Below, in pieces: positions 1 to 64,000 of a stretch of 64,000 nt of DNA. The stretch lies in assembly GCA_964605885.1 (NCBI GenBank), contig CAZSED010000011.1, forward strand, positions 1,073 to 65,072. Direction: 5' to 3'. Source of the stretch: an uncultured Dehalococcoidales bacterium. GTDB lineage: Bacteria; Chloroflexota; Dehalococcoidia; GIF9; UBA5629. The translations under genes and the position numbers were made by a program. Each line of letters opens with the position of its first letter. Within the stretch, counting starts at the first letter, position 1. The notes beneath the pieces are model-generated. The model was given only the letters and a program-made list of their open reading frames with translations, was not told where the DNA came from and did no database searches.

Positions 1-264
1 CAGGAACATCAGCCCGCCGGCGGCGATGAGTGAAAGCTTGACGGCCACGGCCTTGCCCTTCATGAGCAGTATGCCGGCCACGATGAGCAGTATGCACAGC
101 AGCGTATCCGGCAGCGGGAAGGAGTGCTCGTAGGCAAAGTAGCAGGCGGGAGGCTTCTCAGGCGCCATGCCCACCGTGAAAAAGGCCAGCCAGAAGAGTA
201 TGATTCCCGCCCCCGTCACTATCTGCAAGGAAGCTATCAACCTGTTGCGGTCCTCTTTAACCAT
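1..264 (-). CDS. Hypothetical small membrane protein, partial; the C-terminus runs off the window edge.
   Basis: Reverse-strand ATG at 264..262 preceded by GGAG (forward 271-280 is the complement). The frame stays open to position 1. The translation MVKEDRNRLIASLQIVTGAGIILFWLAFFTVGMAPEKPPACYFAYEHSFPLPDTLLCILLIVAGILLMKGKAVAVKLSLIAAGGLMFL is hydrophobic and TM-like. It is absent from the ORF track because it is truncated by the window. Confidence 0.45.
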   Translation of the reverse strand, partial: MVKEDRNRLIASLQIVTGAGIILFWLAFFTVGMAPEKPPACYFAYEHSFPLPDTLLCILLIVAGILLMKGKAVAVKLSLIAAGGLMFL

Positions 265-351
265 TTTCAATCTCCTTTTCCCGCCCGGGATTATTTTGCC
301 TGCACGCCCGCAGCCATTTTCCCTTTAGCCGGTTAGCAAACCCGGCCACGC

Positions 352-2352
352 TTAAAACGGCGTAGTCACCTTCACGTCATCGCTTTCAACCGTTTGCACG
401 CCCCAGACATCGGAGCATATTATCACCAGCTTGTAATCGCCGGCCGGCACAGATGACGCCTGCACGGGGAACCGGCCGCCGGCAGGCAGCTTCTCATCAC
501 TTTTGGATAAAATCAGCTCCTCCGCCCCTGTCTGCGAATTAACCCCCATCAGCGCCGGGAAAAAAGTGGCATCGGGAAAATCTTCAACAAAGTCCTTCAG
601 TGGAGCCGCCTCCCAGCTCCCGCCGGGCTTCTGATAGGCAATTTCATCGGCATAGTCATTATCGCCGCTGAATATCAGGACAGCGTCCGTCCAGAACTCG
701 CCGTCGCTGGCTTTGACCCGCCCGTAGGCGCCCATAAGGCTGGGCATGTAGTTGGGATTGTTGATGTCATTCTCAGTGACCATCCAGGGTACGACGGCGA
801 CGCGCTGCTTCATCGTGCCGATGGTCCAGCTTTTGCCAGTCCAGCTCAGCTTATAGGGCTGTTCCGGCTGGATAACGCCGCTGATGATGGTCCCGTAATA
901 TGCCGGCCGCGAAGTAACAGGGTCGGTGCCGATCAGTTCCAGGGATACCATACAGGCAGAGGAGGTTGACGTGGAGAAATCTACGGATACAGCGCCCGCG
1001 CTGGGCCGCCCTTTGTTCTCAAGCTTGTGCGTCACCTGCGGGCCTTCAGCAGGAACATCGGCCGCAAACTCCGCCAGCAGCTCCTTCCAGCCGGTCCGCC
1101 CGGCCCAGGGGCCGGCCTTGGCCGCATAGTTGTTGAGCAGGTCCTCATCGATGGTATTCATCTGGGGCAGGCCGATGCTCAACCCGTACTGGTGGGCGCG
1201 CAGCTCGCCCAGATTGCTTCCTATGATCATGGCACGCAGGGCTTTCCGGGCTGCGCCGGCCCTGGCCGCAATATCACCCAGCTCAGCCTGCTTCTCAATG
1301 TCCTCCAGGAGCTCACCAAAGTCCCTGTATTTCTGTACGCCGGCCTTGCGATATATACCCATGGAATAGCCGGGGATGGTAACGCTGGCTATGCGCGCCA
1401 GCTTCTCCTCATAAAAGGCCGTGTTGCCGGCCTGATTCTCCGCCTTCCTGATCTCGTCAACCAGGCCTTCGACGGCGGCGGCGAAGTCATCAATATACTG
1501 CGTGTCTATGGCTATGTGAGAACGCAGGTACAAATCACTGCTGGAAGCCGCCTTATGAAGATTGTCCCAGGCGGCCACCTCCATCTGAGCAAACTCAACG
1601 GCGGTCATGCCCGGATTCCGAGAGAGTGCGGTGAACACGTCCGTATAATTCCAGCCGGAGCCGTAATCTATCTCCGCATTGGCGATATACACCTTGCAAA
1701 GGTCGCGCAGGGCGTAGGCCACCTCTGCGCTGCCCATGAGGCAGGTGTCAAAAGCAATGAACTCCAGCGGCCTGTCTCCCGTAATGCCCGCCTGCTTCAA
1801 ACCCGAGCTTATGGCACCGGATATCTCGGGGACGGACATGCCCCGGGAAGATTCCAGGTCACCATCCTGCTCATCTCCTCCGTAACCTCCATCCCACGAG
1901 CCGCCGTGGTCCCACAGGATCAATCCATAGCGTTCGGCGGGATACATCTGGTAGGCCCGTGCTATGGACCCGGCCAGCGTACCGGGCTCGTCCAGGTTTT
2001 GCTCCTTATCCTTTGAAATCAGCTCTTTCGACCCGTTTCCCTCGACCAGGTACCATTCAGCGCCCCTGGAAAATTTTTGCCCCGTCTTTCCTATTTCGTA
2101 AGCAGCGTCCCAGTCTGCCATCACAACGATTTTTATATCCGGAGAGAGTGTGGCCCGGGTCATTTTGTCCAGGTCATCTAAAAAGCTGTTGGTCAGGTTG
2201 TTGTCACCCAGCCCATAAACAAATATGGTCCATGATGCCTTCTGGCCGGCTGCCGGATTTTCAACTCCCGCATCAGTATTTTTCTGGCCGCAACCAATCA
2301 AACAGCAGATCAAGCTGAATGAGACAAGAATCAAGAGCAGTTTTCTCTTCAT
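352..2352 (-). CDS. Secreted lipoprotein peptidase of the clostripain (C11) family.
   Basis: Lipoprotein signal MKRKLLLILVSFSLICCLIGCGQ. The C11 catalytic dyad context is present as LILWDHGGSWDGG (His) and FIAFDTCLMGSAE (Cys in a DxCLM-type motif), and there is an N-terminal IFVYGLGDNNL motif. AGGAGG lies 5 nt before the ATG at 2352. The M at 2367 lacks an RBS. Confidence 0.6.
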   Translation of the reverse strand: MKRKLLLILVSFSLICCLIGCGQKNTDAGVENPAAGQKASWTIFVYGLGDNNLTNSFLDDLDKMTRATLSPDIKIVVMADWDAAYEIGKTGQKFSRGAEWYLVEGNGSKELISKDKEQNLDEPGTLAGSIARAYQMYPAERYGLILWDHGGSWDGGYGGDEQDGDLESSRGMSVPEISGAISSGLKQAGITGDRPLEFIAFDTCLMGSAEVAYALRDLCKVYIANAEIDYGSGWNYTDVFTALSRNPGMTAVEFAQMEVAAWDNLHKAASSSDLYLRSHIAIDTQYIDDFAAAVEGLVDEIRKAENQAGNTAFYEEKLARIASVTIPGYSMGIYRKAGVQKYRDFGELLEDIEKQAELGDIAARAGAARKALRAMIIGSNLGELRAHQYGLSIGLPQMNTIDEDLLNNYAAKAGPWAGRTGWKELLAEFAADVPAEGPQVTHKLENKGRPSAGAVSVDFSTSTSSACMVSLELIGTDPVTSRPAYYGTIISGVIQPEQPYKLSWTGKSWTIGTMKQRVAVVPWMVTENDINNPNYMPSLMGAYGRVKASDGEFWTDAVLIFSGDNDYADEIAYQKPGGSWEAAPLKDFVEDFPDATFFPALMGVNSQTGAEELILSKSDEKLPAGGRFPVQASSVPAGDYKLVIICSDVWGVQTVESDDVKVTTPF

Positions 2353-2409
2353 TTTAACCTCCTGCATTTTGCCTGTTAGACTCTCCGTCCACCGACATTG
2401 CTCCCTGCG

Positions 2410-3234
2410 CTAACCGGACTTTTTTTGTTTCTGCACGCCGCGTATCTGGAAGTCCATCACCAGCTCGGCCAGCCAGGGGGCCAGCCGCTTGCCTATCCAG
2501 GTGAACCTGGCATTGGCGCTGGGCACGATGTAGGGCCTGCCCTTGAGCATGCCCGTGACCAGCGCGGCCGCCACCTGCTCAGGCTTCATGATGCTGGCAA
2601 CGTCGGAGACCGCTACCGTCTCGGGCGGCTTGGTCCTGTTCTCCTCAGCATAGCCCGGCGTGTCCGTGTCCGGCGGGCAGAGTATCGATACCGTGATGCC
2701 CTGCGGCTTGAGCTCGCTGCGCAGCGTCTCGCTCAGCCCGATGACGCCGAACTTGGCGGCAGCATAGTCGGAATAGCCGAAGACGCCGATGAAGCCGACC
2801 ACGGACGACGTGTTGACGATGCTGCTGCCCCGCTTCATCCTGGGCGCCAGCAAGGCACAGGTGTTCCAGGTGCCGTAAAGGTCGATTTTTATAGTCTCCT
2901 CGAACTGGCTGTAGCTGATATCGCGGAAATAGCCCGGCCGGGCGCGCCCGGCGCAGTTGATCAGCATGTCCGGCAGGCCGAACTCCTCCACCGCCTTCTG
3001 CAGCACCCTGCCCACGTCCTCGTGCCTGGAAACGTCCAGCACGGCGTAGTAGAACTTCTGCCCAGGATTGCCGGCGCAGGAGCTTATCTCCTTGAGCGCC
3101 GACTCCAGAACCGGCTGCCTGCGGGCGAAGATGGCCACGTTTACGCCCTTCGAAGCCAGCAGTTTTGCGGTAGCCAGCCCGATGCCCGAGGAGCCGCCCG
3201 TGATATATGCCGTCTTGCCTTTTAAGTCCTTCAT
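2410..3234 (-). CDS. Short-chain dehydrogenase/reductase (SDR) family oxidoreductase.
   Basis: TGGSSGIGLATAKLLA matches the TGxxxGxG NAD(P)-binding motif. The catalytic YxxxK is present as YSDYAAAKFGV. I chose the start at M18 (MKDLKGKTAYITGG) because GAGGGGTGA sits upstream and it removes the overlap with the upstream epimerase gene. Confidence 0.8.
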   Translation of the reverse strand: MKDLKGKTAYITGGSSGIGLATAKLLASKGVNVAIFARRQPVLESALKEISSCAGNPGQKFYYAVLDVSRHEDVGRVLQKAVEEFGLPDMLINCAGRARPGYFRDISYSQFEETIKIDLYGTWNTCALLAPRMKRGSSIVNTSSVVGFIGVFGYSDYAAAKFGVIGLSETLRSELKPQGITVSILCPPDTDTPGYAEENRTKPPETVAVSDVASIMKPEQVAAALVTGMLKGRPYIVPSANARFTWIGKRLAPWLAELVMDFQIRGVQKQKKSG

Positions 3235-3242
3235 ATCACCCC

Positions 3243-4250
3243 TCACTTCTGCTTGAGCCCGGCCACGTCCAGCGTCTTGAGCCACTCCATGGTGCGCCTG
3301 AAGCCCTCCCTGTAGCTGACCTTGGGCTCCCAGCCCAGCTCGCGCCGGGCCTTGTCTATGCTGAACCTGAAGCGCGAGCCCAGGTTGGTCACCGTGTAGG
3401 TGGTCAGCAGCGGACGCTGCTTGACGCGTCCCACCATCCAGATGAACTCCATCAGCCGGGCGGCGGCCATGGCCGTCCAGTATGGTATGTACGTGCGTAT
3501 GGGAGGCACGTTCAGAGCCGCGGCGATGCCGTCGCAGAACTCCTCCAGCGTGGTGTGCTCGCCGTCGTGCACCAGGTAGCCGTTGCCCACGGCGCGCTCG
3601 TCCTCGGAGATGAGCATCAGCAGGTCAACCAGGTTGTCTATGTAGGTGGGCCAGACGATGGCACCCTTGCGCCAGAAGATGAGCTCTTTCTTGACTATGG
3701 CGTCGGCCAGCAGCGGCACGAAGGTCTGGTCGCCGCTGCCGAAGACCCACAGCGGATAGACCATGGTCACAGGCAGCCCCTTGTCCTTATGGTAGCCCCA
3801 CATGATCCTCTCCGAGTCTATCTTGGAGTCGGGATAGGGCTCGCCCCAGTATTTGAGCGGCAGCGTCTCGTCCATGACGATGGACTCGTCCGTGCCGAAG
3901 ACGTCGCAGGTGCTCATGTCCACCAGCCGTTTTACCTTCACGTCCGTGGCGGCTCTGGCCACATTTCCGGCGCCGCCCACTGTGACCTCACGGAAGAGCC
4001 TTTTAGGCGCCCAGTCGGTCACCACCGCAGCGCAGTGGAAGATGATCTCCCTTCCGTCGGCTGCCCCGCGCACCTGTTCGTAGCTCGTGATATCGCCGTT
4101 AACCACCTCCACGCCGCTGTCCTTGAGCAGCTTCTCGCCCGGGTCGCCTGGAAGTACGAAGGCACGGACCGAATTGCCCTTTGTCAGGTTGGCCCTGACC
4201 ACGTGCCCGCCGATGAAGCCGGTAGCGCCTGTAACCAGCACCTTGTTCAC
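3243..4250 (-). CDS. NAD-dependent epimerase/dehydratase family protein (extended SDR).
   Basis: N-terminal VLVTGATGFIGGHVV matches the GxxGxxG Rossmann motif. Length is about 335 aa. GTG start with AAGGAGG 6 nt upstream. Confidence 0.8.
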   Translation of the reverse strand: MNKVLVTGATGFIGGHVVRANLTKGNSVRAFVLPGDPGEKLLKDSGVEVVNGDITSYEQVRGAADGREIIFHCAAVVTDWAPKRLFREVTVGGAGNVARAATDVKVKRLVDMSTCDVFGTDESIVMDETLPLKYWGEPYPDSKIDSERIMWGYHKDKGLPVTMVYPLWVFGSGDQTFVPLLADAIVKKELIFWRKGAIVWPTYIDNLVDLLMLISEDERAVGNGYLVHDGEHTTLEEFCDGIAAALNVPPIRTYIPYWTAMAAARLMEFIWMVGRVKQRPLLTTYTVTNLGSRFRFSIDKARRELGWEPKVSYREGFRRTMEWLKTLDVAGLKQK

Positions 4251-4370
4251 AACGCGCCTCCTTGCTGAAATGAGCGACCTATCATAGCTAAAGCGCCTGC
4301 CAAAAGCAAGGGTCGCAAACGCTCGCGGCCCGGATTATGAAGCCACACAGCCCGGCTATATACTTATTCT

Positions 4371-4928
4371 GTGAAGGATGAAGCGGCCAGGATACGCAAC
4401 GCACGCCCGGAGGAGCTGGACGAGGTGGCGCAGTTGCTCAAGTCCGCCTTCCAGCAGTACTCGGCGTCCATACCTCCCCAGGCCTGGCAGTTCTACCTTG
4501 AGGACATCATGGACGTGTGCAGCCGCTTCTCGGAGTCTGAGCTGATCGTGGCCGAGCTGGACGGCCGGCTGGTGGGGGCCATCACGCTCTACCTTGACCC
4601 GGCCCGGGCGGAGGAAGGCGGATGGCCGCGCGGCTGGGCGGGCCTGCGGTTGCTGGGGGTAGACCCGGACTACCGCAACCGGGGCATCGGCCATGCGCTG
4701 ATGGAGGAATGCCTCAGTCGCTGCCGGCGGAAAGGCATAAAAACCGTCGGGCTGCACACCACCGCCATGATGGACGCGGCGCGCAAGATGTACGAGAAGA
4801 TGGGCTTCAAGCGTGCCCCGCGGCACGACTTCCACCCCAGGCCGGGCGTGACCGTGATGGCCTACAGGTTGGATATGGGCAAAAGCCAGGCAGACGGGTC
4901 ACGCCCAGTTAGAGAACGGACGCCTTAA
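4371..4928 (+). CDS. GNAT family N-acetyltransferase.
   Basis: Acetyl-CoA-binding motif A is present as RNRGIGHALMEECLSRCRRKG. Size is about 185 aa. Confidence 0.8.
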   Translation: MKDEAARIRNARPEELDEVAQLLKSAFQQYSASIPPQAWQFYLEDIMDVCSRFSESELIVAELDGRLVGAITLYLDPARAEEGGWPRGWAGLRLLGVDPDYRNRGIGHALMEECLSRCRRKGIKTVGLHTTAMMDAARKMYEKMGFKRAPRHDFHPRPGVTVMAYRLDMGKSQADGSRPVRERTP

Positions 4929-4931
4929 AGT

Positions 4932-5483
4932 TCAGTAAGTGCCGTACGGTGCAGGCGGAGAGCCTGTCATCGGCTTCTGAGCACCGGCGCCCAGTGGTGC
5001 AGGCTGCGCCTCGGGGCCGGCAACGAACCAAACGTTATTGACACCCTGCCCTAGGGTATCTCCCGGTCCAAGGTCCTTGACGAAGTAGTAAAGCGGCCAG
5101 CCCTTGTAAGTCGTCTGCTGAGTGCCGTCATCCCTGGTGATGGTGCCGAAATCGCTGGCGTGCAGCGAAGCAGGAACCGTTATAACGCCGGCATTGAATA
5201 TCGGCCAGTTCTGCACGATGGCCGGGGTGGCGTTGCTCTTGTCATTGGTATCCTTGGTGAAATAGTAGAGCGTCCTGCCTGACGAGTCGGTTAAATAGTC
5301 ACCCAGGCCGGCCTTGTTCTGCAGCTCTATGGTGTACTGCGGCACAGCGGCCTGCGGCGCTGCCGCAGGGGCCGGCGCCGGCGTTGTATAAGCCGGTGCA
5401 GCGCATGCGGCCAGTATGGCCAGCAGTGAAATAATACCGGTAACGAGAATTGGTAACCTCATTGAGCCGTATCTGTATTCCAT
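4932..5483 (-). CDS. Secreted lipoprotein of the COG4315 / Lipoprotein_15 repeat family.
   Basis: Signal and lipobox LLAILAACAAP. Repeats GRTLYYFTKD and GWPLYYFVKDLGPGDTLGQG resemble the Y-Y-F-x-D secreted repeat family. AAGGAGG RBS sits before the ATG at 5483. Confidence 0.6.
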   Translation of the reverse strand: MEYRYGSMRLPILVTGIISLLAILAACAAPAYTTPAPAPAAAPQAAVPQYTIELQNKAGLGDYLTDSSGRTLYYFTKDTNDKSNATPAIVQNWPIFNAGVITVPASLHASDFGTITRDDGTQQTTYKGWPLYYFVKDLGPGDTLGQGVNNVWFVAGPEAQPAPLGAGAQKPMTGSPPAPYGTY

Positions 5484-5598
5484 GTCATACCTCCTTTATG
5501 CCTGAATATTAAGTCGGGAGACATGGAATAGTCATAAAATCCGGCTGAAAATGTTGGAAGAGTTATAAACTATGCGTTAGGCAGGGCCGTTCGTTGCG

Positions 5599-6660
5599 TT
5601 ATGCGAACTGGAAGCGGTTTTCTTCGAAAAGCTTCAGGCAGGCGTCGGCGGCGTCCACATCGTAAAACACGCCCCTGTTGCGGCGTATCTCGGCCAGCGC
5701 CTCATTTATTCCAAGGTTGGCGCGGTAGGGGCGGAAAGAGAACATGGCCTCGACCGTGTCGGCCACGCGTAAAATCCTGGCCTTAAGCAGTATGTCCTCA
5801 CCTTTAAGCCCGCGCGGGTATCCCGTGCCGTCGATATTTTCATGATGCTGGAGCACTATCTGCGCGATCGGCCTGGGAAAATCTATGTTCTTCAGTATGT
5901 CGTAGCCTGTCTGGGGATGCGCCTTTACTATCCCCATCTCCATGGAAGTCAACTTACCTGGTTTGCTGAGTATCTCGGCCGGCACACATATCTTGCCGAT
6001 ATCGTGAAGCACGCCCGCCATCTGCAGGCCCTCGATCTCCTCAGCCGGGCGACCCATCTGCCGGGCTATGGCGCAGGCCAGCTGGGCCACGCGCCGCTGG
6101 TGCCCGGCCGTATAGGGATCACGCATCTCGGTCATGGTAATGATGGCTTCTATGACCCCCGCCAGCGTCTTCCTGACTTCCAGCGTGCGCTGCTGGACCT
6201 TCTCCTCCAGGTAATCGCTGTATTTCTTGAGGTCCTTATCAGCCCTGGTCAGGTCCTCGAAGGACAGTATCTGTTCCCTGGCCTTCTGAATCAGGTCACG
6301 GTCGGCCAGCGCGGTGTGACCGAGCAGCCTGACCAGAAGTATTTCTCTTCCGTCAAGGCTAAGCGCCCCCGCCTCCAGCTCGGTGGTCTTCCCGGTAAGT
6401 TTCTCCTCCCATGGCCCGGACCACAGTATCCAGCCGGCCGGCCCGGTTTTCCAGTGCTCCCTGGCATCCGTAACAAAGCTGCCCAGAAAGGAGAGCTCAT
6501 CATCAGCAGTCAGCTTCAACCTGTTCTTTTTAATGCTGGAAAACAGTTTCAGGAACCAGTCTGGCGGAACGCCCTGGATCTCAAAAGAGCCGTCCTCACA
6601 GCGATAGGTGAGGACGGTGTCCAGTAAAATAAGCAGATCGGTCAGAAGAGATTCATCCAT
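5599..6660 (-). CDS. HD-GYP domain phosphodiesterase with an uncharacterised N-terminal domain (probable c-di-GMP phosphodiesterase).
   Basis: The HD motif is VLHDIGKICVP and the GYP motif is HHENIDGTGYPRGL. I chose the start at M19 (MDESLL), which leaves a 22 nt gap after the GTPase gene. The M1 start at 6714 would overlap the GTPase gene by 32 nt. Confidence 0.8.
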   Translation of the reverse strand: MDESLLTDLLILLDTVLTYRCEDGSFEIQGVPPDWFLKLFSSIKKNRLKLTADDELSFLGSFVTDAREHWKTGPAGWILWSGPWEEKLTGKTTELEAGALSLDGREILLVRLLGHTALADRDLIQKAREQILSFEDLTRADKDLKKYSDYLEEKVQQRTLEVRKTLAGVIEAIITMTEMRDPYTAGHQRRVAQLACAIARQMGRPAEEIEGLQMAGVLHDIGKICVPAEILSKPGKLTSMEMGIVKAHPQTGYDILKNIDFPRPIAQIVLQHHENIDGTGYPRGLKGEDILLKARILRVADTVEAMFSFRPYRANLGINEALAEIRRNRGVFYDVDAADACLKLFEENRFQFA

Positions 6661-6682
6661 CACTGACCCCGCCGGTTGGCGG

Positions 6683-7186
6683 CTATTCGACCAGCTTCCT
6701 GGCCAGCAGCTCAAAGGCGTCGTTCACGCTCTGGCCGGTTTTGGCGCTGGTTTTCATGGTCTCAAACCCGTCCCGCTGCAGCTTTTCAATGGCCGCATCG
6801 TCAATATCCCACTTGCCCTCGAGGTCCCACTTGTTAAAAAGCAGCAGGCAGGGCACCTTGCCCAGTATCTCCTGCGCCATCTTATGCATGTCCATGCCCA
6901 CTTCCAGCGTATTGAGGCGCGTCTTGTCCACAACCAGCAGGTAGCCGGATGCGCCCCTCAAATAGGTCGTGCGCATCTCGCTGATGCCGTTCTTGCCGGC
7001 CAGGTCCCATAACACAAGCTCCACAGCCTTGCTGCCTAGCTGGACGGTCTTTTTATCCACCTTGACCCCGATGGTGGTCTGGTATTTCTCGGAGAACATG
7101 TTCTCCACGTAGCGCCGTATGAGGCTGGTCTTGCCCACGGCAAAGGCCCCCAGCATGCAGACTTTTTTCTTAACGATCTCTGCCAT
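6683..7186 (-). CDS. Ras-like small GTPase (Rab/MglA-like).
   Basis: G1 is GAFAVGKTS, G3 is WDLAG (DxxG), G4 is NKWD and G5 is SAK. I chose the start at MAEIVKKK (ATG 7186..7184). The longer ORF start at 7267 lies inside the upstream gene. Confidence 0.75.
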   Translation of the reverse strand: MAEIVKKKVCMLGAFAVGKTSLIRRYVENMFSEKYQTTIGVKVDKKTVQLGSKAVELVLWDLAGKNGISEMRTTYLRGASGYLLVVDKTRLNTLEVGMDMHKMAQEILGKVPCLLLFNKWDLEGKWDIDDAAIEKLQRDGFETMKTSAKTGQSVNDAFELLARKLVE

Positions 7187-7188
7187 TA

Positions 7189-8211
7189 TTACTTTCCGGC
7201 CACCTGAAAAATAACACTGCCGAGAATTAACAGCAGGCTGATGATGCCTGCGCCTATTATAAGCCATATAAGGTCATGTGCGCTTCTTTTTCTGGCAGGT
7301 TTGGCAGTGGACGCCGGTATTGTCGTTTTGCCGGCCTCGCCGATGCCCCGCTTGGCCTGCATCAGGCATGACTCCAGATGATGCCTGCTCAATGCAAAGG
7401 GTGCCACGTCCCCCTTAAAGTCCTGAAGGCAGTAGCGCTGCTCGAACTCGATCTTTTCCAGCTCCTCCTCCATGTGTGCACGCAGGCTTTCGGGCGGGTT
7501 GCCCCGTATGACTGCCGCCAGGGCTACCTGCGGCCCCTGCTCGACCCATATGGTGTAATCGCCCACGTTCAGGCTCTGCAGCACCTGGTTCTCCGATACG
7601 CCGAAGGAATCGTGGACGAAGTCCTGAATGGCAGTCAGCATGCCGGAGACCATGTCCACGTCCTTGATCCCTTCCTCTGTAGCCGCCACGTGTTGTAGCA
7701 GCAGGCCGGTCTCCCTGTGCACCAGGAACACCTGCTCGACGCTGTAGATCAGCGTGTGCAGCAACACGATCTCGGCAAAAGGTCTGCCGGTCTGGATCGA
7801 CTCGATCCTCCACTTCAGCCCCTGCCATGAAAAGGCATATGACATGGTCTCATTGATCGATTGGACCATGGAGCGGATGGACTCCGAGATGGCCTTCCTG
7901 ATGGCCGGCCCGATTACGGGGAAGATGGCGTCTGCCAGGAACTTGGGGTCTTTCTTTACGGAGTCCTTAATGGTCAGCTCGATGGTCGGCAGCAGCGCCT
8001 GTGCCAGCTTCTTATCTTTGGACGCCCGGATGACGATGGCTTCGGCCAGGACGCGGCTGAGCTCCTCGGCACGGATATCGGGATCGTTCAACCGCTCCTT
8101 CAGCACGGCGATTTCCTGCTGCTCCGGGCTAACCAGCAGCGTACGCAGATTGACCAGCTCATCGTCCAGAGCGCCGTGCATGCCCTGTTTTTTTTCACTG
8201 GCTTCCGTCAT
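7189..8211 (-). CDS. Membrane-anchored protein with a Roadblock/LC7-like (MglB-like) domain and an N-terminal coiled coil.
   Basis: The segment VHRETGLLLQHVAATEEGIKDVDMVSGMLTAIQDFVHDSFG...VGDYTIWVEQGPQVALAAVIRG has a roadblock-like alternation. A C-terminal TM helix is present (LIWLIIGAGIISLLLILGSVIF). Its stop lies 2 nt before the GTPase start. Confidence 0.5.
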   Translation of the reverse strand: MTEASEKKQGMHGALDDELVNLRTLLVSPEQQEIAVLKERLNDPDIRAEELSRVLAEAIVIRASKDKKLAQALLPTIELTIKDSVKKDPKFLADAIFPVIGPAIRKAISESIRSMVQSINETMSYAFSWQGLKWRIESIQTGRPFAEIVLLHTLIYSVEQVFLVHRETGLLLQHVAATEEGIKDVDMVSGMLTAIQDFVHDSFGVSENQVLQSLNVGDYTIWVEQGPQVALAAVIRGNPPESLRAHMEEELEKIEFEQRYCLQDFKGDVAPFALSRHHLESCLMQAKRGIGEAGKTTIPASTAKPARKRSAHDLIWLIIGAGIISLLLILGSVIFQVAGK

Positions 8212-8221
8212 GTTTGTACCC

Positions 8222-8695
8222 TCACCACGATGAAGTGTGGTGGTGGCTGATCTTCATCATTTCCTCAAAAAGCTTGGAGACGGCGTTCTTGTCGGCCTTG
8301 GCACGCCTTATCTCCTCCGCGTCGCTGTTGAATTTTTTAAGCAGCTCTTCGAGTTTTTTAGCCGTCTCCTGGCTGAGATCGGATATGTTCTGGGTCAGCA
8401 GGTCCTCCAGGCGGGCTAGCCTCCTGTCATACTCATCCCTTATAGCGCCCATCTTCTCAGTCATCTCGTTGCTCAGGGCGGTCATGTTCTTGACCAGTAG
8501 CTCCTCCAGGCGGTTGAACCTCCTGTCATACTCCTCCCTCTGGGCGCCGAAAAGAATCTCCCTTACCTGGTCCACACCGCCAGGGCTGGCCGAAGCGGCT
8601 ATACTCTCATCATGTGCTACCGTGCCGCCCCGCCCGGCCCCAGCTTTCTCTCCCCCCTTGCTGCGGGTCGTTTTCGTCTCATCAGTGGCCCCCAT
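8222..8695 (-). CDS. Coiled-coil protein with two 33-residue tandem repeats.
   Basis: EEYDRRFNRLEELLVKNMTALSNEMTEKM and DEYDRRLARLEDLLTQNISDLSQETAKKL are direct repeats that mirror the 98-99 nt DNA repeat. The N-terminus is low-complexity Gly/Ala-rich. It is the first gene of a tightly packed four-gene minus-strand operon. Confidence 0.5.
   Translation of the reverse strand: MGATDETKTTRSKGGEKAGAGRGGTVAHDESIAASASPGGVDQVREILFGAQREEYDRRFNRLEELLVKNMTALSNEMTEKMGAIRDEYDRRLARLEDLLTQNISDLSQETAKKLEELLKKFNSDAEEIRRAKADKNAVSKLFEEMMKISHHHTSSW
8403..8600. repeat. Tandem direct DNA repeat of about 98 nt (2 copies) inside the coiled-coil gene.
   Basis: tcctccaggcgggctagcctcctgtcatactcatccct at 8403 recurs as ctcctccaggcggttgaacctcctgtcatactcctccct at 8501. 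Confidence 0.7.
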
Positions 8696-8799
8696 AACAT
8701 GACCTCCTCTGTTATCGATACCCGGACCTGGCCCGAAAACGGAAATTTCTGATATGCGAACGTATCTGTTTAATTTACTATATTAAGTCCAGTCTACGC

Positions 8800-8818
8800 T
8801 GACAGATTATTACTGTCA
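8800..8818. promoter_or_regulatory. Inverted repeat TGACAG-N7-CTGTCA overlapping a -35-like TTGACA (minus strand) upstream of the GTPase operon; candidate operator or promoter.
   Basis: Minus-strand reading is TTGACAGtaataatCTGTCAgcgTAGACT. The operon start codon at 8695 lies about 100 nt away. Confidence 0.35.
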
Positions 8819-8865
8819 ACGCTCTCCCCGTATAGGTCCACCGGACATGTAGTACCGGTCGGCCG

Positions 8866-10026
8866 CTATTTTCTCTGGTCGAACCTGCGCCTCAGAAGCA
8901 TGGAAGCAATGGCGACCTTCTGTATCTCGATTGTGCCTCCGGCCAGCCCCCAGCCCCAGGCATCGCGCATCATGCGCTCCACCGGGTAGTCCTTGGAGTA
9001 GCCGTAGCCGCCGTGCACCTGCAGCGCCATGCCGGTAACCTCCCTGGCCATCTGGTTGGCAAAACACTTGGCCAGGTTGGCCTCCAGCGGCACGGGCAGG
9101 CCGGTTGAGGCGTTTACTGTAGCACGGTAAATAAGCAGCCTGGCGGCTTCAACCCTGAGCGCCATATCGGCCAGCATCAACTGTATGGCCTGGAACTCGC
9201 AGATTTCCTTGCCCCACTGTCGGCGGCTCTGGGCGTAGGCCAGCGCCTCCTCCAGTGCCCCCTGGGCGATGCCCAGGCACATGGTGGCATTGCCGCAGCG
9301 CTCCAGGTCGAAGGCCAGCATCAGCTTGCGGAAATCCCCCTCCTTGACCACCAGGTTTTCACGCGGCACCTTACAGTTGTCGAATATCAGGTCGCAGCTC
9401 GGCATGCCCCTCAGGCCCATGAGCTGCTCCTGCTTGCCGAAGGTAAAGCCGGGCGTGCCCTTTTCTATGACCAGCCCGCCGATGCCCTTGGCGCCCTTCT
9501 GCTCGCTCAGCCTGACGTAGACCATGTAGGCGTCGGACTCGCCACCGCCGGTGCAGAAGCGCTTCTGGCCGTTCACCACATAATGGTCGCCGTCCAGCAT
9601 CGCTCGGGTGGAGAGGTCGGTCAGCGCCGACCCGGCCTCCGGCTCGGTCATGCCGATGGAGATGAGCGACTCGCCCCGGCACACCGGCGGCATGTATTTC
9701 AGCTTCTGTTCCTCCGTTCCGAACTGCTCTATCACCTTGACCGGCCCGACGTTCGATTCAAATACAGGAGAAGCCGACACACTGGATATCCTGGCCAGCT
9801 CCTCTATGGCCAGCACGGCCTCGAAGGCCGAGCGACCCTGTCCGCCGTACTGGACCGGCAGGCACAGGCCCAGCAGCCCCAGCTCGGAGAGCTTTTTAAG
9901 ATAAGATATGGGCATGTGCTCGGCCCTGGCCTCCCATTCAGCCGCCCTCGGCCGGAACTCCTTCTCCGCCAGGTCGTGCACCATCTTCTTCAACATCATT
10001 TGCTCTTCGGTCAACTGAAAGTCCAT
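8866..10026 (-). CDS. Acyl-CoA dehydrogenase.
   Basis: N-terminal MDFQLTEEQMMLKKMVHDLAEKEF plus collinear ACAD-fold sequence (GGYGYSKDYPVERMMRDA). Length 386 aa. Confidence 0.9.
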   Translation of the reverse strand: MDFQLTEEQMMLKKMVHDLAEKEFRPRAAEWEARAEHMPISYLKKLSELGLLGLCLPVQYGGQGRSAFEAVLAIEELARISSVSASPVFESNVGPVKVIEQFGTEEQKLKYMPPVCRGESLISIGMTEPEAGSALTDLSTRAMLDGDHYVVNGQKRFCTGGGESDAYMVYVRLSEQKGAKGIGGLVIEKGTPGFTFGKQEQLMGLRGMPSCDLIFDNCKVPRENLVVKEGDFRKLMLAFDLERCGNATMCLGIAQGALEEALAYAQSRRQWGKEICEFQAIQLMLADMALRVEAARLLIYRATVNASTGLPVPLEANLAKCFANQMAREVTGMALQVHGGYGYSKDYPVERMMRDAWGWGLAGGTIEIQKVAIASMLLRRRFDQRK

Positions 10027-10123
10027 CTTTACATCTCCTGAGTTTTTATAGGCCGGGCGTCGACGGCTATTTTAGGTTTCCGGGTGCTGTTTTGCAATAA
10101 CCGTCGGGGCGGCGGCACCATTG

Positions 10124-10185
10124 TTGACGGCCCGTTTTGATAGTATAATCCCCTGCTGAAAGCCCCGCTATATTGAACAGTCAAT
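10124..10185 (+). promoter_or_regulatory. Candidate promoter TTGACG(10124)-N14-TATAAT(10144) followed by the palindrome ATTGAacagTCAAT (10172-10185), in the divergent region between the acyl-CoA dehydrogenase and CoA-ligase genes.
   Basis: Perfect TATAAT. A 5+5 palindrome sits between the -10 and the RBS GGAGG of the ligase gene. The spacer is short at 14 nt, so confidence is modest. Confidence 0.35.
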
Positions 10186-10222
10186 CAGCACGGTCACTAA
10201 ATTTAACCGGAGGTATCCAGCC

Positions 10223-11794
10223 ATGGACAGCGCATTCAAGTTTGAGCAGAAGAAGATCGGCGGAGTCCCCGTCAACGTCTACAAAGGACGTCCGACCAGT
10301 GTCTACAGCATGTTCGCTAAAACTGTCAAAGACTATCCCCAGCGCCAGGCCATCAGGTTCGGCGACCTCACCGTCAGCTATGCCGAACTGGGCAAAAGGG
10401 TTGACGCACTGGCGGCGGCGCTGGCTAACAACTATAAGGTCAAAAAGGGAGACAGGGTGGCGATTTTTCTGAAGAACGACGACGCCTTCCCGCCGGTCTT
10501 CCTGGCCATATCCAAGCTCGGGGCTGTATCCGTCGTCCTCAACACGCGGCTGACCAGGAGCGAGCTGGAGCACCAACTGGAGGTAACCAAGCCCGTAGCG
10601 GCGGTGGTCGACGGCGAGACCTGGGACAGGGAACTGGACGGGTTGATCGGGAACAAGGTCGAACGCAGCAGCCTACCCGAGATATGGGAAAAAGGCGGCA
10701 GCCAGGCGGCAGCCAAATGCGACGAGGAGGACCTGCATACCATTCTCTTCACCTCCGGTACCACGGGCAAGCCCAAGGGTGTCCGCATACTGCAGCGCAA
10801 CCTGGTACACAGCGCCGTCAGGATGCAGCAGTACATGACCGAGGTGCTCAAGATCGTCCCACCGGGCAGCGGCAGCAAGACTCTCATCGTAGCCCCGCTC
10901 TTTCACGTGATGGCGCTGCAGGAGCAGTTCATTCCCTGCATGAAGATGGGAAACACCACCATCATGCTCAGCGCGCTGAGCATAGCGGCCTTCCTGGAGA
11001 TAGTTGAGAAGGAGAAGGTGGAGTTCCTGGTGGGCTCACCCGCCATCTACAGGATACTGCTGGGCTCAGAGGAAGTGGCTAAATACGACCTCAGCCCGGT
11101 CAAGCTGGCCGGGTTTGGAGCGGCGCCCATGTCGCCCGACCTGATGTCCAGGATGAAGAAGGCCTTCGGCAAAGCAGTCTTTTTCAACGGTTTCGGGCTG
11201 ACCGAGGCCTCCGTATCGCTCGCCTCCTTTGGACAGGACTGCATAGACAATCCTACATCCATCGGCCGCCCCAGCCTGGGCTGCGAAGCCAGGATCGTGG
11301 ACAGCAAAATGCAGGAGCTGCCGGCAGGCGAGGTGGGCGAGATAGCCATCAAGGGACCGAACGTGGCCGGAGGCTACTACAACGATACCCAGGCCACCGC
11401 CGAGTCCTTCCGCGATGGATGGTTCCTCACAGGGGACCTGGGCCAGCGCGACGAGAAGGGCTTTTTCTACGTGGTCAGCAGGAAAAAGGACATGATAAAC
11501 CGCGGCGGCGAGAACATATACCCGGTGGAAGTGGAGAACATCATCTACCTGCACCCCCAGGTCATGGAGGTGGCGGTCTACCGCGTGCCGGACGAGGTCA
11601 TGGGAGAGAAGGTGGCGGCCTCCATCGTGGCCGTCCCAGGCACAACTCCGACCGCCGAGGAGATAGAGAAGTTCTGTGCTGACAAGCTGGCCAGGTACAA
11701 GATACCGGAATTTTTCGTCTTCACCAACGCACTGCCCAAGAACCCTGGCGGCAAGGTGATAAAAGAAGAGCTGACCAGGCAGTTCAAGCCTTAG
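10223..11794 (+). CDS. AMP-dependent synthetase/ligase (fatty-acid or acyl-CoA ligase).
   Basis: AMP-binding signature ILFTSGTTGKPKGV. C-terminal GGENIYPVEVE and KIPEFFVFTNALPKNPGGK motifs. Confidence 0.85.
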   Translation: MDSAFKFEQKKIGGVPVNVYKGRPTSVYSMFAKTVKDYPQRQAIRFGDLTVSYAELGKRVDALAAALANNYKVKKGDRVAIFLKNDDAFPPVFLAISKLGAVSVVLNTRLTRSELEHQLEVTKPVAAVVDGETWDRELDGLIGNKVERSSLPEIWEKGGSQAAAKCDEEDLHTILFTSGTTGKPKGVRILQRNLVHSAVRMQQYMTEVLKIVPPGSGSKTLIVAPLFHVMALQEQFIPCMKMGNTTIMLSALSIAAFLEIVEKEKVEFLVGSPAIYRILLGSEEVAKYDLSPVKLAGFGAAPMSPDLMSRMKKAFGKAVFFNGFGLTEASVSLASFGQDCIDNPTSIGRPSLGCEARIVDSKMQELPAGEVGEIAIKGPNVAGGYYNDTQATAESFRDGWFLTGDLGQRDEKGFFYVVSRKKDMINRGGENIYPVEVENIIYLHPQVMEVAVYRVPDEVMGEKVAASIVAVPGTTPTAEEIEKFCADKLARYKIPEFFVFTNALPKNPGGKVIKEELTRQFKP

Positions 11795-11808
11795 ATTGGC
11801 TAACTGGA

Positions 11809-13413
11809 TCAGCTAAGCTTCTTCAGCTCGCGCCGCAGTATCTTGCCCACGGCGCTCTTGGGAAGCGCTTCCATGAGTTGAATCGACTTGGGCCTTTTAT
11901 AGGCCGGAAGGTGATCCTTGCAGAACAGCACCAGTTCCTCCTCCGTGACGGAGCCGGCGGCCTTGAGCACCACGAAGGCCTTAACCTCCTCGCCGTAAAC
12001 GGGGTCGGGAACGCCGACCACGCCGCACTCCAGCACCTGCGGATGCCTGTGCAGGACGTTCTCAACTTCCTTGGGATAGACGTTCTCCCCACCGCGTATG
12101 ATGAGGTCTTTCTTGCGGTCTGTGATGTAGATATAGCCATCCTCGTCGATATGGCCGATATCGCCGGTATGCAGCCAGCCGTCCCTCAGCACCTCCGCCG
12201 TCTCCTTCTGCTTGTTCCAGTAGCCCTTCATCACGCAGGGGCCCTTGATGACTATCTCGCCCGTCTGGTTGGGGGGCAGTTCCCTGCTGTTCTCATCGAA
12301 TATCTTGATGTCGTTGGCCTTCTGGTAGCATTTGCCCACCGAGCCGTACTTGGGCGGCTTTCGCACTGCGGCATTGCCGCTGTTGACGGTGGTGGCCTCG
12401 CTCAGCCCGTAGCCCTCCCAGATATAAATGCCATACCTCTCCTTCCATTTATCGGCGACCTCCAGCGGCAGAGGGGCCGAGCCGCAGATGCAGAAGCGCA
12501 AAGAGTTCAGGTTGTATTTCCCGGCCGCCGGATGGTTGAGCAGCTGTATATACATGGTGGGTACGCCGCGGAACTCTGTGACGCCGAATTTCTGTATATG
12601 CCGCATGGCCTCCTCCGCATCCCAGCGCCGCAGTATCACCAGCTTCCCGCCGGTGAGGAACTCGAGATTGACGGCAAACACGCCGTAGCCGTGAAAGAGC
12701 GGCAGCGCTATCAGTGAAACGCGCCTTCGGTCAACGCCGTAGACTTCCACCTCTTTATCCTTTCTTTTATATCCCGGGATATCGCGGCCTCCAGCCTTGC
12801 CCTTCACAGATATTCCCCAGGAATCCAGCAGCGATGATTCATAGTAGCCGGAGACATGGCTGTACCAGTTGTAGTGCGTCAGCATCACTCCCTTGGGATT
12901 GCCCGTCGTGCCCGCCGTGTACAGTATGACGGCCAGGTCGTCATTATCGCGGTCCTCCATGGCCAGGCCATCAGGCTGGCCTTGCATCACACTACTGAAC
13001 GAAAGTGCGTTTTCGACGGCCTCATCGCCGGTAAATATCACATTTTTAAGGTCACTTGCTTCCTTGCGCGCCTCGGCAACGGCCTGAGCATAATCCGGGC
13101 TGCTGATCAGCGCCACCAGGCCGGCATCTTGGTAGAGATAGGAAAGCTCGTGCACGCGCAGCGAGGGATTGACCGGCACCAGCACGGCGCCTATCTTGAA
13201 TATGGCGAAAAACGACTGCAGCAGCTCGGGGCAGTTCGTGAGCTGGACTCCAACCCTGTCGCCAACTTTGACTCCCAGGCCCTTGAGCGCGTTGCCCAGC
13301 CTGTTGGCAGCGCGGCTCATCTGTAAATTGGTCAGCCACTTGCCTTCGAAGTGCACGAACTCGTACTCGCCGAATCTCGTCAGGTTGTCTTCCATCAGTC
13401 TTGCCAGGTTCAT
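11809..13413 (-). CDS. AMP-dependent synthetase/ligase (acyl-CoA synthetase family).
   Basis: ILYTAGTTGNPKGVMLTH, GGENVYPKEVE. I chose the start at MNLARLMEDNL (ATG 13413) with AAGGAG 6 nt upstream, rather than the ORF-track start at 13503. Confidence 0.85.
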   Translation of the reverse strand: MNLARLMEDNLTRFGEYEFVHFEGKWLTNLQMSRAANRLGNALKGLGVKVGDRVGVQLTNCPELLQSFFAIFKIGAVLVPVNPSLRVHELSYLYQDAGLVALISSPDYAQAVAEARKEASDLKNVIFTGDEAVENALSFSSVMQGQPDGLAMEDRDNDDLAVILYTAGTTGNPKGVMLTHYNWYSHVSGYYESSLLDSWGISVKGKAGGRDIPGYKRKDKEVEVYGVDRRRVSLIALPLFHGYGVFAVNLEFLTGGKLVILRRWDAEEAMRHIQKFGVTEFRGVPTMYIQLLNHPAAGKYNLNSLRFCICGSAPLPLEVADKWKERYGIYIWEGYGLSEATTVNSGNAAVRKPPKYGSVGKCYQKANDIKIFDENSRELPPNQTGEIVIKGPCVMKGYWNKQKETAEVLRDGWLHTGDIGHIDEDGYIYITDRKKDLIIRGGENVYPKEVENVLHRHPQVLECGVVGVPDPVYGEEVKAFVVLKAAGSVTEEELVLFCKDHLPAYKRPKSIQLMEALPKSAVGKILRRELKKLS

Positions 13414-13566
13414 CGGTTTCTCCTTATCAGCCCCGAAATTTGTTGGACACAGCCGGTTAATTATTATACCAGCCTGCCGAAGCAGGGACGGCAGGCCACA
13501 CAATGTACAGGCGGCATGCTAAAATATTGGAAGGTAATAACCGGCCGGGGAAATAAGGAGGTTGCC

Positions 13567-15171
13567 TTGCTTAAACGACTTCTGATAGTCATTGTCCTTG
13601 CCTGCTTGATGATGAGCAGCCTTCCCCTGTCAGGCTGCGCCACGCAGCCTGTGAAACACGGTGAAGGGGTATCCGAGGTGACACTGGACAGCGGCACAGC
13701 GCGCGGAACGGTGCAGGACGGCGTGCAGGTATTCCTGGGCATTCCCTACGCTGCTCCGCCTGTGGGTGAGCTGCGCTGGAAGGAGCCGCAGCCCGTCAAG
13801 CCCTGGAAAGGCGTACGAGACTGCAATAAATTCAGCCTTGCCTGCCCCCAGCCAGCTACACGGCTTTACGATATAGGCCAGACCAGCGAGGACTGCCTTT
13901 ACCTGAATGTCTGGTCGCCCGCCAGGAGCGACGATGAGGCGCTGCCCGTTATGGTATGGATTCACGGTGGCGGATTTACCACTGGCACAGCCTCGTTCAA
14001 GATGTATGACGGTATGAACCTGGCCAGGCAGGGAGTGATCATTGTGACTATCAACTACCGCCTGGGCCCGCTCGGCTTCCTCTCACACCCCCTGCTGAGC
14101 AAAGAATCTGCCCACGGGGTATCAGGCAACTACGGCCTGCTGGACCAGATTGCCGCGCTCAAATGGGTCAAGAGCAATATCAAGGCTTTCGGCGGCAACC
14201 CGGACCTGGTAACTATCTTCGGAGAATCGGCTGGGGCGGGCAGTGTGATAGACCTGATGATCAGCCCGCTGGCCGACGGCCTCTTTCAGCGCGCCATTTC
14301 CGAGAGCGGCTCGTTCAGCGACGCCTACCCCATCAACAGGGATGACACCGTGGCCAAAGCCGAGATAACCGGTGAGGCCCTGGCTAAAAAGCTCGGCGCG
14401 GACAAATCGCCTGATGCGCTGACGGCCATGCGCCTGATCCCGGCAGATGATGTAGTCAAGGCCGCTTTCGATGGGTATGAGGCACTTGGCAGCACCCGGT
14501 ACAGGCCGGTTGTCGACGGCTGGGTGATTCCCGCCGATCCCTGGTCGATGTACAGCGCCGGAAAGCAGAAGAAGGTGCCGCTGCTGATTGGCACCCAGGC
14601 CGATGAAGGCACAATTTTTATCCTGACCAACCTGCTGGTGCAGGCCATGACCGTGCAGGATTATGAAGGATATATCACTACGATCTACAAAGATAACGCT
14701 GCAGAGGCCCTTTCACTCTTCCCTGCCGCCGCCAAGGGCGATGTGCCCGGCGTTTATGCGAAGTTGTTTGGCATTATGAGCTTCGGCGCCGGCCTGCTGC
14801 ATGCGGCGGATTCCAGCTCTGCCAACGGCTCACCGGTCTATGTCTACCGCTTCACCCACGTGCCGGACTTCTTCCTCAAGATGTTCGGCGCCTTCCACGG
14901 GCTGGACATATTCTATGTCTTCGGCAACCTCAGGGCGGACAAGGTTAGCATACCTGACAGCGAGGTAGACACAGCCCTCTCGCAGGATATGATGAAGTAC
15001 TGGACGAACTTCGCCAGGACCGGCGACCCCAACGGGACTGGCCTGACCCAGTGGCCCGCTTATACCGCTGCCGGCGGGCAGTACATGGAATTCGGCGACC
15101 AGCTCACGGTCAGGTCCGGCATGTACAAGGAATACCGCGGCCTGATGGACAGGGTGACGGCCGGTAAATAG
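13567..15171 (+). CDS. Secreted type-B carboxylesterase/lipase.
   Basis: GESAG nucleophile elbow (FGESAGAGSV), an oxyanion HGGGF motif, and EDCLYLNVW. An in-frame TTG at 13567 has AGGAGG 5 nt upstream and gives the lipoprotein-like signal MLKRLLIVIVLACLMMSSLPLSGCA. The alternative ATG is at 13516. Confidence 0.8.
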   Translation: MLKRLLIVIVLACLMMSSLPLSGCATQPVKHGEGVSEVTLDSGTARGTVQDGVQVFLGIPYAAPPVGELRWKEPQPVKPWKGVRDCNKFSLACPQPATRLYDIGQTSEDCLYLNVWSPARSDDEALPVMVWIHGGGFTTGTASFKMYDGMNLARQGVIIVTINYRLGPLGFLSHPLLSKESAHGVSGNYGLLDQIAALKWVKSNIKAFGGNPDLVTIFGESAGAGSVIDLMISPLADGLFQRAISESGSFSDAYPINRDDTVAKAEITGEALAKKLGADKSPDALTAMRLIPADDVVKAAFDGYEALGSTRYRPVVDGWVIPADPWSMYSAGKQKKVPLLIGTQADEGTIFILTNLLVQAMTVQDYEGYITTIYKDNAAEALSLFPAAAKGDVPGVYAKLFGIMSFGAGLLHAADSSSANGSPVYVYRFTHVPDFFLKMFGAFHGLDIFYVFGNLRADKVSIPDSEVDTALSQDMMKYWTNFARTGDPNGTGLTQWPAYTAAGGQYMEFGDQLTVRSGMYKEYRGLMDRVTAGK

Positions 15172-15180
15172 GAATAAGGA

Positions 15181-17181
15181 CTAGAGCCCGGCCAGGTGGG
15201 CCGCCTGGTATACCAGCACGGCCATAGCGAAGGACAGCACGAGCTGAAAGGCCACCGAGAAGGCCGGCCATTTCCAGCCGCCGGTCTCGTGCCTCATAGC
15301 CGCCACGGTGGCGGCACAGGGGATAAACAGCACCTGGAAGACCAGGAAGGCCACGGCGGCAGCAGGAGTAAGCAACTGCCTGAGCTGCTGCGTGAAATCC
15401 ACGCCATGCCCGCCCAGCAGCACGCCCAGCGTGGCTATGGTATTCTCCTTGGCAACAAAGCTTGAGAGCAGCGCCACCATCATCTGCCAGTTCAGTCCCA
15501 TCAGCCCGCCTGCCGGCTCGAACCACCTGCCCACGTTGGCCAGGAAGCTGTCGTCTATCCTGCCGTTGGGCAGGATGGCCAGCAGCCAGACCGTTAGCGA
15601 CACCAGCAGTATTATCGTCCCGGCGCGCTTGATAAATGCCAGTGTGTTCTGCCAGGTCACCAGGCCCACCAGGCGCATGTCCGGCACGTGGTATAAAGGC
15701 AGCTCCATGATCAGTGCTTCGCTCTCGCCTCGAATGACAAATTTATTCAGAATCATGCCGATGATCACCAGCATCAGCAGGCTGAAGACGATGATGCCCA
15801 TGGAGACCAGCACGGCCTGGCTGCCGAAGAAGGCTGCAGCGATTATGGCCACCACCGCCATACGGCCGGTGCAAGGGACCAGGGGCGTAATCAATATCGT
15901 CAGCAGGCGGGCACGCGGGGAATCTATAATTCGGGTACCCAGCACGGCAGGAACGTTGCAGCCAAACCCCAGCACCAGCGGCAGACATGATTTCCCGTGG
16001 AGCCCGAGCAGGTGCATGAACCTGTCGGTGACGAAGGCCGCACGGGCTGTATAGCCCACATCTTCCATAAGTGCCCAGAAAATAAAGAAAAGCATCAGAA
16101 TGGGAATAAATGTCAGCACCAGGCCGACACCGCTGAGCAGCCCGTCCGCCAGGAAGCTCTGGAACCAGGCCGGTGTAAAGGCCAGGCTGCTGTAGACCAG
16201 CTCCTGCCCCCTTTCAATCAAGTTAACTTCAAGGAATTTTTGAATGGGGATGCCGATGCTGTAAACCAGCCCGAACATCAGGCTGAGCACCAGCAGCAGT
16301 ATGATAATTCCGCTCACCGGGTGCGTGGCCGCCCTGTCGATCCTCTCTGTAAGGGAGACGCGACCGATATGTGGCTTCTCCTGGGCTGCCGCCGCCATCC
16401 TTGCCACCCACTCATAACGCAGCGTGGCAATTTCCATGGCCGCCGACTCATTCTGTTTAAGATAAGAGTCCAGCTTGGGCCAGCGGTCCGGCGGGTAACG
16501 CAGCCTGATTAGCCTGTTGATCTGTTCATCGCCCTCCAGCAGCTTCATGGCCGCCCAGTGCTGCGAATAAGGTGAGGCCACTTCAGTGTTGAGCATCCCG
16601 GCCACGCGGTCTATTACCCGCAGCATATCGCTGCCATACTCTATATGCCTGATCTCTCGCCAGCCGGCAGGACGCAGGCACTCCTGCTCGATCTGTGCCA
16701 CCAACTCGTTTACGCCCCGGTTCTTGTTGGCCACGATGGGCACCACCGGTATGTTCAGGGCGGAGGCCAGCGCCTCTGCATCTATCTTTATGCCCTGCTG
16801 GCGGGCCACGTCCATCATGTTCAATGCCACCACCAGGCGCGGCGCCAATTCGATCAGCTCGGCAACTAAATATAAATTTCTTTCCAGGCTGGCGGCGTTC
16901 AGCACTGCCACCACAACATCAGGGCTCTCGTTAACCAGGTAGTCCCTGGCAATCTGCTCCTCGACCGAATTGGCCGTCAGGCTGTAGGTGCCGGGCAGGT
17001 CGACTATGTTCATGGTCAAGTTGCCGCGCCTCAGCACGCCGGTCTTTTGCTCGACTGTTTTTCCCGGCCAGTTGCCCACATGCTGCGAAAGGCCGGTCAG
17101 CAGGTTGAACACCGTGCTCTTGCCCACATTGGGAGCGCCGGCCAGTGCAACAACTATCGTCCTTTCTTCAGGCTGCTGCAT
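15181..17181 (-). CDS. feoB: Ferrous iron transporter FeoB.
   Basis: N-terminal G-domain VALAGAPNVGKSTVFNLLTG and DLPGTYSL, followed by a polytopic membrane domain. Length 666 aa. Confidence 0.9.
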   Translation of the reverse strand: MQQPEERTIVVALAGAPNVGKSTVFNLLTGLSQHVGNWPGKTVEQKTGVLRRGNLTMNIVDLPGTYSLTANSVEEQIARDYLVNESPDVVVAVLNAASLERNLYLVAELIELAPRLVVALNMMDVARQQGIKIDAEALASALNIPVVPIVANKNRGVNELVAQIEQECLRPAGWREIRHIEYGSDMLRVIDRVAGMLNTEVASPYSQHWAAMKLLEGDEQINRLIRLRYPPDRWPKLDSYLKQNESAAMEIATLRYEWVARMAAAAQEKPHIGRVSLTERIDRAATHPVSGIIILLLVLSLMFGLVYSIGIPIQKFLEVNLIERGQELVYSSLAFTPAWFQSFLADGLLSGVGLVLTFIPILMLFFIFWALMEDVGYTARAAFVTDRFMHLLGLHGKSCLPLVLGFGCNVPAVLGTRIIDSPRARLLTILITPLVPCTGRMAVVAIIAAAFFGSQAVLVSMGIIVFSLLMLVIIGMILNKFVIRGESEALIMELPLYHVPDMRLVGLVTWQNTLAFIKRAGTIILLVSLTVWLLAILPNGRIDDSFLANVGRWFEPAGGLMGLNWQMMVALLSSFVAKENTIATLGVLLGGHGVDFTQQLRQLLTPAAAVAFLVFQVLFIPCAATVAAMRHETGGWKWPAFSVAFQLVLSFAMAVLVYQAAHLAGL

Positions 17182-17183
17182 AG

Positions 17184-18086
17184 TTATGTATTCATCTGCA
17201 CCAGTATTTTTTCAGCTACGCCCCGGCCCAGGGCAACTTCCGTGTCATGAAGCTTGACCAGTATCGGGCCGCCGCCGAAGTTCTCCAGCATCCTGACAGT
17301 GCTGCCTGGCGTGAAGCCCAGCGACAGGCAGCGTCCCAGTGCATGCCTGCCGCCACCACAGTGACTTATGATTGCTGAATGCCCGCCGGGCAGCTTGCTC
17401 AGCGGCATTTCTTTGGCCTTCACCCCACCAGCCGCTGCAGCGGGCTTCGCCAGCAGCGAACCGGCGACCCCGGCGGGTACGGCAACCTCCCTGCCGTTAG
17501 CTTCGACTGTAATCGTACCGTCCCTGTCCTTTCTCAACACTTTCACACATGTGCCCGGCGTCAATCCCAGCCTGGCAACCTGCCGTAAGAACCTGGCATC
17601 CTCGTTGTCGATAGCCGATATGCAGGCTTCCTGCCGTGGCTGAAATCCGGACAGTGCTAAGCTATTCTCATCCTTGATCTTGCCATTGCGGTCCGGAATT
17701 GAGTGGCCGTGCGGGCAGGTATCCACGTCACCCAGCACATTCTCCAGGCCCTCCTCAATGCCGGGCGATGTAACATGCTCCAGCTTGCAGGCTTCCTCAT
17801 GCACCTTGTCCCATTTCATGCCCAGCACGTCGGTCAGGAACCTCTCCCACAGCCGGTGCCTGCGTATGACCTGCATCGCCTGCTGCCTGCCCAGGACAGT
17901 CAGACTGGCTCCCCGGCCGGCCCGGTATTTGACCAGCCCCTTGCCCTCCAGCGTACGCAGCATATCGGTCACAGCCGGCGCCGACACCTTGAGGTCCTCC
18001 GCCAGCAGCGAGGTCGCAACAAGCCTGTCCTTCTTCTGTCTCTTGTATATAGCCTCCAGGTATTCCTGGGTCCTTTCGCTTTCCAT
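17184..18086 (-). CDS. DtxR/IdeR-family metal-dependent repressor fused to two C-terminal FeoA/SH3-like domains.
   Basis: N-terminal HTH and dimerisation region (YLEAIYKRQKK...MLRTLEGKGLV...RRHRLWERFLTDVLGM). Two FeoA-like segments follow (GTCVKVLRKDRDGTITVEANGREVAV and GSTVRMLENFGGGPILVKLHDTEVAL). Its stop abuts the feoB start (2 nt gap). Confidence 0.75.
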   Translation of the reverse strand: MESERTQEYLEAIYKRQKKDRLVATSLLAEDLKVSAPAVTDMLRTLEGKGLVKYRAGRGASLTVLGRQQAMQVIRRHRLWERFLTDVLGMKWDKVHEEACKLEHVTSPGIEEGLENVLGDVDTCPHGHSIPDRNGKIKDENSLALSGFQPRQEACISAIDNEDARFLRQVARLGLTPGTCVKVLRKDRDGTITVEANGREVAVPAGVAGSLLAKPAAAAGGVKAKEMPLSKLPGGHSAIISHCGGGRHALGRCLSLGFTPGSTVRMLENFGGGPILVKLHDTEVALGRGVAEKILVQMNT

Positions 18087-18099
18087 TTAAGCCTCCTTA

Positions 18100-18117
18100 A
18101 ATTAAGCAAGCTTAATT
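18100..18117. promoter_or_regulatory. Perfect 8+8 palindrome AATTAAGCaaGCTTAATT immediately upstream of the RBS of the dtxR-feoA gene; candidate iron-box-like autoregulatory operator.
   Basis: Read directly from the sequence. It is an 18 bp dyad similar in form to the 19 bp DtxR/IdeR iron boxes (TTAGGTTAGCCTAACCTAA). Confidence 0.4.
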
Positions 18118-18277
18118 ATGCTACTTTTTACGCCCTGCCGCAATAACATGAGCCTGCGAAGGCCGTGCCTGATAGCGCAACATTTTTAACCGGCGCAACA
18201 AAACTGCTATACTGCTGTTAATAATATTGGATAACGGTTCCAGCTATAGCTGCAACTCTTGTTTCCGGAGGTATTCG

Positions 18278-19006
18278 ATGAATAAATATGCTGTATTTGC
18301 ATACAGCCTGCTTCTAGCGGCCGTATTACTGGCGGCGGCCTGCACCACTGCCGCCAAGCCTGAACCGCAGCTACCCTCCACGCAGCCCGCCGTAGAACCC
18401 GAGGTTGTGGCCCCGGACATCAAAGTTATATCCGGCGTGGCCGAGTGGGCGCCCTCCTCCAAGGGCCAGTTGCAATGCCTGGCCGAGAACTCGTATGGCG
18501 GCACTCTCACCTATATCTGGTCGGTGGATGGAGGCAGCATAGTCGGCGACGGCAAGCGTGCCACCTGGACAACGCCGGATACTGAAGGTGACTACACCGT
18601 TACTGTCAAGGTCACCAACGACAGGGGAGGGGAAGCCAGCCTGAGCAGGACCTTCAAGGTCACCGCCCATCCATTCGGCAGCCAGCCCGAGGACAATGCT
18701 GTCTACCTCAACATGACACTGCCCGGCGCTGAGACGGTGAAAGCATCAAAGCGTGTGATGGCTGCAACCATCACGGAGATTAAATGCGTAATAAAGGATG
18801 CCGAAAATTCAGTATTGACCTATACCTGGTCGCTCGAAGCGGGAAGGCTGATGGGGGTGAATATAGCCGAAGGCAAGGCCAGCCAGGCGGGCTGGCTGGC
18901 TCCGGGCACTCCCGGCACCTACGCTGTAACAGTGAAGGTGAGCGATACGACCGGCCTGCAGGCGACGGGCCAGGTTGATTTTGATGTCTATCTTCTCAAC
19001 CAGTAA
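18278..19006 (+). CDS. Secreted lipoprotein with two PKD/Ig-like repeats of about 85 residues.
   Basis: Signal and lipobox LLAAVLLAAACTT. The repeats are LTYIWSVDGGSIVGDGKRATWTTPDTEGDYTVTVKVTNDRGG and LTYTWSLEAGRLMGVNIAEGKASQAGWLAPGTPGTYAVTVKVSDTTG. GGAGG RBS before the ATG at 18278. Confidence 0.5.
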   Translation: MNKYAVFAYSLLLAAVLLAAACTTAAKPEPQLPSTQPAVEPEVVAPDIKVISGVAEWAPSSKGQLQCLAENSYGGTLTYIWSVDGGSIVGDGKRATWTTPDTEGDYTVTVKVTNDRGGEASLSRTFKVTAHPFGSQPEDNAVYLNMTLPGAETVKASKRVMAATITEIKCVIKDAENSVLTYTWSLEAGRLMGVNIAEGKASQAGWLAPGTPGTYAVTVKVSDTTGLQATGQVDFDVYLLNQ

Positions 19007-20147
19007 ATGTGCATTGTTTATAGCGCTGGCCACACTGCTGTGGGGCTTTTTCTCGTGCGGGGGCCCGGGCGCGGTTGGGCCAACCGACTCCATTCCGCCA
19101 GCAACCTCCAACACTGACAATAAGACGCCGTCCGTCGTGGAGCAGCCATCCAAGCCCGCGGTAAATACCGTGAGCACTTACTACGGCTTCTGGCCTTACT
19201 GGATTCACCCGGCCTCTTATGAGCCGGACTGGAGAGGCCTCACGCACCTGAGCTATTTCTCGCTGGAGGCTGTCCAGGGAGGGACGCTGGATGACCAGTA
19301 TATCGGGACTGAATACTACAAGATAAGGGACACGGCACATGCACACAACGTCAAAGTGACCCTGACCATCACCTGCTTCGACCGGGATATACAGGACGAG
19401 ATACTGGCCTACCACCAGCGCGAGCTGATCGATAACATACTTAAAAGCGTGCAGGAACACGGGGCGGACGGGGTGAATGTAGACATCGAGGACGTAAGGG
19501 AGATCAACTCCTTCACTCATTTTTCCAACACCAGCCTGATGCAGAACTTCATGGCCAGCCTGTATGCGGCGCTGAAAAAGGCCAACCCCGGCTACCATAT
19601 CTCTTTCTGCGTCATGGGCGGAGTTGAGCCGCCCTACCGTAATCCCGAGCTGTCAAAATATACCGATGCGGTCTTCCTCATGGGATACGATTATCACTGG
19701 TCGACCTCGCCCGTTACCGGCGCGGTGTCACCTTACGGCAACCCGGACGATTTGAGCGTGGACGAGTCATTAAGCACGCTGGAAAAATGGTATCCCAAGA
19801 GCCAGCTTATTTTAGGCCTGCCGTTTTACGGCTATGACTGGCCGTGCTCTTCCTCCGAGCCCGGCGCAAAGACGCTGGGTGAGGGCGCCATAGTCTATAT
19901 GCAGGATGCCCTGATCAGGGCGTCCGAATACGGCAGGCAGTTTGACGCTAAAACAAAATCGCCGTGGTATCGCTATCAGCTGAAAGGCAGCTGGCACCAG
20001 TGCTGGTACGATGATCCCGAATCGCTCGCCCTCAAATTTAACTATGTAAAATCTTCCGGCATTGCAGGCGTGGGCTACTGGGCGCTGGGCTACGAGGGAA
20101 ACGGCTCGCCCGTGTGGGAAAGCGTAATTAAAACCTTCAAGCGTTAA
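18984..20147 (+). CDS. Glycoside hydrolase family 18 (chitinase-like) lipoprotein.
   Basis: GH18 catalytic motif DGVNVDIE (DxxDxDxE). Signal and lipobox ALATLLWGFFSCGG. The start overlaps the end of the upstream gene by about 23 nt. An alternative TTG start is at 18975. Confidence 0.7.
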   Translation: MSIFSTSKCALFIALATLLWGFFSCGGPGAVGPTDSIPPATSNTDNKTPSVVEQPSKPAVNTVSTYYGFWPYWIHPASYEPDWRGLTHLSYFSLEAVQGGTLDDQYIGTEYYKIRDTAHAHNVKVTLTITCFDRDIQDEILAYHQRELIDNILKSVQEHGADGVNVDIEDVREINSFTHFSNTSLMQNFMASLYAALKKANPGYHISFCVMGGVEPPYRNPELSKYTDAVFLMGYDYHWSTSPVTGAVSPYGNPDDLSVDESLSTLEKWYPKSQLILGLPFYGYDWPCSSSEPGAKTLGEGAIVYMQDALIRASEYGRQFDAKTKSPWYRYQLKGSWHQCWYDDPESLALKFNYVKSSGIAGVGYWALGYEGNGSPVWESVIKTFKR

Positions 20148-20187
20148 TGTCTATAATATATTAAGGCCAGTAGAGGCCGGGCAGGAG

Positions 20188-20943
20188 GTGGCCAACATGG
20201 ATCTTCGCTTAAAAGACAGGTTCATGACCCAGTGGACCAAATATTTTAACCAAGCCGAGCTGCCGCTGACATTCTATTACACGGACCAGGAGGGGCGCGC
20301 CCCCGTTGTCAAAGCCGGCCAGGCCAACAGATGTGTCATCGCCGAGCTGCTAAAAGCCAGAAGGGGAAAGCCGTTGGCCTTCGGGGCAAATTCAATCGGC
20401 TGCCTGGGCGGTAAAATGTACCTGGGATTCAGACAGACAACCAGGCCGGACCTGAATTATTTCCTCTCCTGCGGAATACCGGGCAAGCTGAGGGGAGAGC
20501 GCTATAAGAAAACGCCCCAGCTGGCCTCCAGGGCCATGAAATACACGCCTCCGTTCAAAGCCCCCGGTCGTTTTGCAGTTTTCAAAAGATGGGACATGCT
20601 GGAGAATGCAGATACTCCACAGGTCGTGGTCTTCTTCGCCGAGCCGGACGTGCTGGCAGGCCTTTTCACACTGGCCAGCTTTGATGAGGCTGAGCCGAAC
20701 GGTGTCATAACTCCCTTCGGCTCCGGGTGCTCGACCATCGTACGCTATCCTTATCTCGAGCTGGATGCCGCCAGGCCGCGGGCGGTCATAGGCATGTTCG
20801 ATATATCGGCCCGGCCTTTTGTCTCCAAATATACCATCAGCTTCGCCGTGCCCATGAAGAAATTCGTTAAAATGGTCGGCGATATGGAGGAAAGCTTCCT
20901 GGTCACCGATTCATGGAAGAAAATCCAGAAGCGCATCGCCTGA
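20188..20943 (+). CDS. Hypothetical protein, possibly DUF169 family.
   Basis: A 251 aa soluble protein with GGAGGTGG RBS. The DUF169 assignment is from memory of family size and composition and is not verified. Confidence 0.35.
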   Translation: MANMDLRLKDRFMTQWTKYFNQAELPLTFYYTDQEGRAPVVKAGQANRCVIAELLKARRGKPLAFGANSIGCLGGKMYLGFRQTTRPDLNYFLSCGIPGKLRGERYKKTPQLASRAMKYTPPFKAPGRFAVFKRWDMLENADTPQVVVFFAEPDVLAGLFTLASFDEAEPNGVITPFGSGCSTIVRYPYLELDAARPRAVIGMFDISARPFVSKYTISFAVPMKKFVKMVGDMEESFLVTDSWKKIQKRIA

Positions 20944-21024
20944 AGGCAGGCCGTCTCACAGGTCTTCCATCATTGTGGTAAACGTGTCGTGATGGTCCTC
21001 TTCCCATTCGAGGACCTCGCCCTT

Positions 21025-21234
21025 CTAGGGATATACCTGGTTGCCGTCGTCATCCTCGACGATTATGGCGTCCACAGGGCAGCTTTTCGCAGCCTCCATC
21101 AGCACGTCGTCGCTTACAGAAGTGGAATCAAGCACCACCGCCTTGTTCTGCTTGTCCAGTTTGAAGACCGTTGGGGCGACCACCTCGCAGTTGCCCACCC
21201 CGGTGCAGATATCCCTGTCCACCCTTACCTTCAA
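21025..21234 (-). CDS. Small single-cluster ferredoxin ([3Fe-4S]/[4Fe-4S], CxxGxC...CP type).
   Basis: Cys ligands in CTGVGNCE and CP (SCPVDAII). A TTG start at 21234 with GGAGG 6 nt upstream gives the 69 aa protein MKVRVDRDICTG. The ORF-track start at 21294 adds 20 non-conserved residues. Confidence 0.6.
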   Translation of the reverse strand: MKVRVDRDICTGVGNCEVVAPTVFKLDKQNKAVVLDSTSVSDDVLMEAAKSCPVDAIIVEDDDGNQVYP

Positions 21235-21322
21235 TTCCTGCCTCCATTTATATGGTAGTGATTTAATTCTATAAACTAACAGGGCAGCGTGCAATTCAAA
21301 GGCTGGCCAGAGGGTATTGACC

Positions 21323-22291
21323 TCAGACTATCGCTTTTATCACGGCAGCCAGGCGCTCGGGGTGGTCGGAACCGATGAGATAGGTCTTAGCTGCACGTTT
21401 GGTCAGCTTGACACCGCGGTCGCCCTGCAGAAAATAGGCCGTCATCTCACGGTTAATGCGAATGCCGTATCCGCCGAAATCGCGGAGCGGCGAGAAATTA
21501 TGCACCTCGATCGAGGTAATATCAGAGGTATCGATCCTGAGCAATCTTATTCCCAGGACCCCCATCTTTAGTGTGATTGCATCCCTTGTCACCAGAGTGC
21601 GAAAACCGCCGTAGATCAAAAAGAAACCCGCTCCGATTAACGCCAGCAGTATAGAAAGCCAGGGAAGCTGCTGCCAGGTAAAGACCGCCGCAATGAACAT
21701 CACCACCGGCAGCAATGCGGCCAGGATATTGATGTAAGCAGGGTTCTGCATCTCCCTGTAGGAAAAGTGGCCCCCGGACCTTACCAGTTCCCTTACCTCT
21801 TCCTCTAAATTGCCTGCGGCTTCAGCCTGGTAGACCTTTTCATAGTGCCGGTAAGGCCTCAGCAGCTCCAGCACCACAGCCAGCCCCACGGCTGCCAGAC
21901 ATGCCACGGTTACCTCCCGCCAGGGAAACAGGAAAACGCTGCTCGACGAGGCCAGCATGGCAGTGTAGGCGATTTGTACTCCGCAGAGGTCGCCTATAGC
22001 GAACTCGTCGAAAAGCGACAGCCAGTTGAAGGTCTTGGCCTTCTCCTGCCTGGCCCAGAGCTCGTCCAGCCAGACCGAGAGCGCCAGCAGCCCTATCGAC
22101 AACGCCAGCAGCAGTATGGAGCTGGCCAGCGGAGATCCATAACCGTTGGGCTGCCCGTTAAAATCAAAATGAGTGGGAGCATTCTCAGGCAGCGGCCAGA
22201 TCTTCAGCGTGAATCCGACAGCTACCAGTATCAGCAGAATCGCCGGAAGGTGCGTCCACAGCGGGTGTATCAGCTTGTTTTTCAATTTCAT
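21323..22291 (-). CDS. Polytopic membrane protein with a C-terminal bacterial PH-like domain.
   Basis: About 8 predicted TM segments. The C-terminal soluble region GVLGIRLLRIDTSDITSIEVHNFSPLRDFGGYGIRI resembles YdbT-type bPH domains. Confidence 0.45.
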   Translation of the reverse strand: MKLKNKLIHPLWTHLPAILLILVAVGFTLKIWPLPENAPTHFDFNGQPNGYGSPLASSILLLALSIGLLALSVWLDELWARQEKAKTFNWLSLFDEFAIGDLCGVQIAYTAMLASSSSVFLFPWREVTVACLAAVGLAVVLELLRPYRHYEKVYQAEAAGNLEEEVRELVRSGGHFSYREMQNPAYINILAALLPVVMFIAAVFTWQQLPWLSILLALIGAGFFLIYGGFRTLVTRDAITLKMGVLGIRLLRIDTSDITSIEVHNFSPLRDFGGYGIRINREMTAYFLQGDRGVKLTKRAAKTYLIGSDHPERLAAVIKAIV

Positions 22292-22307
22292 GTCCTCTGC
22301 ACATCGG

Positions 22308-23144
22308 TCAGGCCGGCGGTGGCGAACTTATCTCACGCGCCACGCCCAGGCCAAGCGGCTTTCCTCCCAGCCTCACCAGCCTGGCCCTGATTTCTATAGG
22401 CACCCTGCTATCATCCTTGCACAGGCAGATGCTGTTGTAGCGGACTTCTTTTTTCTCGCTGAACTGCTTGACGCGAATATCGAACTTCTTGCGCATCTCC
22501 GGCGTCGTGACATCCAGCATGTTCATCTTCAACAGCTCATCCCTGGCATACCCCGTCAACTGACACATCGCCGCATTCACATAAACTATGCGGCCCGTCT
22601 CATCCTGCAGGAACACCGAATCATTGATGGAATCAAGTATCAGCTGGCGCACTGATATCTCGTCCTGGATCTTCTTGCTCTCGGTAATATCATAGAAATA
22701 TATCAGCAGTGCAGGCTTGGACATGAAGTTGACCTTGTAGCTGAAAGCGTTTACGTATTTCAATGTCCGGTCTTTGCGCAGTATCGGCCACTCTTCCGGC
22801 ATCTCGATGGTCCCGCCGGCCATGAACATCTGCAGCCTGGCCTCGTACTTATCCCGATAGGAGGGCGGCGCCAGGTTTCTGGGCGAAATCTCCATCAGCT
22901 CGCCTTCGCTATAGCCTGTGATGTTGCTGCAAGCCTGATTGGCCCAGATTATCTTGTTTTCCTGAATGAGCGCCACACCTTCGTTAATCCCCCGGGAGAA
23001 GGTAGACATCATGATCTGGACTTCGAGCATTATCTCATCCAGCGTCTTGAGCTTTTCAAAGGCCTCTCCCATGACCTGCAGGCTTTCATGCAGGCCGGTT
23101 ATCTGCCTGAGTAGTGGGCCGGGATAATATTTTCGCTCTTCCAT
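22308..23144 (-). CDS. Tandem PAS-domain sensor protein with no recognisable output domain.
   Basis: Two PAS-like cores: IIWANQACSNITGYSEGELMEISPRNL and IVYVNAAMCQLTGYARDELLKMNMLDV. Confidence 0.7.
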   Translation of the reverse strand: MEERKYYPGPLLRQITGLHESLQVMGEAFEKLKTLDEIMLEVQIMMSTFSRGINEGVALIQENKIIWANQACSNITGYSEGELMEISPRNLAPPSYRDKYEARLQMFMAGGTIEMPEEWPILRKDRTLKYVNAFSYKVNFMSKPALLIYFYDITESKKIQDEISVRQLILDSINDSVFLQDETGRIVYVNAAMCQLTGYARDELLKMNMLDVTTPEMRKKFDIRVKQFSEKKEVRYNSICLCKDDSRVPIEIRARLVRLGGKPLGLGVAREISSPPPA

Positions 23145-23256
23145 TTTAGATCGCCGTAAATACGTCCTGTTTAAATTTTAATATGTTATCATATCAACAC
23201 GTCAAGGTGTTATCAATTTATCAGCCGCAGCCGCCATGCCGCGGATACAGGCACAT

Positions 23257-23285
23257 TTGACAAAGCTACAACCGCTATTTAAACT
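23257..23285 (+). promoter_or_regulatory. Sigma70-like promoter TTGACA-N17-TAAACT for the epimerase gene.
   Basis: TTGACA at 23257-23262 and TAAACT at 23280-23285, about 34 nt upstream of the ATG at 23319. Confidence 0.35.
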
Positions 23286-23318
23286 GTCGTTCAGCCCTTT
23301 GGCAAAAATATTATTAAG

Positions 23319-24302
23319 ATGAAGACTGTTGTTACCGGCCCGTCGGGCCATGTGGGCGTCAATCTTATCCGCGCCCTGCTTTCCAGGAAAAGAGATGTGC
23401 GCGCGGTGTGCCACGTCAGCGGCCAGGGTCTTGAAGGACTGGATATCGAGTTGGTCCCGGGAGATGTGGCCGATATCGACTCGCTGTTAGAAGCCTTCCG
23501 CGGCGCAGACGTGGTCTATCACCTGGCGGCACATATCTCACTGCTGATGAACGACTGGCCGCGCTGCTTGGCTATTAATGTCAATGGCACTGCCAACGTC
23601 ATAGAGGCTTGCCGCCGCAGCGGCATCAGGCGGATGATCCACTTCAGCTCTATTCACGCGCTCAGCCAGGAGCCATTCGACCGGCCCGTAGACGAGTCCA
23701 GCAAATTCGTAGATTCACCTTCCGCTCCACCTTACGACCGCTCCAAGGCCGCCGGGCAGAAGCTGGTGCTGCAGGCTATACAGGACGGTCTGAACGCCGT
23801 TATCATCAATCCCACCGGTATCATAGGCCCGTATGATTACCGTCCATCCCATTTCGGGCAGGCGCTGGTCCTGATGGCCAGGGGCAGGCTGCCGATGCTG
23901 ATCGACGGCGGCTTCGACTGGGTGGATGTCAGGGACGTGGTCGAACATGCCATTAAAGCTGAAGAGACGGCGCCGGCGGGCTCAAGCTACCTGCTGTCCG
24001 GCCAGTGGCTATCCGTTAAAGGAGTTGCCGAAACGGTGGCCGGGTTGACAGGAAAATCGGCGCCCCGGGCGGTGTGCCCCATGCCGGTGGCCCGCTTCTT
24101 CGCCCCCGCCGTCACCGCCTGCTACCGTGCTGTTCGTGTCAGGCCCATCATTACCACGGCGTCACTCAACGCCCTGGTAAGCAATCGCAATATAAGGCAT
24201 GATAAGGCCACCAGGGAGCTCGGCTACCATCCGAGGCCCATCAGTCAGACGCTGGCAGATACGGTCAAATGGTTCCGGGACAACGGATATTTAGGTTGTT
24301 GA
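23319..24302 (+). CDS. NAD-dependent epimerase/dehydratase family protein.
   Basis: MKTVVTGPSGHVGVNLIRALL Rossmann N-terminus. Length 327 aa. Confidence 0.8.
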   Translation: MKTVVTGPSGHVGVNLIRALLSRKRDVRAVCHVSGQGLEGLDIELVPGDVADIDSLLEAFRGADVVYHLAAHISLLMNDWPRCLAINVNGTANVIEACRRSGIRRMIHFSSIHALSQEPFDRPVDESSKFVDSPSAPPYDRSKAAGQKLVLQAIQDGLNAVIINPTGIIGPYDYRPSHFGQALVLMARGRLPMLIDGGFDWVDVRDVVEHAIKAEETAPAGSSYLLSGQWLSVKGVAETVAGLTGKSAPRAVCPMPVARFFAPAVTACYRAVRVRPIITTASLNALVSNRNIRHDKATRELGYHPRPISQTLADTVKWFRDNGYLGC

Positions 24303-24309
24303 TAAGAAG

Positions 24310-25071
24310 ATGACTTCAGACCCGATCTTTAATGCCGTACTCATATTCTGGTTGGTGCTCTCGGCCGTTATTTTCGTATCCCTGCTCTTTATAGTGGCGC
24401 CCTACGGGCGTCACGTCAGGCGCGGCTGGGGTATAGCACTCAATGCCAGGCCGGCCTGGGTCATAATGGAGGCCTGGTCTCCCCTCATCTTTGCCGCCTG
24501 TTTCGTGCTGGGCAAAGCGCCCGTGACCGCCGCGTCGATAGCTTTCCTCTTGCTCTGGGAGGCTCACTATATACACCGCGCCTTCATTTATCCCTTCAGC
24601 CTGCACAATTCCGATGAAAAGATGCCTGTTTCAGTGGTGGCGCTGGGTATATTTTTCAACCTGGTCAACGCCTCGCTCAACGGCTACTGGGTCTTCACGC
24701 TTTCCGGCGGGTATCCCAATTCATGGCTGGCCGACCCGCGCTTCATCATCGGCGCAGCGCTGTTCATCTGCGGCTTTGTCATCAATCGCCAGTCGGACTA
24801 CATACTCAGCAAGCTGCTGGGCCCGGGAGAGACCGAGTATAAAATACCCTATGGCGGGCTCTACCGCTGGGTATCCTGCCCGAACTACCTGGGAGAGATA
24901 ATGATATGGGTGGGATGGGCTGTGGCCACCTGGTCGCTGGCCGGGCTGAGTTTCGCCCTGTGGACTATCGCCAACCTGGCCCCGCGCGCCAGGTCGCACC
25001 ACGCCTGGTACCATGAAAATTTCCCCGACTACCCACCCGGGCGCAAGGCGCTGGTGCCCGCCGTCTGGTAG
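24310..25071 (+). CDS. Membrane protein of the 3-oxo-5-alpha-steroid 4-dehydrogenase (steroid 5-alpha-reductase / DUF1295) family.
   Basis: The C-terminal signature GGLYRWVSCPNYLGEIMIWVGWAVA matches the GGLFEYVSxxNYFGEIxEWxGyA motif of SRD5A-family reductases. The protein is multi-TM. Confidence 0.7.
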   Translation: MTSDPIFNAVLIFWLVLSAVIFVSLLFIVAPYGRHVRRGWGIALNARPAWVIMEAWSPLIFAACFVLGKAPVTAASIAFLLLWEAHYIHRAFIYPFSLHNSDEKMPVSVVALGIFFNLVNASLNGYWVFTLSGGYPNSWLADPRFIIGAALFICGFVINRQSDYILSKLLGPGETEYKIPYGGLYRWVSCPNYLGEIMIWVGWAVATWSLAGLSFALWTIANLAPRARSHHAWYHENFPDYPPGRKALVPAVW

Positions 25072-25081
25072 GGCTAGATTC

Positions 25082-26185
25082 CTATTCTATAACCTGTGCG
25101 AAGGCCTGGTTTGCAATTAGCACCGCGTCGGATGCCAGCCTGTAGCTGTTATCCTGCCTGACCAGCAGTTTCCTTACGGCCAGTTCCTCCAGCCTTGTTT
25201 CCAGCCCGCAGACATTATCCATTCCGTATTTTCTTTCAAGGAGCCGGAGGTCCAACCCCTCCTCCAGCAGCCTGAGGCGCAGCATGGCCTCTTCCGCCGG
25301 CCTGGCCGTGGCACTAACGCTATCCTCTTCAAGCCGGCATGACAGCGGATTGTCCAGATATTCCTGTAAAGTAGCTATGTTTTTAACCCGCCTGCCGTCC
25401 AAATAGGAGGCGGAGAAAGGTCCCAGCCCCAGGTATTCCCCACCCTTCCAGTAATTCAGATTATGTAAACTTTCTTTCCCCGGCAGCGCAAAATTCGATA
25501 TCTCGTAGTGGATAAAGCCGTGCCCCTTCAGCAAGCCGCAGGCCTTCGTATACAGGTCAGCCTGGCGGTCGTCGTCCGGTAGGTCGCGCGGAGGACGGCA
25601 GGCAAACGGCGTGCCTTCCTCAACGGAGAGGCAATAGGCGGAGAGGTGCGATACGCCTGATTCGGCCAGCCGGTTGATGGTATCCTCCAGGCTGACTTCA
25701 GTCTGGCCGGGCAGGCCAATTATTACATCGGTTGACACATTGGAAAATCCGCTCTTAATTGCAGTTTTAACCGCCTCTAAGGCCTGTGCGGAGGTATGTA
25801 TCCTTCCCGCTTTCGCCAGCTCGCCATCGTTGAGCGACTGCGCACCCAGCGAAAGCCGGTTGAATCCGCATTTCAGCGCCGCCTGCATGAAGGCGGGACA
25901 GGCCGACTCCGGATTGGCCTCGATGGTGGCCTCCCTGAGCCCGCTCAGGTCGAAATGCTGATGAAGTCCCTCGGCCAATTTCTCCAGGCCGGCAACATCC
26001 AGCAGGCTGGGCGTGCCACCGCCGATATACAGCGTGTCGAAGGCCATACCGCTGTGAATCTGCACTTCTTTCAGCAGGGCATCTACGTAGCTTCCCAGCA
26101 ACTCCGTATTTCCGGCGAGCGAATAAAAATCGCAATAATAGCACTTGCTCCGGCAGAATGGTATATGTATGTAAAGCCCCGTCAT
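25082..26185 (-). CDS. hemW: Radical SAM HemW/HemN-like protein (heme chaperone or coproporphyrinogen-III oxidase-like).
   Basis: N-terminal YIHIPFCRSKCYYCDF CxxxCxxC radical-SAM motif. It sits immediately downstream of lepA, which is conserved synteny. Confidence 0.85.
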   Translation of the reverse strand: MTGLYIHIPFCRSKCYYCDFYSLAGNTELLGSYVDALLKEVQIHSGMAFDTLYIGGGTPSLLDVAGLEKLAEGLHQHFDLSGLREATIEANPESACPAFMQAALKCGFNRLSLGAQSLNDGELAKAGRIHTSAQALEAVKTAIKSGFSNVSTDVIIGLPGQTEVSLEDTINRLAESGVSHLSAYCLSVEEGTPFACRPPRDLPDDDRQADLYTKACGLLKGHGFIHYEISNFALPGKESLHNLNYWKGGEYLGLGPFSASYLDGRRVKNIATLQEYLDNPLSCRLEEDSVSATARPAEEAMLRLRLLEEGLDLRLLERKYGMDNVCGLETRLEELAVRKLLVRQDNSYRLASDAVLIANQAFAQVIE

Positions 26186-26188
26186 GTG

Positions 26189-27979
26189 CTATTCCTCTAT
26201 TTTCATCAACGACAGGAAGGCTTCCTGCGGCACCTCGACGAAGCCGACCATCTTCATCTTTTTCTTGCCCTCTTTCTGCTTCTCCAGCAGCTTGCGCTTG
26301 CGCGTGATGTCGCCGCCGTAGCACTTGGCCAGCACGTCCTTGCGCATGGGGTATATGTCCGCCCTGGCTATTATCTGCGAGCCGATGGCCGCCTGCAGCG
26401 GTATCTTGAACTGGTGCCTGGCGATGACCTTGCTCAGCCTGTAGATCAAGGCCTTGCCCTTGACGGCGGCGCGGTCCCTGGGGGCAATATAGGACAGTGC
26501 GTCCACCTGGCCGTTGTTCACCAGTATGTCCACCTTGACCAGGTCGGCCGCCCTGTAGCCGCTCATCTCATAGTCCATGCTGGCGTAGCCGCGGCTGACG
26601 CTCTTCAGCCTGTCGTAAAAGTCGGTTATCATCTCGGCCAGCGGCAGGTCGTAGCTCAGTATGGCGCGCCGGTCGTCCGGGTGCTCCATGGAGGCCAGCG
26701 TCCCCCTCTTGGCCTCGGCCAGCTCCATGCATGGGCCGACGAAGCCCGCCGGCACGATTATCCGGGCCCTTATCATAGGCTCCTCGATATGGTCGATCTG
26801 CCCCTCAGGCGGAAACTTGGATGGATTGTCCAGCATGAGCACGTCGCCGTTTTTGCTGACCACTTTATAGACCACCGAGGGCATGGTAGCAATTATCTCC
26901 TGCTCGTACTCGCGTTTCAGCCTCTCCAGAGCTATCTCCATGTGCAGCAGGCCCAGAAAGCCCATGCGGTAGCCCCAGCCCAGCGCCGCCGAGCTCTCCT
27001 TTTCAAAGGTCACCGACGAGTCGTTCAGCTTGAACTTCTCCAGCGCCGTGCCCAGCTTGGCATAGTCACTGGTGATGATGGGGTACACGCCGCAATAGAC
27101 CATGGGCTGGGAAAGCCTGAAGCCCGGGATGGCCTCCACCTCTGGATGGTCGGCGGCAACGACGGTATCGCCCACGCGTATTTCGCCGGCATCGCGTATC
27201 AGCGCCACGGCGTAGCCCACTTCGCCGGCCTTCAGGCTGCCGGACTGGGCCAACCCCAGGCTGAAGTAACCAACTTCCTCCACGTCAAAGTCTTTCTGCG
27301 TGGACTTGAGCATGATCCTGTCGCCCGGCTTTATCTCTCCGGTGAACACCCTCAGGTGCGGAATGACGCCGCGGTATGAGTCATAAAACGAATCAAAGAT
27401 CAGGCACCGCAGCAACCCCGATGCTTCGCCGACCGGCGGCGGTATCCTGTCTACGATTGCTTCCAGCAGCCCGGGGACTCCTGTGCCGTCCTTGGCCGAA
27501 ACGTGCAGCATGTCCTCGATGGGCAAGCCCAGCATGGAATAAAGCTGCAGGCTGCAGTCGTCTATCATAGCGCCCGGCAGGTCGATCTTGTTTATCACCG
27601 GGATTATCTTCAGGCCGGCGTCCAGCGCCAGATTGGCGTTGGCAATGGTCTGCGCCTCCACCCCCTGCGTAGCATCCACCAGCAGCACAGCGCCCTCGCA
27701 GGCATTCAGGCTGCGCGATACCTCGTAGTTGAAGTCCACATGGCCCGGCGTATCTATCAGGTTGAGCACATATTCCGCGCCGCCGGGGGAACGGTAGGGA
27801 ATGCGCACGGACTTGGCCTTGATGGTTATGCCCCTCTCGCGCTCCAGGTCCATGCTGTCCAGCATCTGCTCCATGCTGGCCTTCCGGATCAGTCCCGTGA
27901 TCTCCAGTATGCGGTCAGCCAGCGTGGACTTGCCGTGGTCGATGTGGGCGATGATGCAAAAATTGCGGATATTATTCAT
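26189..27979 (-). CDS. lepA: Elongation factor 4 (LepA).
   Basis: MNNIRNFCIIAHIDHGKSTLADR and DTPGHVDF. Length 596 aa. Confidence 0.95.
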   Translation of the reverse strand: MNNIRNFCIIAHIDHGKSTLADRILEITGLIRKASMEQMLDSMDLERERGITIKAKSVRIPYRSPGGAEYVLNLIDTPGHVDFNYEVSRSLNACEGAVLLVDATQGVEAQTIANANLALDAGLKIIPVINKIDLPGAMIDDCSLQLYSMLGLPIEDMLHVSAKDGTGVPGLLEAIVDRIPPPVGEASGLLRCLIFDSFYDSYRGVIPHLRVFTGEIKPGDRIMLKSTQKDFDVEEVGYFSLGLAQSGSLKAGEVGYAVALIRDAGEIRVGDTVVAADHPEVEAIPGFRLSQPMVYCGVYPIITSDYAKLGTALEKFKLNDSSVTFEKESSAALGWGYRMGFLGLLHMEIALERLKREYEQEIIATMPSVVYKVVSKNGDVLMLDNPSKFPPEGQIDHIEEPMIRARIIVPAGFVGPCMELAEAKRGTLASMEHPDDRRAILSYDLPLAEMITDFYDRLKSVSRGYASMDYEMSGYRAADLVKVDILVNNGQVDALSYIAPRDRAAVKGKALIYRLSKVIARHQFKIPLQAAIGSQIIARADIYPMRKDVLAKCYGGDITRKRKLLEKQKEGKKKMKMVGFVEVPQEAFLSLMKIEE

Positions 27980-28063
27980 GGAAAACCCGGTACATAATAA
28001 CAGCAGGATAACTGCTTGTAAGCCCGGCAGCTACCCTGCTGTAAACCTTACCTGAATATTATA

Positions 28064-30364
28064 CTACTCGGCCTGGGATGCCATCTTGCGCGCCAGCCTC
28101 ATCAGCATGCGCTGTTCGGCTGCTGCTATGTTGCGCCTTGTGATGGGAATGACATCCGGGTTGACGGATACCGATGTGATGCCCCAGTCCACCAGCTTCT
28201 CCGCGTAGTCGGGATAGTTGGAAGGCGCCTGTCCGCAGATGGAGCAGGTAATGCCCATCCTGCGGGCGGTGGTGATGATCAGTCTGATGGCGTCCAGCAC
28301 CGCCTTGTCGCGCTCGTCATACAGCGGGGCACATACCTCGCTGTCCCGGTCCACGCCCAGCACCAGCTGGGTCAGGTCGTTGGAGCCTATGGAAACGCCG
28401 GTGATGCCGGCCTTAACGTAGTCCTCCAGCCAGTAGACCACCGATGGCACCTCTGCCATGACCCACAGCTCCATCTCCCTGTCGCTGCCCAGTTCGCTGG
28501 CATCGATGATCTGCTTGCAGCGCTTCAACTCCCAGAGCGTGCGCACGAAGGGAATCATCAGGTGCAGGTTCTTGTCCTGCTCCCTGACCTTGGCCAGCAC
28601 CTTCAGCTCAAGCTCGAACAGGTCGGGATTTAGAACGTACCTGAAACAGCCGCGGAAGCCGATCATCGGGTTCTGTTCCACCGGCTCATATTTGTCGCCG
28701 CCGCGCAGGTTGCGGAACTCGTTGGTGCGAAAATCGATGGCTCGGTAGATCACCGGCCTGGGGTAGAAAGCACGCGTGAAAATGCGCAGCTTCCTCACCA
28801 TGGCATCGATGAATTGGGTGCTCTTGCCCTCTTCCATGAGCTGGCGGGGGTGAACGCCGTCGCAGGCGTCGATCACCATGAACTCAGCCCTGAGCAAGCC
28901 CACGCCTTCGACATCCTCCTTGGCTATCCTTTCCGCCTCGTGAGGCATGGCCAGGTTAACGTACAGTTTTGTGGCTGTTACCAGCGGGGCCGAGGCCGCA
29001 ACAGGAGCTTCAACCTCCGCTTTCTTATCTTCTTTCAGTTTGCCTTCGTAAACGACGCCGTGGGTTCCGTCCACCGTCACCAGCATACCGTCCTTCAGTA
29101 CCTTGGTGGCATCCCTGGTGCCGACGACGCAGGGGAGACCCATCTCACGTGAGACGATGGCCGCGTGGCAGGTCATGCCGCCGCCATCCGTAACAATGGC
29201 CGACGCTTTTTTCATCAGGGGGACCCAGTCAGGTGTTGTCATTTCCGCCACCAGGACATCCCCGCTCTCGAAGCCGTTGTCGCGGTCAGGAGACTGGAGC
29301 ACACGGACCAGCCCGCTGCCCCGGCCCGGGCTGGCTCCCAGGCCACGGATCAATTCCTTACTTTCTTCTTCCACGTGCGCTGTTGCTTCTTCCTCCTTGG
29401 CTTTTATTAAGGTGGTAATAGGCCGTGACTGTACCATATAAACCTTGCCTGCTTCAATGGCCCATTCGGTATCCTGCGGGCTGTTGTAGTGCTTCTCGAT
29501 ATTAAGTCCCAGGTTGGCCAGCTCGAGCACTTCGGCCTCGCTCAGCACCTGCTGCTCGGCCTCCTTGCTGGACAGGTTGACCTGCTTGTTCTGGCCTTTT
29601 TCATCCCGTATTATCTTAAAATTCTTGTGTGAAACCCGGATATCCTTTATCTTCTGAGTGGACTTGTCCACCTCGTAGTAGTCCGGCGATACAAGCCCGC
29701 CCACAACAACCTCCCCCAGGCCGAAGGCGCCCTCGATGACCAGGCTGGACAGGTTGCTGGTGCTGGGGTTGGCCGTGAACATCACGCCGGCCTTCTCGGA
29801 GTTGACCATCTTCTGCACCACCACGGCAATCTCCGGCTCATCCAGCAGTTGCTGCTTGGCACGATAAAATACCACTCGTGCGCCGTAAAGCGACGCCCAG
29901 CATCCCTTAACATTCCTGATCAGGTCTTCTTTGCCATGAACATTCAGGAACGTGGCGTTCATGCCGGCGAAGGAGGCTTGATCCGAGTCCTCCATGGTGG
30001 CCGATGACCTGACGGCCACGAACTCGGCCTTCACGCCGTTTCTCTTGGAGAGCTCCTCATAGGCCTTGATGATCTCGTTCCGGATAATAGTCGGCATCTC
30101 CATGCCGGCAATCATCTCCTGTATCTCCTTGGCCCTGGCCTGCAGCGCCGATGTATCATCGACGTCCAGCCCCTCAATGGCATGGGCGATCTTGTTGGAC
30201 AGGCCGCTTTCTCCGATAGCCAGAAGATAGGCCTGCGCCGATATTACGAAGCCCGGCGGTACGGGCAGGCCAGCTTTCACAAGCTCTCCCAGGTTGGCGC
30301 CCTTGCCACCCGCCTTACTTACGTCTGCTTTGCTCAGATCCTCAAACCATTTGACTATTTCCAC
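28064..30364 (-). CDS. ppsA: Phosphoenolpyruvate synthase (pyruvate, water dikinase).
   Basis: N-terminal ATP-grasp KAGGKGANLGELVKAGLPVPPGF, a central mobile His domain (GGMTCHAAIVSREMGLPCVVG) and a C-terminal PEP-utilising TIM barrel. Length 766 aa. Confidence 0.85.
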   Translation of the reverse strand: MEIVKWFEDLSKADVSKAGGKGANLGELVKAGLPVPPGFVISAQAYLLAIGESGLSNKIAHAIEGLDVDDTSALQARAKEIQEMIAGMEMPTIIRNEIIKAYEELSKRNGVKAEFVAVRSSATMEDSDQASFAGMNATFLNVHGKEDLIRNVKGCWASLYGARVVFYRAKQQLLDEPEIAVVVQKMVNSEKAGVMFTANPSTSNLSSLVIEGAFGLGEVVVGGLVSPDYYEVDKSTQKIKDIRVSHKNFKIIRDEKGQNKQVNLSSKEAEQQVLSEAEVLELANLGLNIEKHYNSPQDTEWAIEAGKVYMVQSRPITTLIKAKEEEATAHVEEESKELIRGLGASPGRGSGLVRVLQSPDRDNGFESGDVLVAEMTTPDWVPLMKKASAIVTDGGGMTCHAAIVSREMGLPCVVGTRDATKVLKDGMLVTVDGTHGVVYEGKLKEDKKAEVEAPVAASAPLVTATKLYVNLAMPHEAERIAKEDVEGVGLLRAEFMVIDACDGVHPRQLMEEGKSTQFIDAMVRKLRIFTRAFYPRPVIYRAIDFRTNEFRNLRGGDKYEPVEQNPMIGFRGCFRYVLNPDLFELELKVLAKVREQDKNLHLMIPFVRTLWELKRCKQIIDASELGSDREMELWVMAEVPSVVYWLEDYVKAGITGVSIGSNDLTQLVLGVDRDSEVCAPLYDERDKAVLDAIRLIITTARRMGITCSICGQAPSNYPDYAEKLVDWGITSVSVNPDVIPITRRNIAAAEQRMLMRLARKMASQAE

Positions 30365-30469
30365 GGGTTAACCTCCTGCATCAATTGAGAAATACCAAGT
30401 GCAATATTCCGGGATAGCTTACTGTGACCTTGGACGTACGAGATTTGCGGCAGCATAGGCATATCGGTC

Positions 30470-31450
30470 TTACAGCGATAATATGGGTATATATTGCAGG
30501 TACCGCGCATCTATATTCTTTTTCTTTTCCCAGGTGTCCCTAAAAGGCGTATAGACAATCTCGCTCTGGATCTCACCGACAGCATGCCCCTCCTTCCCCT
30601 TAAGCAGGCCCTCCACCGCAGCTATTCCCAGGTTGCTCGCCAGGATCCTGTCGATGGCTATGGGCGATCCGCCCCTCTGTATGTGCCCCAGCGTGCAAAC
30701 CCGGCATTCGACCTTCAACCTCATCTCAACGTATTTTGCAATATTAATGGTGTCTTCAAGCTGGTTCCCCTCAGCAACCACGATGATACTGCTCCTCTTG
30801 CCGCGCTTGAAGCTGTCTTTCAAATTCTGGCACAGCTCCTCAATATCTGTTTTTTGCTCCGGTAAAATAATTTGCTCGGCGCCACCGGCTACGCCGACCT
30901 CCAGGGCGATGAACCCGCTTTTCCTGCCCATCACCTCCACAAAAAATATCCTGTCGAAGGCGCTGGCAGTATCCCTGATGCGGTCTATAGCGTCCAGCGC
31001 AGTATTGACCGCCGTGTTAAAGCCTATGGAGTAGTCGCTGCCCCATATGTCGTTATCAATCGTCCCCGGGATACCGATGAACTTAATGTCGCTCTCATCC
31101 CCCAGGGCTAATGCCCCCTGGAAAGAGCCGTCGCCGCCGATGACGACGCAGGCGTCTATCTCCTCCTCCTCGAGCGCCTTGATGGCCTTTTTTCTCCCAT
31201 CGACTGTGTACATATCGCTGCAGCGGGAGGTTTCAAGTATGGTGCCTCCCCTCTGTATTATATTGGCTACCGAACGGCGGTTGAACTTGACGAACTCACG
31301 ATTAATCAAGCCGGCAAAGCCCCTGCGTATGCCGGTTATCTCCAGGCCGTGGAACACCGCACAGCGCACCACCGCCCGGATGCTGGCATTCATGCCGGGC
31401 GCATCGCCCCCGCTGGTCAGCACCCCCACCTTCTTGATTTCTTTTTTCAT
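30470..31450 (-). CDS. pfkA: ATP-dependent 6-phosphofructokinase.
   Basis: VGVLTSGGDAPGMNASIRAVVR and GGDGSFQGA motifs. Confidence 0.9.
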   Translation of the reverse strand: MKKEIKKVGVLTSGGDAPGMNASIRAVVRCAVFHGLEITGIRRGFAGLINREFVKFNRRSVANIIQRGGTILETSRCSDMYTVDGRKKAIKALEEEEIDACVVIGGDGSFQGALALGDESDIKFIGIPGTIDNDIWGSDYSIGFNTAVNTALDAIDRIRDTASAFDRIFFVEVMGRKSGFIALEVGVAGGAEQIILPEQKTDIEELCQNLKDSFKRGKRSSIIVVAEGNQLEDTINIAKYVEMRLKVECRVCTLGHIQRGGSPIAIDRILASNLGIAAVEGLLKGKEGHAVGEIQSEIVYTPFRDTWEKKKNIDARYLQYIPILSL

Positions 31451-31496
31451 CCTTAGCTAATAACTTATCAAATTTGTATTATAAACACAATACAGC

Positions 31497-31519
31497 TAGA
31501 AAAACCGGCGGCTTGCCGG
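31497..31519 (-). terminator. Candidate intrinsic terminator downstream of glgP.
   Basis: Minus-strand hairpin CCGGCaagCCGCCGG followed by TTTTTCT. Confidence 0.35.
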
Positions 31520-31527
31520 ACGGAAGG

Positions 31528-33666
31528 TCATTGACCCGTCGTTGAACTGGCCAGTGCCTTTATGTAAAACCGTTCGGTGTATTCCTTGGCCATCCTGGAG
31601 GTATTGAAGAAGGGCGTATTGGTGCGAATGGTCTCCTTCATCATTTTGATCCACTGGCGGGGTATTCCACTGGTATCCCGCTCATAGTAAAGCGGTATCA
31701 CCTGCTCCTCCAGCAGGTCGTAGATTTTGGCCGCCGTGCGGTTGTCCTGCTCAGCGGGATCCAGGCCTTCCTCCTCCTGGATGGCCCAGCCGTTAAGGCC
31801 GTTATAGCCCTCGAACCACCAGCCGTCCAGCACGCTCAAATTGAGCACTCCGTTGGACGAGGCCTTCTGCCCGCTGGTGCCGCTGGCCTCCATCAGCGTG
31901 CGCGGTGTATTCAGCCAGACATCAACGCCAGCGATCAGGTCACGCGCCAGGTGCATATCGTAGTCTTCCACGAAGGCGATGCGCCCGCAGTAGTCCGGAT
32001 TCTTGGCCAGGTTGTAGACCTGCTGGATCAGCCGCTTGCCGTCCTCGTCGTTGGGATGGGCCTTGCCGGCGAAGACTATCTGCACCGGCTGCAGGTCCCT
32101 GTTCAGTATCTTCTTGAGCCTCTCCTGGTCCCTCAGTATCAGGCTGGCGCGTTTGTAGCCGGTAAAGCGCCGGCTGAAGCCGATGGTCAACGCCTCGGTA
32201 TCCAGCAGCGCACCCATGGCCAGCGGCTGCACTGGGGACACCTTGTCCCTGCCCCATCGCTGGCGCGCACGGTCCAGTATGGATCTGATCAGCTTCAGCT
32301 TGAGCCAGCGGCGCATCTGCCACACGATGTCATCCGGGATATTTTTTACGTTTTCCCACAGAGCAGGATCGTCCTGCCTGTCCACCCAGTCTTTCCCCAG
32401 GAACTGGCTGTAAAGCAGCTGGAACTGGGGCGAGACCCAGGTCTGTGCATGGATTCCGTTGGTAATCGATTCTATAGGCACATCATTCTCGGCCAGGTCC
32501 GGCCATAGCCCGTGCCACATTTTGCGGCAGACCTGCCCGTGAAGCTTGCTCACGCCGTTCCTGTATCCTGCCAGCTTCAGTCCCAGCACCGTCATGTTGA
32601 AGGAAGCGCCCTGGCCGTCCATGATCCCCAGGTTTATGAACTGGTCATGGCTGAGCTTGAGCTGGCCCCAGTAGTTATGGAAATACTTGTCCACCAAATC
32701 GGGGGCGAAGGTGTCATTACCGGCCGGGACCGGCGTGTGGGTGGTGAAGACCGTGGTGGCCTGCACATTGCCCATGGCCTGATCCACCGGCATGCCCCCG
32801 GCGACAAGCTCGCGTATTCTCTCAACCATCATAAAGGAGGTGTGCCCCTCGTTGGCATGCCAGACAGTCGGATTAAAGCCCAGTGCGCGCAATATGCGCA
32901 CGCCGCCGATGCCGATTACCAGCTCCTGCAGCAGGCGCATCTCCCTGTCGCCTCCGTACAGCCTGGCAGAGAGGCTGCGGTAGGCCTGCGGGTTCTCCGG
33001 CAGGTTGGTGTCCAGCAGGTAGAGGTTGACCCGGCCCAGTTTAAGCAGCCAGGCGGCCACGTGTATGGATACGCTGTCCAGCGGGACCTGTACGGTGAGC
33101 AGCTTGCCATGCTTGTCCAGCACGCGCGATAGCGCCACGTCGTTAAAATCCAGCTGGTCGTATACCTCGTTCTGCCAGCCGTCCTGCGAGATGAACTGGT
33201 GAAAATAGCCCTGAGGGTACATGAAGCCCACGCCCACCATGGGTATGCCCAGGTCGCTGGCCTCCTTGCAATAATCGCCGGCCAGCACGCCCAGGCCGCC
33301 GGCATACAGCGGCAGCGAGTTGTGCACGGCAAATTCAAGCGAGAAATAAGCTATGAGCCTGTTATGATAGTCCGGGTATGTCCTGGCAAACCAGGTGCCG
33401 GTGGAGGAAAGGCTACTATTAAATTCGGAGAGCGTCTGGTCGTAGCCGGCCAGGTAGGCGGCATCACCGGCGCTGGCCACCAGGCGGAAATAAGGTATAT
33501 TCTTCAGCAGCTTGACAGGGTTATGGCCGTCGGACTTCCAGAGGGAGCGGTCGAGCTCCTTAAATACGTCGCGGGCGTCCGGATGCCAGCTCCACCAGAG
33601 ATTATAGGCAAGCTCATTAAGTCCCTGTATGCGTTCGGGGAGGTTCAGTTTAGTAGTGGAATCCAT
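31528..33666 (-). CDS. glgP: Alpha-glucan (glycogen/maltodextrin) phosphorylase of the GT35 short type.
   Basis: Length 712 aa. N-terminal DUF3417-like region and a phosphorylase core with LAGYRNGVSKLHG, TNGIHAQTWV and FSRRFTGYKRA motifs. Confidence 0.8.
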   Translation of the reverse strand: MDSTTKLNLPERIQGLNELAYNLWWSWHPDARDVFKELDRSLWKSDGHNPVKLLKNIPYFRLVASAGDAAYLAGYDQTLSEFNSSLSSTGTWFARTYPDYHNRLIAYFSLEFAVHNSLPLYAGGLGVLAGDYCKEASDLGIPMVGVGFMYPQGYFHQFISQDGWQNEVYDQLDFNDVALSRVLDKHGKLLTVQVPLDSVSIHVAAWLLKLGRVNLYLLDTNLPENPQAYRSLSARLYGGDREMRLLQELVIGIGGVRILRALGFNPTVWHANEGHTSFMMVERIRELVAGGMPVDQAMGNVQATTVFTTHTPVPAGNDTFAPDLVDKYFHNYWGQLKLSHDQFINLGIMDGQGASFNMTVLGLKLAGYRNGVSKLHGQVCRKMWHGLWPDLAENDVPIESITNGIHAQTWVSPQFQLLYSQFLGKDWVDRQDDPALWENVKNIPDDIVWQMRRWLKLKLIRSILDRARQRWGRDKVSPVQPLAMGALLDTEALTIGFSRRFTGYKRASLILRDQERLKKILNRDLQPVQIVFAGKAHPNDEDGKRLIQQVYNLAKNPDYCGRIAFVEDYDMHLARDLIAGVDVWLNTPRTLMEASGTSGQKASSNGVLNLSVLDGWWFEGYNGLNGWAIQEEEGLDPAEQDNRTAAKIYDLLEEQVIPLYYERDTSGIPRQWIKMMKETIRTNTPFFNTSRMAKEYTERFYIKALASSTTGQ

Positions 33667-33837
33667 ATGCAGTCTGGTCCGCCTGTATCGACATCTCCAT
33701 TTATCGGTGACTGTTAATTATAGGCAATGGCAGGCAGCGTGGCAATCCCAATGCCGCCTGCGCCTGAGAAGGTTGCCTTTCTAACGGAAACTGCGCTCAA
33801 TCTATGACGAGAAGCCCGTCCGTCCCGAGGGCGTCTG

Positions 33838-33895
33838 AGAGGGGCTTCAAAGCCCCTCTTCAAAAAATCATCACCCTCTCCCTCGAGGGAGAGGG
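33838..33895. repeat. Two perfect GC-rich palindromes, AGAGGGGCTT-ca-AAGCCCCTCT and CCCTCTCCCTCGAGGGAGAGGG, in the glgP/hypB intergenic region.
   Basis: Read directly: 33838-33859 and 33874-33895. They are separated by an A6 run and are not followed by a T-tract on the plus strand. Confidence 0.6.
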
Positions 33896-33919
33896 CAGGG
33901 AGTGGGTGAGCCAAATCCT

Positions 33920-33948
33920 TTGCGCACAAAGTATTAAGGCTGTATACT
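33920..33948 (+). promoter_or_regulatory. Candidate promoter TTGCGC-N17-TATACT for hypBA, overlapping the palindrome CTTTGcgcaCAAAG.
   Basis: -35 at 33920-33925 and -10 at 33943-33948, about 33 nt upstream of the hypB ATG. Confidence 0.35.
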
Positions 33949-33980
33949 AAACCCGTATCCAATAAAACGAGGAAGACCCC

Positions 33981-34652
33981 ATGAAAATAAACGTGATGCA
34001 GGACGTGCTCCAGGCCAATGACCGCATAGCCGGTGAGAACAGGGCGCTGTTTAAAAAGAATAAGAACCTGGTGCTCAACCTGATGAGCTCACCCGGCGCC
34101 GGCAAGACCTCCTTGCTGGAAAAGACCGCCGAGAAGCTGGCCGGCAAGCTCAGGCTGGGCGTGGTGGTGGGCGACATCGAGACCACCCGTGACGCCGACC
34201 GCATCAGCAAGTACAACGTCCCCGCCATCCAGCTTACCACCGGGAACGCCTGCCACCTTGACGCCAACATGGTGGCCTCGGCGCTGCCGCACATGCCGCT
34301 GGACAAAATAGACGTGCTGGTGGTGGAGAACGTGGGCAACCTGGTCTGCCCGGCCGAGTTCGTGGTGGGCGAAGACCACAAGATCATGATACTCAGCGTC
34401 ACCGAGGGCGACGAGAAGCCGCTCAAGTACCCGCTGATGTTCCACGAGTCTGCGCTGATGCTCATAAACAAGATTGACCTGGTGCAATACACCAATTTCA
34501 AAATCGACGAAGCTAAAGCCAACGCACGCAAGATAAATCCTGACATAGACATCATTGAGATTTCCTGCACCACGGGTGAGGGGCTGGACAGGTGGGTGGA
34601 CTGGCTGGTAGCCCACCACCGCAAGAAGCTGGACGGGCTGAAAAATGCATGA
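33981..34652 (+). CDS. hypB: Hydrogenase nickel-incorporation GTPase HypB.
   Basis: P-loop SSPGAGKTSLLEK and the signature ENVGNLVCPA. It lacks an N-terminal His-stretch. Confidence 0.9.
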   Translation: MKINVMQDVLQANDRIAGENRALFKKNKNLVLNLMSSPGAGKTSLLEKTAEKLAGKLRLGVVVGDIETTRDADRISKYNVPAIQLTTGNACHLDANMVASALPHMPLDKIDVLVVENVGNLVCPAEFVVGEDHKIMILSVTEGDEKPLKYPLMFHESALMLINKIDLVQYTNFKIDEAKANARKINPDIDIIEISCTTGEGLDRWVDWLVAHHRKKLDGLKNA

Positions 34653-34986
34653 GATGGGCATCGCCCAGAACATACTTGAGATAGCCCTAGACGCGGCCAA
34701 AAAGGAAGGTGCCACCAGGATAACCAGGATCAACATGGTAGTGGGGGAGCTGCGCGGCATCGTACCACTTCAGCTTACCTTCTGTTTCAGCATCGTCGCC
34801 CAGGACACCATGGCCGCCGGCGCTTTTCTCAACGTGGAGGAGGTCCCGGTCAGCGGCCATTGCAATGACTGCCAGTCCGACTTCTCGGTCGAGGAATACC
34901 AGTACCTCTGCCCCAAGTGCAGCAGCACCAACATCCAGATCACGGGCGGCACCGAGCTGCGCGTCAAAGACATAGAGATAGAGTAG
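34645..34986 (+). CDS. hypA: Hydrogenase maturation nickel metallochaperone HypA.
   Basis: MHEMGIAQNILEI N-terminus and a Zn site CNDC...CPKC. It overlaps hypB by 8 nt. Confidence 0.9.
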   Translation: MHEMGIAQNILEIALDAAKKEGATRITRINMVVGELRGIVPLQLTFCFSIVAQDTMAAGAFLNVEEVPVSGHCNDCQSDFSVEEYQYLCPKCSSTNIQITGGTELRVKDIEIE

Positions 34987-34989
34987 CTC

Positions 34990-35020
34990 TTGACTCTCCA
35001 TCCGATGGAGATTTTATACT
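34990..35020 (+). promoter_or_regulatory. Small hairpin CTCCATccgATGGAG with a T-rich tail after hypA, overlapping a promoter-like TTGACT-N19-TATACT for the acyltransferase gene.
   Basis: Read directly. This is a weak terminator and/or a promoter. Confidence 0.3.
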
Positions 35021-35050
35021 GGTAAAACTCAACCACGACAGGAGGGTTCC

Positions 35051-36211
35051 ATGCAAGAGACAGAGCAGAGGCGTTATGACCTGGACTGGCTGCGCGTAAT
35101 CACCATCTTCCTGTTCTTCCTTTACGGCTGTGCGCGCTTCTTCACTTCCGACTGGTGGTTCTTCAAGAACGACCCTGCCAATGACACGTTACTGCGCGCC
35201 CTGTGCCGCTACTCGGATTTCTGGCAGATGCCCATGCTCTTCCTCATCGCCGGCTGCACCGCCTGGTATTCGCTGGGCATCCGGCCATGGCGCCAGTTCA
35301 TAAAGGAGAGGCTGCTGCGGCTGGGTGTGCCCGTAGTATTCGGCACCCTTATCCTCGTGCCTCCCATCATCTACCTGGCCAGGGTGATGGACGGCAGCTT
35401 CGCCGGCAGCCTGTTTGAGTTCTATCCCCAGTTTTTCGTCGGCTGGTATTCCCAGCTCGTGGAGTCGACTGGCAATTTCAGCTGGGGCAGCATGTGGCTG
35501 CTGCTCTACCTGCTGGTGGCGACACTGGTCATACTGCCACTGCTGGTTTACCTGCGCGGCGACCGCGGCAAGAAGGCCGTGGACGCGCTGGCCCGGTTCA
35601 CAGCTAAGCCGGGCGCCATCCTGCTCTATGCACTGCCCTTGTCCCTGGTGCTGTGGGCCCTGATACCCATCTTCCCGCACGACTTCAGCCTGTATAAGGA
35701 CTGGGCGCTGTTCCTCTTCTACCTGCTTTTCTTCTTCTACGGCTTCCTGTTTTGCACGGATGTACGCTTCTGGCAGGCCATCGATAAGCAGAAGGGCTGG
35801 ATGTTCGGGCTGTCCATCGCCCTTTCCATCTGGTGGTTTGTCAATGCCATACTAAAAATATCCGGCGAGCCCTACTCGCTGACCCAGCTTGCGCTCACCA
35901 CCCTCTACTGCCTGACCTCGCTCGCTTACGTGCTGACGCTGCTGGGGTACGCCTATAAGTACCTGCAGTCCGGCAGCCGTTTCCTGTCTTACTCCGCCGA
36001 GGCCTGGCTGCCTTTCTATGTCCTGCACCTGACGGTCATCGTGGTGCTGGCTTTTATCGTCGTGCAGTGGGACATGGAGGTGTGGGGGAAATTCCTGCTG
36101 CTGGCGCTTCTATCCTTCGCAGTGATCATGCTCATCTATGAATTCGTCATCAAGAGGGTGAATGTAATACGGCTGCTCTTCGGCATGCCTATGAAGCCCA
36201 AGAAGAAAAAA

Positions 36212-36220
<9 letters not shown>
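35051..36220 (+). CDS. Acyltransferase family 3 integral membrane protein.
   Basis: N-terminal [14 protein letters not shown] matches the RxxxLDxLRxxA motif of Acyl_transf_3. About 10 TM segments. Confidence 0.7.
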
Positions 36221-39073
<2,853 letters not shown>

Positions 39074-39188
39074 TTGAATTGTTCGCCGGAATAAGTCCTT
39101 ATATTTTAGCACCCGCCACATACACAGGCATAAAAGCAGGAGGCCGGCTTATACGCCGGCCTCCCTGTCGTTCAATGATTATCCTTCG

Positions 39189-40454
39189 TCAGGCTTTCTT
39201 GGGAGGTTTGAGAAGGAATACGGAAAGCAGTATGGCAACAAAGGCCAGCGCGGCGGTGATGATGAAGGCCTTGCTGTAATCGCCGAACATGTCCTTGGCC
39301 AGGCCCGAGATGAGACCGCCCAGCAGGGCGCCTATGCCATAGGCAAAGAAGACCACGCCGTAGTTGCGCGCATAATGCGTTGCGCCGAAGAAGGTGGTAG
39401 TGGAGGTTGGCGCAATGGCCAGCCAGCCGCCCAGGCACAGCCACAGGCCGCAGAAGCAGGCGATATAGAGTGCCGTCGTGCCCTGGCCCGCCTGCAGCAT
39501 GGCCAGCGCAGCGACCAGTATGACGGCCAGCGATACGACAGCCGCCCAGCGCGGTGTGATCCTGTCGGTAAGCCAGCCGAAGACAGGCCTGCCGATGCCG
39601 TTGAAGATGGCGAAAACGCCCACCAGCACAGCGGCGGTGGCCGCATCGATCTTGATGACCTCCGTTCCAACCGGGCTGGATATGCCGATGGCCATCAGGC
39701 CCGCCAGGCAGCCAATGGTGTAGGACAGGAACAGGCCCCAGAAGGTCCCTGTTTTCATCATTTGAGATGTGTTCAGTTCGGCTGCTGCACCCACGGCCGA
39801 TGCCTTGGGCGTCCAGCCGGCAGGTTTCCAGCCGGCGACGGGGAACTTGAGGGGAAGTGAAAGCAATATTACGATGATGAGGAAAGCAATGCCCATGGAA
39901 AGGAAGGTGAAGAGCGGGCCGCTGCTCTTGATGAGAGCGCTGGCAACATTGGCGCTGATAAAAGGCGAGCCGCCGAAGCCGGCCAGCGTCAGGCCCACAG
40001 CCAGGCCCTTCTTATCGGGGAACCAGCGTGCCGCAACCGCAATGGGGCCGCCATAAGCCAGTCCCACGCCTGCGCCGCCGATCACGCCGTAGGTCAATAC
40101 TACAGCCCAGATGCTGGGCCAGACATTGGGGAGCACGCCCGCCAGCAGCCAGCCCAGGCCGACCAGTATGCCGCCCACTATGCCGAGCTTGCGCGGTCCC
40201 AGCCTGTCCAGAACACGGCCGCCGAAGAACATCAGCAGTGCGAAGAAGGCCAGGAAGATCATGAACGGCAGGTTGCCCTCCATCGAGCCCACGGTGACAT
40301 TCTGCGTCTTGGCGAACCAGTCCTGCAGGGGTTTCTTGAACACGCTGAAGGCGTAGACACTGCCCAGGCATATATTGATGATGAAGCCCAGAAAAATAAA
40401 TATCCAGCGACCGCTCTCCGCCTTCATGCCGAATACTTTAGAATCTTCAGCCAT
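39189..40454 (-). CDS. MFS transporter of the oxalate/formate antiporter (OFA) family.
   Basis: N-terminal SGRWIFIFLGFIINICLGSVYAFSVF signature. 12 predicted TM segments. Positioned directly downstream of acs. Confidence 0.75.
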   Translation of the reverse strand: MAEDSKVFGMKAESGRWIFIFLGFIINICLGSVYAFSVFKKPLQDWFAKTQNVTVGSMEGNLPFMIFLAFFALLMFFGGRVLDRLGPRKLGIVGGILVGLGWLLAGVLPNVWPSIWAVVLTYGVIGGAGVGLAYGGPIAVAARWFPDKKGLAVGLTLAGFGGSPFISANVASALIKSSGPLFTFLSMGIAFLIIVILLSLPLKFPVAGWKPAGWTPKASAVGAAAELNTSQMMKTGTFWGLFLSYTIGCLAGLMAIGISSPVGTEVIKIDAATAAVLVGVFAIFNGIGRPVFGWLTDRITPRWAAVVSLAVILVAALAMLQAGQGTTALYIACFCGLWLCLGGWLAIAPTSTTTFFGATHYARNYGVVFFAYGIGALLGGLISGLAKDMFGDYSKAFIITAALAFVAILLSVFLLKPPKKA

Positions 40455-40544
40455 AATCTGCAGTCTCCTCCTGAAAAATCGACTCGTAATCTATAGAGAT
40501 AGAAAAACGGCGCTGCCGGTGGGCAGCGCCGTTTGGAATCCGGG

Positions 40545-42524
<1,980 letters not shown>

Positions 42525-42613
42525 AGACTGCTGATGATCCTCCTTTATGTTATTTCATGTAATGGGCAGTTATTTATTTCCGCATGTATTTATGGAACAG
42601 GTAACTGGCTCAT

Positions 42614-42650
42614 AAAAAAGCGGTGAACACCTTATACCACTGTTCACCGC
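42614..42650 (-). terminator. Intrinsic terminator downstream of the AI-2E transporter gene.
   Basis: Minus-strand hairpin GCGGTGAACA-11 nt loop-TGTTCACCGC followed by TTTTTTAT. Confidence 0.65.
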
Positions 42651-42706
42651 ATAACATAATCCAAACGGAAATAATACAGTAAGGGACTATGCCTGTCAAG
42701 CTTGCA

Positions 42707-43795
42707 TCAGGCCTGCAGTTTTTGTTCCTTCTGCAAAGACCGGAAGTATTTAAAGATCTCCCAGATAGTGGCTGCTACAGGCACTGCCAGTATCATACCC
42801 CAGAACCCGGCCACGTACCCTCCCACTACCAGCAGCACCATGACCACGGCTGGATGCAGTTGCATGAATTTTCCCTGAATCCAGTTCAGCAGCACCGTAT
42901 TCAGTATCAGCTGCGCCAGCACGACTACCAGCAGAGCCCACAGCACCTTGGCTGGTTGCAGCGCCAGTGTAATAATCAATATGATCAGGCCGGAGATGAC
43001 AGGCCCGACTATGGGTATGAACTGCGTGACGGCCGTCACGGCGCCCAGCGCAGGCGCGTAGTCGACCTGCAGTACCCACAGCCCGATGAAGACCATGAAC
43101 CCCACGATGGCGCCCAGTATGATCTGTGCCCGTATATAGCGCCCCATGACGTCGCCGATAATCCCCAGCACCCTGCCCAGATGGGCGGCCGCACTCGTGG
43201 GCACCAGGTTGCGGAAATAGTCCTGGAAGGACTCGTAGTCCATTAATATGAAGAACAGGAAGAAGGGCAGTGTCACAAAGCCCATTATGGTCGGCGCACT
43301 GGCCGGTATCACGGCCATGCTGCCCACCAGGAAATCCTGGATGAATTTGCCCACGGCCGGGCCAAGCCCGGCAACCATGCTCTCAAACTGGTTAATAAAG
43401 CTCCCCGGCAAACCCAGCTTAAAGATTCTAATCCACTCGTTAACCTGGCCCATGCTCTTCTCTATGAACTCGGGCGCCCGGTTGATCAGCACCTGTGAAG
43501 CAGCCACCAGAGCGGCTCCCACATAGATGGTGAAGAGTACAAGCACGGCCAGCGCTGCGATAAATACAATTACAACCGATATTATCCGTTTGGCTTTCTG
43601 CATACGTCCCCTGAAAGGCAATACCCTTTCCAGCAACTTCACCAGAGGCATCAGCAGGTAGGCCAGCAATATCCCTACCAGGAAGGGGATGAGAACGGCC
43701 ATGGAAACGATGGCCAACCAGATGACAAGGACGATAATAGCCAGTATCACCAGGGGCTGGACGTATTTTCTTAAGGTATTACTTTCTGATGCCAA
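42707..43795 (-). CDS. AI-2E family (UPF0118, PerM-like) transporter.
   Basis: About 360 aa with 8 TM helices in an AI-2E-like arrangement. Assignment is by topology and composition. Confidence 0.55.
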   Translation of the reverse strand: MASESNTLRKYVQPLVILAIIVLVIWLAIVSMAVLIPFLVGILLAYLLMPLVKLLERVLPFRGRMQKAKRIISVVIVFIAALAVLVLFTIYVGAALVAASQVLINRAPEFIEKSMGQVNEWIRIFKLGLPGSFINQFESMVAGLGPAVGKFIQDFLVGSMAVIPASAPTIMGFVTLPFFLFFILMDYESFQDYFRNLVPTSAAAHLGRVLGIIGDVMGRYIRAQIILGAIVGFMVFIGLWVLQVDYAPALGAVTAVTQFIPIVGPVISGLIILIITLALQPAKVLWALLVVVLAQLILNTVLLNWIQGKFMQLHPAVVMVLLVVGGYVAGFWGMILAVPVAATIWEIFKYFRSLQKEQKLQA

Positions 43796-43898
43796 TTTAT
43801 CGCCCTCCTTTTAATATACCTTGCAGGCTTTGTAACCGGTCATGGCAGACGGCTGCAGGTTGATCAGGCACGCCGCCTCCGCTAAAGCCTGAATATGT

Positions 43899-44111
43899 TT
43901 AAACGTCCTCTTCGGACAGCTTGCTCGACACCGCCTCTCTGACCCGTCCGGCCGCCCTGGCGGCCTTTTCTTTAAATTCCTTCGATTTCTCTTTAACAAC
44001 GCGGCGGGTCTCTTCGCCCGGTTGGGGAGCGTACAACAGCGCCACGGCTGCTCCAATCACCGCACCGATGATCAGGCCGGCAAAAAATCCTGCGCTGGAA
44101 TCTCTACTCAT
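43899..44111 (-). CDS. YtxH-like small protein.
   Basis: A GxxxGxxxG TM helix (GFFAGLIIGAVIGAAVALLYAP) followed by a charged helical tail. It lies downstream of the DUF948 gene, as in the B. subtilis ytxG-ytxH pair. Confidence 0.5.
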   Translation of the reverse strand: MSRDSSAGFFAGLIIGAVIGAAVALLYAPQPGEETRRVVKEKSKEFKEKAARAAGRVREAVSSKLSEEDV

Positions 44112-44391
44112 CGTCTTCCTCCTTTTTCTTCTTGAATACCTTGCTGAACAGGCTTATACCTTCAATTAGCCCCTGTATCAGCGTCCCGAACTGGCTGATC
44201 GGCCTTATCAGCTCCTTATCGGCATAATCTATAATTCCGCCCACCTGGTCAACTACCCCGTTGGCCGATTCCAGCAATGTCATGGTCCTTCTGTAAAACA
44301 GGTACACTATCACGGCAATGAAGATAATCGCCACAGTGGCTATCAGGCCCCAGATAACGATCACCATGTCACGCCACCCTGCTAAATCCAT
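44104..44391 (-). CDS. DUF948 (YtxG-like) membrane protein.
   Basis: N-terminal TM helix followed by a helical domain and a poly-Lys/Glu/Asp tail. It overlaps the ytxH-like gene by 8 nt. Confidence 0.5.
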   Translation of the reverse strand: MDLAGWRDMVIVIWGLIATVAIIFIAVIVYLFYRRTMTLLESANGVVDQVGGIIDYADKELIRPISQFGTLIQGLIEGISLFSKVFKKKKEEDDE

Positions 44392-44421
44392 AGATCACCT
44401 CCTTGCTGATATTAAGTGCTC

Positions 44422-46308
44422 CTAGAGATTTAACCTCAGATAATACAAGCCTTCACCGCTGCTGACTATCTTGAAGCCGGCTTTCTCAAATATGGAGAGC
44501 ATGGGCATGTTCTCATACAATACCTCGGCCACAAAGGCCAGCAGGCCATTTTTTTTACCAAGGTAAATAAGGTACTGTAAAAGCTCGCTGCCGATGCCCT
44601 GTCTCTGATAGTTATCCCGGACGGCAAAGGCCACCTCGGCGCTGTGGACGTCCTGGCCGATGCCGTACTGCCCGATGCCCAGTATCTTTTCGTTTTCCTC
44701 CTCTCCCTCGGTGGCCAGTATCACCATCTCCTGCGTGTAGTCGATGACCACGAACTCCTGCAGGCGCTCGTGCGGCATGTCCTTCCTGCTGGAGATGAAC
44801 CTGCGGTAGAGGCTTTGATCGGAAAGCGCGTAGAAGAAGTCCTTGACCAGGGGCTCGTCGCTTATCTTGACCGGCCTGAAAAGGACTTCCTTCCCGCTTT
44901 TCATACGGCGGACGGACTCCAGGTTCTCCGGATACTCACCCCGCTTACCCGGCACGAAGGCCTGGTCGCGGTATATCAGGTTCAGCTTCTTGGCCTCCTC
45001 GATCAGCCAGGGCCGGAACTTGGGATGCGCGATGGAGATAAGCTCCATGGCGCGCTCGCGTATGTTCTTGCCGTGCAGGTAGGCGATGCCGTACTCCGAG
45101 ATAACGTAATGTATATCCCCACGCACCATAGTCACGCCCGAGCCCTCGTTAAGGAAGGGGACAATCCTTGACACCGTATCGTCCTGGGCGGTGGACTGGA
45201 TGGTGAGTATGGTTTTGCCGTTATGCGCCAGTATGGCGCCGCGCATAAAATCCGCCTGGCCGCCCACACCGCTGTAAAAGGTCTTGCCCAGCGATTCGGC
45301 CGTGGCCTGGCCGGTCAGGTCTATCTCCAGCGCGCTGTTGATAGCCACCATGTTCTCATGGCGGGCTATAACCAGCGGGTTGTTGGTGTACTCTATCGTC
45401 CTGAATTCCACCGAGGGGTTGTCATTGATGAATTCATAGGTCTCTTTCCTGCCCATGCAGAACGTCGCCACAGTCTTGCCCCTGTCGACCTTTTTGCTGG
45501 AATTATCTATTACTCCCTGTTTCATCAGCTCCGCAATGGCATCGGACATCAACTCCGTGTGCACGCCCAGGTGCTTCTTGGCGGAGAGGCTCATTAATAT
45601 GGAGTTCAACCGGCTGCCATAGCCCACCTGGATGGTATCGCCGTCCTGGATTAGGCGTGAGACGTAGGAGCCGATCTTAGAAGCCACCTCATCGTTGACA
45701 GGAGAGTCGAACTCGAGTACCGGCTCATCATGCCGCACCAGGTAATCGATGCCGTCTATGTGCAGAAATCCGTCCCCGTGCACGCGCGGCATGTTGGCAT
45801 TGATCTGGGCGATTACCAGATCGGCTTTTTCAACCGCGGCGTTGACGATGTCCACGCTGATGCCCAGGCTAACGTACCCGTGGTGGTCGGGCAGGGAGGT
45901 TTGTATCAGGGCCACGTCCACAGGCACTATACCGCGCTGAAACAGCTCCGGCACCTGGGAAAGAAAGATAGGGGTGTAGTCAGCCAGGCCGGCATTTACC
46001 GCGGAGCGCGTGTTGTCGCCTATAAAGAAGGAATTGTGCCTGAAATTGGATTTGAATTTTTCCTGCGTATAGGCCGCCACGCCCAGCGTCCAGACCTGCA
46101 GCACTTCTGCATCGAAAAAGGCCTTGGGATTTGATTCCACGTAGTTGACCAGTGCATTCACCAGGTACTGGGGCTCGGCGCAGGCCGTGCTGATGAATAT
46201 GCGGCTTCCGGGATGGATCCTGCCGAATATTTCTTTCTCCGGGGCGAATTTCTGTGGATACCTGTCCTTCAGATTATCAAGTTCCGATTCACCGGGTTTA
46301 TCACCCAT
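44422..46308 (-). CDS. Fusion protein of a family-I CoA-transferase (acetyl-CoA hydrolase/transferase, 4-hydroxybutyrate CoA-transferase-like) and a C-terminal GNAT acetyltransferase domain.
   Basis: CoA-transferase C-domain signature SGVGGQADFMRGA. C-terminal GNAT motif A is RQGIGSELLQYLIYLGKKNG, with ENMPMLSIFEKAGFKI. Total length 628 aa. Confidence 0.7.
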   Translation of the reverse strand: MGDKPGESELDNLKDRYPQKFAPEKEIFGRIHPGSRIFISTACAEPQYLVNALVNYVESNPKAFFDAEVLQVWTLGVAAYTQEKFKSNFRHNSFFIGDNTRSAVNAGLADYTPIFLSQVPELFQRGIVPVDVALIQTSLPDHHGYVSLGISVDIVNAAVEKADLVIAQINANMPRVHGDGFLHIDGIDYLVRHDEPVLEFDSPVNDEVASKIGSYVSRLIQDGDTIQVGYGSRLNSILMSLSAKKHLGVHTELMSDAIAELMKQGVIDNSSKKVDRGKTVATFCMGRKETYEFINDNPSVEFRTIEYTNNPLVIARHENMVAINSALEIDLTGQATAESLGKTFYSGVGGQADFMRGAILAHNGKTILTIQSTAQDDTVSRIVPFLNEGSGVTMVRGDIHYVISEYGIAYLHGKNIRERAMELISIAHPKFRPWLIEEAKKLNLIYRDQAFVPGKRGEYPENLESVRRMKSGKEVLFRPVKISDEPLVKDFFYALSDQSLYRRFISSRKDMPHERLQEFVVIDYTQEMVILATEGEEENEKILGIGQYGIGQDVHSAEVAFAVRDNYQRQGIGSELLQYLIYLGKKNGLLAFVAEVLYENMPMLSIFEKAGFKIVSSGEGLYYLRLNL

Positions 46309-46383
46309 AGTATCCTCCGAGCCGCTCTACCTGCCAGAGGCCACAATCGACTGCATTGTAACACAGCCTGTGTTCTTAATTAT

Positions 46384-46419
46384 AGGGAAAAAGAAAAGGC
46401 CCTGCTATGTGGCAGGGCC
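46384..46419 (-). terminator. Intrinsic terminator downstream of the lipoprotein gene.
   Basis: Minus-strand hairpin GGCCCTGC-cacata-GCAGGGCC followed by TTTTCTTTTTCCC. Confidence 0.7.
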
Positions 46420-46442
46420 TTTCTCTAATCGCTGTATAAAAT

Positions 46443-47105
46443 CTATTTGGCTACCAGGGTCTTGGTGATCTCAACCACAGCATCTTTGTTGTTCTGTCCC
46501 TTGATTGTGCTGCCAAAGGCCAGGATGGTGTTATCGCCCTTGGTGAAACCAAGAACATAGATGAACACATCGGTGGAGATGATCTTGGAAGACATGTAAA
46601 CCTCAGTGGCATCAGTGCCGTCAGACAGTTTTACCGCCTTTGTAGAGTCGGTGGTCACTTTAGCGGCAAATGATTTCATGTCTGGATTGTTCGTCGAGAT
46701 GCTGTTTGCGGTACCGGCAATATCATCGGTCTTGGGAACGACGCTGACACTGATCTGATCAGCGCCGAGATCAGCGGAGGCTACCTTTGTGAATACTGCT
46801 GGTTCAGGAAGTGCCTTGTCGATCCATTTCTTGGGATAGGTGATGCTGAATCCATATTTGGCGTTGGTGTAGGTGGTTGCAGGCTGGCCGGCAACTGTGG
46901 CTGCTGCTGCCGGTGCTGCAGGTGCAGTCGGAGCTGCAGGTGCAGTCGGAGCTGCAGGCTCCGTTGGGGTTGTGGGGGTCGTCGGGGCTGCCGGTGCTGC
47001 AGGAGCCGCCGGCTTTGCCGGTGTTGCCGCCGGTGCCGCGCAGGAAATGGCAACTAATGCCAGAACGAGAACGGATACGATGACTAAAGCTTTGTTTTTG
47101 AACAC
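46443..47105 (-). CDS. Lipoprotein with a Pro/Ala/Thr-rich linker and a C-terminal globular domain.
   Basis: Signal and lipobox LVLALVAISCAAP. A 45-residue PA/PT repeat linker is encoded by tandem 18 nt DNA repeats (gcaggtgcagtcggagct x2 near 46920-46975). AGGAGG RBS. Confidence 0.5.
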   Translation of the reverse strand: MFKNKALVIVSVLVLALVAISCAAPAATPAKPAAPAAPAAPTTPTTPTEPAAPTAPAAPTAPAAPAAAATVAGQPATTYTNAKYGFSITYPKKWIDKALPEPAVFTKVASADLGADQISVSVVPKTDDIAGTANSISTNNPDMKSFAAKVTTDSTKAVKLSDGTDATEVYMSSKIISTDVFIYVLGFTKGDNTILAFGSTIKGQNNKDAVVEITKTLVAK

Positions 47106-47419
47106 TTACCTGGGATCCTCCTTCGATAAATTAAAATTTATTAAAAAGAAATAGATGCCAAAAAAATTAATAAATTAGGAGAACTCCTCTCACCTCCTTT
47201 AACACGTTCACTACCGTCGTAAGTTTTCAGGTTGCTGCATAAAAATACACTAATCCAGTTGCTAAGTCAAGTATTAGAACTACTGATAAACAGCTTTAGT
47301 CATCCATATTGATGATACTAATTGGTCAACTGACCGCTCATACCGCCCTTGACTGTTCTTGAACTCACTGTTATTTTAAAGGTAGAATACACTCCGGGTT
47401 ATCAAGCCGGCAGGTCAGT

Positions 47420-48112
47420 TTGATGGGATTCAAGATAGTTATTGCCGACAGCAACGCAAACTTCATGAGCATGCTGGGCCGGGCACTGCTCGACGCTGAC
47501 TATGTGCTCTACCCGGCCGAATCAAGGGAAAGTGCACTCAAACAGATAACGCAATACGATATTGACGCCTGCATAATAGACGTGGACCTGCCCGGCGGTA
47601 TAGAAGAAGTGCTGCAGGCATGCATGACTAAATCAAAGCCCATCGTCGCCATGGGCACATCCGTTCTTAAGGAGACCGATAAGCTCATCGAGATCATGTA
47701 CTACGGTATACCGTACGTGAAAAAGTTCAATAACGAGGGCCAGGCCAAGCTGGATCATATTATCGCCCGCATGAATGTGCTGCTGCGGACGCTGCTTATC
47801 TTCAGCAAGGACTCCGAGTACCAGCGCGGCGTCATAGCCGGCCTGGAAAGCAAGGGCTACAAGGTCTTTACCGCTGAAAAGGCCGACGACCTGATGCGCT
47901 CCTTCCTGCTGAGCGAACCAAAAGCCGTGCTTGTCTACTTCCCCAATGAGGAGGACCTGGAGGAGCTGAATAAAATCAGGAAAATCGACTCGCAGCTCCC
48001 GATCGCCATTGTGCTTAACAATCAGTCTTCCGAGGCTGCCGATGTGCCGGACACAAAGTCCACCAAAATCCTCGGGCAGGAAGACGTTTCAGACTATCTG
48101 GACAACCTCTGA
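47420..48112 (+). CDS. Orphan response-regulator-like protein with two receiver-like domains and no output domain.
   Basis: The first REC has an acidic pocket and the putative phospho-Asp context IIDVDLPGG. The second half is REC-like but degenerate. Confidence 0.55.
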   Translation: MMGFKIVIADSNANFMSMLGRALLDADYVLYPAESRESALKQITQYDIDACIIDVDLPGGIEEVLQACMTKSKPIVAMGTSVLKETDKLIEIMYYGIPYVKKFNNEGQAKLDHIIARMNVLLRTLLIFSKDSEYQRGVIAGLESKGYKVFTAEKADDLMRSFLLSEPKAVLVYFPNEEDLEELNKIRKIDSQLPIAIVLNNQSSEAADVPDTKSTKILGQEDVSDYLDNL

Positions 48113-48119
48113 TTAAAAG

Positions 48120-50108
48120 TCAGATGGTAATCGGTACGCTTACGTTGACGGTCGACCCCCTTCCAGGCTCGGTCTTGATGGTCAGGGATCCGCTGAGAAG
48201 AGTAACCCTTTCCTGCATACCCACCAGTCCCAGCTTGCCTGCGTGAGAGAGGTCGCCCACAGTCTTGGGTAGCTCGAAGCCCCTGCCGTTATCACTGATG
48301 GTGACCACAACCTCCGTATCTGTAAACTCAATGTGCACGGAAGCCTGCGTGGCCTGGGCGTGCTTGCTGACATTGTTGAGCGCTTCCTGCACTATCCTGA
48401 AGAGGATGAGTTCCATCTCGGGCAGCAGGCGCTGCTCTTTTCCATCGATTTTGAGCCCGATATCGATTCCGCTTTCCTCAGATTTTTGCTTGACCAGCCA
48501 CTTAACGGCCGGCAGCAGACCCAGGTCATCGATAATAGATGGCCTCAGGTCCTGGCTGAAGCGCCTGATGCCCTGCAGCGTGACGCCTATCCTGCGCCTT
48601 ATCTCCTGCAGCACAGTCCGCTGCTGCTGGGTCAGGCTGGAATTGCCCCTGATAAAATTGTCCATCTGCCTGGATATGGCAAATAAAGCCTGGGCAGTAT
48701 CGTCGTGCAGCTCGCGCGCCACCCTTTTCCGCTCCTCCTCCTGGGCCCTGGTGATCTGGTTGAGGTAGTAGCGAAGGTTGTTCTGCATCCTCCTCTCTTC
48801 CGTCACGTCGCGTGCTATGTGTTGGAAGCCCACCGGCTCGTCGTCGATGGTCATCAGACTGGAGGTAACCATCACGGTCTTGCGCACGCCGTCCTTGGTA
48901 ACCGTCTGCTGCTCGTAGGGCTGTGGGAACGGCTCTCCATTCAACAGTTTGTGCCGGACCTCCCTGGCCAGGTTGAGCATTCCCTCATCCATGAACTCCT
49001 GCACGTTCCGGCCGATGAACTCCCCGGTGGGGTATCCGGTCAGCTCCTGCGATGCCCTGTTAGCCGCCAGTATCTTGCCGCTTATATCGTGGAACCAGAT
49101 GGCATCATGAGCATTTTCGAACAGATTGCGATAGTCCCTGGCTGACTTGTAAAGCTGGTCGGCTATTTGCCGCGCCTCCTCGTACAGCGTGGCGTTGGAG
49201 AGGGCCGAGGCCAGCTGTCCGGCTATGGTGCTCAGCAGGTCGATCTCGTCCGGCAAAAAGGTGCGAGGACGGCGCATGGCCACGCACAATGTGCCTATGA
49301 CCTCACCCTTGGATTTCATGGGCACTATCAGCTCGGGGTGTATCTTGTTGCGGATGATGGCCGGCCGGGTGAGACGGGGATCGTTGGAGGCGTCAGGCAC
49401 CAGCATAACTTCGCCGGTGGCGGCAACCTGCCCGTTGAATCCTTCTCCAAGCTTGACCTGGTCAAGCTCCCGGGCGGTCTCGCTGGAGATGCCCTCGTAG
49501 GCGGTCAGCGTCAGCTCATTCTGGGACTGCATGGTGTAGACCAGGATGACCTCAACCTCCATGACCTCGCCCACCATATCCACCGCCGTCTCGATGACCT
49601 TGGCCGGGTCAAGGTACTGGCTCAGCGCATTGGAGATTGTATTCAGCGTTGCCAGCCTCCTGGCATTGGCCCTGGCCTCACGGATTCTCGTCTGCAGCTG
49701 CTCCTGTGTGTTCTCCAGCGCAGACACGGCCTTGACATAGCGCCTGTCGTCATTATCCTTAATGCGCACCCAGTTAATAAAGGCCAGCCCGGCAATGGTG
49801 ACCAGCGCCACTTCCAGCAGGGCGTCGCTAACGTTGACGGAATAGAGCAGCGCCTGCGGCAGCATCACGGCCAGCGATGCGCCCAAGGCAATCAATCCCG
49901 GCAGAATGCCCATTATGAAACCCGTATAGAGCACGATCAGAAGGAACAGGTTCCGCTCTACCGTATGCCGGCTGAGGTTAAAAAGGAAAACGTCCAATTT
50001 AAAGCCGGGCCAGATGATGTCGCGGTAGAGGAAGAGGGTCACTATAACAAACAGGACCAGTACGACCCAGAACTGGTAGCGGGTCCATATTTTATAAGGG
50101 ATCCTCAT
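48120..50108 (-). CDS. Sensor histidine kinase (TM, GAF, PAS, HisKA_3, HATPase_c; NarL-partner type).
   Basis: N-terminal TM helices. GAF region (LVYTMQSQNELTLTAYEGIS), PAS region (AIWFHDISGKILAANRASQELTGY), HisKA_3 H-box ELHDDTAQAL, and an ATPase N-box/G-boxes (LNNVSKHA, GRGFEL, GLVGMQER). Confidence 0.8.
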   Translation of the reverse strand: MRIPYKIWTRYQFWVVLVLFVIVTLFLYRDIIWPGFKLDVFLFNLSRHTVERNLFLLIVLYTGFIMGILPGLIALGASLAVMLPQALLYSVNVSDALLEVALVTIAGLAFINWVRIKDNDDRRYVKAVSALENTQEQLQTRIREARANARRLATLNTISNALSQYLDPAKVIETAVDMVGEVMEVEVILVYTMQSQNELTLTAYEGISSETARELDQVKLGEGFNGQVAATGEVMLVPDASNDPRLTRPAIIRNKIHPELIVPMKSKGEVIGTLCVAMRRPRTFLPDEIDLLSTIAGQLASALSNATLYEEARQIADQLYKSARDYRNLFENAHDAIWFHDISGKILAANRASQELTGYPTGEFIGRNVQEFMDEGMLNLAREVRHKLLNGEPFPQPYEQQTVTKDGVRKTVMVTSSLMTIDDEPVGFQHIARDVTEERRMQNNLRYYLNQITRAQEEERKRVARELHDDTAQALFAISRQMDNFIRGNSSLTQQQRTVLQEIRRRIGVTLQGIRRFSQDLRPSIIDDLGLLPAVKWLVKQKSEESGIDIGLKIDGKEQRLLPEMELILFRIVQEALNNVSKHAQATQASVHIEFTDTEVVVTISDNGRGFELPKTVGDLSHAGKLGLVGMQERVTLLSGSLTIKTEPGRGSTVNVSVPITI

Positions 50109-50147
50109 GATATCCGGACTTCAGCCTGATAATATTATGCAATACCG

Positions 50148-50813
50148 TCAGGGCAGCTCTTCCAGGGTCAGCCAGCCTTTTTTCAGGCCGTAAACGATGG
50201 CTTCCGAGCGTGAGCCCACGCCCAGCTTGTTGAATATGCTGCGCAGGTGCGTCTGCACCGTCCTCACGCTCAGGGTCAGGCTATCGGCGATCTCCATGTT
50301 GCTCATGCCCTTGGCCGCCAGGAGCAGGACTTCCATTTCACGGTCGCTCAGCACCTCGCCCAGGGTCTGTGTCGTCTGTTCTTCGGCAGGAGACCTCAAC
50401 CTGTTGAGGACCTTCTTCATGATCTTGGGATGAAGCACCGGCTCTCCGGTCATGACCTGCCTTATGGCGTCGATCAGTTCCTCGCCGCTGGACTCCTTGA
50501 GCAGATAGCCGGCAGCACCCGCCTCCAGCAGCGCAAAAACATATTCGTCATCATCGTAGCCTGTTAATACCAGTACTGCCATATTGGGATAGAGCGCCTT
50601 GATCTGCTTGGTGGCCTCTATGCCATTAAGCCTGGGCATGGAAACATCCATAATAATGATCTCGGGCTTCAACCTTTTGGCAAGCTCCACCGCTTCAATG
50701 CCGTCGCTGGCTTCGCCTGTTACTTCAAAATCTTCCTGGGATTCCAAGAGGCGCCGGGTTCCTTCGCGCACCACTTTGTGGTCCTCAGCCAGCAGGATCC
50801 TGATTCTCTCCAT
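50148..50813 (-). CDS. NarL/LuxR-family response regulator.
   Basis: REC domain (ILLAEDHKVVREG...IIMDVSMP) plus a C-terminal LuxR HTH (MEIADSLTLSVRTVQTHLRSIFNKLGV). Confidence 0.9.
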   Translation of the reverse strand: MERIRILLAEDHKVVREGTRRLLESQEDFEVTGEASDGIEAVELAKRLKPEIIIMDVSMPRLNGIEATKQIKALYPNMAVLVLTGYDDDEYVFALLEAGAAGYLLKESSGEELIDAIRQVMTGEPVLHPKIMKKVLNRLRSPAEEQTTQTLGEVLSDREMEVLLLAAKGMSNMEIADSLTLSVRTVQTHLRSIFNKLGVGSRSEAIVYGLKKGWLTLEELP

Positions 50814-51203
50814 TTTAATTTCCTACCAAGCTGTGATTATAACCGCAACAGATACACTATTCAAGCCGCAACCAACTCTTGTTCAGTACAAATGCCTAAG
50901 CATTTAACCTGAAACATTTATATACGGCGGCACAGGGCTTCAGCGAGAAAACAAATAGAATTCCCTGGCGGTTGCCTGTATCTGCAGATATTAGGCTTTG
51001 AGGCGGATGAAATAAGGCCGGGATTAAGGTAAATTCTCAACTGTCTAAGCCTTGATATTCTATCGAGGGCTGCTGGCCAGCCCGTCAGAACAGCTTGGAG
51101 GTACGCCATACCGGATAACATAATTAATAAGCTCAACCAGGTAAAGCAACCCGAAACAGAAGAACAGCCTAACTTCTGGGCCGGCAAGTCCCCCTGCTGG
51201 GAG

Positions 51204-51452
51204 ATGTGCCACTGCCCGGCCATGATCAGGGAGGAGTGCCCTGCGCCCAAATACCAGTTTCTGGCCTGCTGGGAAATAGAGGGCACGTACTGCAAGCTGG
51301 ACGATTACGGCGACAGCGGCACGGATACCAGCATCTGCCAGGTCTGCCGGGTATACAAAAAATATGGAGCCGATCAACCAATAGAGCTGAAACTTTTCGG
51401 CCGCGGAATCGACAGCTCTTTAAAATCGCTGGAGAAGGTCGCCAAGTTTTGA
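51204..51452 (+). CDS. Small Cys-rich protein with two CWE motifs (possible two-CW-type metal- or redox-binding domain).
   Basis: MCHCPAMIREECPAPKYQFLACWEIEGTYCKLDDYGDSGTDTSICQVCRVY has 9 Cys in 55 residues. The same frame is open from 51033 and encodes ...PCWE immediately before the ATG, with no in-frame ATG, GTG or TTG upstream. The start and the full extent are therefore uncertain. Confidence 0.4.
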   Translation: MCHCPAMIREECPAPKYQFLACWEIEGTYCKLDDYGDSGTDTSICQVCRVYKKYGADQPIELKLFGRGIDSSLKSLEKVAKF

Positions 51453-51477
51453 CTCTGAAGCTAAAAAAGGCTACAAT
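51449..51477 (+). promoter_or_regulatory. Near-consensus sigma70 promoter TTGACT-N17-TACAAT for the hydrogenase operon.
   Basis: TTGACT at 51449-51454 and TACAAT at 51472-51477. The predicted TSS near 51484 gives a 5' UTR of about 97 nt before hoxE. Confidence 0.5.
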
Positions 51478-51511
51478 TTACACTTGGTCTGGCTACATTT
51501 TTATGTCAATC

Positions 51512-51545
51512 AGGGGAATAGGCTGCACACGGGCCTTATTCCCCT
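51512..51545 (+). other. Stem-loop in the predicted 5' UTR of the hydrogenase operon.
   Basis: AGGGGAATAGG-ctgcacacggg-CCTTATTCCCCT (one bulge). It is followed by TTAATAACG rather than a U-tract, so it is unlikely to be a plain terminator. Confidence 0.3.
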
Positions 51546-51580
51546 TAATAACGTATATAGCCTGAGTTAGGAGGAATTTT

Positions 51581-52093
51581 ATGGCAAAGGTAAAGTCAGC
51601 CCCAATACCCGCTTCAGATACGGGAAGAGGCTTTGCGGGCAAGGCGTTCCAGCGCATCCAGGGCATCATCGATGATACGGGCGGTCAGGCCGGGGCACCC
51701 ATACGCGTGCTGCAGCAGGCGCAGGGCATAGTCGGATACCTGCCCCCCACAGTGCTCAAAACCATTTCAAGGGACCTCAAGATCCCCCTGGCCGAGCTTC
51801 ACGGCGTAGTCACCTTCTACAGTTTCTTTACCATGCAGCCCAAGGGCAGGCACGTCATCCAGGTCTGCCTGGGCACCGCCTGCTATGTGAAAGGCGGCCA
51901 GGATATCCTGGACATCCTGAAAAAGGATTACGGACTTGAACCGGAAGGCATAACTCCCGACGGCAAGTTCTCCCTGGAGATCGTACGCTGCCTGGGCTGC
52001 TGCGGCCTGGCGCCGGTCATTGCCATCGGCGACGATATCCACCGCAAGGTCAAACCCGGCCAGATGAAAGACATTCTGAGTATGTACCACTAG
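51581..52093 (+). CDS. hoxE: NuoE/HoxE-like [2Fe-2S] thioredoxin-fold diaphorase subunit.
   Basis: Cys ligands in CLGTACYVKGG and VRCLGCCGLAPV. AGGAGG RBS. Length 170 aa. Confidence 0.85.
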   Translation: MAKVKSAPIPASDTGRGFAGKAFQRIQGIIDDTGGQAGAPIRVLQQAQGIVGYLPPTVLKTISRDLKIPLAELHGVVTFYSFFTMQPKGRHVIQVCLGTACYVKGGQDILDILKKDYGLEPEGITPDGKFSLEIVRCLGCCGLAPVIAIGDDIHRKVKPGQMKDILSMYH

Positions 52094-52105
52094 GAGGTAA
52101 ATGAA

Positions 52106-55100
52106 GTGCCTAAGATAACCTCTATTGAAGATTTAAATAAACTTAAGAAAGCCGTCGAACCCAGGCTGAAGATCCGCGCGGATGCGGATTTTGGCCATTT
52201 CAAGGGCACCCCGGAGATCTGCATCCAGCAGTGCAGGGGCATGGGCTGCACCGCAGCCGGGGGCGATAAGGTGACCGAAAAATTTGAAGAGCTGATCGCT
52301 AAGAAGGGCATCGGCGGCAAGGTCAATATAGTCAGGACCGGCTGCCTCGGCCCCTGCGAGATGGGCCCGACTGTGATCGTCAACCCCGGTGACATCCTTT
52401 ACGTCAGGGTCAAGCCCGAAGATGTGCAGGAAATCTTTGAGAAGCATATTTTAAACGGCCAGATCGTGGAGCGCCTTGTCTATCACGACCCCACCACCAA
52501 TGAGGCTGTGCCCGAACGGCTTAAGATCAACTTCCTGGCCGACCAGGAGTTCCGCATCCTGCATAACAACGGCATCATCGACCCCTGGAACATCGAAGAG
52601 TACATAGCCCGCGGCGGCTATGAAGCGCTGGCCAGGGCCCTGTATAAGATGAAGCCGGAGGACGTCCTGGAAGAGGTCAAGAAGTCCGGCCTTCGCGGCA
52701 GGGGCGGTGCAGGCTTCCCCACGGCCACCAAGTGGGGCTTCCTCAAAAGCTCGCCCGGCACGGTCAAATACCTGGTCTGCAACGGCGACGAGGGAGACCC
52801 CGGCGCATATATGAACCGTGCGGTGCTGGAAGGCAACCCCCATTCAATAATAGAAGGTATGGCTCTGGGCGCTTACGCCGTGGGCAACGTCAGCCAGGGC
52901 TTCGCCTATATACGTGCCGAGTACCCGCTGGCCATCGAAACACTCAGCGCGGCCATCGCTCAAGCCCGTGAGTACGGGCTGCTCGGCAAAAACATACTGG
53001 GCACCGATTTTCAATTCAACCTGGACATTTTCCCCGGCGCGGGAGCTTTCGTCTGCGGCGAGGAGACGGCTCTGCTCATCTCTATCGAGGGCAAGCGCGG
53101 CATGCCGCGGCAGAGGCCCCCCTTCCCCTCGGATAAGGGCCTTTTTGGCAAGCCCACGGCCATCAACAACGTGGAAACCTGGTCCATAGTTCCCAGGATC
53201 ATTCGTGAGGGCGCAGACTGGTTCGCCTCTGTGGGCAGCGATAAGAGCAAGGGCACCAAGTCCTTCAGCCTGGTAGGCAAGGTCAATAACGTCGGCCTGG
53301 TCGAGGTGCCGCTGGGCACCAGCCTGGGCAAGATAGTATTCGATATCGGCGGCGGCGTGCCCAAGGGCAAGAGGTACAAGGCCACCCAGATGGGCGGCCC
53401 CTCGGGCGGCGTCATACCCATAGAACACGTCAACGTGCCGGTCGACTACGAGTCCGTCACGGCGCTGGGCGCCATTATGGGCTCGGGCGGCCTGGTCGTC
53501 ATGGACGAGGACAACTGCATGGTGGACATCGCCAAGATGTTCCTGGGCTTCACCAGGGACGAGTCCTGCGGCAAATGTGTCCCCTGCCGTGCCGGCATAC
53601 CTAAGCTGCTCTCAATACTGAACAAGATCACCAGCGGCCAGGGCACCATGGAGGACCTGGATATCCTGCAGGAACTTTCGGAGATGATCCAGAGTTGCTC
53701 CATCTGCGGCCTGGGCCAGACGGCCCCCAACCCGGCTGTGTCTACGCTGAGGCACTTCAGGGAAGAGTATGAAAGCCACATCATCGACAAGCACTGCCCG
53801 GCCTCGCTCTGCCAGGCTCTGTTCCGCGCACCCTGTCAGCATACCTGCCCGGTAGGCCTGGATGTGCCCGGCTATATGGCGCTGACCAAGGAAGGCAGGC
53901 CGGCTGACGCCTACAAGCTCATCAGCCAGAGGCTGCCGCTTCCCATGACGGTAGGCCGCGTCTGCCCTCATCCCTGCGAGAAGAAATGCCGCAGGGGCCA
54001 GGTGGACGAACCCATCGCCATCAGGCATATAAAGAGGTATGTATCGGACTTTGCCTGGGAGCACAACCTCTCCTACGTGCCTGAGATCAAGGGCTCGAAG
54101 GCTGAGAAAGTGGCCATAATCGGCGCAGGGCCGGCGGGGCTCTCCGCAGCCTGGGACCTGGCAGTCGAGGGCTACAAGGTAACCATCTTCGAGGCCCTGC
54201 CTGTGGCGGGCGGCATGCTGGCCGTGGGCATACCTGAGTACAGGCTCCCCAAGGACGTACTGAATAAGGAAATCGATAATATTAAGAAGCTGGGCATCGA
54301 GATCAAGCTCAACAGCCCGGTCAAGGACATAGATTCACTCTTCAAGGACGGCTACAAGGCCGTGTTCGTGGCCATCGGCGCCCACAAGGGCGACAAGATG
54401 GGCATACCCGGCGAGGAGCTGTCAGGCGTCTATGACGCCATAGACTTCCTGCGGAATATAAACCTTGGCAAAGAAATCTCCATCCGAAGCAAGGTTGCCG
54501 TCATCGGCGGCGGCAACTCGGCTATCGACGCCGCCAGGGTGGCGGTTCGCAAGGGCGCCAAGGAAGTGCACATAGTATACCGCCGCGAAAAAGTGGATAT
54601 GCCTGCTGAAGAGGAAGAGATTGCAGCAGCCGAGGAAGAGGGCGTGAAGCTCCACGTCCTGGCCGCGCCGGTCAAGGTGATCGGCAAGGACGGCAAGGTG
54701 TCTGCTATTGAATGCGCACGCATGGCGCTCGGAGAGTTCGACAGGAGCGGCAGGCGTTCACCCAAGCCCATACAGGGCTCAGAGTTTACCCTTGAAGTGG
54801 ACATGCTGATCGAGGCCATCGGCCAGAGGCCGGACACCGCCTCAATGAACCTGGGCGGCGCCAAGACCGGCAAGGGCGGAACGCTGGTTGCCGATAAACG
54901 GACGCTGGCCACAGAGCAGAAGGGGGTCTTCGTCGGCGGTGACGCCTTTACCGGCCCCTGGACAGTTATTGAGGCCATCGCATCCGGCCAGAGGGCTGCC
55001 TCATCCATCAAACGCTTCCTGAGCGGTAAAGAGCTCGGTCCCAGGGTCGACCGCAAGGATCCCGAGACCATCGAATACAACCATATCGCCCCCACTGACG

Positions 55101-55246
55101 AAGAGACCAGCCCGCACCCAAGGGTTGCAATGAAGGAAATACCGCTGGCCGAGAGGAAGTCTACGTTCAAGGAAGCCGTGGTCAACTTCACCGCCAAGGA
55201 AGCCAAGGAAGAATGCACCCGATGCCTGCGATGCGATATCGGATAG
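52106..55246 (+). CDS. NuoF/HoxF-like NAD(P)H-binding flavoprotein with an N-terminal extra [2Fe-2S] thioredoxin-like domain, fused to a C-terminal GltD/NfnB-like FAD/NAD(P)H oxidoreductase module.
   Basis: N-terminal CRGMGC...CLGPCEMGP (2Fe-2S). NuoF FMN and NADH site GLRGRGGAGFPTATKWGF. N3 cluster ESCGKCVPCRAG...CSICGLGQTA. This is followed by two GltD-type [4Fe-4S] Cys clusters (CQHTCPVG, CPHPCEKKC) and dinucleotide folds VAIIGAGPAGLSAAWDLA and VAVIGGGNSAIDAA. GTG start at 52106 with AGGAGG 8 nt upstream. Length 1046 aa. Confidence 0.85.
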   Translation: MPKITSIEDLNKLKKAVEPRLKIRADADFGHFKGTPEICIQQCRGMGCTAAGGDKVTEKFEELIAKKGIGGKVNIVRTGCLGPCEMGPTVIVNPGDILYVRVKPEDVQEIFEKHILNGQIVERLVYHDPTTNEAVPERLKINFLADQEFRILHNNGIIDPWNIEEYIARGGYEALARALYKMKPEDVLEEVKKSGLRGRGGAGFPTATKWGFLKSSPGTVKYLVCNGDEGDPGAYMNRAVLEGNPHSIIEGMALGAYAVGNVSQGFAYIRAEYPLAIETLSAAIAQAREYGLLGKNILGTDFQFNLDIFPGAGAFVCGEETALLISIEGKRGMPRQRPPFPSDKGLFGKPTAINNVETWSIVPRIIREGADWFASVGSDKSKGTKSFSLVGKVNNVGLVEVPLGTSLGKIVFDIGGGVPKGKRYKATQMGGPSGGVIPIEHVNVPVDYESVTALGAIMGSGGLVVMDEDNCMVDIAKMFLGFTRDESCGKCVPCRAGIPKLLSILNKITSGQGTMEDLDILQELSEMIQSCSICGLGQTAPNPAVSTLRHFREEYESHIIDKHCPASLCQALFRAPCQHTCPVGLDVPGYMALTKEGRPADAYKLISQRLPLPMTVGRVCPHPCEKKCRRGQVDEPIAIRHIKRYVSDFAWEHNLSYVPEIKGSKAEKVAIIGAGPAGLSAAWDLAVEGYKVTIFEALPVAGGMLAVGIPEYRLPKDVLNKEIDNIKKLGIEIKLNSPVKDIDSLFKDGYKAVFVAIGAHKGDKMGIPGEELSGVYDAIDFLRNINLGKEISIRSKVAVIGGGNSAIDAARVAVRKGAKEVHIVYRREKVDMPAEEEEIAAAEEEGVKLHVLAAPVKVIGKDGKVSAIECARMALGEFDRSGRRSPKPIQGSEFTLEVDMLIEAIGQRPDTASMNLGGAKTGKGGTLVADKRTLATEQKGVFVGGDAFTGPWTVIEAIASGQRAASSIKRFLSGKELGPRVDRKDPETIEYNHIAPTDEETSPHPRVAMKEIPLAERKSTFKEAVVNFTAKEAKEECTRCLRCDIG

Positions 55247-55259
55247 GAGATAAGGCAAA

Positions 55260-57221
55260 ATGAGTGAAATAACATTAACCATTAATGGAAAACAGGTCAA
55301 AGGCAACCAGGGCGATACCATCCTGGATATCTGCACGGCCAACGGCATAGACATACCCACTCTATGCCACCATAAAGGCCTGACCGACGTTGCCGCCTGC
55401 AGGCTCTGCCTGGTCGAGATCGAGAAGGAAAGGGGCCCCAGGCCCGCCTGTACCTATCCGGCACGCGACGGCCTGGTGATAAATACCAGCAGCGAAAAAC
55501 TGGAAAAGTACCGCCGACTGATACTGGAGTTGCTCTTCACGGAGAGGAACCACCTGTGCGCTTACTGCGTCGCCAGCGGCGATTGCGAGCTGCAGAGCAT
55601 GGCCTACCGCTACCAGATGGACAGCACGCGCTACCAGTACTCCTGGCCCAACGTTATAGTCGATTCTTCCCATCCCTACGTGGTAATGGACCACAACAGA
55701 TGCATACTGTGCGGCAGGTGCATCAGGACCTGTGACGAGATCACAGGCGCCCACGCACTGGACTTTGGCAAGCGCGGCTGGAAGACCATGGTCTGCGCCG
55801 ATATCAACCAGCCCCTGGGCGAGTCCTCTTGCATCTCCTGCGGCGGCTGCTTTCAGGCATGCCCCACAGGAGCAATCTTCTCCAAGGGAAGCGCCTACAA
55901 GGGAAGGCCGGATGAATGCCAGGCCGTTGAATCGACCTGCGCCATCTGCGGCATTGGCTGCGACATCAAGGGGCTGGTCAAGGACAATAAGGTCGTCAGG
56001 ATAGACAGCCCGGACATGACCAGGCCGCGCGGCCTGCTGTGCGATATGGGACGTTTCGGACCGTTGTATAAAGCTGCGGAGAGGATCACGACCCCCATGA
56101 AGAAAAACACCAAGGGCCAGCTGGTTGATTGCACTTATGATGAAGCTTTCGAGGCCATCGCCAAGAAGCTCGGCGGCCTTTCAAGCATGGCCGGCCTGGC
56201 TTCCAGCAAAGCCAGCACGGAGGCCCTCAAGGCTTTCGCGGACTTAATGACCAGGACACTGAACAGCAAAATGGTCGATACCCTGGACGGGGATGATTTC
56301 AGGACCATTTCTGCAGCGACCGCCCAGGCTGGCGGCGACGGCAACCTGAAAATGGAGGCCAAGCTCGAGGATATCCTGATCGCGGACTGCATTCTGGTCA
56401 TCGGGGCACATCCCATCAAGACACACCCGGTGATCGGCTCATATATTATGCGCGCCGCTACCAAGAACAAGGCACAACTGGTCGTTCTTGACCCGTTGCG
56501 CAATCCCTTCACCTTCCGCGCCACCGCCTGGCTGAAGCCGGCCGAGGGCAAGGAAGGACTGACCATCAAGGCCCTGGGCAATGCCATCCTGGATCACGGC
56601 CTAGCCAAGACCGCCGGCGATAAGAACAAGTTTGGAGCCGAGTTCAAGGAGGTCGAAGCCAAGAAGGCCGCCAAGGACCTGGGAATCGACGTCCATGATA
56701 TTTATAAGTCGGCCGAGGCTCTGGCCGAGGCCAAGAACGTCGTCATCATTTACGGCAACGGCATTCTGCAGTATAAGAACCCTGACCTGGTGACCACCAT
56801 ACTGAACCTGGCCGGACTGGTCAGCAGCAAACCCAGGGTCATCTCATTGAAGAGGAACGGCAACAGCCGGGGCGCCTGGGAGATGGGAATCAGCAATGTT
56901 AAAAGCTCGGTCATGGCCGAGGTAGCCAAAGGAAAGGCCAAGGGGCTGTACCTGCTGCTGGCTGACGACATGGCCGACTCGCAGGCGCTGGCTGACAGCC
57001 TGAAAGGGCTGGACTTCCTGGTTGTGCAGGCCAGCTACCAGTCGCCGGTTACGGCCAAAGCCAACGTGGTGCTGCCCTCTTTGCTGTGGACTGAGGCAAA
57101 AGGCAGCTATACCACACTGGACGGCATAAGCAAGTCCACCAGACCCATGGTCAAGTCCATGGCGGAGATAAAAGATGACGCGGCAACCCTGAAAGAGGTT
57201 GCCGGGCATCTGAAGAAATAA
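55260..57221 (+). CDS. NuoG/formate-dehydrogenase-alpha-like Fe-S subunit, N-terminal cluster modules plus a partial molybdopterin-oxidoreductase fold.
   Basis: [2Fe-2S] CHHKGLTDVAACRLC; His-ligated [4Fe-4S] CAYCVASGDCELQ; two ferredoxin-type clusters CILCGRCIRTC and CISCGGCFQACP; the MopB Fe4S4 domain CAICGIGCDIKGL. At 653 aa it is too short for a complete catalytic FdhA. Confidence 0.8.
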   Translation: MSEITLTINGKQVKGNQGDTILDICTANGIDIPTLCHHKGLTDVAACRLCLVEIEKERGPRPACTYPARDGLVINTSSEKLEKYRRLILELLFTERNHLCAYCVASGDCELQSMAYRYQMDSTRYQYSWPNVIVDSSHPYVVMDHNRCILCGRCIRTCDEITGAHALDFGKRGWKTMVCADINQPLGESSCISCGGCFQACPTGAIFSKGSAYKGRPDECQAVESTCAICGIGCDIKGLVKDNKVVRIDSPDMTRPRGLLCDMGRFGPLYKAAERITTPMKKNTKGQLVDCTYDEAFEAIAKKLGGLSSMAGLASSKASTEALKAFADLMTRTLNSKMVDTLDGDDFRTISAATAQAGGDGNLKMEAKLEDILIADCILVIGAHPIKTHPVIGSYIMRAATKNKAQLVVLDPLRNPFTFRATAWLKPAEGKEGLTIKALGNAILDHGLAKTAGDKNKFGAEFKEVEAKKAAKDLGIDVHDIYKSAEALAEAKNVVIIYGNGILQYKNPDLVTTILNLAGLVSSKPRVISLKRNGNSRGAWEMGISNVKSSVMAEVAKGKAKGLYLLLADDMADSQALADSLKGLDFLVVQASYQSPVTAKANVVLPSLLWTEAKGSYTTLDGISKSTRPMVKSMAEIKDDAATLKEVAGHLKK

Positions 57222-57241
57222 ATGCCCCAAGGAGTGATCAG

Positions 57242-57778
57242 ATGGCTAAAGTAAAAGTTGCTACCGTGTGGTTGGAAGCGTGCTCAGGATGTCACATGTC
57301 CTTCCTGGACATCGATGAGTTTATTATCGACGTGTCCAAGCTGGTCGAGTTTCACAGGAGCCCGATAACAGATATCAAGAAATTCACTCCCGTAGATGTG
57401 GGCATTGTCGAAGGCTCTGTCGGCAACGAGGAAGAGAAAGAGATCATCGAAGAGCTGCGCCATAACTGCAAGATATTGATGGCCTGGGGCGACTGCGCCT
57501 GCTTCGGCGGCGTCTGCGCTATGCGCAGCTCCCTGGACAAGGACGAGGTGCTCAAATACGGTTACATCGACACCGCCAGCACCTACAAGGGCAAGATACC
57601 TCAATCTCCCGGCGTGCCGGCCCTGCTGGATAAGGTTTATCCGGCCAACCAGATAGTTAAAGTTGATTGCTATGTGCCCGGTTGTCCTCCGGAGCCTGAG
57701 GCTATCAAGTACGCCTTGACGGAGCTGCTGGCAGGCAGAATACCCATCCTGCCCAGCAACATTATGCGCTTTGATTAA
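57242..57778 (+). CDS. hoxY: [NiFe]-hydrogenase small subunit (group 3, HoxY/MvhG-like, NuoB fold).
   Basis: Proximal-cluster Cys pattern CSGC...GDCACFGG...CPPEP. AAGGAG RBS. Length 178 aa. Confidence 0.85.
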   Translation: MAKVKVATVWLEACSGCHMSFLDIDEFIIDVSKLVEFHRSPITDIKKFTPVDVGIVEGSVGNEEEKEIIEELRHNCKILMAWGDCACFGGVCAMRSSLDKDEVLKYGYIDTASTYKGKIPQSPGVPALLDKVYPANQIVKVDCYVPGCPPEPEAIKYALTELLAGRIPILPSNIMRFD

Positions 57779-57788
57779 GAGGTGAAAA

Positions 57789-59216
57789 ATGACAGGCAAG
57801 ATAATTGAAATCAACCCCGTTACCAGGGTGGAAGGACACGGCAAGGTCACCATCCAGCTGGATGAGGCCGGCGATGTCGCTTCGGCCAGGTTTCACAATA
57901 CCCAGTTCCGCGGCTTTGAAAGATTCTGCCAGGGGCAGGTCTTCTGGGAGATGCCAAACATTACGACACGCATCTGCGGCATCTGCCCGGTCAGTCACCA
58001 ACTGGCATCGGCCAAGGCCTGCGATGCTATACTCGGCGTAGAGCTGACGCGCCCAGGTAAGCTGTTAAGGGAATTACTGCACCAGGCCCAGTATATACAG
58101 TCCCATGCGCTGCACTTTTTCCACCTGGCCAGCCCGGATTTTTTACTGGGCTTTGATTCCAATCCCGCTACCAGGAATGTTATCGGGCTTATAGGAGCGG
58201 ATCCTGGACTGGCAACCGAGGCGGTCAAGCTGCGTAGCTTTGGCCAGACTATAATTAAAAAGCTGGGCGGCAAAAAGATCCACATGAACGCAGCTTGTCC
58301 CGGCGGGATGACAACTGCCCTTAAGGTTGAAGACAGGGATGCTTTCCTCAAACAGATTGATTGGGCCATTGGAGATGCCCAGCTGGCCGTAAAAATTTTT
58401 AAAGACTACGTGGGCAAAAACCAGGCTATGGTCGACACCTTTGCCACATTCCCCTCCGCCTATATGGGCATGGTCGACGAAAACAACAACCTCGCCCTGT
58501 ATGATGGCAACCTCAGGCTGATTGATTCCAAGGGTGTTGTACTGGAAGAGCAGTTCAACCCGGCGAAATACCTTGATATCATAGCCGAACACGTAGAAGA
58601 CTGGTCATATATGAAATTCCCCTTCTATAAGAGCCTCGGCTACCCGGGCGGCATCTACCGCGCCGGACCGTTGGGCCGCCTCAATGTCTGCAACGGCATC
58701 ACTACACCGCTGGCCAATGCTGAGCTTAAAAACTTCAAGAAACTGAGCAAATTCGGTTTTGTCGAGGGCTCCATGTATTTCCATTATGCACGTCTGATCG
58801 AGCTCATCTACTGCATCGAAAGAGCACGTGAGATACTGGAGGATAAGGACGTTACATCCACAGATCTGCAGGTTAATTCGACCAAATACAATGAGCATGG
58901 AGTCGGCGTTGTAGAGGCGCCAAGGGGAACCCTCTTCCATGACTACTGGGTAGACGAGACAGGTAAAATCACCGGGGTCAATCTTATCGTAGCCACAGGC
59001 AATAATAATGCGGCCATGAACCGCTCTGTGTACGAAGTTGCCCGGGACTACATCAAGAAGGGCAACGTCACCGAGGGCATCCTCAACAGGGTCGAAGTCG
59101 CCATACGCTGCTATGATCCCTGCCTTTCATGCTCCACGCACGCGCTGGGCCAGATGCCCCTGCTGATACAGCTCCGCTCGCCTGAGGGTGAGATAGTCAA
59201 GGAAATCTACAGCTAG
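57789..59216 (+). CDS. hoxH: [NiFe]-hydrogenase large subunit (group 3, HoxH-like).
   Basis: N-terminal Ni-binding motif [11 protein letters not shown]-terminal DPCLSCSTH followed by a 24-residue tail typical of endopeptidase-processed large subunits. Confidence 0.9.
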
Positions 59217-59288
59217 GTAGAGTACAGGCACAGTTCAAGGCGGGTTACAAATTTGTAACCCGCCTTTCTTTTCTGATATCGTTTCAAC

Positions 59289-59921
59289 ATGTCAGCCACT
59301 ATCGTCATCGAAGGCCGGGAGGTTAGGGCCAGCAAGGGCGCCAGCCTGCTGTGGACCGCCCTGGACAACGGCTTCTTCATACCCAACCTGTGCAGCCTCA
59401 AGGGCATCAAACGCCCCTTCGCATCCTGCCGCCTGTGCTACGTCGAAATTGCAGGGCGGCCCGGGCCGGTCACCGCCTGCACCGAAAAGGTCAGCGACGG
59501 CCTTTCCGTCAGCCTGAACAGCCCTGCCATCGCCCGGCTGCGCAAGACTGCCTTCGACCTCCTTCTGAGCAATCACCGGGTGGACTGCGGCCGCTGCGTA
59601 AAAAACGGCAGTTGCGAGCTCCAGAAGATAGCCTACCGGGAACATTTCAAGCTGAGAGACAGGCGCTTTCCCAGGATCGACATGGACTTCCCGCTTGACG
59701 CCAGCCATCCCCTTTTCAATTTCGACAGGAACAAGTGTGTGCTGTGCGGCAGGTGCGTCTGGGTCTGCCAGCAGAAAGGCAAGGGAATACTGGATTTCGC
59801 CTACCGGGGCATCAAAACTGTGGTCTCCACCTTCGCCAACGTCCCGCTGGTGGAATCAGGCTGCAACTCCTGTCGTGCCTGCGTTGAGGTATGCCCGGTG
59901 GGCGCCCTTTACTTTAAATGA
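59289..59921 (+). CDS. HoxU-like ferredoxin subunit ([2Fe-2S] plus His-ligated and ferredoxin-type [4Fe-4S]; NuoG N-terminal module only).
   Basis: CSLKGIKRPFASCRLC, CGRCVKNGSCELQ, CVLCGRCVWVCQ and CNSCRACVEVCP. Length 210 aa. Weak RBS. Confidence 0.7.
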   Translation: MSATIVIEGREVRASKGASLLWTALDNGFFIPNLCSLKGIKRPFASCRLCYVEIAGRPGPVTACTEKVSDGLSVSLNSPAIARLRKTAFDLLLSNHRVDCGRCVKNGSCELQKIAYREHFKLRDRRFPRIDMDFPLDASHPLFNFDRNKCVLCGRCVWVCQQKGKGILDFAYRGIKTVVSTFANVPLVESGCNSCRACVEVCPVGALYFK

Positions 59922-59942
59922 TTGGTAAAGGCAGGGAGACAG

Positions 59943-60587
59943 TCATTCCTGCCAGGCGTCTTTGCTGATGAGCGGCACGAACCTGCAGCCGCCCAGGTTT
60001 TCCACCCTGTTGCCGAAATCCCTCTTGGTTACCTTAAGCAGGTCCTGCTCCCACCTGGAGCCCACGGGAATGACCATTATCCCGCCCGTGGCAAGCTGCT
60101 CCAGCAGGGGATTTGGTATCGTGGGCGCAGCGGCGGTAACAACTATGGCGTCATAGGGAGCGAACTCCCTCCAGCCTAGCTCCTCCCCCGCAATCTTGAT
60201 GTGGATATTGGTGTATCCCAGCCCTGCCAGCACATTTTTAGCGCTCTCGGCCAGCTCAGGAATTCTCTCAACGGTGTATACAGACTGCGCCAGCTTGGCC
60301 AGGATTGCGGCCTGGTACCCGCTTCCCGTGCCGACCTCGAGCACCTTTTCCTTTCCTTTAAGCTCCAGGGACTGCGTCATAAGGGCGACTATATATGGCT
60401 GGGAAATGGTCTGCCCCATGCCGATGCTCAGCGGCCTGTCTTCATAGGCTGCCGCCTGCATTTCGGGCGGCACGAAAAGCTCTCTGGGCACTTTGGAAAA
60501 CGCTTCAAGTACGCGTCTATCTTTTATTTGGAAGCTCAGGGATTCGACCAGGATTTTGCGTGGCCTGTCAAAATCCACCGGAGCCAA
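59943..60587 (-). CDS. pcm: Protein-L-isoaspartate O-methyltransferase.
   Basis: SAM motif VLEVGTGSGYQAAILAKL and the family N-terminus TISQPYIVALM. Confidence 0.85.
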   Translation of the reverse strand: MAPVDFDRPRKILVESLSFQIKDRRVLEAFSKVPRELFVPPEMQAAAYEDRPLSIGMGQTISQPYIVALMTQSLELKGKEKVLEVGTGSGYQAAILAKLAQSVYTVERIPELAESAKNVLAGLGYTNIHIKIAGEELGWREFAPYDAIVVTAAAPTIPNPLLEQLATGGIMVIPVGSRWEQDLLKVTKRDFGNRVENLGGCRFVPLISKDAWQE

Positions 60588-60589
60588 CC

Positions 60590-60850
60590 TTAACTTTTCA
60601 TTGAGGGCATAAAGCTCAGGACAATTAAGATGATCAGCAGTGCTCCTGCTATGATGGCTATGTGTATCAGGTCAGTCTTCACATAGTCGTACTGGTGTGC
60701 AGTGATGGGTGTGGCGACGGCGGCCGGCTGCTGCTTTGCCATATTTTGCCCTGCCTGTTTCAGCGGGGCTTGAACCGGCCTGCCGGCAACTGCCGGGGCA
60801 ACCTGAATTCCCCTTGATTTCGCCCGGGCTCTGCGTGATTTCTTTGACAT
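60590..60850 (-). CDS. Hypothetical small tail-anchored protein.
   Basis: Basic N-terminus (MSKKSRRARAKSRG) and a single C-terminal TM helix. Its stop lies 2 nt before the pcm start. Confidence 0.35.
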   Translation of the reverse strand: MSKKSRRARAKSRGIQVAPAVAGRPVQAPLKQAGQNMAKQQPAAVATPITAHQYDYVKTDLIHIAIIAGALLIILIVLSFMPSMKS

Positions 60851-60888
60851 GTTGTTTCTACTCCTGGGGTACTAATATATATCCTTCG

Positions 60889-61752
60889 TTAAACCTGCTT
60901 GTAGGCCTTGGTAGTGGAAATATGTGCATGGCCCAGCACTTCCTGCACGGCGTGGATATCGGCGCCGCTGCTGAGCCTGTGAACGGCGAAACTGTGGCGG
61001 ATAGAGCGCGGCGTCACCTTGGAGGTGATTCCTGCGCTGTCCGCGTAGCTCTGTATTATCTGCCAGAAACCCTGGCGCGTCAGCCTCTCGCCCCTCTGGT
61101 TGAGGAACAGGGCCCTTTCCTTGTCGTCCGTTAAAATCTTGATACGTACCGCGTCTATATATTCCTTGATGATTGACCTCATCCTGCTGTCCAGCGGTAT
61201 GACCCTGGACCTGCCCCTTGAACTGGCAATGTTTATCCTGCTCCTCTCCAGGTCGATGTTTTCTACGTTGAGGGACATCAACTCGCTGGCCAGCATGCCT
61301 GATGCATAGAGCAGCTCCAGCATGGCGCGGTCCCTCTTGGCGTCGATGGAAGGCAGCCTTGCCGCCTCCGCCATCAGTCGCTGCACCTCCTGCACGGTCA
61401 GCGCCTTGGGCGCCGCCTTCACTACCTTGGGGGCGGAGAGCCTGGGCGCCATGTCGGAATTAACCTTGCCCCTATCCGCCATGAACTTCAGGAATGTCCG
61501 CGCCGCGGCAATCTTCCTGGCAATTGTTGAAAGCGTATAGCTCTTGTTCTTGAGGAAAGCCATGTACATGGAAAGATGCTTGTCGGTCAGCTGGTTGACG
61601 TCGTATCCGCCCGACCCGGTCGTGGCGATGAAATCGGCCAGCTGACTGAGATCGTTATTATAAGCGTCCAGCGTGTTCTTGGAGCACTTCTTCTCTTTAG
61701 CCAAGTAGTTGAGGAACAGTCTGATATCTTCTTCCATTTTTCCGGCGACCAT
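60889..61752 (-). CDS. xerD: Tyrosine recombinase XerC/XerD.
   Basis: SAM-like core-binding N-terminus (FLNYLAKEKKCSKNTLDAYNNDL). Catalytic residues in RHSFAVHRL and LGHAHISTTKAY (HxxR...Y). Confidence 0.8.
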   Translation of the reverse strand: MVAGKMEEDIRLFLNYLAKEKKCSKNTLDAYNNDLSQLADFIATTGSGGYDVNQLTDKHLSMYMAFLKNKSYTLSTIARKIAAARTFLKFMADRGKVNSDMAPRLSAPKVVKAAPKALTVQEVQRLMAEAARLPSIDAKRDRAMLELLYASGMLASELMSLNVENIDLERSRINIASSRGRSRVIPLDSRMRSIIKEYIDAVRIKILTDDKERALFLNQRGERLTRQGFWQIIQSYADSAGITSKVTPRSIRHSFAVHRLSSGADIHAVQEVLGHAHISTTKAYKQV

Positions 61753-61849
61753 TATTTTAACATAAATCTACGTCCGCTAGTAGGACAGCCAGCTCAATCG
61801 TGCCGCAACTTTGTCGCTCCGACCTGCCGATGTTAAAATTCAATGGCAC

Positions 61850-63667
61850 ATGATCAAGCCAAACTTAGAATCCTATTTAAAAACCCTGCCGTCCAGGCCC
61901 GGCATTTACCTCTTCAAAGATAAGGACGGCGAAGTAATATATGTTGGAAAGGCGTCAAACCTTCGCAACAGGGTAAAAAGTTATTTCAAACAGGGCGCCA
62001 ACCTCCCGGAGAAGACCGAGCAGCTCAGCGCGCGTGTGGATAAAATTGAGTTCGTTGTGACCGAGTCCGAGATTGCAGCTCTGGTGCTCGAGTGCCAGCA
62101 GATAAAGAAATACATGCCCCGCTTCAACGTCCTGCTTAAAGATGATAAGAGTTTTCCATATATTAAGGTCGATGTCAAAAACGAATGGCCGACCATCAGC
62201 CTTACCAGGCGCCGCTACAGCGACGGCGCCAAGTATATCGGCCGCGTCCCCAGCGCCTGGTCCGCCCGGCAGACCTATGAGCTGGTCAAGAGGATCTTCC
62301 CTCTGAGGTCATGTAACAAGGTGATAACCGGCAAAGAGCCCAGGCCCTGCCTGAAGTACCACATCGGCAGGTGCCTCAGCCCGTGCACGGGATTAATCAG
62401 CAAAGAAGAGTACTCGGAGATGGTCAGGCGGGCGGTGGCCTTCCTGGAGGGCAAGGAGAAGCTCGTCCTGGCCCAGCTCAAGAATGACATGAAAAAGGCC
62501 TCCGAGAACATGCAGTACGAGAAAGCCGCACAAATACGTGACCAGATACAGGCCATCCACAGGGTGATCGAGAGCAACAGAATACCGTTCAATACCCGCG
62601 GGGAGATGGACGTCATCGGGCTGGCGCGGGACGGCAGCCTGGCCTGCGTAAGGATCTTTTCTATCAAGGACGGCAGGCTGCTGTGTGACGAACATTTTAT
62701 CATCGAGAGGGCTGGCGAAAAGTCCGACGCCCAGCTTATCGAAAGCTTCATCAAGCTGTACTACTCTTCACCCGAGCAGCATATACCGCGGCTCATATTG
62801 CTCCAGTCGCCCATTATCGAGGCAGCGCTCATCGGCAGGTGGCTGAGCGATAGGAAAGGCGCCAGGGTGGAGCTGCGCCTGCCCACCAGGGGCACAGGAT
62901 CACGCCTGGTGGCCATGGCGGGAGAAAACGCCGCCCAGGAGCTCCAGGCCTACAAGACCCGTCAGGCGTACAAGCCGGAATACCTCAGCGTGCTGAGCAA
63001 TCTCAAGGACCTGCTCAAGCTGCCGCAGCTGCCGCGCCGCATCGAGGCCTACGATATCTCCAATATCCAGGGCACCACGGCCGTGGGCAGCATGGTCGTC
63101 TTCGAGAACGGCTTGCCCAGGCCGTCTCATTACCGCCGTTTCAAGATCAGGATGGTCAAGGGGGCCGATGATTACGCCATGATGCGCGAGGTGCTGCAGC
63201 GCCGCTTTAAGGCGGCCGTATCGGATGAAAAGTGGGCCATCCTGCCGGACCTCGTGCTCATCGACGGCGGCAAAGGCCACCTCAATGCCGCCCTGTTTGC
63301 CATGCAGGAAGCGGGTGCAGACAGGGTCCCGGCCATCAGCCTGGCCAAGGAAAACGAGGAGGTCTTCCTGCCTGGGCGGCCGCAACCTGTGCTGCTGGAC
63401 AGGTCATCACAGGAGCTCCAGCTGCTGCAGAGGGTCAGAGACGAGGCGCATCGCTTTGCCGTCACCTATCATAGGAAGCTGCGCTCCAAGAAGAGCAGGG
63501 AATCAGCGCTGGATTCTATTGGCGGCATAGGCCCGGCCCGCAAAAGGGCATTGATAAAGAGGTTCGGGTCGGTCCGCGAAATAAGGAAAGCATCGGTAAG
63601 CGAGCTGGCCTCCGTCAACGGCATAACCCAGGCGCTGGCCAGAAAGATCCTGGAATCGCTGGTATAA
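61850..63667 (+). CDS. uvrC: Excinuclease ABC subunit C.
   Basis: GIY-YIG N-terminus GIYLFKDKDGEVIYVGKASNLRNRVKSYF, a UvrB-binding region, a C-terminal RNaseH-like domain and HhH (IGGIGPARKRALIKRFGS). The first ATG is at 61850; the ORF-track TTG is at 61811. Confidence 0.9.
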   Translation: MIKPNLESYLKTLPSRPGIYLFKDKDGEVIYVGKASNLRNRVKSYFKQGANLPEKTEQLSARVDKIEFVVTESEIAALVLECQQIKKYMPRFNVLLKDDKSFPYIKVDVKNEWPTISLTRRRYSDGAKYIGRVPSAWSARQTYELVKRIFPLRSCNKVITGKEPRPCLKYHIGRCLSPCTGLISKEEYSEMVRRAVAFLEGKEKLVLAQLKNDMKKASENMQYEKAAQIRDQIQAIHRVIESNRIPFNTRGEMDVIGLARDGSLACVRIFSIKDGRLLCDEHFIIERAGEKSDAQLIESFIKLYYSSPEQHIPRLILLQSPIIEAALIGRWLSDRKGARVELRLPTRGTGSRLVAMAGENAAQELQAYKTRQAYKPEYLSVLSNLKDLLKLPQLPRRIEAYDISNIQGTTAVGSMVVFENGLPRPSHYRRFKIRMVKGADDYAMMREVLQRRFKAAVSDEKWAILPDLVLIDGGKGHLNAALFAMQEAGADRVPAISLAKENEEVFLPGRPQPVLLDRSSQELQLLQRVRDEAHRFAVTYHRKLRSKKSRESALDSIGGIGPARKRALIKRFGSVREIRKASVSELASVNGITQALARKILESLV

Positions 63668-63669
63668 AA

Positions 63670-64000
63670 TCAGGCTTCGTCCAGGTCCAAGACCATGCCG
63701 TCCCTGGCGGCAATGACCTTCACGCCGGTATCTTCGCTCACCCTGCGCTCGATCTCCCAGGGCTTCATACGCCACATGGTCATGCCGAAATGGGTCAGTA
63801 TTGCCGTCCTGGGCTTTATCTCGCTGATAATCCTCTCGGCGTCGGGCAGCGCCAGGTGGTCGACCGGGAAGCGTTGCTCCGAGCTCAGCACGTTGATGAT
63901 CACCAGGTCGGCTTTATAGAAGCCGGAAAGCTCATCGAAGAACCTGGTATCAGTTATCCAGGAGAAGGTGTGCCGCGGCGTCTTGAAGACAAAGCCGTAG
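63670..64000 (-). CDS. MBL-fold metallo-hydrolase, C-terminal portion; the N-terminus lies beyond the window.
   Basis: The frame is open to the window edge (...YGFVFKTPRHTFSWITDTRFFDELSGFYKADLVIINVLSSEQRF...AILTHFGMTMW). A THxG motif typical of the MBL fold is present. Confidence 0.45.
   Translation of the reverse strand, partial: YGFVFKTPRHTFSWITDTRFFDELSGFYKADLVIINVLSSEQRFPVDHLALPDAERIISEIKPRTAILTHFGMTMWRMKPWEIERRVSEDTGVKVIAARDGMVLDLDEA

Follow-up and report, generated by a model that had tools for sequence, protein, structure and literature searches.

A Group 1 Rup-type GTPase cassette with an HD-GYP output protein in an uncultured Dehalococcoidales bacterium

Four adjacent genes in a 64,000-nucleotide stretch of DNA from an uncultured Dehalococcoidales bacterium (the window) represent four co-inherited families. 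Together these families form a widespread signalling cassette with a Ras/Rab-like GTPase at its centre. By its gene order, families and motifs, the cassette in the window can be assigned to the Group 1 Rup (Rup1) type. This neighbourhood, with the arrangement DUFY>DUFX(:OmpA)>Rup>output, was described computationally in 2015 by Wuichet and Sogaard-Andersen (PMC4316618, sections 17-18, Table S2). The output protein in the window carries an HD-GYP phosphodiesterase domain, which is a less common form of the cassette.

Composition and conservation of the cassette

The genes follow the published order: DUFY (a coiled-coil protein), DUFX (a domain of unknown type and a transmembrane helix), Rup, and an output protein. 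The GTPase is a single-domain protein with canonical, eukaryote-like G1-G5 motifs and is not of the MglA type. Like Group 1 Rup proteins as described in 2015 (PMC4316618), it lacks the glutamine of G3. The N-terminal region of the output protein is conserved and includes a glutamine, for which Q125 is the candidate equivalent here. Syntenic homologues are found in Nostoc and Nitrospira, lineages given as Group 1 in Table S2, and the same source lists DUFX without OmpA for Chloroflexi and Bacteroidetes and includes c-di-GMP-linked outputs (PMC4316618).

The cassette also departs from that description. Its output is an HD-GYP protein, whereas the relevant sections of the 2015 text name GGDEF/EAL or histidine-kinase outputs, and those sections assign no fold to either DUFX or the N-terminal domain of the output (PMC4316618). 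The Dehalococcoidia-type host lies outside the 2015 genome set. A literature search found no experimental work (interaction, nucleotide-binding or enzymatic) on any member of the cassette.

Re-reading of the window confirmed all four open reading frames, and separate gene calls on three metagenome contigs gave the identical four products. Along the cassette, the genes are separated by 10, 2 and 22 nt. A candidate promoter lies about 95 nt upstream of DUFY, inside the 170 nt gap that follows an acyl-CoA dehydrogenase gene; promoter-like sites in the region number 3, against 2.1 expected by chance.

Table 1. Positions of the cassette genes, their domains and a candidate promoter in the window.
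Feature	Position	Strand	Description
DUFY, first gene	8222-8695	minus	157 aa, cytoplasmic helical-repeat ('coiled-coil') protein
DUFY tandem 33-residue repeats	8342..8539	minus	two copies (residues 53-85, 86-118); self-comparison
DUFX, second gene	7189-8211	minus	340 aa tail-anchored membrane protein
DUFX N-terminal helical region	7789..8175	minus	residues 13-141, with near-invariant FPVIGPAIRKAI motif; five helices in model
DUFX predicted longin/Roadblock-superfold domain	7327..7779	minus	residues 145-295; AlphaFold2 and Foldseek
DUFX C-terminal transmembrane helix	7195..7281	minus	residues 311-339; model helix and hydropathy
Rup GTPase (Group 1, 'Rup1'), third gene	6683-7186	minus	167 aa, start at internal ATG
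Output protein, fourth gene	5599-6660	minus	353 aa, start at ATG 6660
Output-protein N-terminal domain	6262..6660	minus	residues 1-133, with Q125 in C-terminal helix; family and model
HD-GYP catalytic domain	5656..6144	minus	residues 173-335; HD_5 4.5e-42
Candidate sigma-70-like promoter	8791..8819	minus	TTGACA-17-TAGACT, 10/12 consensus match only

The arrangement is conserved well beyond the window. Homologues of DUFX match 587 stretches from about ten phyla in a collection with one genome per species. Synteny was examined at 80 related loci, again from about ten phyla, with each count taken over the loci that had room for the gene. The DUFY gene lies just upstream of DUFX at 71/75 loci, and the GTPase is present at 71/73. 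A protein with the N-terminal domain occurs at 40/64 loci and has no nearby counterpart at the other 24, and all four parts are found together at 36/61. The order DUFY>DUFX>Rup appears in 67-71 of about 75 loci. Both order and strand are kept in Chloroflexota, Cyanobacteria, Acidobacteriota, Nitrospirota, Planctomycetota and Proteobacteria. The HD-GYP version recurs at loci L007-L009, L023, L030, L064, L085 and L086.

Much of an earlier, sequence-only reading of this DNA agrees with these results. It had seen four minus-strand genes with gaps of 2 to 22 nt, which matches the measured spacing, and had taken them for one linked unit that couples a small GTPase to an HD-GYP output. Synteny bears out both the linkage and the coupling, the latter in several lineages. 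The proteins it had recognized (a coiled-coil protein with two 33-residue repeats, a 340 aa membrane-anchored protein, a 167 aa Ras-like GTPase with the G1, G3, G4 and G5 motifs given below, and an HD-GYP protein with an uncharacterised N-terminal domain) are all found as proposed. It had not recognised the module as a described system; the Group 1 Rup neighbourhood was published in 2015 (PMC4316618).

The GTPase and its neighbours DUFX and DUFY

The GTPase matches Pfam Ras (2.4e-31) and Roc (6e-24), and its motifs are complete: G1 GAFAVGKTS, G2 T38, G3 WDLAG, G4 NKWD and G5 SAK. The residue after DxxG is K (WDLAGK), not the catalytic glutamine, and the equivalent of Ras G12 is F. Among 75 syntenic orthologues, G1-G5 show strict conservation, down to the threonine of switch I and the glycine of DxxG. 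In this set Q does not predominate at the position that follows DxxG, which holds E in 44, A in 10, T in 6 and other residues in the rest; at the G12-equivalent position, 69/75 have F or Y. The closest solved relatives among the PDB matches listed are Rab7L1, Rab21, Sec4 and Rab8. MglA was not found among the 60 PDB relatives listed.

DUFX gave no match in Pfam or NCBIfam, even at E<=1. It nevertheless has more than 4000 homologues. In Dehalococcoidia these are about 340 aa long; others, in diderm bacteria, reach about 590 aa, with an OmpA domain (PF00691) at the C-terminus. Identity between DUFX and OmpA-fused homologues from Nostoc, Nitrospira, Acidobacteriota and others is 45-56%. In the Dehalococcoidia copies the OmpA domain has been lost from DUFX, a point added by the present analysis.

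The folds of DUFX and of the output protein's N-terminal domain are predicted from AlphaFold2 models and Foldseek matches (E 1e-5 to 1e-3), without sequence-level support. The DUFX model has a pLDDT of 79. Its central domain, for which pLDDT is mostly 78-98, consists of a helix followed by the topology beta-beta-alpha-beta-beta-beta-alpha-alpha. This is an alpha/beta sandwich with the beta-beta-alpha-beta-beta-beta core that also occurs in solved longin or Roadblock domains. Nearly all Foldseek matches in the PDB (E 4e-5 to 4e-3) are longin or Roadblock proteins, and include AP sigma, Mon1-Ccz1, zeta-COP, TRAPP, Sec22b, Fuzzy, Rag C-terminal domains, Ego3 and MglB. Sec22b (TM 0.72) and AP sigma (0.68) match better than MglB (3t12_B, TM 0.48, rank 46). 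When a profile of the central domain was searched against the PDB sequences in full, neither Roadblock nor longin proteins were matched. For the core of DUFX, a longin/Roadblock-superfold domain is predicted, nearer to longin than to MglB though similar in sequence to neither; this assignment is new here. Folds of this class serve to regulate small GTPases. The earlier proposal of a Roadblock/LC7 (MglB-type) centre holds for the superfold, since Roadblock proteins are among the matches of the predicted structure; it does not hold for sequence or for the MglB type, which longin domains surpass as structural matches.

An alignment of 79 sequences shows E159, Q160, H165 and H174 to be invariant in the central domain, and F97, P98, R105, I108, W134, R135 and E137 in the N-terminal region. 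Within the longin-like domain, conservation peaks on the beta1-beta2 strands and on helix alpha1. There is a single hydrophobic helix at the C-terminus (best 19-residue Kyte-Doolittle window 2.7), followed by one residue. Because almost nothing lies beyond it, the protein is predicted to be tail-anchored. The cassette copy in the window also has no cell-wall-binding domain.

In Pfam, DUFY yields only a weak, sub-threshold similarity of the apolipoprotein type. In register, its two repeats are identical at 16/33 positions. Sliding the sequence along itself gives a maximum of 18/33 at offset 33 and at most 9/33 at every other offset. Relatives with 3-4 copies exist, for instance at locus L006. 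The family consensus includes 'KiRdILFGxQ..RFxRLE' at the N-terminus and 'KtDRxxLaxlFtE' at the C-terminus.

The output protein and how the cassette may work

The output protein consists of a Rup-associated N-terminal domain, a helical linker and the HD-GYP phosphodiesterase domain. The latter matches HD_5 at 4.5e-42 (144 bits, cut-off 27.2). Its residues are intact in the pattern H...HD...H...HH...D-GTGYP...D: H187, H221-D222, H248, H272-H273, D277, GYP (280-282) and D301. The closest solved relative is V-cGAP3 (5z7c, 3.7e-39), which is specific for 3'3'-cGAMP, followed by PmGH (4mcw, 2e-32). The putative substrate is c-di-GMP, or possibly 3'3'-cGAMP. Full-length orthologues with 45-71% identity sit in equivalent cassettes.

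The N-terminal domain belongs to a family with 364 cluster representatives at E<=1e-3. S81 is invariant, and conservation is 90% or higher at P33, W35, F58, F62, A66, W70, G82, W84, E86, E96, A97, A99, L108, Q125 and R128. The AlphaFold2 model (pLDDT 85, pTM 0.75) ends in a C-terminal signalling helix. PAS or LOV domains make up all of its top structural matches, which are weak (E 1e-3 to 2e-2, TM 0.4-0.5), and no Pfam PAS match was found. Fusion partners of the domain among 94 representatives include histidine kinases (71), HD-GYP (9), SpoIIE (3) and GGDEF-EAL (2). In the syntenic loci the partners are histidine kinases (21), HD-GYP (6), sigma-54 activators (4) and SpoIIE (3), while at L010, L011, L014 and L016 the domain is unfused. 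It is predicted to be a PAS-like mobile module used on many kinds of output, an assignment that is new here. One such domain on varied outputs is what would be expected of a receiver for a single common upstream signal.

As a whole, the cassette is best explained as a Rup1 signalling module in which DUFX sets the state of the GTPase, which then acts through the PAS-like domain on HD-GYP; the chance that this is correct is about even. DUFX would hold Rup at the membrane, and its longin-like cytoplasmic domain would set the nucleotide state. By analogy with eukaryotic longin Rab-GEFs, a GEF-like action is favoured, and a GAP-like one is possible. Rup-GTP would be read by the PAS-like domain, and the linker helix would then switch hydrolysis of the cyclic dinucleotide (c-di-GMP, possibly 3'3'-cGAMP). 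DUFY may be a scaffold or a membrane-associated partner. In diderm bacteria, DUFX would also contribute a periplasmic OmpA-like domain; since this domain is lost in the Dehalococcoidia lineage, the input there would have to be cytoplasmic or within the membrane. The signal might run from Rup to the output, from the output domain to Rup as a GAP, or from a ligand to the PAS-like domain.

A stronger version of this explanation is rather unlikely and can be put forward only tentatively. On this view DUFX would genuinely regulate Rup through a longin domain, with nucleotide exchange as its most plausible role, and Rup1-DUFX would be the bacterial counterpart, possibly a homologue, of Rab plus a longin-GEF such as Mon1-Ccz1 or TRAPP, wired directly to second-messenger turnover. 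If so, the 2015 classification, in which Group 1 Rup has no Roadblock/longin partner, would no longer hold on this point.

Other explanations have been weighed against the Rup1 module. Tight packing of four unrelated genes by chance has nothing to recommend it beyond general genome compactness. It is of negligible probability, being ruled out by the synteny counts, with order and strand kept from Chloroflexota to Proteobacteria. The sequence-only reading had seen here the same pairing as MglA/MglB. DUFX would then be an MglB-like Roadblock GAP, and a spatial polarity switch would place or time the degradation of c-di-GMP. MglB (3t12_B), Ego3, Rag C-terminal domains and dynein LC7 are indeed among the structural matches of DUFX, whose membrane anchor could localise the module. 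However, MglB acts with MglA's own catalytic glutamine, and Rup has none. The GTPase is Rab/Ras-like with a canonical DxxG, outside the MglA family (no MglA among the 60 PDB relatives listed), and DUFX, better fitted by longin domains, has no match to Robl_LC7 (PF03259). In the sections on Rup, the 2015 paper treats it as distinct from MglA and its genes as not coupled to MglB homologues (PMC4316618). The pairing is thus not the same, and such a switch is very improbable.

TBC RabGAPs and RapGAP are established cases of a glutamine or asparagine being supplied in trans. The model of Wuichet and Sogaard-Andersen assigns this role to the output N-terminal domain, a GAP that would lend Q125 to the glutamine-less Rup; DUFX would be an upstream membrane sensor or exchange factor, and HD-GYP would be coupled to hydrolysis. 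The model is largely compatible with the Rup1 module preferred here and differs over the role of the N-terminal domain. Conservation of Q125 in 92% of 164 domain sequences (at least 90% in alignments A3 and A4) is in its favour, but the residue is not strictly invariant. In the predicted structure it lies in helix 116-133, which leaves the PAS-like core (pLDDT 66-73) in the typical position of a signalling helix rather than an exposed finger loop. To our knowledge, PAS-like folds do not act as GAPs, and the invariant Q160, R105 and R135 of DUFX could equally serve. This model is considered unlikely. Somewhat less likely still is that Rup is always GTP-bound, serving as a structural subunit of a DUFY/DUFX/output membrane complex that receives its signal via the PAS-like domain or DUFX. 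Rnd and RhoH proteins, which are constitutively GTP-bound and have substitutions at the G12 and Q61 positions, provide a model. With a bulky residue at the G12 position and no Q61-equivalent glutamine, features conserved across the 75 orthologues, the GTPase may never cycle, and the conserved polar and aromatic cluster S81, W84, E86 and E96 of the PAS-like domain could bind a ligand. Against this, strict conservation of all five G motifs argues for a working gamma-phosphate sensor, and a conserved longin-like partner suggests a regulated nucleotide state.

Comparison with known systems

In MglA/MglB of Myxococcus xanthus and Thermus thermophilus, as here, a gene for a Ras-superfamily GTPase adjoins one for a Roadblock/longin-superfold protein. 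The GTPase here is instead a Rup protein without the catalytic glutamine. Unlike MglB, to which it has no sequence similarity, DUFX is anchored in the membrane, begins with a large helical region and is predicted to be closer to longin.

The actinobacterial conservon (CvnA-D) and the mycobacterial Mfp conservon are likewise four- or five-gene cassettes that combine membrane signalling and Roadblock-fold proteins with a small GTPase and an accessory protein. This analogy was put forward in the 2015 paper (PMC4316618). The GTPase of the conservon, however, is of the MglA family (Group 2), its Roadblock protein is a genuine Robl_LC7 member, and DUF742 and the histidine-kinase-like CvnA complete the set; no families are shared with the Rup cassette save at the superfamily or fold level.

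Eukaryotic longin Rab GEFs and adaptors (Mon1-Ccz1, TRAPP Bet5/Trs23, Fuzzy-Inturned, AP sigma) provide the best structural matches of the DUFX core, and the nearest solved relatives of the GTPase are Rabs. Their identity to DUFX is only 7-17%, homology to it, as opposed to convergence, is putative, and DUFX is a single membrane protein whose GEF role is putative.

Physical control of a c-di-GMP-metabolising enzyme by a GTPase, putative here, is found in E. coli, where RdcA (with RdcB) activates the diguanylate cyclase DgcE. According to that report, RdcA is dynamin-like rather than Ras-like, its target is a cyclase rather than HD-GYP, and the accessory proteins are unrelated (PMC13463826). 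Finally, the output protein resembles RpfG-type and PAS-linked HD-GYP proteins (PmGH 4mcw, V-cGAP3 5z7c) in its intact metal and GYP residues, N-terminal sensory domain and helical linker. It differs from them in bearing a Rup-associated PAS-like module in place of a receiver, classical PAS or GAF domain.

A four-gene cassette kept across phyla

The four genes are arranged head to tail on the minus strand with intergenic gaps of 10, 2 and 22 nt, as tight a packing as the sequence-only reading had described. Their products are identical in gene calls from three independent metagenome contigs with identical DNA. The chosen starts are supported by the lengths of homologues: GTPases of this kind have 164-168 aa, and in most relatives the N-terminal domain of the output protein begins at residues 1-3. 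A sigma-70-like match upstream of the DUFY gene fits a separate transcription unit, as far as a consensus match can suggest one. A terminator-like hairpin lies within codons 1-25 of the HD-GYP gene; it may be a chance occurrence or may act in regulation between the GTPase and output genes.

Features of the cassette, of its protein models, of related loci in other genomes (handles beginning with L) and of the surrounding window
Feature	Position	Strand	Remarks
DUFY gene	8222-8695	minus	157 aa ORF
DUFX gene	7189-8211	minus	340 aa ORF
Rup gene	6683-7186	minus	167 aa; start is an internal ATG
HD-GYP output gene	5599-6660	minus	353 aa; start is the ATG at 6660
Sigma-70-like match	in the 170 nt gap upstream of the DUFY gene		TTGACA-17-TAGACT; consensus match only
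Terminator-like hairpin	6590-6617	minus	10 bp stem (7 G-C pairs), then CTCTTTTGAG
DUFX helical region	residues 13-141		AlphaFold2 model; includes the near-invariant FPVIGPAIRKAI motif
DUFX alpha/beta domain	residues 145-295		alpha, beta-beta-alpha-beta-beta-beta, alpha-alpha; pLDDT mostly 78-98
DUFX transmembrane helix	extreme C-terminus		one hydrophobic helix; also in the AlphaFold2 model
DUFY relative, L006	3681-4292		3-4 repeats in relatives
DUFX-Rup pairs, L060	2594-4643 and 7184-11570		about 3 kb apart
Second HD-GYP ORF, L085	6100-7638		SBP_bac_3-HD_5, 512 aa
Second HD-GYP ORF, L007	11579-13813		623-746 aa in L007-L009
Second HD-GYP ORF, L008	13299-15170
Second HD-GYP ORF, L009	6168-8408
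Stand-alone N-terminal domain, L010	6834-7274
Stand-alone N-terminal domain, L011	6831-7277
Stand-alone N-terminal domain, L014	6752-7228
Stand-alone N-terminal domain, L016	6773-7267
Iron-dependent repressor and FeoB genes	15181-18086	minus	DtxR-type repressor with a fused C-terminal FeoA domain, 300 aa; the FeoB gene (666 aa) follows directly downstream
Acetyl-CoA hydrolase/transferase	44422-46308	minus	628 aa; fused C-terminal GNAT acetyltransferase domain
Three-gene cluster	52106-59216	plus	1046 aa fusion (NuoE-like, NuoF-like, pyridine-nucleotide-disulphide oxidoreductase); NuoG-like molybdopterin protein; NiFe hydrogenase large subunit

No second copy of any cassette component is found elsewhere in the 64,000-nt window. 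The window is ordinary chromosome, encoding UvrA, UvrC, LepA, PEP synthase, acetyl-CoA synthetase, FeoAB and a NuoF/G-like and NiFe hydrogenase cluster. Clusters of NuoE/F/G-like proteins with NiFe hydrogenase are typical of anaerobic Chloroflexota. A reading as anti-phage defence was rejected: PADLOC has no match for DUFX or Rup, and gives DUFY and the HD-GYP protein only weak coiled-coil or generic HD matches.

In a collection with one genome per species, at least 587 stretches encode relatives of DUFX. Their hosts include Chloroflexota, Acidobacteriota, Cyanobacteria, Nitrospirota, Planctomycetota, Desulfobacterota, Gammaproteobacteria and Latescibacterota, among others. Experimentally tractable bacteria with the cassette include Nostoc punctiforme (Npun_F1891), Anabaena (alr3030), Alteromonas macleodii, Marinomonas mediterranea and Flavobacterium. 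Synteny was counted in the best 80 of the DUFX-encoding stretches. A DUFY homologue lies just upstream of DUFX in 71 of the 75 loci with room for one; 71 of 73 contain a Rup homologue, which in 67 follows DUFX directly on the same strand; and a protein with the N-terminal domain is found in 40 of 64. All four parts occur in 36 of 61 loci. The neighbourhood is thus kept across phyla, as the sequence-only reading had proposed to check, and chance adjacency of the four genes is ruled out.

The outputs in the syntenic loci are histidine kinases (21), HD-GYP proteins (6), sigma-54 activators (4) and SpoIIE proteins (3). The HD-GYP form is also found in other Dehalococcoidia (L007-L009, L085), a gammaproteobacterium (L023), two deltaproteobacterial lineages (L030, L064) and an OmpA-bearing organism (L086). 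Because it recurs across lineages, the locus in the window is an ordinary family member with a minority output.

Some loci carry additional genes. A Coleofasciculaceae cyanobacterium (L060) has two DUFX-Rup pairs, with DUFY and N-terminal-domain genes detected only beside the second, and in one locus (L038) a single DUFX is followed by two Rup paralogues. Within a few kb after Dehalococcoidia-type cassettes there is a second HD-GYP protein, which does not carry the Rup-associated domain.

The proteins and their predicted folds

The two 33-residue repeats noticed earlier in DUFY are identical at 16 of 33 positions in register, and self-comparison peaks at offset 33 (18/33, against at most 9/33 at other offsets). 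Each repeat can be divided into three 11-residue units, its hydrophobic positions recur about every 3.67 residues, and there is a sub-threshold match to apolipoprotein A1/A4/E. Judging from these sequence features, DUFY may not be a classical heptad coiled coil but a helical protein of the hendecad-type or amphipathic membrane-binding kind. Relatives have three or four repeats, compared with two here.

DUFX has no match in Pfam or NCBIfam, and more than 4000 homologues. The close relatives, with about 340 aa, belong to MAGs of Dehalococcoidia or Dehalococcoidales, and the remainder are "OmpA family proteins" of about 590 aa. These longer proteins share the cytoplasmic region (about 50-56% identity) and continue with a transmembrane helix, a periplasmic region and a PF00691 OmpA domain. 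The 340 aa protein does have a predicted membrane anchor, as first assigned to it. Peptidoglycan is reported to be absent from cultured Dehalococcoidia. The loss of the OmpA domain in this group fits that report, and implies that the window's copy of the cassette has no extracytoplasmic input. Six loci from Desulfomonilaceae or Desulfomonile (L044, L050, L052, L053, L055, L082) have DUFX ORFs of 720-858 aa, compared with about 590 aa; these may have an enlarged periplasmic part, and some of the length could be ORF over-extension.

DUFX was modelled with AlphaFold2 from 79 sequences (pLDDT 79). Foldseek matches in the PDB are almost exclusively longin and Roadblock proteins: AP sigma subunits, Mon1-Ccz1, zeta-COP, TRAPP Bet5/Trs23, the Sec22b longin domain (TM 0.72), Fuzzy-Inturned, Rag C-terminal domains, Ego3 and dynein LC7. 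Nearly all of these proteins serve small GTPases as platforms, exchange factors or GAPs. A profile of the longin-like domain finds no relative among all PDB sequences, so the resemblance is at the fold level only. The Roadblock/LC7-like fold first suggested for this protein is therefore right at the level of the superfold, while the modelled domain is nearer to longin than to MglB, which ranks 46th among the matches (E 3.7e-3, TM 0.48).

The third protein is a Ras-like GTPase, as had been recognized. It matches Pfam Ras (2.4e-31) and Roc, and contains G1 (GAFAVGKTS), the switch I threonine, G3 (WDLAG), G4 (NKWD) and G5 (SAK). Among solved structures it is nearest to eukaryotic Rabs and a Thorarchaeota Rab; MglA does not figure among the 60 solved relatives listed.

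The identification of the output as an HD-GYP protein also holds, with HD_5 matched at 144 bits (cut-off 27) and all HD...HH...D-GYP...D residues kept. Among solved HD-GYP proteins it is closest to the cGAMP-specific V-cGAP3 (3.7e-39) and less close to PmGH, which acts on c-di-GMP, so that the substrate is uncertain.

Relatives of the output's N-terminal domain were collected by an exhaustive HMMER search and a full-length search. The first 130 residues match 364 cluster representatives at E<=1e-3. Conserved residues are P33, W35, F58, F62, A66, W70, G82, W84, E86, E96, A97, A99, L108, Q125 and R128, and S81 is invariant. Fusion partners of the domain in 94 representatives are HATPase_c (71), HD-GYP (9), SpoIIE (3) and GGDEF-EAL (2), and additional PAS, REC or Hpt domains are frequent; no fusion of Rup with DUFX or with the domain occurs among these 94 proteins. 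A single domain on many outputs is the expected pattern if it receives one upstream signal shared by all. A model from 110 sequences (pLDDT 85, pTM 0.75) consists of a helix, two strands, helices, three strands and a long C-terminal helix. Its best structural matches are LOV and PAS domains, and these are weak (E 1e-3 to 2e-2, TM 0.4-0.5).

In four Acidobacteriota/Thermoanaerobaculia loci the domain is encoded upstream of DUFY as a stand-alone protein of about 146-164 aa, not fused to an output. This suggests that the domain belongs to the core of the module as a subunit and is more than a sensor appendage.

Possible wiring of the module

From these conserved parts we infer how the module may work. 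In the favoured model, DUFX would tether Rup to the membrane and set its nucleotide state via the longin-like domain, with DUFY as a scaffold. The N-terminal domain of the output protein, a putative PAS-like domain, would read Rup-GTP and drive the output through the linker helix, in this case HD-GYP hydrolysis of a cyclic dinucleotide.

Alternatively, in the trans-glutamine model of Wuichet and Sogaard-Andersen, the N-terminal domain is a GAP that donates a glutamine to Rup. The residue after DxxG is K in the window's Rup, and in 75 syntenic orthologues it is E (44), A (10), T (6) or other, not predominantly Q. The candidate donor, Q125, sits in the exiting C-terminal helix of the domain model, not in a loop, and this model is considered unlikely. 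The position equivalent to Ras G12 is F or Y in 69 of the same 75 orthologues. Rup could thus be a non-cycling, Rnd-like adaptor; the G1-G5 residues are otherwise essentially invariant, and such a role seems quite improbable. An MglB-like GAP or polarity function, which the Roadblock-type matches of DUFX might recall, is highly unlikely given the low rank of MglB itself.

If DUFX does regulate Rup, the cassette would be a general small-GTPase route into bacterial two-component and cyclic-dinucleotide signalling. Its outputs span kinases, HD-GYP, GGDEF-EAL, sigma-54 activators and PP2C phosphatases. The models would also provide testable roles for two formerly blank parts, DUFX as a longin/Roadblock-type platform and the putative PAS-like domain as a receiver on many outputs. 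For DUFX, the longin-like assignment would offer a testable mechanism for a widespread, unstudied bacterial Ras/Rab-like system.

Comparison with the Group 1 Rup neighbourhood

The module proposed in the sequence-only reading is real, with conserved synteny and a partner predicted to have a GTPase-regulator-type fold. The proposed MglA/MglB-type pairing does not stand, in view of the Rab relatives of Rup and the rank of MglB for DUFX. Nor is the system new: in architecture and gene order the cassette matches the Group 1 Rup neighbourhood that Wuichet and Sogaard-Andersen described (Genome Biol Evol 2015, PMC4316618).

That paper describes a cytoplasmic coiled-coil protein, a conserved but unknown domain with, in many cases, a membrane helix and OmpA after it, and a GTPase missing the G3 glutamine. 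Its Table S2 writes this as DUFY>DUFX(:OmpA)>Rup>, with the OmpA-less form listed for Chloroflexi and Bacteroidetes. The output described there has an invariant glutamine in its N-terminal region. According to the paper there is no coupling of Rup GTPases with MglB homologues; a longin/Roadblock-type domain in DUFX, if the model is right, would qualify this. In later work Rup1 appears only as a phylogenetic reference group, clustering with eukaryotic Rab/Ras/Rho/Ran and Asgard RasL, and no experimental work on Rup1, DUFX or DUFY was found in the literature searched.

The locus leaves the known kind of system unchanged. The cassette is far more widespread than the 2015 table, with its 27 Group 1 entries, would indicate. 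The coiled-coil gene, the DUFX architecture, the Ras-like GTPase and a signalling output are common to both. A difference lies in the output, which according to the paper is "typically" a GGDEF/EAL protein or histidine kinase in Group 1, whereas in the window it is an HD-GYP protein.

Follow-up and report, generated by a model that had tools for sequence, protein, structure and literature searches.

Genes and transcription units at the fusion locus

The window, meaning the whole 64-kb stretch of DNA that was analysed, carries on its reverse strand a gene for a 628 amino acid protein in which a family I CoA-transferase is fused to a GNAT acetyltransferase (CoAT-GNAT, hereafter the fusion). The features of the locus, from the upstream boundary onwards, were as follows:

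46394..46423 (-): terminator-like hairpin that follows the PsbP-like gene lying upstream, marking the 5' boundary of the transcription unit of the fusion
44422..46308 (-): CoAT-GNAT fusion gene, 628 aa, one unbroken ORF; residues 16-440 form a 4-hydroxybutyrate-CoA-transferase-type family I CoA-transferase, residues 441-474 a conserved linker with EYPxxLE, and residues 475-628 a Pat-type GNAT
44104..44391 (-): ORF for a 95-aa single-pass membrane protein, 31 bp 3' of the fusion and conserved in 16 closely related Dehalococcoidia loci
43899..44111 (-): YtxH-like gene, 70 aa (PF12732, E 2.4e-16), with an 8-nt overlap with the 95-aa ORF
42707..43795 (-): AI-2E family transporter gene, 362 aa (PF01594, E 6e-52)
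42671..42699 (-): sigma-70-type promoter-like site upstream of acs, near consensus (TTGACA-17-TATTAT, 11/12 matches)
42610..42647 (-): terminator-like hairpin between the AI-2E transporter gene and acs, with a 10-bp stem GCGGUGAACA/UGUUCACCGC followed by UUUUUU
40545..42524 (-): acs, AMP-forming acetyl-CoA synthetase, 659 aa (NF001208, 1058.7 bits), 1.9 kb downstream of the fusion
40534-40505 (-): strong terminator after acs
39189..40454 (-): MFS monocarboxylate transporter gene downstream of acs (375 bits vs cut-off 320 on the L-lactate MFS model NF049980)

The preliminary description had assigned the fusion to positions 44104-46308, a range that contains the fusion ORF (44422-46308) and also takes in the small membrane ORF at 44104-44391. 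It had further called the adjoining genes ytxG- and ytxH-like; the second name is borne out by the PF12732 match, whereas the first is unsupported, with only a sub-threshold match to DUF948 (PF06103, E 0.093, 13.4 bits vs cut-off 37.2). No terminator was detected before the AI-2E transporter gene and a hairpin with a U-run followed it, and this gene is probably the last of the unit opened by the fusion gene. The promoter-like site of acs and the intervening terminator set acs apart from the transcription unit of the fusion, so that in the window acs apparently has a promoter and a terminator of its own and lies near the fusion but outside its operon. The local synteny of the fusion and acs was dropped as evidence by itself, the gene order being found only in close Dehalococcoidia (L001-L016).

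The product of acs retains the C-terminal regulatory lysine context reported earlier, with K622 lying within the PX4GK motif PKTRSGK as a candidate acetylation target, and two other AMP-binding ligases with PX4GK motifs were identified in the window. No deacetylase was present among the annotated ORFs, which make up approximately half of the ORFs of the window, and tblastn retrieved no gene encoding ADP-forming acetyl-CoA synthetase (ACD) or a DRTGG protein elsewhere in the 64 kb. An Rfam scan of the whole window gave zero matches, and a riboswitch in the acs leader is not claimed, since 11 of 200 shuffles of the leader fold at least as well (z = -1.8).

Domain identity and residue conservation of the fusion

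Three Pfam domains exceeded their gathering cut-offs in the fusion, namely AcetylCoA_hydro (PF02550, residues 16-197, E 2.5e-54, 184.7 bits vs cut-off 24), AcetylCoA_hyd_C (PF13336, residues 286-439, E 8.7e-63, 211.3 bits vs cut-off 23.7), and the GNAT domain Acetyltransf_1 (residues 517-612, E 1.3e-11). Residues 1-440 matched the first two only and contained no ACD-type domain (CoA_binding_2, Succ_CoA_lig, or ATP-grasp_5). A frameshift, a pair of separate genes, or an assembly artefact was excluded by the unbroken ORF, the identical protein encoded by a single gene in each of three independent metagenome assemblies, the single-ORF CoAT-GNAT architecture of 120/120 best database homologues, and the presence of the fusion in at least 428 GTDB species representatives; the protein put forward in the preliminary description is real, and its architecture is present in other genomes. 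These carriers, with 65-84% identity, span many bacterial and archaeal phyla, including Dehalococcoidia, Bipolaricaulota, Syntrophales, Desulfobacteria, and Spirochaetota as well as Thermoplasmatota, Methanomassiliicoccales, Methanotrichaceae, and Asgard archaea, and are mostly anaerobic fermenters, syntrophs, and archaea gaining ATP from acetyl-CoA. A full-length AlphaFold2 model built on a 34-sequence alignment had a mean pLDDT of 59.9 and a pTM of 0.50, with residues 303-455 below 50; it was discarded for inter-domain geometry and domain contacts on account of this low confidence, and fold identities were therefore taken from sequence matches to solved structures.

The CoA-transferase half (residues 16-440) matched solved 4-hydroxybutyrate CoA-transferases over its full length (E 1e-114 to 1e-97, 386.7 bits). 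E252 aligned, within an H(T/S)E motif, with E238 of AbfT (3gk7), which is reported to be the nucleophile forming the glutamyl-CoA thioester (Macieira et al. 2009). Residue conservation was counted in a close family of 80 members and in a separate set of 29 more divergent CoAT-GNAT clusters. In the close family the nucleophile was Glu in 80/80 members, and the glycine-rich GXGGQXDF motif associated with the oxyanion and CoA binding, read previously as SGVGGQADF and located here at S346-F354, was equally constant (G349, G350, and F354 each 80/80). The nucleophile Glu and GGQxDF are common to the fusion and the solved enzymes 3gk7 (AbfT), 3eh7, 9vag, and 2oas, and we infer that the CoA-transferase domain of the clade of the window could still form the Glu252-CoA thioester. 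Stand-alone 4-hydroxybutyrate and butyryl-CoA:acetate CoA-transferases differ in being approximately 430-450 aa long without a GNAT domain, and in having GIGAIPDA in all five solved examples compared where the fusion clade has an invariant GYG (Y230 80/80). The butyryl-CoA:acetate CoA-transferase equivalog model TIGR03948 scored 273 bits, below its cut-off of 674.8.

The GNAT half (residues 449-628) aligned end to end with residues 709-880 of E. coli PatZ (E 5e-20), followed among PDB entries by the GNAT domain of SlPatA (4nxy, E 8e-17), MtPat, MsPat, and SsPat, while RimI-type GNATs matched at E ~1e-4 and small-molecule GNATs at 1e-4 or weaker. The segment EYPxxLE preceding the GNAT domain and the segment LYxRF were also common to the fusion and the Pat lineage, to which the GNAT half, as judged from these alignments, specifically belongs. 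As far as is known, all characterised GNATs of this lineage are protein lysine acetyltransferases (compare PMC8556138). E558 aligned with the catalytic Glu of PatZ, E809 (PMC12184503), and was kept in 76/80 members of the close family with Asp in three more. Motif A (Q568-x-x-G571-x-G573) was intact, with RQGIGS at residues 569-574 and G571 in 79/80 members; inspection found neither its loss nor a frameshift or stop. The best NCBIfam match of the region was the mycobacterial Pat model NF058543, at 76.5 bits against a cut-off of 460 and over model positions 132-273 only, accompanied by weak matches to RimI and ArsN1.

The two halves varied differently among the 29 divergent clusters. The GNAT base was Glu or Asp in 28/29, whereas the CoA-transferase nucleophile was replaced (I, V, Q, S, A, C, or D) in 11/29 and the GGQxDF motif was often degraded. 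This near-constant retention of the GNAT base together with loss of the nucleophile suggests that the GNAT domain is the constant catalytic module of the wider CoAT-GNAT family. Pat follows the same pattern of an unvarying GNAT next to a large domain that is often dead, its synthetase-like domain having no catalytic His (PMC8556138).

Linkage to Acs and ACD and proposed function

Outside the clade of the window, bona fide Acs proteins (at least 54% identity, full length) were encoded no more than 10 kb from the fusion in 12/63 loci (P ~4e-9, with an assumed chance of 2% per locus). The conserved lysine target motif was kept in 22/23 of the neighbouring Acs proteins. The commonest partner across the family was ACD and not AMP-forming Acs; its gene lay directly 3' of the fusion on the same strand in 27/63 loci, often with overlapping stop and start codons, and the phospho-His motif was kept in 28/29 ACD neighbours, identifying them as real enzymes. 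Among the 37 loci flanked on each side by 3 kb or more, Acs or ACD stood beside the fusion in 29, and essentially never both. Acs-linked and ACD-linked members were interleaved in the tree of the fusion protein, and repeated switches between partner types have taken place. At the family level the link to acs is real, recurring in distant phyla and in differing gene arrangements. The local distance of 2 kb, offered earlier as a functional clue, is weak evidence by itself. Among the flanks of six divergent family members, on short contigs, an ACD-type neighbour was identified in one only (P0158), so the Acs/ACD linkage is a trait of the highly conserved subfamily of the window and not demonstrably of the whole superfamily. 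Some family members were found in unrelated contexts, including a leuC/leuD/leuB/leuA cluster in one Chloroflexota clade, an OEP and NTP-transferase pair, or nothing recognisable.

Judged by its sequence, the fusion most probably represents a new type of architecture among Pat-like protein acetyltransferases, with the acetate/acetyl-CoA node as its site of action. The fuller reading, a Pat-like lysine acetyltransferase of unclassified architecture that is paired with Acs or ACD and has the CoA-transferase domain as its sensor, is tentatively favoured, stopping a little short of an even chance. Under this proposal the GNAT domain would move acetyl groups from acetyl-CoA onto the active-site lysine of acyl-CoA synthetases with E558 as general base, and acetylation would switch the target synthetases off. 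K622 of the neighbouring Acs would be the target in the window, with the two other PX4GK ligases as further possible targets. The CoA-transferase domain would fill the position of the dead ADP-forming-synthetase-like domain of Pat/PatZ and act as the metabolic input, with acetyl-CoA or a different short acyl-CoA as its ligand, and with a Glu252-CoA thioester still formable the GNAT activity would follow the acyl-CoA/acetate balance. Across the family the same protein would partner the enzyme at hand for interconverting acetate and acetyl-CoA, be it AMP-forming Acs or ADP-forming ACD.

Several points run counter to this proposal. The invariance of E252, G349, and G350 (80/80) indicates that the CoA-transferase domain may be a working enzyme rather than, or besides, a sensor, and ACD, the commonest partner, is not a known Pat-type substrate. 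The separation of acs from the transcription unit of the fusion in the window, the unrelated contexts of some family members, and the lack of a deacetylase among the annotated half of the ORFs also weigh against it. Because the large domain keeps its catalytic residues, whereas the regulatory domain of Pat is catalytically dead, a sensor in the Pat position and a bifunctional enzyme look alike at the level of sequence.

The most serious alternative, which we nevertheless regard as unlikely, treats the fusion as mainly a metabolic enzyme in which an acyl-CoA:acetate CoA-transferase makes acetyl-CoA from other short acyl-CoAs, ACD or reverse Acs converts this to acetate and ATP, and the GNAT is an attached regulator, acetylating the partner synthetase, or the transferase itself, when acetyl-CoA accumulates. 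The invariant nucleophile and oxyanion motif of the 80-member clade, the 386.7-bit full-length match to 4-hydroxybutyrate CoA-transferases, the translational coupling to ACD in the 27 loci and its retained phospho-His, the enoyl-CoA hydratase genes found 3' of the fusion in several loci, and the anaerobic hosts gaining ATP from acetyl-CoA are all consistent with such a role, as is the reverse use of Acs to make ATP in Syntrophus (PMC4992975). It leaves a fused and nearly always intact Pat-type GNAT unexplained, however, and sits poorly with the 11/29 divergent clusters that have lost the nucleophile yet keep the GNAT and with the low TIGR03948 score. The logic of such a metabolic enzyme resembles that of the acetate:succinate CoA-transferase/succinyl-CoA synthetase cycle.

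A bolder extension, speculative and on balance unlikely, would make CoAT-GNAT the sixth class of protein acyltransferases in prokaryotes, one both ancient and widespread, in which a live CoA-transferase, through its covalent Glu-CoA state or acyl-CoA made on the spot, sets what the Pat-type GNAT writes and when. The enzymes under the control of such a class would be both the AMP-forming and the ADP-forming acetyl-CoA synthetases of anaerobic bacteria and archaea (among them Asgard archaea, methanogen relatives, and syntrophs), the CoAT-GNAT | ACD pair would be the evolutionary precursor of the GNAT-ACD (type II) Pat, and ACD would for the first time be seen to be regulated by acylation.

A self-supplying lysine acyltransferase appears distinctly unlikely. 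Here the CoA-transferase, drawing on acetyl-CoA, would activate a free carboxylic acid (propionate, butyrate, lactate, or 4-hydroxybutyrate) to the acyl-CoA form and the GNAT would write the matching acyl-lysine, reporting the organic acids available. Both active sites are intact on one polypeptide, and the L-lactate-type monocarboxylate transporter adjoins acs in the window. Pat-type GNATs are, however, mainly acetyl or propionyl transferases, the poor AlphaFold2 model lends no support to channelling, and the scheme is impossible for clusters without the transferase nucleophile. A precedent in trans exists in E. coli, where YdiF makes lactyl-CoA and the GNAT YiaC uses it for lysine lactylation (PMC9636275), and in syntrophs, which are related to the host lineages, the acyl-lysine marks are unusually diverse and their writer was not identified (PMC8942843). 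Acetylation of a small molecule, be it an amino acid, a polyamine, or a compound resembling an antibiotic, with the acetate linkage reflecting acetyl-CoA supply only, is highly improbable, since the great diversity of GNATs, the weak RimI and ArsN1 matches, and the leucine-biosynthesis context of one Chloroflexota clade are set against closest solved relatives that are, by many orders of magnitude, Pat-lineage lysine acetyltransferases sharing even the lineage-specific N-terminal extension, with small-molecule GNATs matching only at 1e-4 or weaker.

Reversible lysine acetylation of acetyl-CoA synthetase is textbook post-translational metabolic control in bacteria, with known writers such as Pat/PatZ, AcuA, and mycobacterial Pat originating for the most part in aerobes and model organisms. 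Lineages with the fusion live on the acetate/acetyl-CoA couple, where ATP yield is set by how fast and in which direction Acs or ACD runs. In the literature found, no acetylation writer was named for these anaerobic lineages, no description of a CoA-transferase-GNAT fusion or of its Acs/ACD partnership was given, no paper linked ACD with lysine acetylation, and the Syntrophus acyl-proteome and Acs1 papers made no mention of such a protein (PMC8942843, PMC4992975). [quoted passage not shown]

Comparison with known acetyltransferases

The five-type scheme of GNAT lysine acetyltransferases does not include the CoAT-GNAT architecture (PMC8556138, PMC12184503). The preliminary suggestion of an undescribed Pat-like architecture is supported by this absence and by the Pat-lineage GNAT, but the large domain is catalytically intact, unlike that of Pat. 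The closest counterparts are the type I enzymes (Salmonella Pat and E. coli PatZ/YfiQ), whose GNAT is of the same lineage, with E809 corresponding to E558 and with the P-loop, EYPxxLE, and LYxRF in common (PMC12184503). Both carry at the N terminus a large domain that binds acyl-CoA and goes back to an enzyme of acetate/acetyl-CoA metabolism, and both are associated in genomes with AMP-forming Acs bearing the PX4GK lysine. They differ in the nature of that domain, a family I CoA-transferase in the fusion and ADP-forming acyl-CoA-synthetase-like in Pat/PatZ, in its catalytic nucleophile, kept in the fusion clade while the synthetase-like regulatory domain of Pat has lost its catalytic His (PMC8556138), and in length (628 aa vs approximately 886 aa). 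Unlike Pat/PatZ, the fusion is often operonic with a genuine ACD.

The type II enzyme SlPatA of Streptomyces lividans has a closely related GNAT domain and no CoA-transferase domain. In the 27 loci where the GNAT end of the fusion abuts the ACD gene, the resulting order GNAT-ACD is that found inside SlPatA, although the ACD-like part of SlPatA is fused and inactive whereas in the fusion loci ACD is a separate gene with its phospho-His. The type III enzymes, comprising cAMP-regulated MtPat/MsPat and the ACT-GNAT proteins of actinobacteria, resemble the fusion in placing a Pat-type GNAT behind a swapped-in ligand-binding input domain. Their input is a small cNMP or ACT module, compared to the approximately 440-aa enzyme fold binding CoA thioesters in the fusion, and the score of the latter on the mycobacterial Pat model lies far below the equivalog cut-off. 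Finally, in E. coli the family I CoA-transferase YdiF cooperates functionally with YiaC, a GNAT lysine acyltransferase, the two being separate proteins (PMC9636275). The active site of YdiF is of the EXGXXG/GXGGF type and YiaC is a GNAT of another type than Pat, placing both in other subfamilies than the halves of the fusion, and the YdiF and YiaC pair has no known link to Acs or ACD.

Structure of the fusion gene and its two halves

The fusion gene was identified as one uninterrupted minus-strand ORF of 628 codons (46308-44422), without a stop or frameshift that would divide it in two; the range assigned in the preliminary description (44104-46308) also covered an adjoining ORF for a 95-aa membrane protein. 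All three expected Pfam domains exceeded their gathering cut-offs by far, and both quoted motifs were recovered (SGVGGQADF at residues 346-354 and RQGIGS at 569-574).

Pfam domains of the fusion protein
Residues 16-197, AcetylCoA_hydro (E 2.5e-54)
Residues 286-439, AcetylCoA_hyd_C (E 8.7e-63)
Residues 517-612, Acetyltransf_1 (E 1.3e-11)

An identical protein was encoded as one gene on contigs of three independent metagenome assemblies, the three-domain content was common to 120/120 of the top-scoring homologues in the database (608-671 aa, 69-83% identical), and at least 428 species were found to encode the fusion when one genome for each GTDB species was scanned with a pattern. The fusion is therefore not an assembly artefact, and its original observation is confirmed. 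Homologues were labeled only "GNAT family N-acetyltransferase" or "acyl-CoA hydrolase/GNAT superfamily N-acetyltransferase".

Residues 16-440 gave full-length matches to 4-hydroxybutyrate CoA-transferases of solved structure (3eh7, E 1e-114; 9vag, 2e-112; 2oas, 1e-104; AbfT, 3gk7, 1e-101), and by sequence the large domain clearly belongs to the AcetylCoA_hydro CoA-transferase fold family. It reached no curated equivalog cut-off, scoring 273 bits against the 674.8 bits of the NCBIfam equivalog for butyryl-CoA:acetate CoA-transferase. Glu252, within an H(T/S)E motif, aligned with AbfT Glu238, which we take to be the nucleophile, as Macieira and colleagues are said to have reported in 2009. The window's clade carried an invariant GYG at 229-231, whereas all five solved stand-alone enzymes aligned, including AbfT, had GIG.

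Residues 449-628 aligned over their full length with residues 709-880 of E. coli PatZ (E 5e-20), followed by Streptomyces PatA (8e-17), the Pat proteins of M. tuberculosis (4e-13) and M. smegmatis (2e-12), and Sulfolobus Pat (4e-7). RimI and phosphinothricin acetyltransferases, the GNAT class that came after these, appeared only at ~1e-4. The match extended to a pre-core segment EYPxxLE...RP and an LYxRF motif, likewise carried by PatZ and SlPatA. Glu558 aligned with PatZ Glu809, the proposed catalytic residue (PMC12184503), and motif A was intact as Q568-x-x-G571-x-G573.

Conservation within the close family and the wider superfamily

Conservation was scored over 80 aligned sequences, the window protein and 79 translated orthologues of other species.

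Key residues in the close-family alignment
E252, kept 80/80
G349 and G350, kept 80/80
F354-G357, kept 80/80
E558, kept 76/80, plus 3 Asp
G571, kept 79/80
G573, kept 74/80

E252, the putative nucleophile, was kept throughout, and conservation of key residues in both halves argues that both active sites are under selection in the window's clade. The fusion protein is unusually conserved: outside the window's own clade, identity to the window protein was nearly flat (~66-71%, in bacteria or archaea) compared to 54-72% for Acs in the same genome pairs, and archaeal fusion proteins nested within bacterial ones in a neighbour-joining tree computed without bootstrap support. This combination suggests strong constraint plus horizontal transfer.

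An exhaustive HMMER search of 1.84 billion cluster representatives with the GNAT region gave 10,842 matches at E <= 1e-3 (41 at E <= 1e-30), the best 150 of which included ~30 separate 50%-identity clusters of 585-665 aa with a C-terminal GNAT; 10/10 tested by Pfam were CoA-transferase-GNAT fusions, two of them ~960 aa long. When 29 divergent clusters were aligned with the window protein, using the conserved GxHT context as the anchor, the GNAT base was Glu or Asp in 28/29 and the CoA-transferase nucleophile was replaced in 11/29 (I, V, Q, S, A, C, or, five times, D), with the GGQxDF motif often degraded. The GNAT would thus be the catalytic module that stays constant, joined to a large domain that is frequently non-catalytic, such that transferase chemistry appears dispensable superfamily-wide.

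Longer proteins of ~960 aa (P0173, P0176, and locus L084:6001-8883) carried an extra N-terminal ~330 aa with 4Fe-4S dicluster motifs before the two fused domains. Their CoA-transferase nucleophile was replaced (by V or Q), and this form may be a redox-sensing variant.

Gene context in the window and across the family

The fusion gene headed a series of minus-strand genes that included acs.

Features around the fusion gene
46423-46394 (-), terminator-like site just upstream of the fusion gene (consensus scan)
46308-44422 (-), fusion gene (ORF and Pfam)
44391-44104 (-), 95-aa membrane ORF
44111-43899 (-), YtxH
43795-42707 (-), AI-2E transporter
42699-42671 (-), sigma-70-like promoter, 11/12 (consensus scan)
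42647-42610 (-), 10-bp hairpin and U-run after the AI-2E gene (consensus scan)
42524-40545 (-), acs
40534-40505 (-), strong terminator-like site after acs (consensus scan)
40454-39189 (-), MFS monocarboxylate transporter
39121-36212 (-), uvrA

The consensus scan found no terminator between the fusion and AI-2E genes, and the placement of terminators, promoter, and hairpin indicates that acs is probably a separate transcription unit. The 11/12 promoter and the hairpin (42610-42699) precede the acs ribosome-binding site, and the hairpin could be the terminator of the upstream unit or an acs leader attenuator; the intergenic region had no Rfam match and a folding z-score of only -1.8. The single-pass 95-aa ORF directly 3' of the fusion gene was kept in 16 close relatives, and its 8-nt overlap with the YtxH gene suggests translational coupling. 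Its best family similarity was not significant (DUF948 at E 0.09), leaving its earlier ytxG-like annotation unsupported.

The proposed link to acs held at the family level, as full-length Acs (54-72% identical to that of the window) was encoded within 10 kb in 12/63 loci outside the window's clade. Locally it was weaker, since the window gene order recurred only in 16 closely related Dehalococcoidia loci and acs is probably its own unit; proximity in the window alone is weak evidence.

Family gene context provided the strongest functional evidence, based on clustered ORFs with annotated representatives from 80 fusion loci. Hosts of the 12 Acs-linked loci were Borrarchaeum (Asgard archaea), another archaeon, a Lyngbya assembly, Thermodesulfobacteriota, Desulfobacteria, and a different Dehalococcoidia lineage, with at least five arrangements, among them a same-strand acs upstream of the fusion (about -230 to -290 bp) and a convergent acs at either +70 to +390 bp or ~+0.9 to 1.2 kb. 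At an assumed chance of 2% per locus, this frequency has P ~4e-9. The main partner family-wide was ADP-forming acetyl-CoA synthetase (ACD), usually separated from the fusion by -3 to +14 bp, and the phospho-His motif SHTG(S/A)L kept in 28/29 ACDs marks these as real enzymes rather than Pat-like relics. Among the loci outside the window's clade that had 3 kb or more of flanking sequence on each side, 29/37 (78%) carried one partner type or the other; in L035, the sole locus scored with both, the second was an unrelated 24%-identical ligase and not Acs. Placement beside enzymes interconverting acetate and acetyl-CoA is non-random. Acs- and ACD-linked members were interleaved in the fusion tree (neighbour-joining, without bootstrap support), which with archaea among bacteria suggests that the partner was switched several times while the link to an acetate/acetyl-CoA-converting enzyme persisted.

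A gene for a ~345-aa DRTGG and AAA_26 protein, like the Pta regulatory N-terminal domain without the catalytic domain, lay 3' of ACD in 26 loci, usually ~+2.1 kb from the fusion gene, forming a conserved unit of fusion, ACD, and DRTGG genes (among them L017, L019, L021, L028, L029, L039, L040, L047, L048, L050, L052, L056, L057, L060, L064, L066, L069, L071, and L072). In Thermodesulfobacteriota/delta-proteobacterial loci, a conserved ~265-aa ORF without a Pfam match lay between the fusion and convergent acs (L030:12147-12944 and equivalents in L034, L058, and L061). In a Chloroflexota clade (L031, L033, L046, and L074; fusion at ~10001-11860), the fusion separated leuC from leuD, with leuB and a leuA/cimA-type acetyl-CoA-using synthase next in order, and another group adjoined an outer-membrane efflux protein and an NTP-transferase. 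Among six divergent clusters, only P0158 had an ACD-type neighbour, an ATP-grasp_5 gene (ACD beta type) 3 bp before it; the other five, on short contigs, had none.

Elsewhere in the window, a GAF-PAS-HisKA_3 histidine kinase (48120-50108, -) and LuxR-type response regulator (50148-50813, -) lay upstream of the fusion unit beside an atypical protein (47420-48112, +) that contains part of a receiver domain, an arrangement kept in close relatives. A further cluster (51581-59921, +) encoded a NuoE-like 2Fe-2S protein, a 1046-aa NuoF-like fusion (Complex1_51K, Fer4, and Pyr_redox), an Fe-S protein of 653 aa, and a protein of 475 aa whose N-terminus presumably resembles the large subunit of [NiFe]-hydrogenases; a soluble NAD(P)-linked hydrogenase is the probable identity. 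Several Thermodesulfobacteriota loci likewise had NuoE/NuoF-like genes close to the fusion gene.

Proposed function and comparison with Pat enzymes

This fusion polypeptide, strongly conserved across two domains of life with both active-site sets intact, is tentatively favored as a Pat-like protein acetyltransferase, although every function given here is read from sequence. Its GNAT would acetylate the PX4GK lysine of Acs, lying at K622 within an 11-residue stretch of the window enzyme, and perhaps of other AMP-forming ligases. The CoA-transferase domain would give an acyl-CoA-dependent input, as does the dead synthetase-like domain in PatZ; with Glu252 kept, this input could be a covalent Glu-CoA state dependent on the acyl-CoA/acid ratio, or the domain could be a working transferase. 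Two AMP-binding acyl-CoA ligases with PX4GK lysines (10223-11791, +, and 11809-13500, -; K511 and K553) are possible further targets; they belong to a second acyl-CoA-related group (4371-13500), which also encoded a stand-alone GNAT (4371-4925, +) and an acyl-CoA dehydrogenase (8866-10023, -).

A less probable reading is a metabolic CoA-transferase whose product the neighbouring ACD or Acs would use to make ATP, the GNAT serving as a regulator attached to it; this fits the kept nucleophile of the close family but does not explain its frequent loss among divergent clusters. Self-supply of an acyl donor for non-acetyl lysine acylation, with a precedent in trans in YdiF/YiaC (PMC9636275), is unlikely. 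These two and the Pat-like reading are not mutually exclusive. A small-molecule acetyltransferase is improbable, the GNAT aligning best with Pat proteins.

This widespread and strongly conserved protein is a candidate for a regulator, or for a bifunctional enzyme, that acts at the acetate switch in anaerobes and archaea. Its predicted working is Pat-like, but it belongs to none of types I, II, or III: Pfam, NCBIfam, and solved-structure matches included no NDP-forming-synthetase-like, cNMP, ACT, or NADP domain. The five types of GNAT lysine acetyltransferases do not include this architecture (PMC8556138; PMC12184503), and neither the fusion nor ACD acetylation was found in 8 million full texts, subscription-only titles lying outside them. 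The suggested Pat-like architecture and its apparent novelty stand. In type I and II Pat, the synthetase-like domain is inactive because it lacks the catalytic His, yet binds acetyl-CoA and is required for activity (PMC8556138; PMC12184503). The divergent clusters often follow the same pattern of a non-catalytic large domain beside a retained GNAT, a step that the window's subfamily has not taken.

Follow-up and report, generated by a model that had tools for sequence, protein, structure and literature searches.

The window analysed here, a stretch of 64,000 nucleotides, contains six co-directional genes between positions 51581 and 59921 according to the ORF calls (Table 1), and the host is an uncultured Dehalococcoidia bacterium. 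The first five genes form an operon, hydC-hydB::gltD-hydA-hydS-hydL, whose product is a soluble [NiFe] hydrogenase belonging to the electron-bifurcating HydABCSL kind (Bfu family, type 3). ORF calls together with Pfam and NCBIfam domains bear out the products previously assigned to the six genes in a sequence-only reading of the window, except that the start at 51033 given there belongs to an unrelated small Cys-rich open frame, while the NuoE-like gene starts at 51581. From hydC to the HoxU-like gene the intergenic gaps are 12, 13, 20, 10, and 72 nt, and the order of the five operon genes is identical in six related Dehalococcoidia loci. A good ribosome binding site had been claimed for each of the six genes; this holds for the first five, which carry the Shine-Dalgarno sequences AGGAGG, AGGAGG, AGGAGA, AAGGAG, and AAGAGGTG, respectively, but not for the HoxU-like gene, upstream of which no Shine-Dalgarno sequence was found. 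The limits of the operon are set by the Shine-Dalgarno sequences before five genes and by a conserved terminator 3' of hydL.

Table 1 Features of the hydrogenase locus and its surroundings in the window.
Feature	Position	Strand	Evidence and remarks
hypB, nickel-insertion maturase	33981..34652	+	
hypA, nickel-insertion maturase	34645..34986	+	
GAF-PAS-HisKA_3 sensor kinase	48120..50108	-	Divergent from operon
LuxR-type response regulator	50148..50813	-	Divergent from operon
Small Cys-rich open frame	51033..51452	+	Weak two-CW-like match; first canonical start codon 51204
Sigma-70-like promoter candidate, TTGACT-17-TACAAT	51449..51477	+	10/12 consensus positions; ~100 nt upstream of hydC
hydC (BfuC/NuoE/HoxE-like), 170 aa	51581..52093	+	Pfam 2Fe-2S_thioredx, E = 5e-46; Shine-Dalgarno AGGAGG
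hydB::gltD fusion, 1046 aa, GTG start	52106..55246	+	Pfam, NCBIfam, PDB matches
GltD/NfnA(Stn)-type module in hydB, residues 575-1046	53828..55243	+	PDB matches, junction alignments
hydA (BfuA/NuoG-like), 653 aa	55260..57221	+	Pfam, NCBIfam, 7t2r_A
hydS, short [NiFe] small subunit, 178 aa	57242..57778	+	Pfam Oxidored_q6; 7t2r_E
hydL, [NiFe] large subunit, 475 aa	57789..59216	+	7t2r_D
Intrinsic-terminator-like hairpin and T-tract between hydL and HoxU-like gene	59237..59276	+	13-bp stem, 4-nt loop
HoxU-like Fe-S protein, 210 aa	59289..59921	+	Pfam, NCBIfam; one [2Fe-2S] and three [4Fe-4S]

The terminator hairpin (59237-59266) has a folding energy of -25.2 kcal/mol (z = -5.1), is unchanged in locus L081, and in L084 two compensatory pair changes preserve it. 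Orthologues of the HoxU-like protein downstream of it are 67% (L081), 60% (L084), and 61% (L086) identical; in L086 the gene lies 2.3 kb downstream, and in L085 and L082/83 it is absent beside hydL. Because of the missing Shine-Dalgarno sequence, the conserved terminator ahead and this loose linkage, the HoxU-like protein, previously counted as a second ferredoxin of the enzyme, is probably not a core subunit and most likely acts in an accessory or independent role. At the other end of the operon, sigma-70-like sites are no more numerous in the region than in shuffled sequence, so the site upstream of hydC can be regarded as a candidate only. In close relatives the Cys-rich open frame is conserved as well, lying between hydC and the two-component regulator genes. 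The sensor kinase and the LuxR-type regulator, which L081 and L084 also carry as a pair in this place, are candidate regulators of the operon; the Acetomicrobium mobile operon also has a HisK gene.

As stated in the sequence-only reading, hypB and hypA are the sole maturation genes in the window. A HycI/HoxW protease was not found by tblastn, and hypCDEF are not among the window ORFs. Maturation needs a protease and hypCDEF from elsewhere in the genome. The operon lacks a linked ferredoxin gene.

The best PDB match of every core subunit is a chain of the HydABCSL structure 7T2R, with 398 bits for HydA (7t2r_A, residues 1-646), 757 for HydB, 142 for HydC (7t2r_C), 569 for HydL (7t2r_D, 55% identity over the full length including the tail), and 209 for HydS (7t2r_E, full length). 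HoxEFUYH, used earlier as the comparator, is consequently the wrong frame, and since all five subunits best match this structure, the long NuoG-like subunit that had seemed an oddity is the normal HydA of the family. HydL scores 569 bits against the NiFe-Bfu structure, 401 against group 3d, 388 against group 3c, and at most 133 (partial) against group 1; it is 42% identical to both HoxH (group 3d) and MvhA (group 3c), and it groups with the NiFe-Bfu large subunits in a neighbour-joining tree. The assignment to the cytoplasmic group-3 [NiFe] hydrogenases was correct: the proteins carry no Tat motif, a membrane subunit is absent, and the group-3/NiFe-Bfu scores are far above those of group 1.

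HydC binds its [2Fe-2S] cluster C1 through Cys96, 101, 137, and 141. HydA has five Fe-S sites, namely a [2Fe-2S] site (C36, 47, 50, 64), a His-ligated [4Fe-4S] site (C100, 103, 109), two [4Fe-4S] sites (C148-158 and C191-201) and an A3-type cluster (C227, 230, 234, 261); its molybdopterin-like fold is degenerate and lacks the Molydop_binding domain. HydS holds the proximal cluster only and shows no Tat signal. In the translated hydL ORF we found the Ni-Fe ligands Cys63/66 and Cys445/448, the latter within the DPCLSCSTH motif that had been noted earlier, as well as the 24-aa C-terminal tail.

The fusion protein HydB::GltD is genuine. It is encoded by a single continuous ORF with no frameshift, and over 120 Dehalococcoidia/Chloroflexi protein clusters share its architecture (62-100% identity, 1027-1054 aa, same Pfam set). 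Its Pfam domains are 2Fe-2S_thioredx (37-113), Complex1_51K (191-363), NADH_4Fe-4S (474-558), Fer4_20 (565-654), and Pyr_redox_2 (668-961), and NCBIfam PRK12771 matches residues 527-1043 with 500 bits. Residues 37-125 form the extra N-terminal [2Fe-2S] domain (B5), residues 140-558 the NuoF core, which houses FMN, B1 and the NADH site, and residues 575-1046 the GltD module, the last two being the FMN/NADH and complete FAD/NAD(P)H sites whose presence in one protein had been proposed and is supported by domains and conserved motifs alike.

All three bifurcation signature motifs are present in the HydB core (A234-Y-M236, F315, and GGPSG at 430-434), and the ligands of the B2/Zn site, mapped from the A. 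mobile numbering (Feng 2022), are C471, T509, H558, C564, and C569. Across 55 fused and 26 unfused HydB sequences the B1 cysteines 488/491/494/534, the B2/Zn residues C471, H558, C564, and C569, and likewise GGPSG, A234, M236, and F315 are invariant.

The GltD module had been described as an addition to NuoF, but it stands in place of something else. Homology to A. mobile HydB ends at chain residue 541 of 597; in a canonical HydB (L061) the core is followed by two CxxCxxCxxxCP motifs forming the B3/B4 domain, and no such motif occurs in the window fusion protein. Instead, the GltD motif C577xxxC581P starts 8 residues past C569 and is aligned to StnC/NfnA from their residue ~100. Judged from these alignments, the C-terminal two-[4Fe-4S] ferredoxin-reducing domain (B3/B4) of HydB is swapped for the GltD module, and it is this replacement that matters for the mechanism. 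Low-potential electrons of Bfu enzymes follow the path C1-B3-B4-Fd, and a B4 mutant loses bifurcation. An AlphaFold model was too poor (pLDDT 58) for placing the GltD clusters relative to C1/B2.

Seven cysteines (Cys577, 581, 620, 624, 628, 1040, 1043) and Lys643 serve the two [4Fe-4S] clusters of the module, which further contains the FAD motif GxGxxG (673-678) and an NADPH fold with GGGN (801-804) and YRR (825-827), YRR being kept in 54 of the 55 fused proteins. The best PDB matches are the Bfu-type NfnA/StnC chains 9bov_A (433 bits), 9n5u_A (388), and 8oh5_C (376), which outscore NfnB (4ylf_B, 351). Lys643 is aligned with K170 of StnC and is K in 45, H in 9, and R in one of the fused proteins, whereas bifurcating NfnB has Glu at this position. 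By its closest relatives and its ligands the module is thus assigned to the non-bifurcating Stn/NfnA type.

Since an NADPH-binding GltD flavoprotein module stands where B3/B4 should be, we propose as the likeliest function reversible H2:NAD+/NADP+ oxidoreduction, where NADP(H) would take ferredoxin's place on the branch that normally serves ferredoxin, a reading to which we give an even chance. Electrons from H2 would reach B1/FMN by way of HydS and the clusters of HydA and reduce NAD+ there, and a branch gated by the mobile [2Fe-2S] cluster of HydC would lead to the GltD clusters and FAD for reduction of NADP+. More speculatively, coupling of the two branches may be obligatory (2 H2 + NAD+ + NADP+ <-> NADH + NADPH + 2 H+), which would exploit the more negative in vivo potential of the NADP pool. 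As this potential is only modestly more negative than that of NAD+, coupling would perhaps bring little gain, and each site could operate on its own. The same HydB fusion also occurs in other genomes beside a GltB-like Glu_synthase-domain protein. There its GltD part can pass electrons on to a partner protein instead of being a terminal NADP(H) site, which counts against our main reading.

It is possible, though we find it doubtful, that the enzyme has kept ferredoxin as a substrate. Its HydBC core would then bifurcate electrons of H2 between NAD+ and ferredoxin, as the A. mobile or Synechocystis enzyme does, with GltD/FAD adding an NADP(H) port and ferredoxin docking at the surface C1/B5 [2Fe-2S] clusters or at the GltD Fe-S domain as in NfnSL, so that hydrogenase and Nfn-like transhydrogenase would be combined in one four-substrate hub. 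The presence of the three signature motifs together with clusters B5 and C1 is consistent with this, and the homologous two-cluster domain of NfnSL is the ferredoxin-facing arm. Moreover, Synechocystis HoxEFUYH, also without B3/B4, is reported to bifurcate to ferredoxin, probably via the surface [2Fe-2S] clusters E1/F2 (June-2026 preprint), and therefore the loss of B3/B4 alone does not exclude ferredoxin. What weighs against a ferredoxin substrate is the missing B3/B4 domain, the lack of a linked ferredoxin gene, and a proximal cluster with Lys (Stn type, described as mid-potential and non-bifurcating) instead of the Glu of NfnB.

Two complete nucleotide sites could also mean a plain non-bifurcating NAD(P)+-reducing hydrogenase, where FMN and FAD are independent electron exits or entries giving NADH/NADPH dual specificity with no energetic coupling. 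The source annotations ("NAD-reducing hydrogenase", "NADP oxidoreductase") are in line with such an enzyme, and loss of B3/B4 is used in the literature as a marker of non-bifurcating HydB/HoxF. We consider it unlikely, however, since HydC, B5, and the AFM-type, Phe, and GGPSG motifs, reported missing in non-bifurcating relatives, are strictly kept, and since GltD is grafted exactly at the hinge of the gated branch (the B2/Zn site) and not on HydA. Finally, the GltD FAD might be a second, NfnB-like bifurcating flavin, giving two bifurcation centres as postulated on domain grounds for the FeFe sub-type I BfuABC (Zheng & Huang 2024). Homology to NfnB fits this proposal, but Lys643 in place of the Glu typical of bifurcating NfnB argues against it, the module is nearer to StnC/NfnA, whose FAD has been shown to be non-bifurcating, and the operon has no NfnS/NfnA-type [2Fe-2S]/FAD partner gene, making a second bifurcating flavin very improbable.

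The closest known system is NiFe-HydABCSL of A. mobile (7T2R/7T30, Feng et al. 2022), which has the same five subunits, the similar HydL with its tail, a long NuoG-like HydA with the A3 cluster, a short HydS, and a HydB with B5, FMN, B1, and a 4Cys/His-type B2 site. It differs in that the window HydB has a 470-aa GltD module instead of the C-terminal B3/B4 ferredoxin-like domain, that the window operon contains neither a protease gene hydD nor a HisK gene, and that A. mobile belongs to the Synergistetes and the window host to the Dehalococcoidia. The fusion, earlier called unusual for classical HoxEFUYH enzymes, is not rare and is found across many phyla, and its FeFe form is already in the literature. 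In sub-type I BfuB of group A3 [FeFe] enzymes (Zheng & Huang 2024, in silico), B3/B4 is likewise swapped for a C-terminal DPD_II domain (two [4Fe-4S]) and FAD/NAD(P) domain, and the 55 fused sequences, drawn from many phyla, share its junction and ligands. The partner there is an [FeFe] HydA, whereas here it is [NiFe] HydSL with an H-cluster-free HydA, and the Lys ligand argues for the Stn type and not for the bifurcating FAD proposed in that study. The novelty is narrow: the swap was noted in 2024 for the [FeFe] "sub-type I", and we found no description of its pairing with a NiFe module in the literature.

The Bfu-type transhydrogenases StnABC/NfnABC (8OH5, 9BOV, 9N5U), to which the GltD module is most closely related (376-433 bits), share its Cys layout with RCxxC after the flavin domains, the proximal-cluster Lys, and a HydBC-type core. 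Their GltD, however, is inserted into the NuoG-like subunit, where it supplies the Y-junction with mid-potential electrons, with B3/B4 and ferredoxin retained, while here it is on HydB at the B3/B4 position and a hydrogenase is present. Residues 575-1046 also share fold and cofactors (two [4Fe-4S], FAD, YRR NADPH site) with the NfnSL (NfnAB) large subunit, GltD, and SudA, apart from the proximal Lys instead of Glu and the first Cys pair, which has moved to the C-terminus (RC1040LRC1043); unlike NfnSL there is no NfnS partner, and the module shares one polypeptide with a NuoF-type protein. HoxEFUYH (group 3d) has a soluble NuoE/NuoF/NuoG-type diaphorase, a short small subunit, and a HoxF also devoid of B3/B4, and the source databases label window-type proteins "NAD-reducing hydrogenase". 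It differs by a large subunit with just 42% identity, a ~240-aa HoxU against the 653-aa HydA bridge, and a HoxF without the GltD module; NADP(H) is not a Hox substrate (June-2026 preprint).

The six co-directional genes on the plus strand at 51.5-59.9 kb were recovered by ORF calling with exactly the sizes proposed in the sequence-only reading, and Pfam and NCBIfam bore out what had been proposed for their products: a NuoE-type [2Fe-2S] protein, a 1046-aa protein made up of a thioredoxin-like [2Fe-2S] N-terminal domain, a NuoF core with FMN, NADH and [4Fe-4S] sites and a complete GltD-type module, a 653-aa NuoG-like protein, a short [NiFe] small subunit, a [NiFe] large subunit and a 210-aa HoxU-like protein. 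The large subunit shows the expected DPCLSCSTH, a second Cys motif and a 24-residue tail, and hypB and hypA lie where they had been placed. No hypCDEF genes were detected among the window ORFs scanned, and two HycI/HydD queries revealed no HycI/HoxW protease in the window (no match below E = 0.7). In the 1046-aa fusion the GltD-type module comprises the Pfam domains Fer4_20 (residues 565-654) and Pyr_redox_2 (668-961), with two Rossmann folds. The fusion is a single open frame, and more than 120 protein clusters with 62-100% identity show the same length and domain set, which rules out a frameshift or a pair of separate genes as its origin. The named clusters come from Chloroflexi or Dehalococcoidia MAGs, and the members of the exact-sequence cluster (uncultured Dehalococcoidia bacterium) bear the annotation "NAD-reducing hydrogenase" or "NADP oxidoreductase".

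Table. Positions of the features discussed, in the window and in homologous loci (L handles) from other genomes.
Feature	Sequence	Coordinates	Strand	Length; best solved-structure match
FeoB gene and DtxR-type repressor fused to two FeoA domains	window	15181-18086	-	
hypB and hypA	window	33981-34986		
Acetyl-CoA hydrolase/transferase with C-terminal GNAT domain	window	44422-46308	-	628 aa
Second receiver-domain protein	window	47420-48112	+	
GAF-PAS-HisKA_3 kinase	window	48120-50108	-	
LuxR-type response regulator	window	50148-50813	-	
Small Cys-rich open frame	window	51033-51452	+	
hydC	window	51581-52093	+	7t2r_C, 142 bits
hydB::gltD	window	52106-55246	+	1046 aa; HydB part 7t2r_B, 757 bits
hydA	window	55260-57221	+	653 aa; 7t2r_A, 398 bits
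hydS (small subunit)	window	57242-57778	+	7t2r_E, 209 bits
hydL (large subunit)	window	57789-59216	+	7t2r_D, 569 bits
HydL C-terminal tail	window	59154-59216	+	residues 452-475
HoxU-like gene	window	59289-59921	+	210 aa
Flavoprotein behind hydL	L082	9633-10961		442 aa
Flavoprotein behind hydL	L083	9609-10937		442 aa
Four-gene cluster with Glu_synthase protein	L002	420-6424		
Four-gene cluster with Glu_synthase protein	L030	8956-15354		
Four-gene cluster with Glu_synthase protein	L034	9070-15448		
Four-gene cluster with Glu_synthase protein	L035 (Loki archaeon)	9508-15420		
Locus with two fused hydB-gltD genes	L047 (Anaerolineales MAG)	2268-16519		
Group 3c-type cluster	L086	2211-6939	-	

In a structure-sequence search the best solved-structure match of each core subunit was the corresponding chain of 7T2R/7T30, the structure of the electron-bifurcating NiFe-HydABCSL from Acetomicrobium mobile, and the gene order C-B-A-S-L is conserved across the related Dehalococcoidia loci L081-L086. 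HydL and its A. mobile counterpart are 55% identical from end to end, C-terminal tail included; identity to the group 3d HoxH (5XF9) and to the group 3c MvhA is 42%. In a rough neighbour-joining tree HydL falls among the Bfu-linked large subunits, that of A. mobile included, next to 3d. The bridging subunit inside the operon is the 653-aa HydA, whereas group 3d HoxEFUYH enzymes have a short HoxU. From the subunit matches to 7T2R and the HydL tree, a classical HoxEFUYH enzyme is not the best fit. Membrane-bound group 1 or group 4 is ruled out, the large subunit being placed in neither: group 1 matches are partial and reach at most 133 bits, and NuoD-type matches about 20 bits. The small subunit (N-terminus MAKVKVATVW) has no twin-arginine motif. 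We therefore regard it as very probable that the product of the five-gene operon belongs to the NiFe-HydABCSL, or Bfu (bifurcating), family; the earlier interpretation pointed in the right direction but took HoxEFUYH as its reference family in place of HydABCSL/Bfu.

The "full-length NuoG-like subunit", which had been considered atypical, is simply the HydA of this family, because all five core proteins match 7T2R/7T30 best. It aligns to 7t2r_A across residues 1-646 and contains five Fe-S Cys/His motifs (clusters A1-A5), among them A3, which in the NiFe-HydABCSL family is the entry point for electrons from HydS. Pfam detects the Molybdop_Fe4S4 and Molybdopterin folds and no Molydop_binding domain in HydA, and we infer a molybdopterin-like fold that would lack the pterin cofactor. 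A formate dehydrogenase is ruled out by the missing Molydop_binding domain, the length of 653 aa and the end-to-end match to A. mobile HydA.

The five core genes have strong Shine-Dalgarno sites, but the HoxU-like gene has none. The 72-nt gap behind hydL holds a hairpin with a 13-bp stem (folding energy -25 kcal/mol, z = -5.1) followed by a T-tract; the hairpin is identical in L081, a relative with 89% HydB identity, and in L084 (81%) two compensatory base-pair changes preserve it. In the HoxU-like protein all 15 Cys and the expected His for one [2Fe-2S] and three [4Fe-4S] clusters are present, and its identity to the N-terminus of the window HydA is only 39%. Its orthologues, which follow hydL immediately in L081 and L084 and at a distance of 2.3 kb in L086 (67% HydB identity), are 60-67% identical and thus less conserved than HydB. 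The position is taken by a HycI protease in L085 and by a Pyr_redox_2 flavoprotein in L082 and L083. We conclude that the core enzyme is HydCBASL and that the HoxU-like protein is probably a linked accessory or an independent protein. The flavoprotein directly behind hydL in L082 and L083 combines Pyr_redox_2 and Pyr_redox_dim domains and is of the dihydrolipoamide-dehydrogenase or soluble-transhydrogenase class.

Some further features of the window deserve mention. The position of the kinase, the response regulator and the second receiver-domain protein relative to hydC is common to L081 and L084, which suggests dedicated hydrogenase regulation. Between the response-regulator gene and hydC lies a small Cys-rich open frame in which the first ATG/GTG/TTG occurs at 51204 (82 aa); orthologues in L081 and L084 have 125 and 148 aa, and since the similarity extends upstream of 51204, the gene either starts at a non-canonical codon or has a shortened N-terminus. 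Its NCBIfam two_CW_domain match is weak and below threshold (23.9 bits versus a cutoff of 35), and the product may act together with the adjoining two-component system as a redox or metal sensor. The HydL tail and that of the A. mobile protein (AVGKMPLKLELVGPTGEILKEV) are conserved to a degree that is unusual in a peptide usually removed during maturation. The acetyl-CoA hydrolase/transferase gene keeps its position in L081 and L084, and the FeoB locus is an iron-uptake locus unrelated to the hydrogenase.

All the core features of BfuB and BfuC (HydB and HydC) are present: the FMN and NADH sites, B1, C1, B2 (4Cys/His-type), AFM, Phe and GGPSG. The HydB half retains the B1 Cys, the B5 Cys (43, 48, 80 and 84) and GGPSG, A-F/Y-M and the single Phe, three motifs that have been used in the literature to separate bifurcating from non-bifurcating NuoF homologues. 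The AFM motif reads A-Y-M in the window protein; among 55 fused sequences the central residue is Y in 19 and F in 36. The unusual B2 site of A. mobile HydB, ligated by C438, C476, H525, C531 and C536, maps with an alignment offset of +33 to C471, T509, H558, C564 and C569, and the Cys/Thr alternation at the T509 position is normal variation.

The similarity of the fusion to 7t2r_B stops at chain residue 541 of 597. In canonical HydB the last ~56 residues form the B3/B4 two-[4Fe-4S] ferredoxin-like domain, which in the unfused NiFe-Bfu HydB of the Bipolaricaulota locus L061 is recognisable by two CxxCxxCxxxCP motifs; the motif is absent from the 1046-aa protein, which has no C-terminal B3/B4 ferredoxin-like domain. 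Eight residues past C569 comes C577xxxC581P, then C620, C624 and C628, with RC1040LRC1043D at the C-terminus, and the GltD part aligns to the GltD modules of NfnA/StnC starting at their residue ~100. Because the HydB homology stops before B3/B4 and the GltD Cys motifs start there, the GltD module is, as judged from the alignments, a substitute for the ferredoxin arm and not an appendage to a complete HydB. This point was missed when GltD was read as an extra module on the NuoF-like protein. The replacement matters because the low-potential path in Bfu enzymes runs C1-B3-B4-ferredoxin. An AlphaFold2 model of the fusion from a 13-sequence alignment had a mean pLDDT of 58, with the NuoF core below 50.

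The closest solved relatives of the GltD module are Bfu-type NfnA/StnC (433, 388 and 376 bits), while NfnB of NfnSL scores lower (351 and 309). Kumar et al. found that the FAD of StnC is non-bifurcating and that a Lys (K170) is strictly conserved at its FAD-proximal cluster, in a place occupied by Glu in bifurcating NfnB. StnC K170 is matched in the alignments by K643 of the window protein, Thermotoga and Pyrococcus NfnB having Glu at that position, and the residue is K in 45, H in nine and R in one of 55 fused HydB-GltD proteins. All 55 share the seven cluster Cys and the FAD glycines G673, G675 and G678 without exception, and 54 carry, after the second Rossmann strand, a YRR motif, the 2'-phosphate-binding signature of NADPH in GltD, NfnB and DPD. 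A PyrK-like (NfnS-type [2Fe-2S]/FAD) partner gene was absent from the window ORFs scanned. It is likely that the FAD site of the module reacts with NADP(H).

The distribution of the fusion was followed in a pattern-based scan with one genome per species. Among the matches listed, full-length HydB-GltD fusions with 44-58% identity occur in Deltaproteobacteria, Anaerolineae, Acidobacteriota, Bacteroidales, Clostridia, Halanaerobiales, Planctomycetota, Omnitrophota, Verrucomicrobiota and one Loki archaeon. A set of 57 fused genes has as neighbours an [FeFe] HydA with H-cluster motifs at no fewer than 12 loci, Fdh-like proteins of 880-1020 aa at eight, NiFe small and large subunit pairs at L018, L038, L043, L047, L060 and L081-L086, and a short HoxU-like gene followed by a ~530-aa Glu_synthase-domain protein at L002, L030, L034 and L035. 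Fused and unfused, NiFe-linked and FeFe-linked sequences are mixed in a neighbour-joining tree of HydB cores, which is too rough for counting fusion events. The last four loci share one four-gene cluster encoding HydC, a fused HydB-GltD, a short HoxU-like protein (226-239 aa) and the ~530-aa Glu_synthase (GltB FMN) protein, which looks like a Bfu-type, glutamate-synthase-like enzyme of which we have not come across a description. In L047 HydA, HydS, HydL and a protease are encoded behind one of the two fused genes, and a NuoG-like gene lies behind the other. Directly upstream of the fused hydCBASL operon of L086, and divergent from it, is a group 3c-type cluster with an HdrA-like flavoprotein, an MvhD/FlpD-like protein, a 320-aa small subunit and a 487-aa large subunit.

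A large survey of the Bfu family from 2022 demanded a ferredoxin-type 4Fe-4S domain in BfuB. Zheng & Huang (2024) saw the B3/B4 swap in the "sub-type I" BfuABC of [FeFe] group A3 and postulated, without experiments, a second bifurcating FAD. A survey of Chloroflexi describes nqoF-like/nqoG contexts for group 3d enzymes and does not mention the fusion, and full-text literature searches (HydB/NuoF/HoxF with GltD/NfnB/glutamate synthase) returned no description of its NiFe form. The window enzyme is a NiFe-HydABCSL combined with a sub-type I BfuB. The fused enzyme is common in uncultured Chloroflexi, including Dehalococcoidia and Anaerolineae.

The inventory of predicted cofactor-binding sites and the position of the graft are what the sequences give directly, and on them the following mechanism can be drawn. 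HydL would oxidise H2, and electrons would pass from the HydS proximal cluster through the HydA chain and B1 to FMN, where NAD+ would be reduced. The [2Fe-2S] cluster of HydC, which is mobile in characterised relatives and usually delivers to B3/B4, would donate to the GltD clusters and thereby to FAD, reducing NADP+. Whether NADP(H) stands in place of ferredoxin on the gated branch is in our judgement evenly balanced. Against it, a Hox preprint from 2026 reports that an enzyme without B3/B4 still bifurcates to ferredoxin, using surface [2Fe-2S] clusters, and the GltB-like partners of other fused HydBs show that a GltD half can be a conduit to a partner protein. An obligatory co-reduction of NAD and NADP appears doubtful. 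We also put forward, as a tentative and rather improbable proposal, that the enzyme is a natural ferredoxin-free Bfu member splitting H2 electrons over both pyridine-nucleotide pools (2 H2 + NAD+ + NADP+ <-> NADH + NADPH + 2 H+), with NADP(H) on the conformationally gated "low-potential" branch. Our confidence decreases from the family assignment through the NADP(H)-reactive FAD site to these last proposals because of the Hox preprint, the GltB-like associations and the poor structure model.

If H2 electrons are indeed split in this way, with NADP(H) on the gated branch, Dehalococcoidia could use H2 to form NADPH even where its partial pressure does not suffice for direct NADP+ reduction, and like reasoning would extend to the HydB-GltD fusions linked to FeFe hydrogenase or Fdh, which are widespread. 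According to Buckel and Thauer, the in-vivo potential of the NADP couple lies ~100 mV below that of the NAD couple, and therefore, speculatively, coupled reduction might permit NADPH formation at a lower H2 pressure than the direct reaction. To our knowledge, the gating of the low-potential branch in Bfu-type enzymes is still debated, and all characterised members end this branch in ferredoxin. The operon is part of a large natural family whose members have the arm exchanged for an NADPH-flavin module and the remaining bifurcating core strictly conserved, making it a good experimental handle for the Bfu mechanism: it can be asked whether the gated branch can supply a hydride carrier, whether H2 can be linked to both the NAD and the NADP pool in the absence of ferredoxin, and what role the Lys-ligated cluster plays. 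The family is presently annotated as "NAD-reducing hydrogenase" or "FAD-dependent oxidoreductase", and metabolic models of abundant subsurface bacteria may therefore misassign the route from H2 to biosynthetic NADPH.

Compared with known systems, the window enzyme resembles Bfu type 3 (A. mobile HydABCSL) in encoding the subunits A, B, C, S and L together and in a BfuA with A1-A5 clusters, no H-cluster and presumably no pterin site, but its BfuB lacks the C-terminal ferredoxin-reducing arm. Type 3 enzymes are further characterised by a tight coupling of NAD+ and ferredoxin reduction with H2. With sub-type I BfuB it shares a DPD_II two-cluster domain and an FAD/NAD(P) domain in the place of B3/B4, whereas the partner there is a group A3 [FeFe] HydA and here a NuoG-like, H-cluster-free HydA with NiFe S and L subunits. 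Membrane-bound group 1 and 4 [NiFe] enzymes differ in having a Tat-signal small subunit or membrane subunits. The bifurcating NfnB of NfnSL type has a Glu ligand and an NfnS partner, in contrast to the Lys of the window protein. The Stn/Nfn-Bfu transhydrogenases do have the Lys at the FAD-proximal [4Fe-4S] cluster, but they carry the GltD module inserted in the NuoG-like subunit and have no hydrogenase, whereas in the window GltD is on HydB and HydSL is present.
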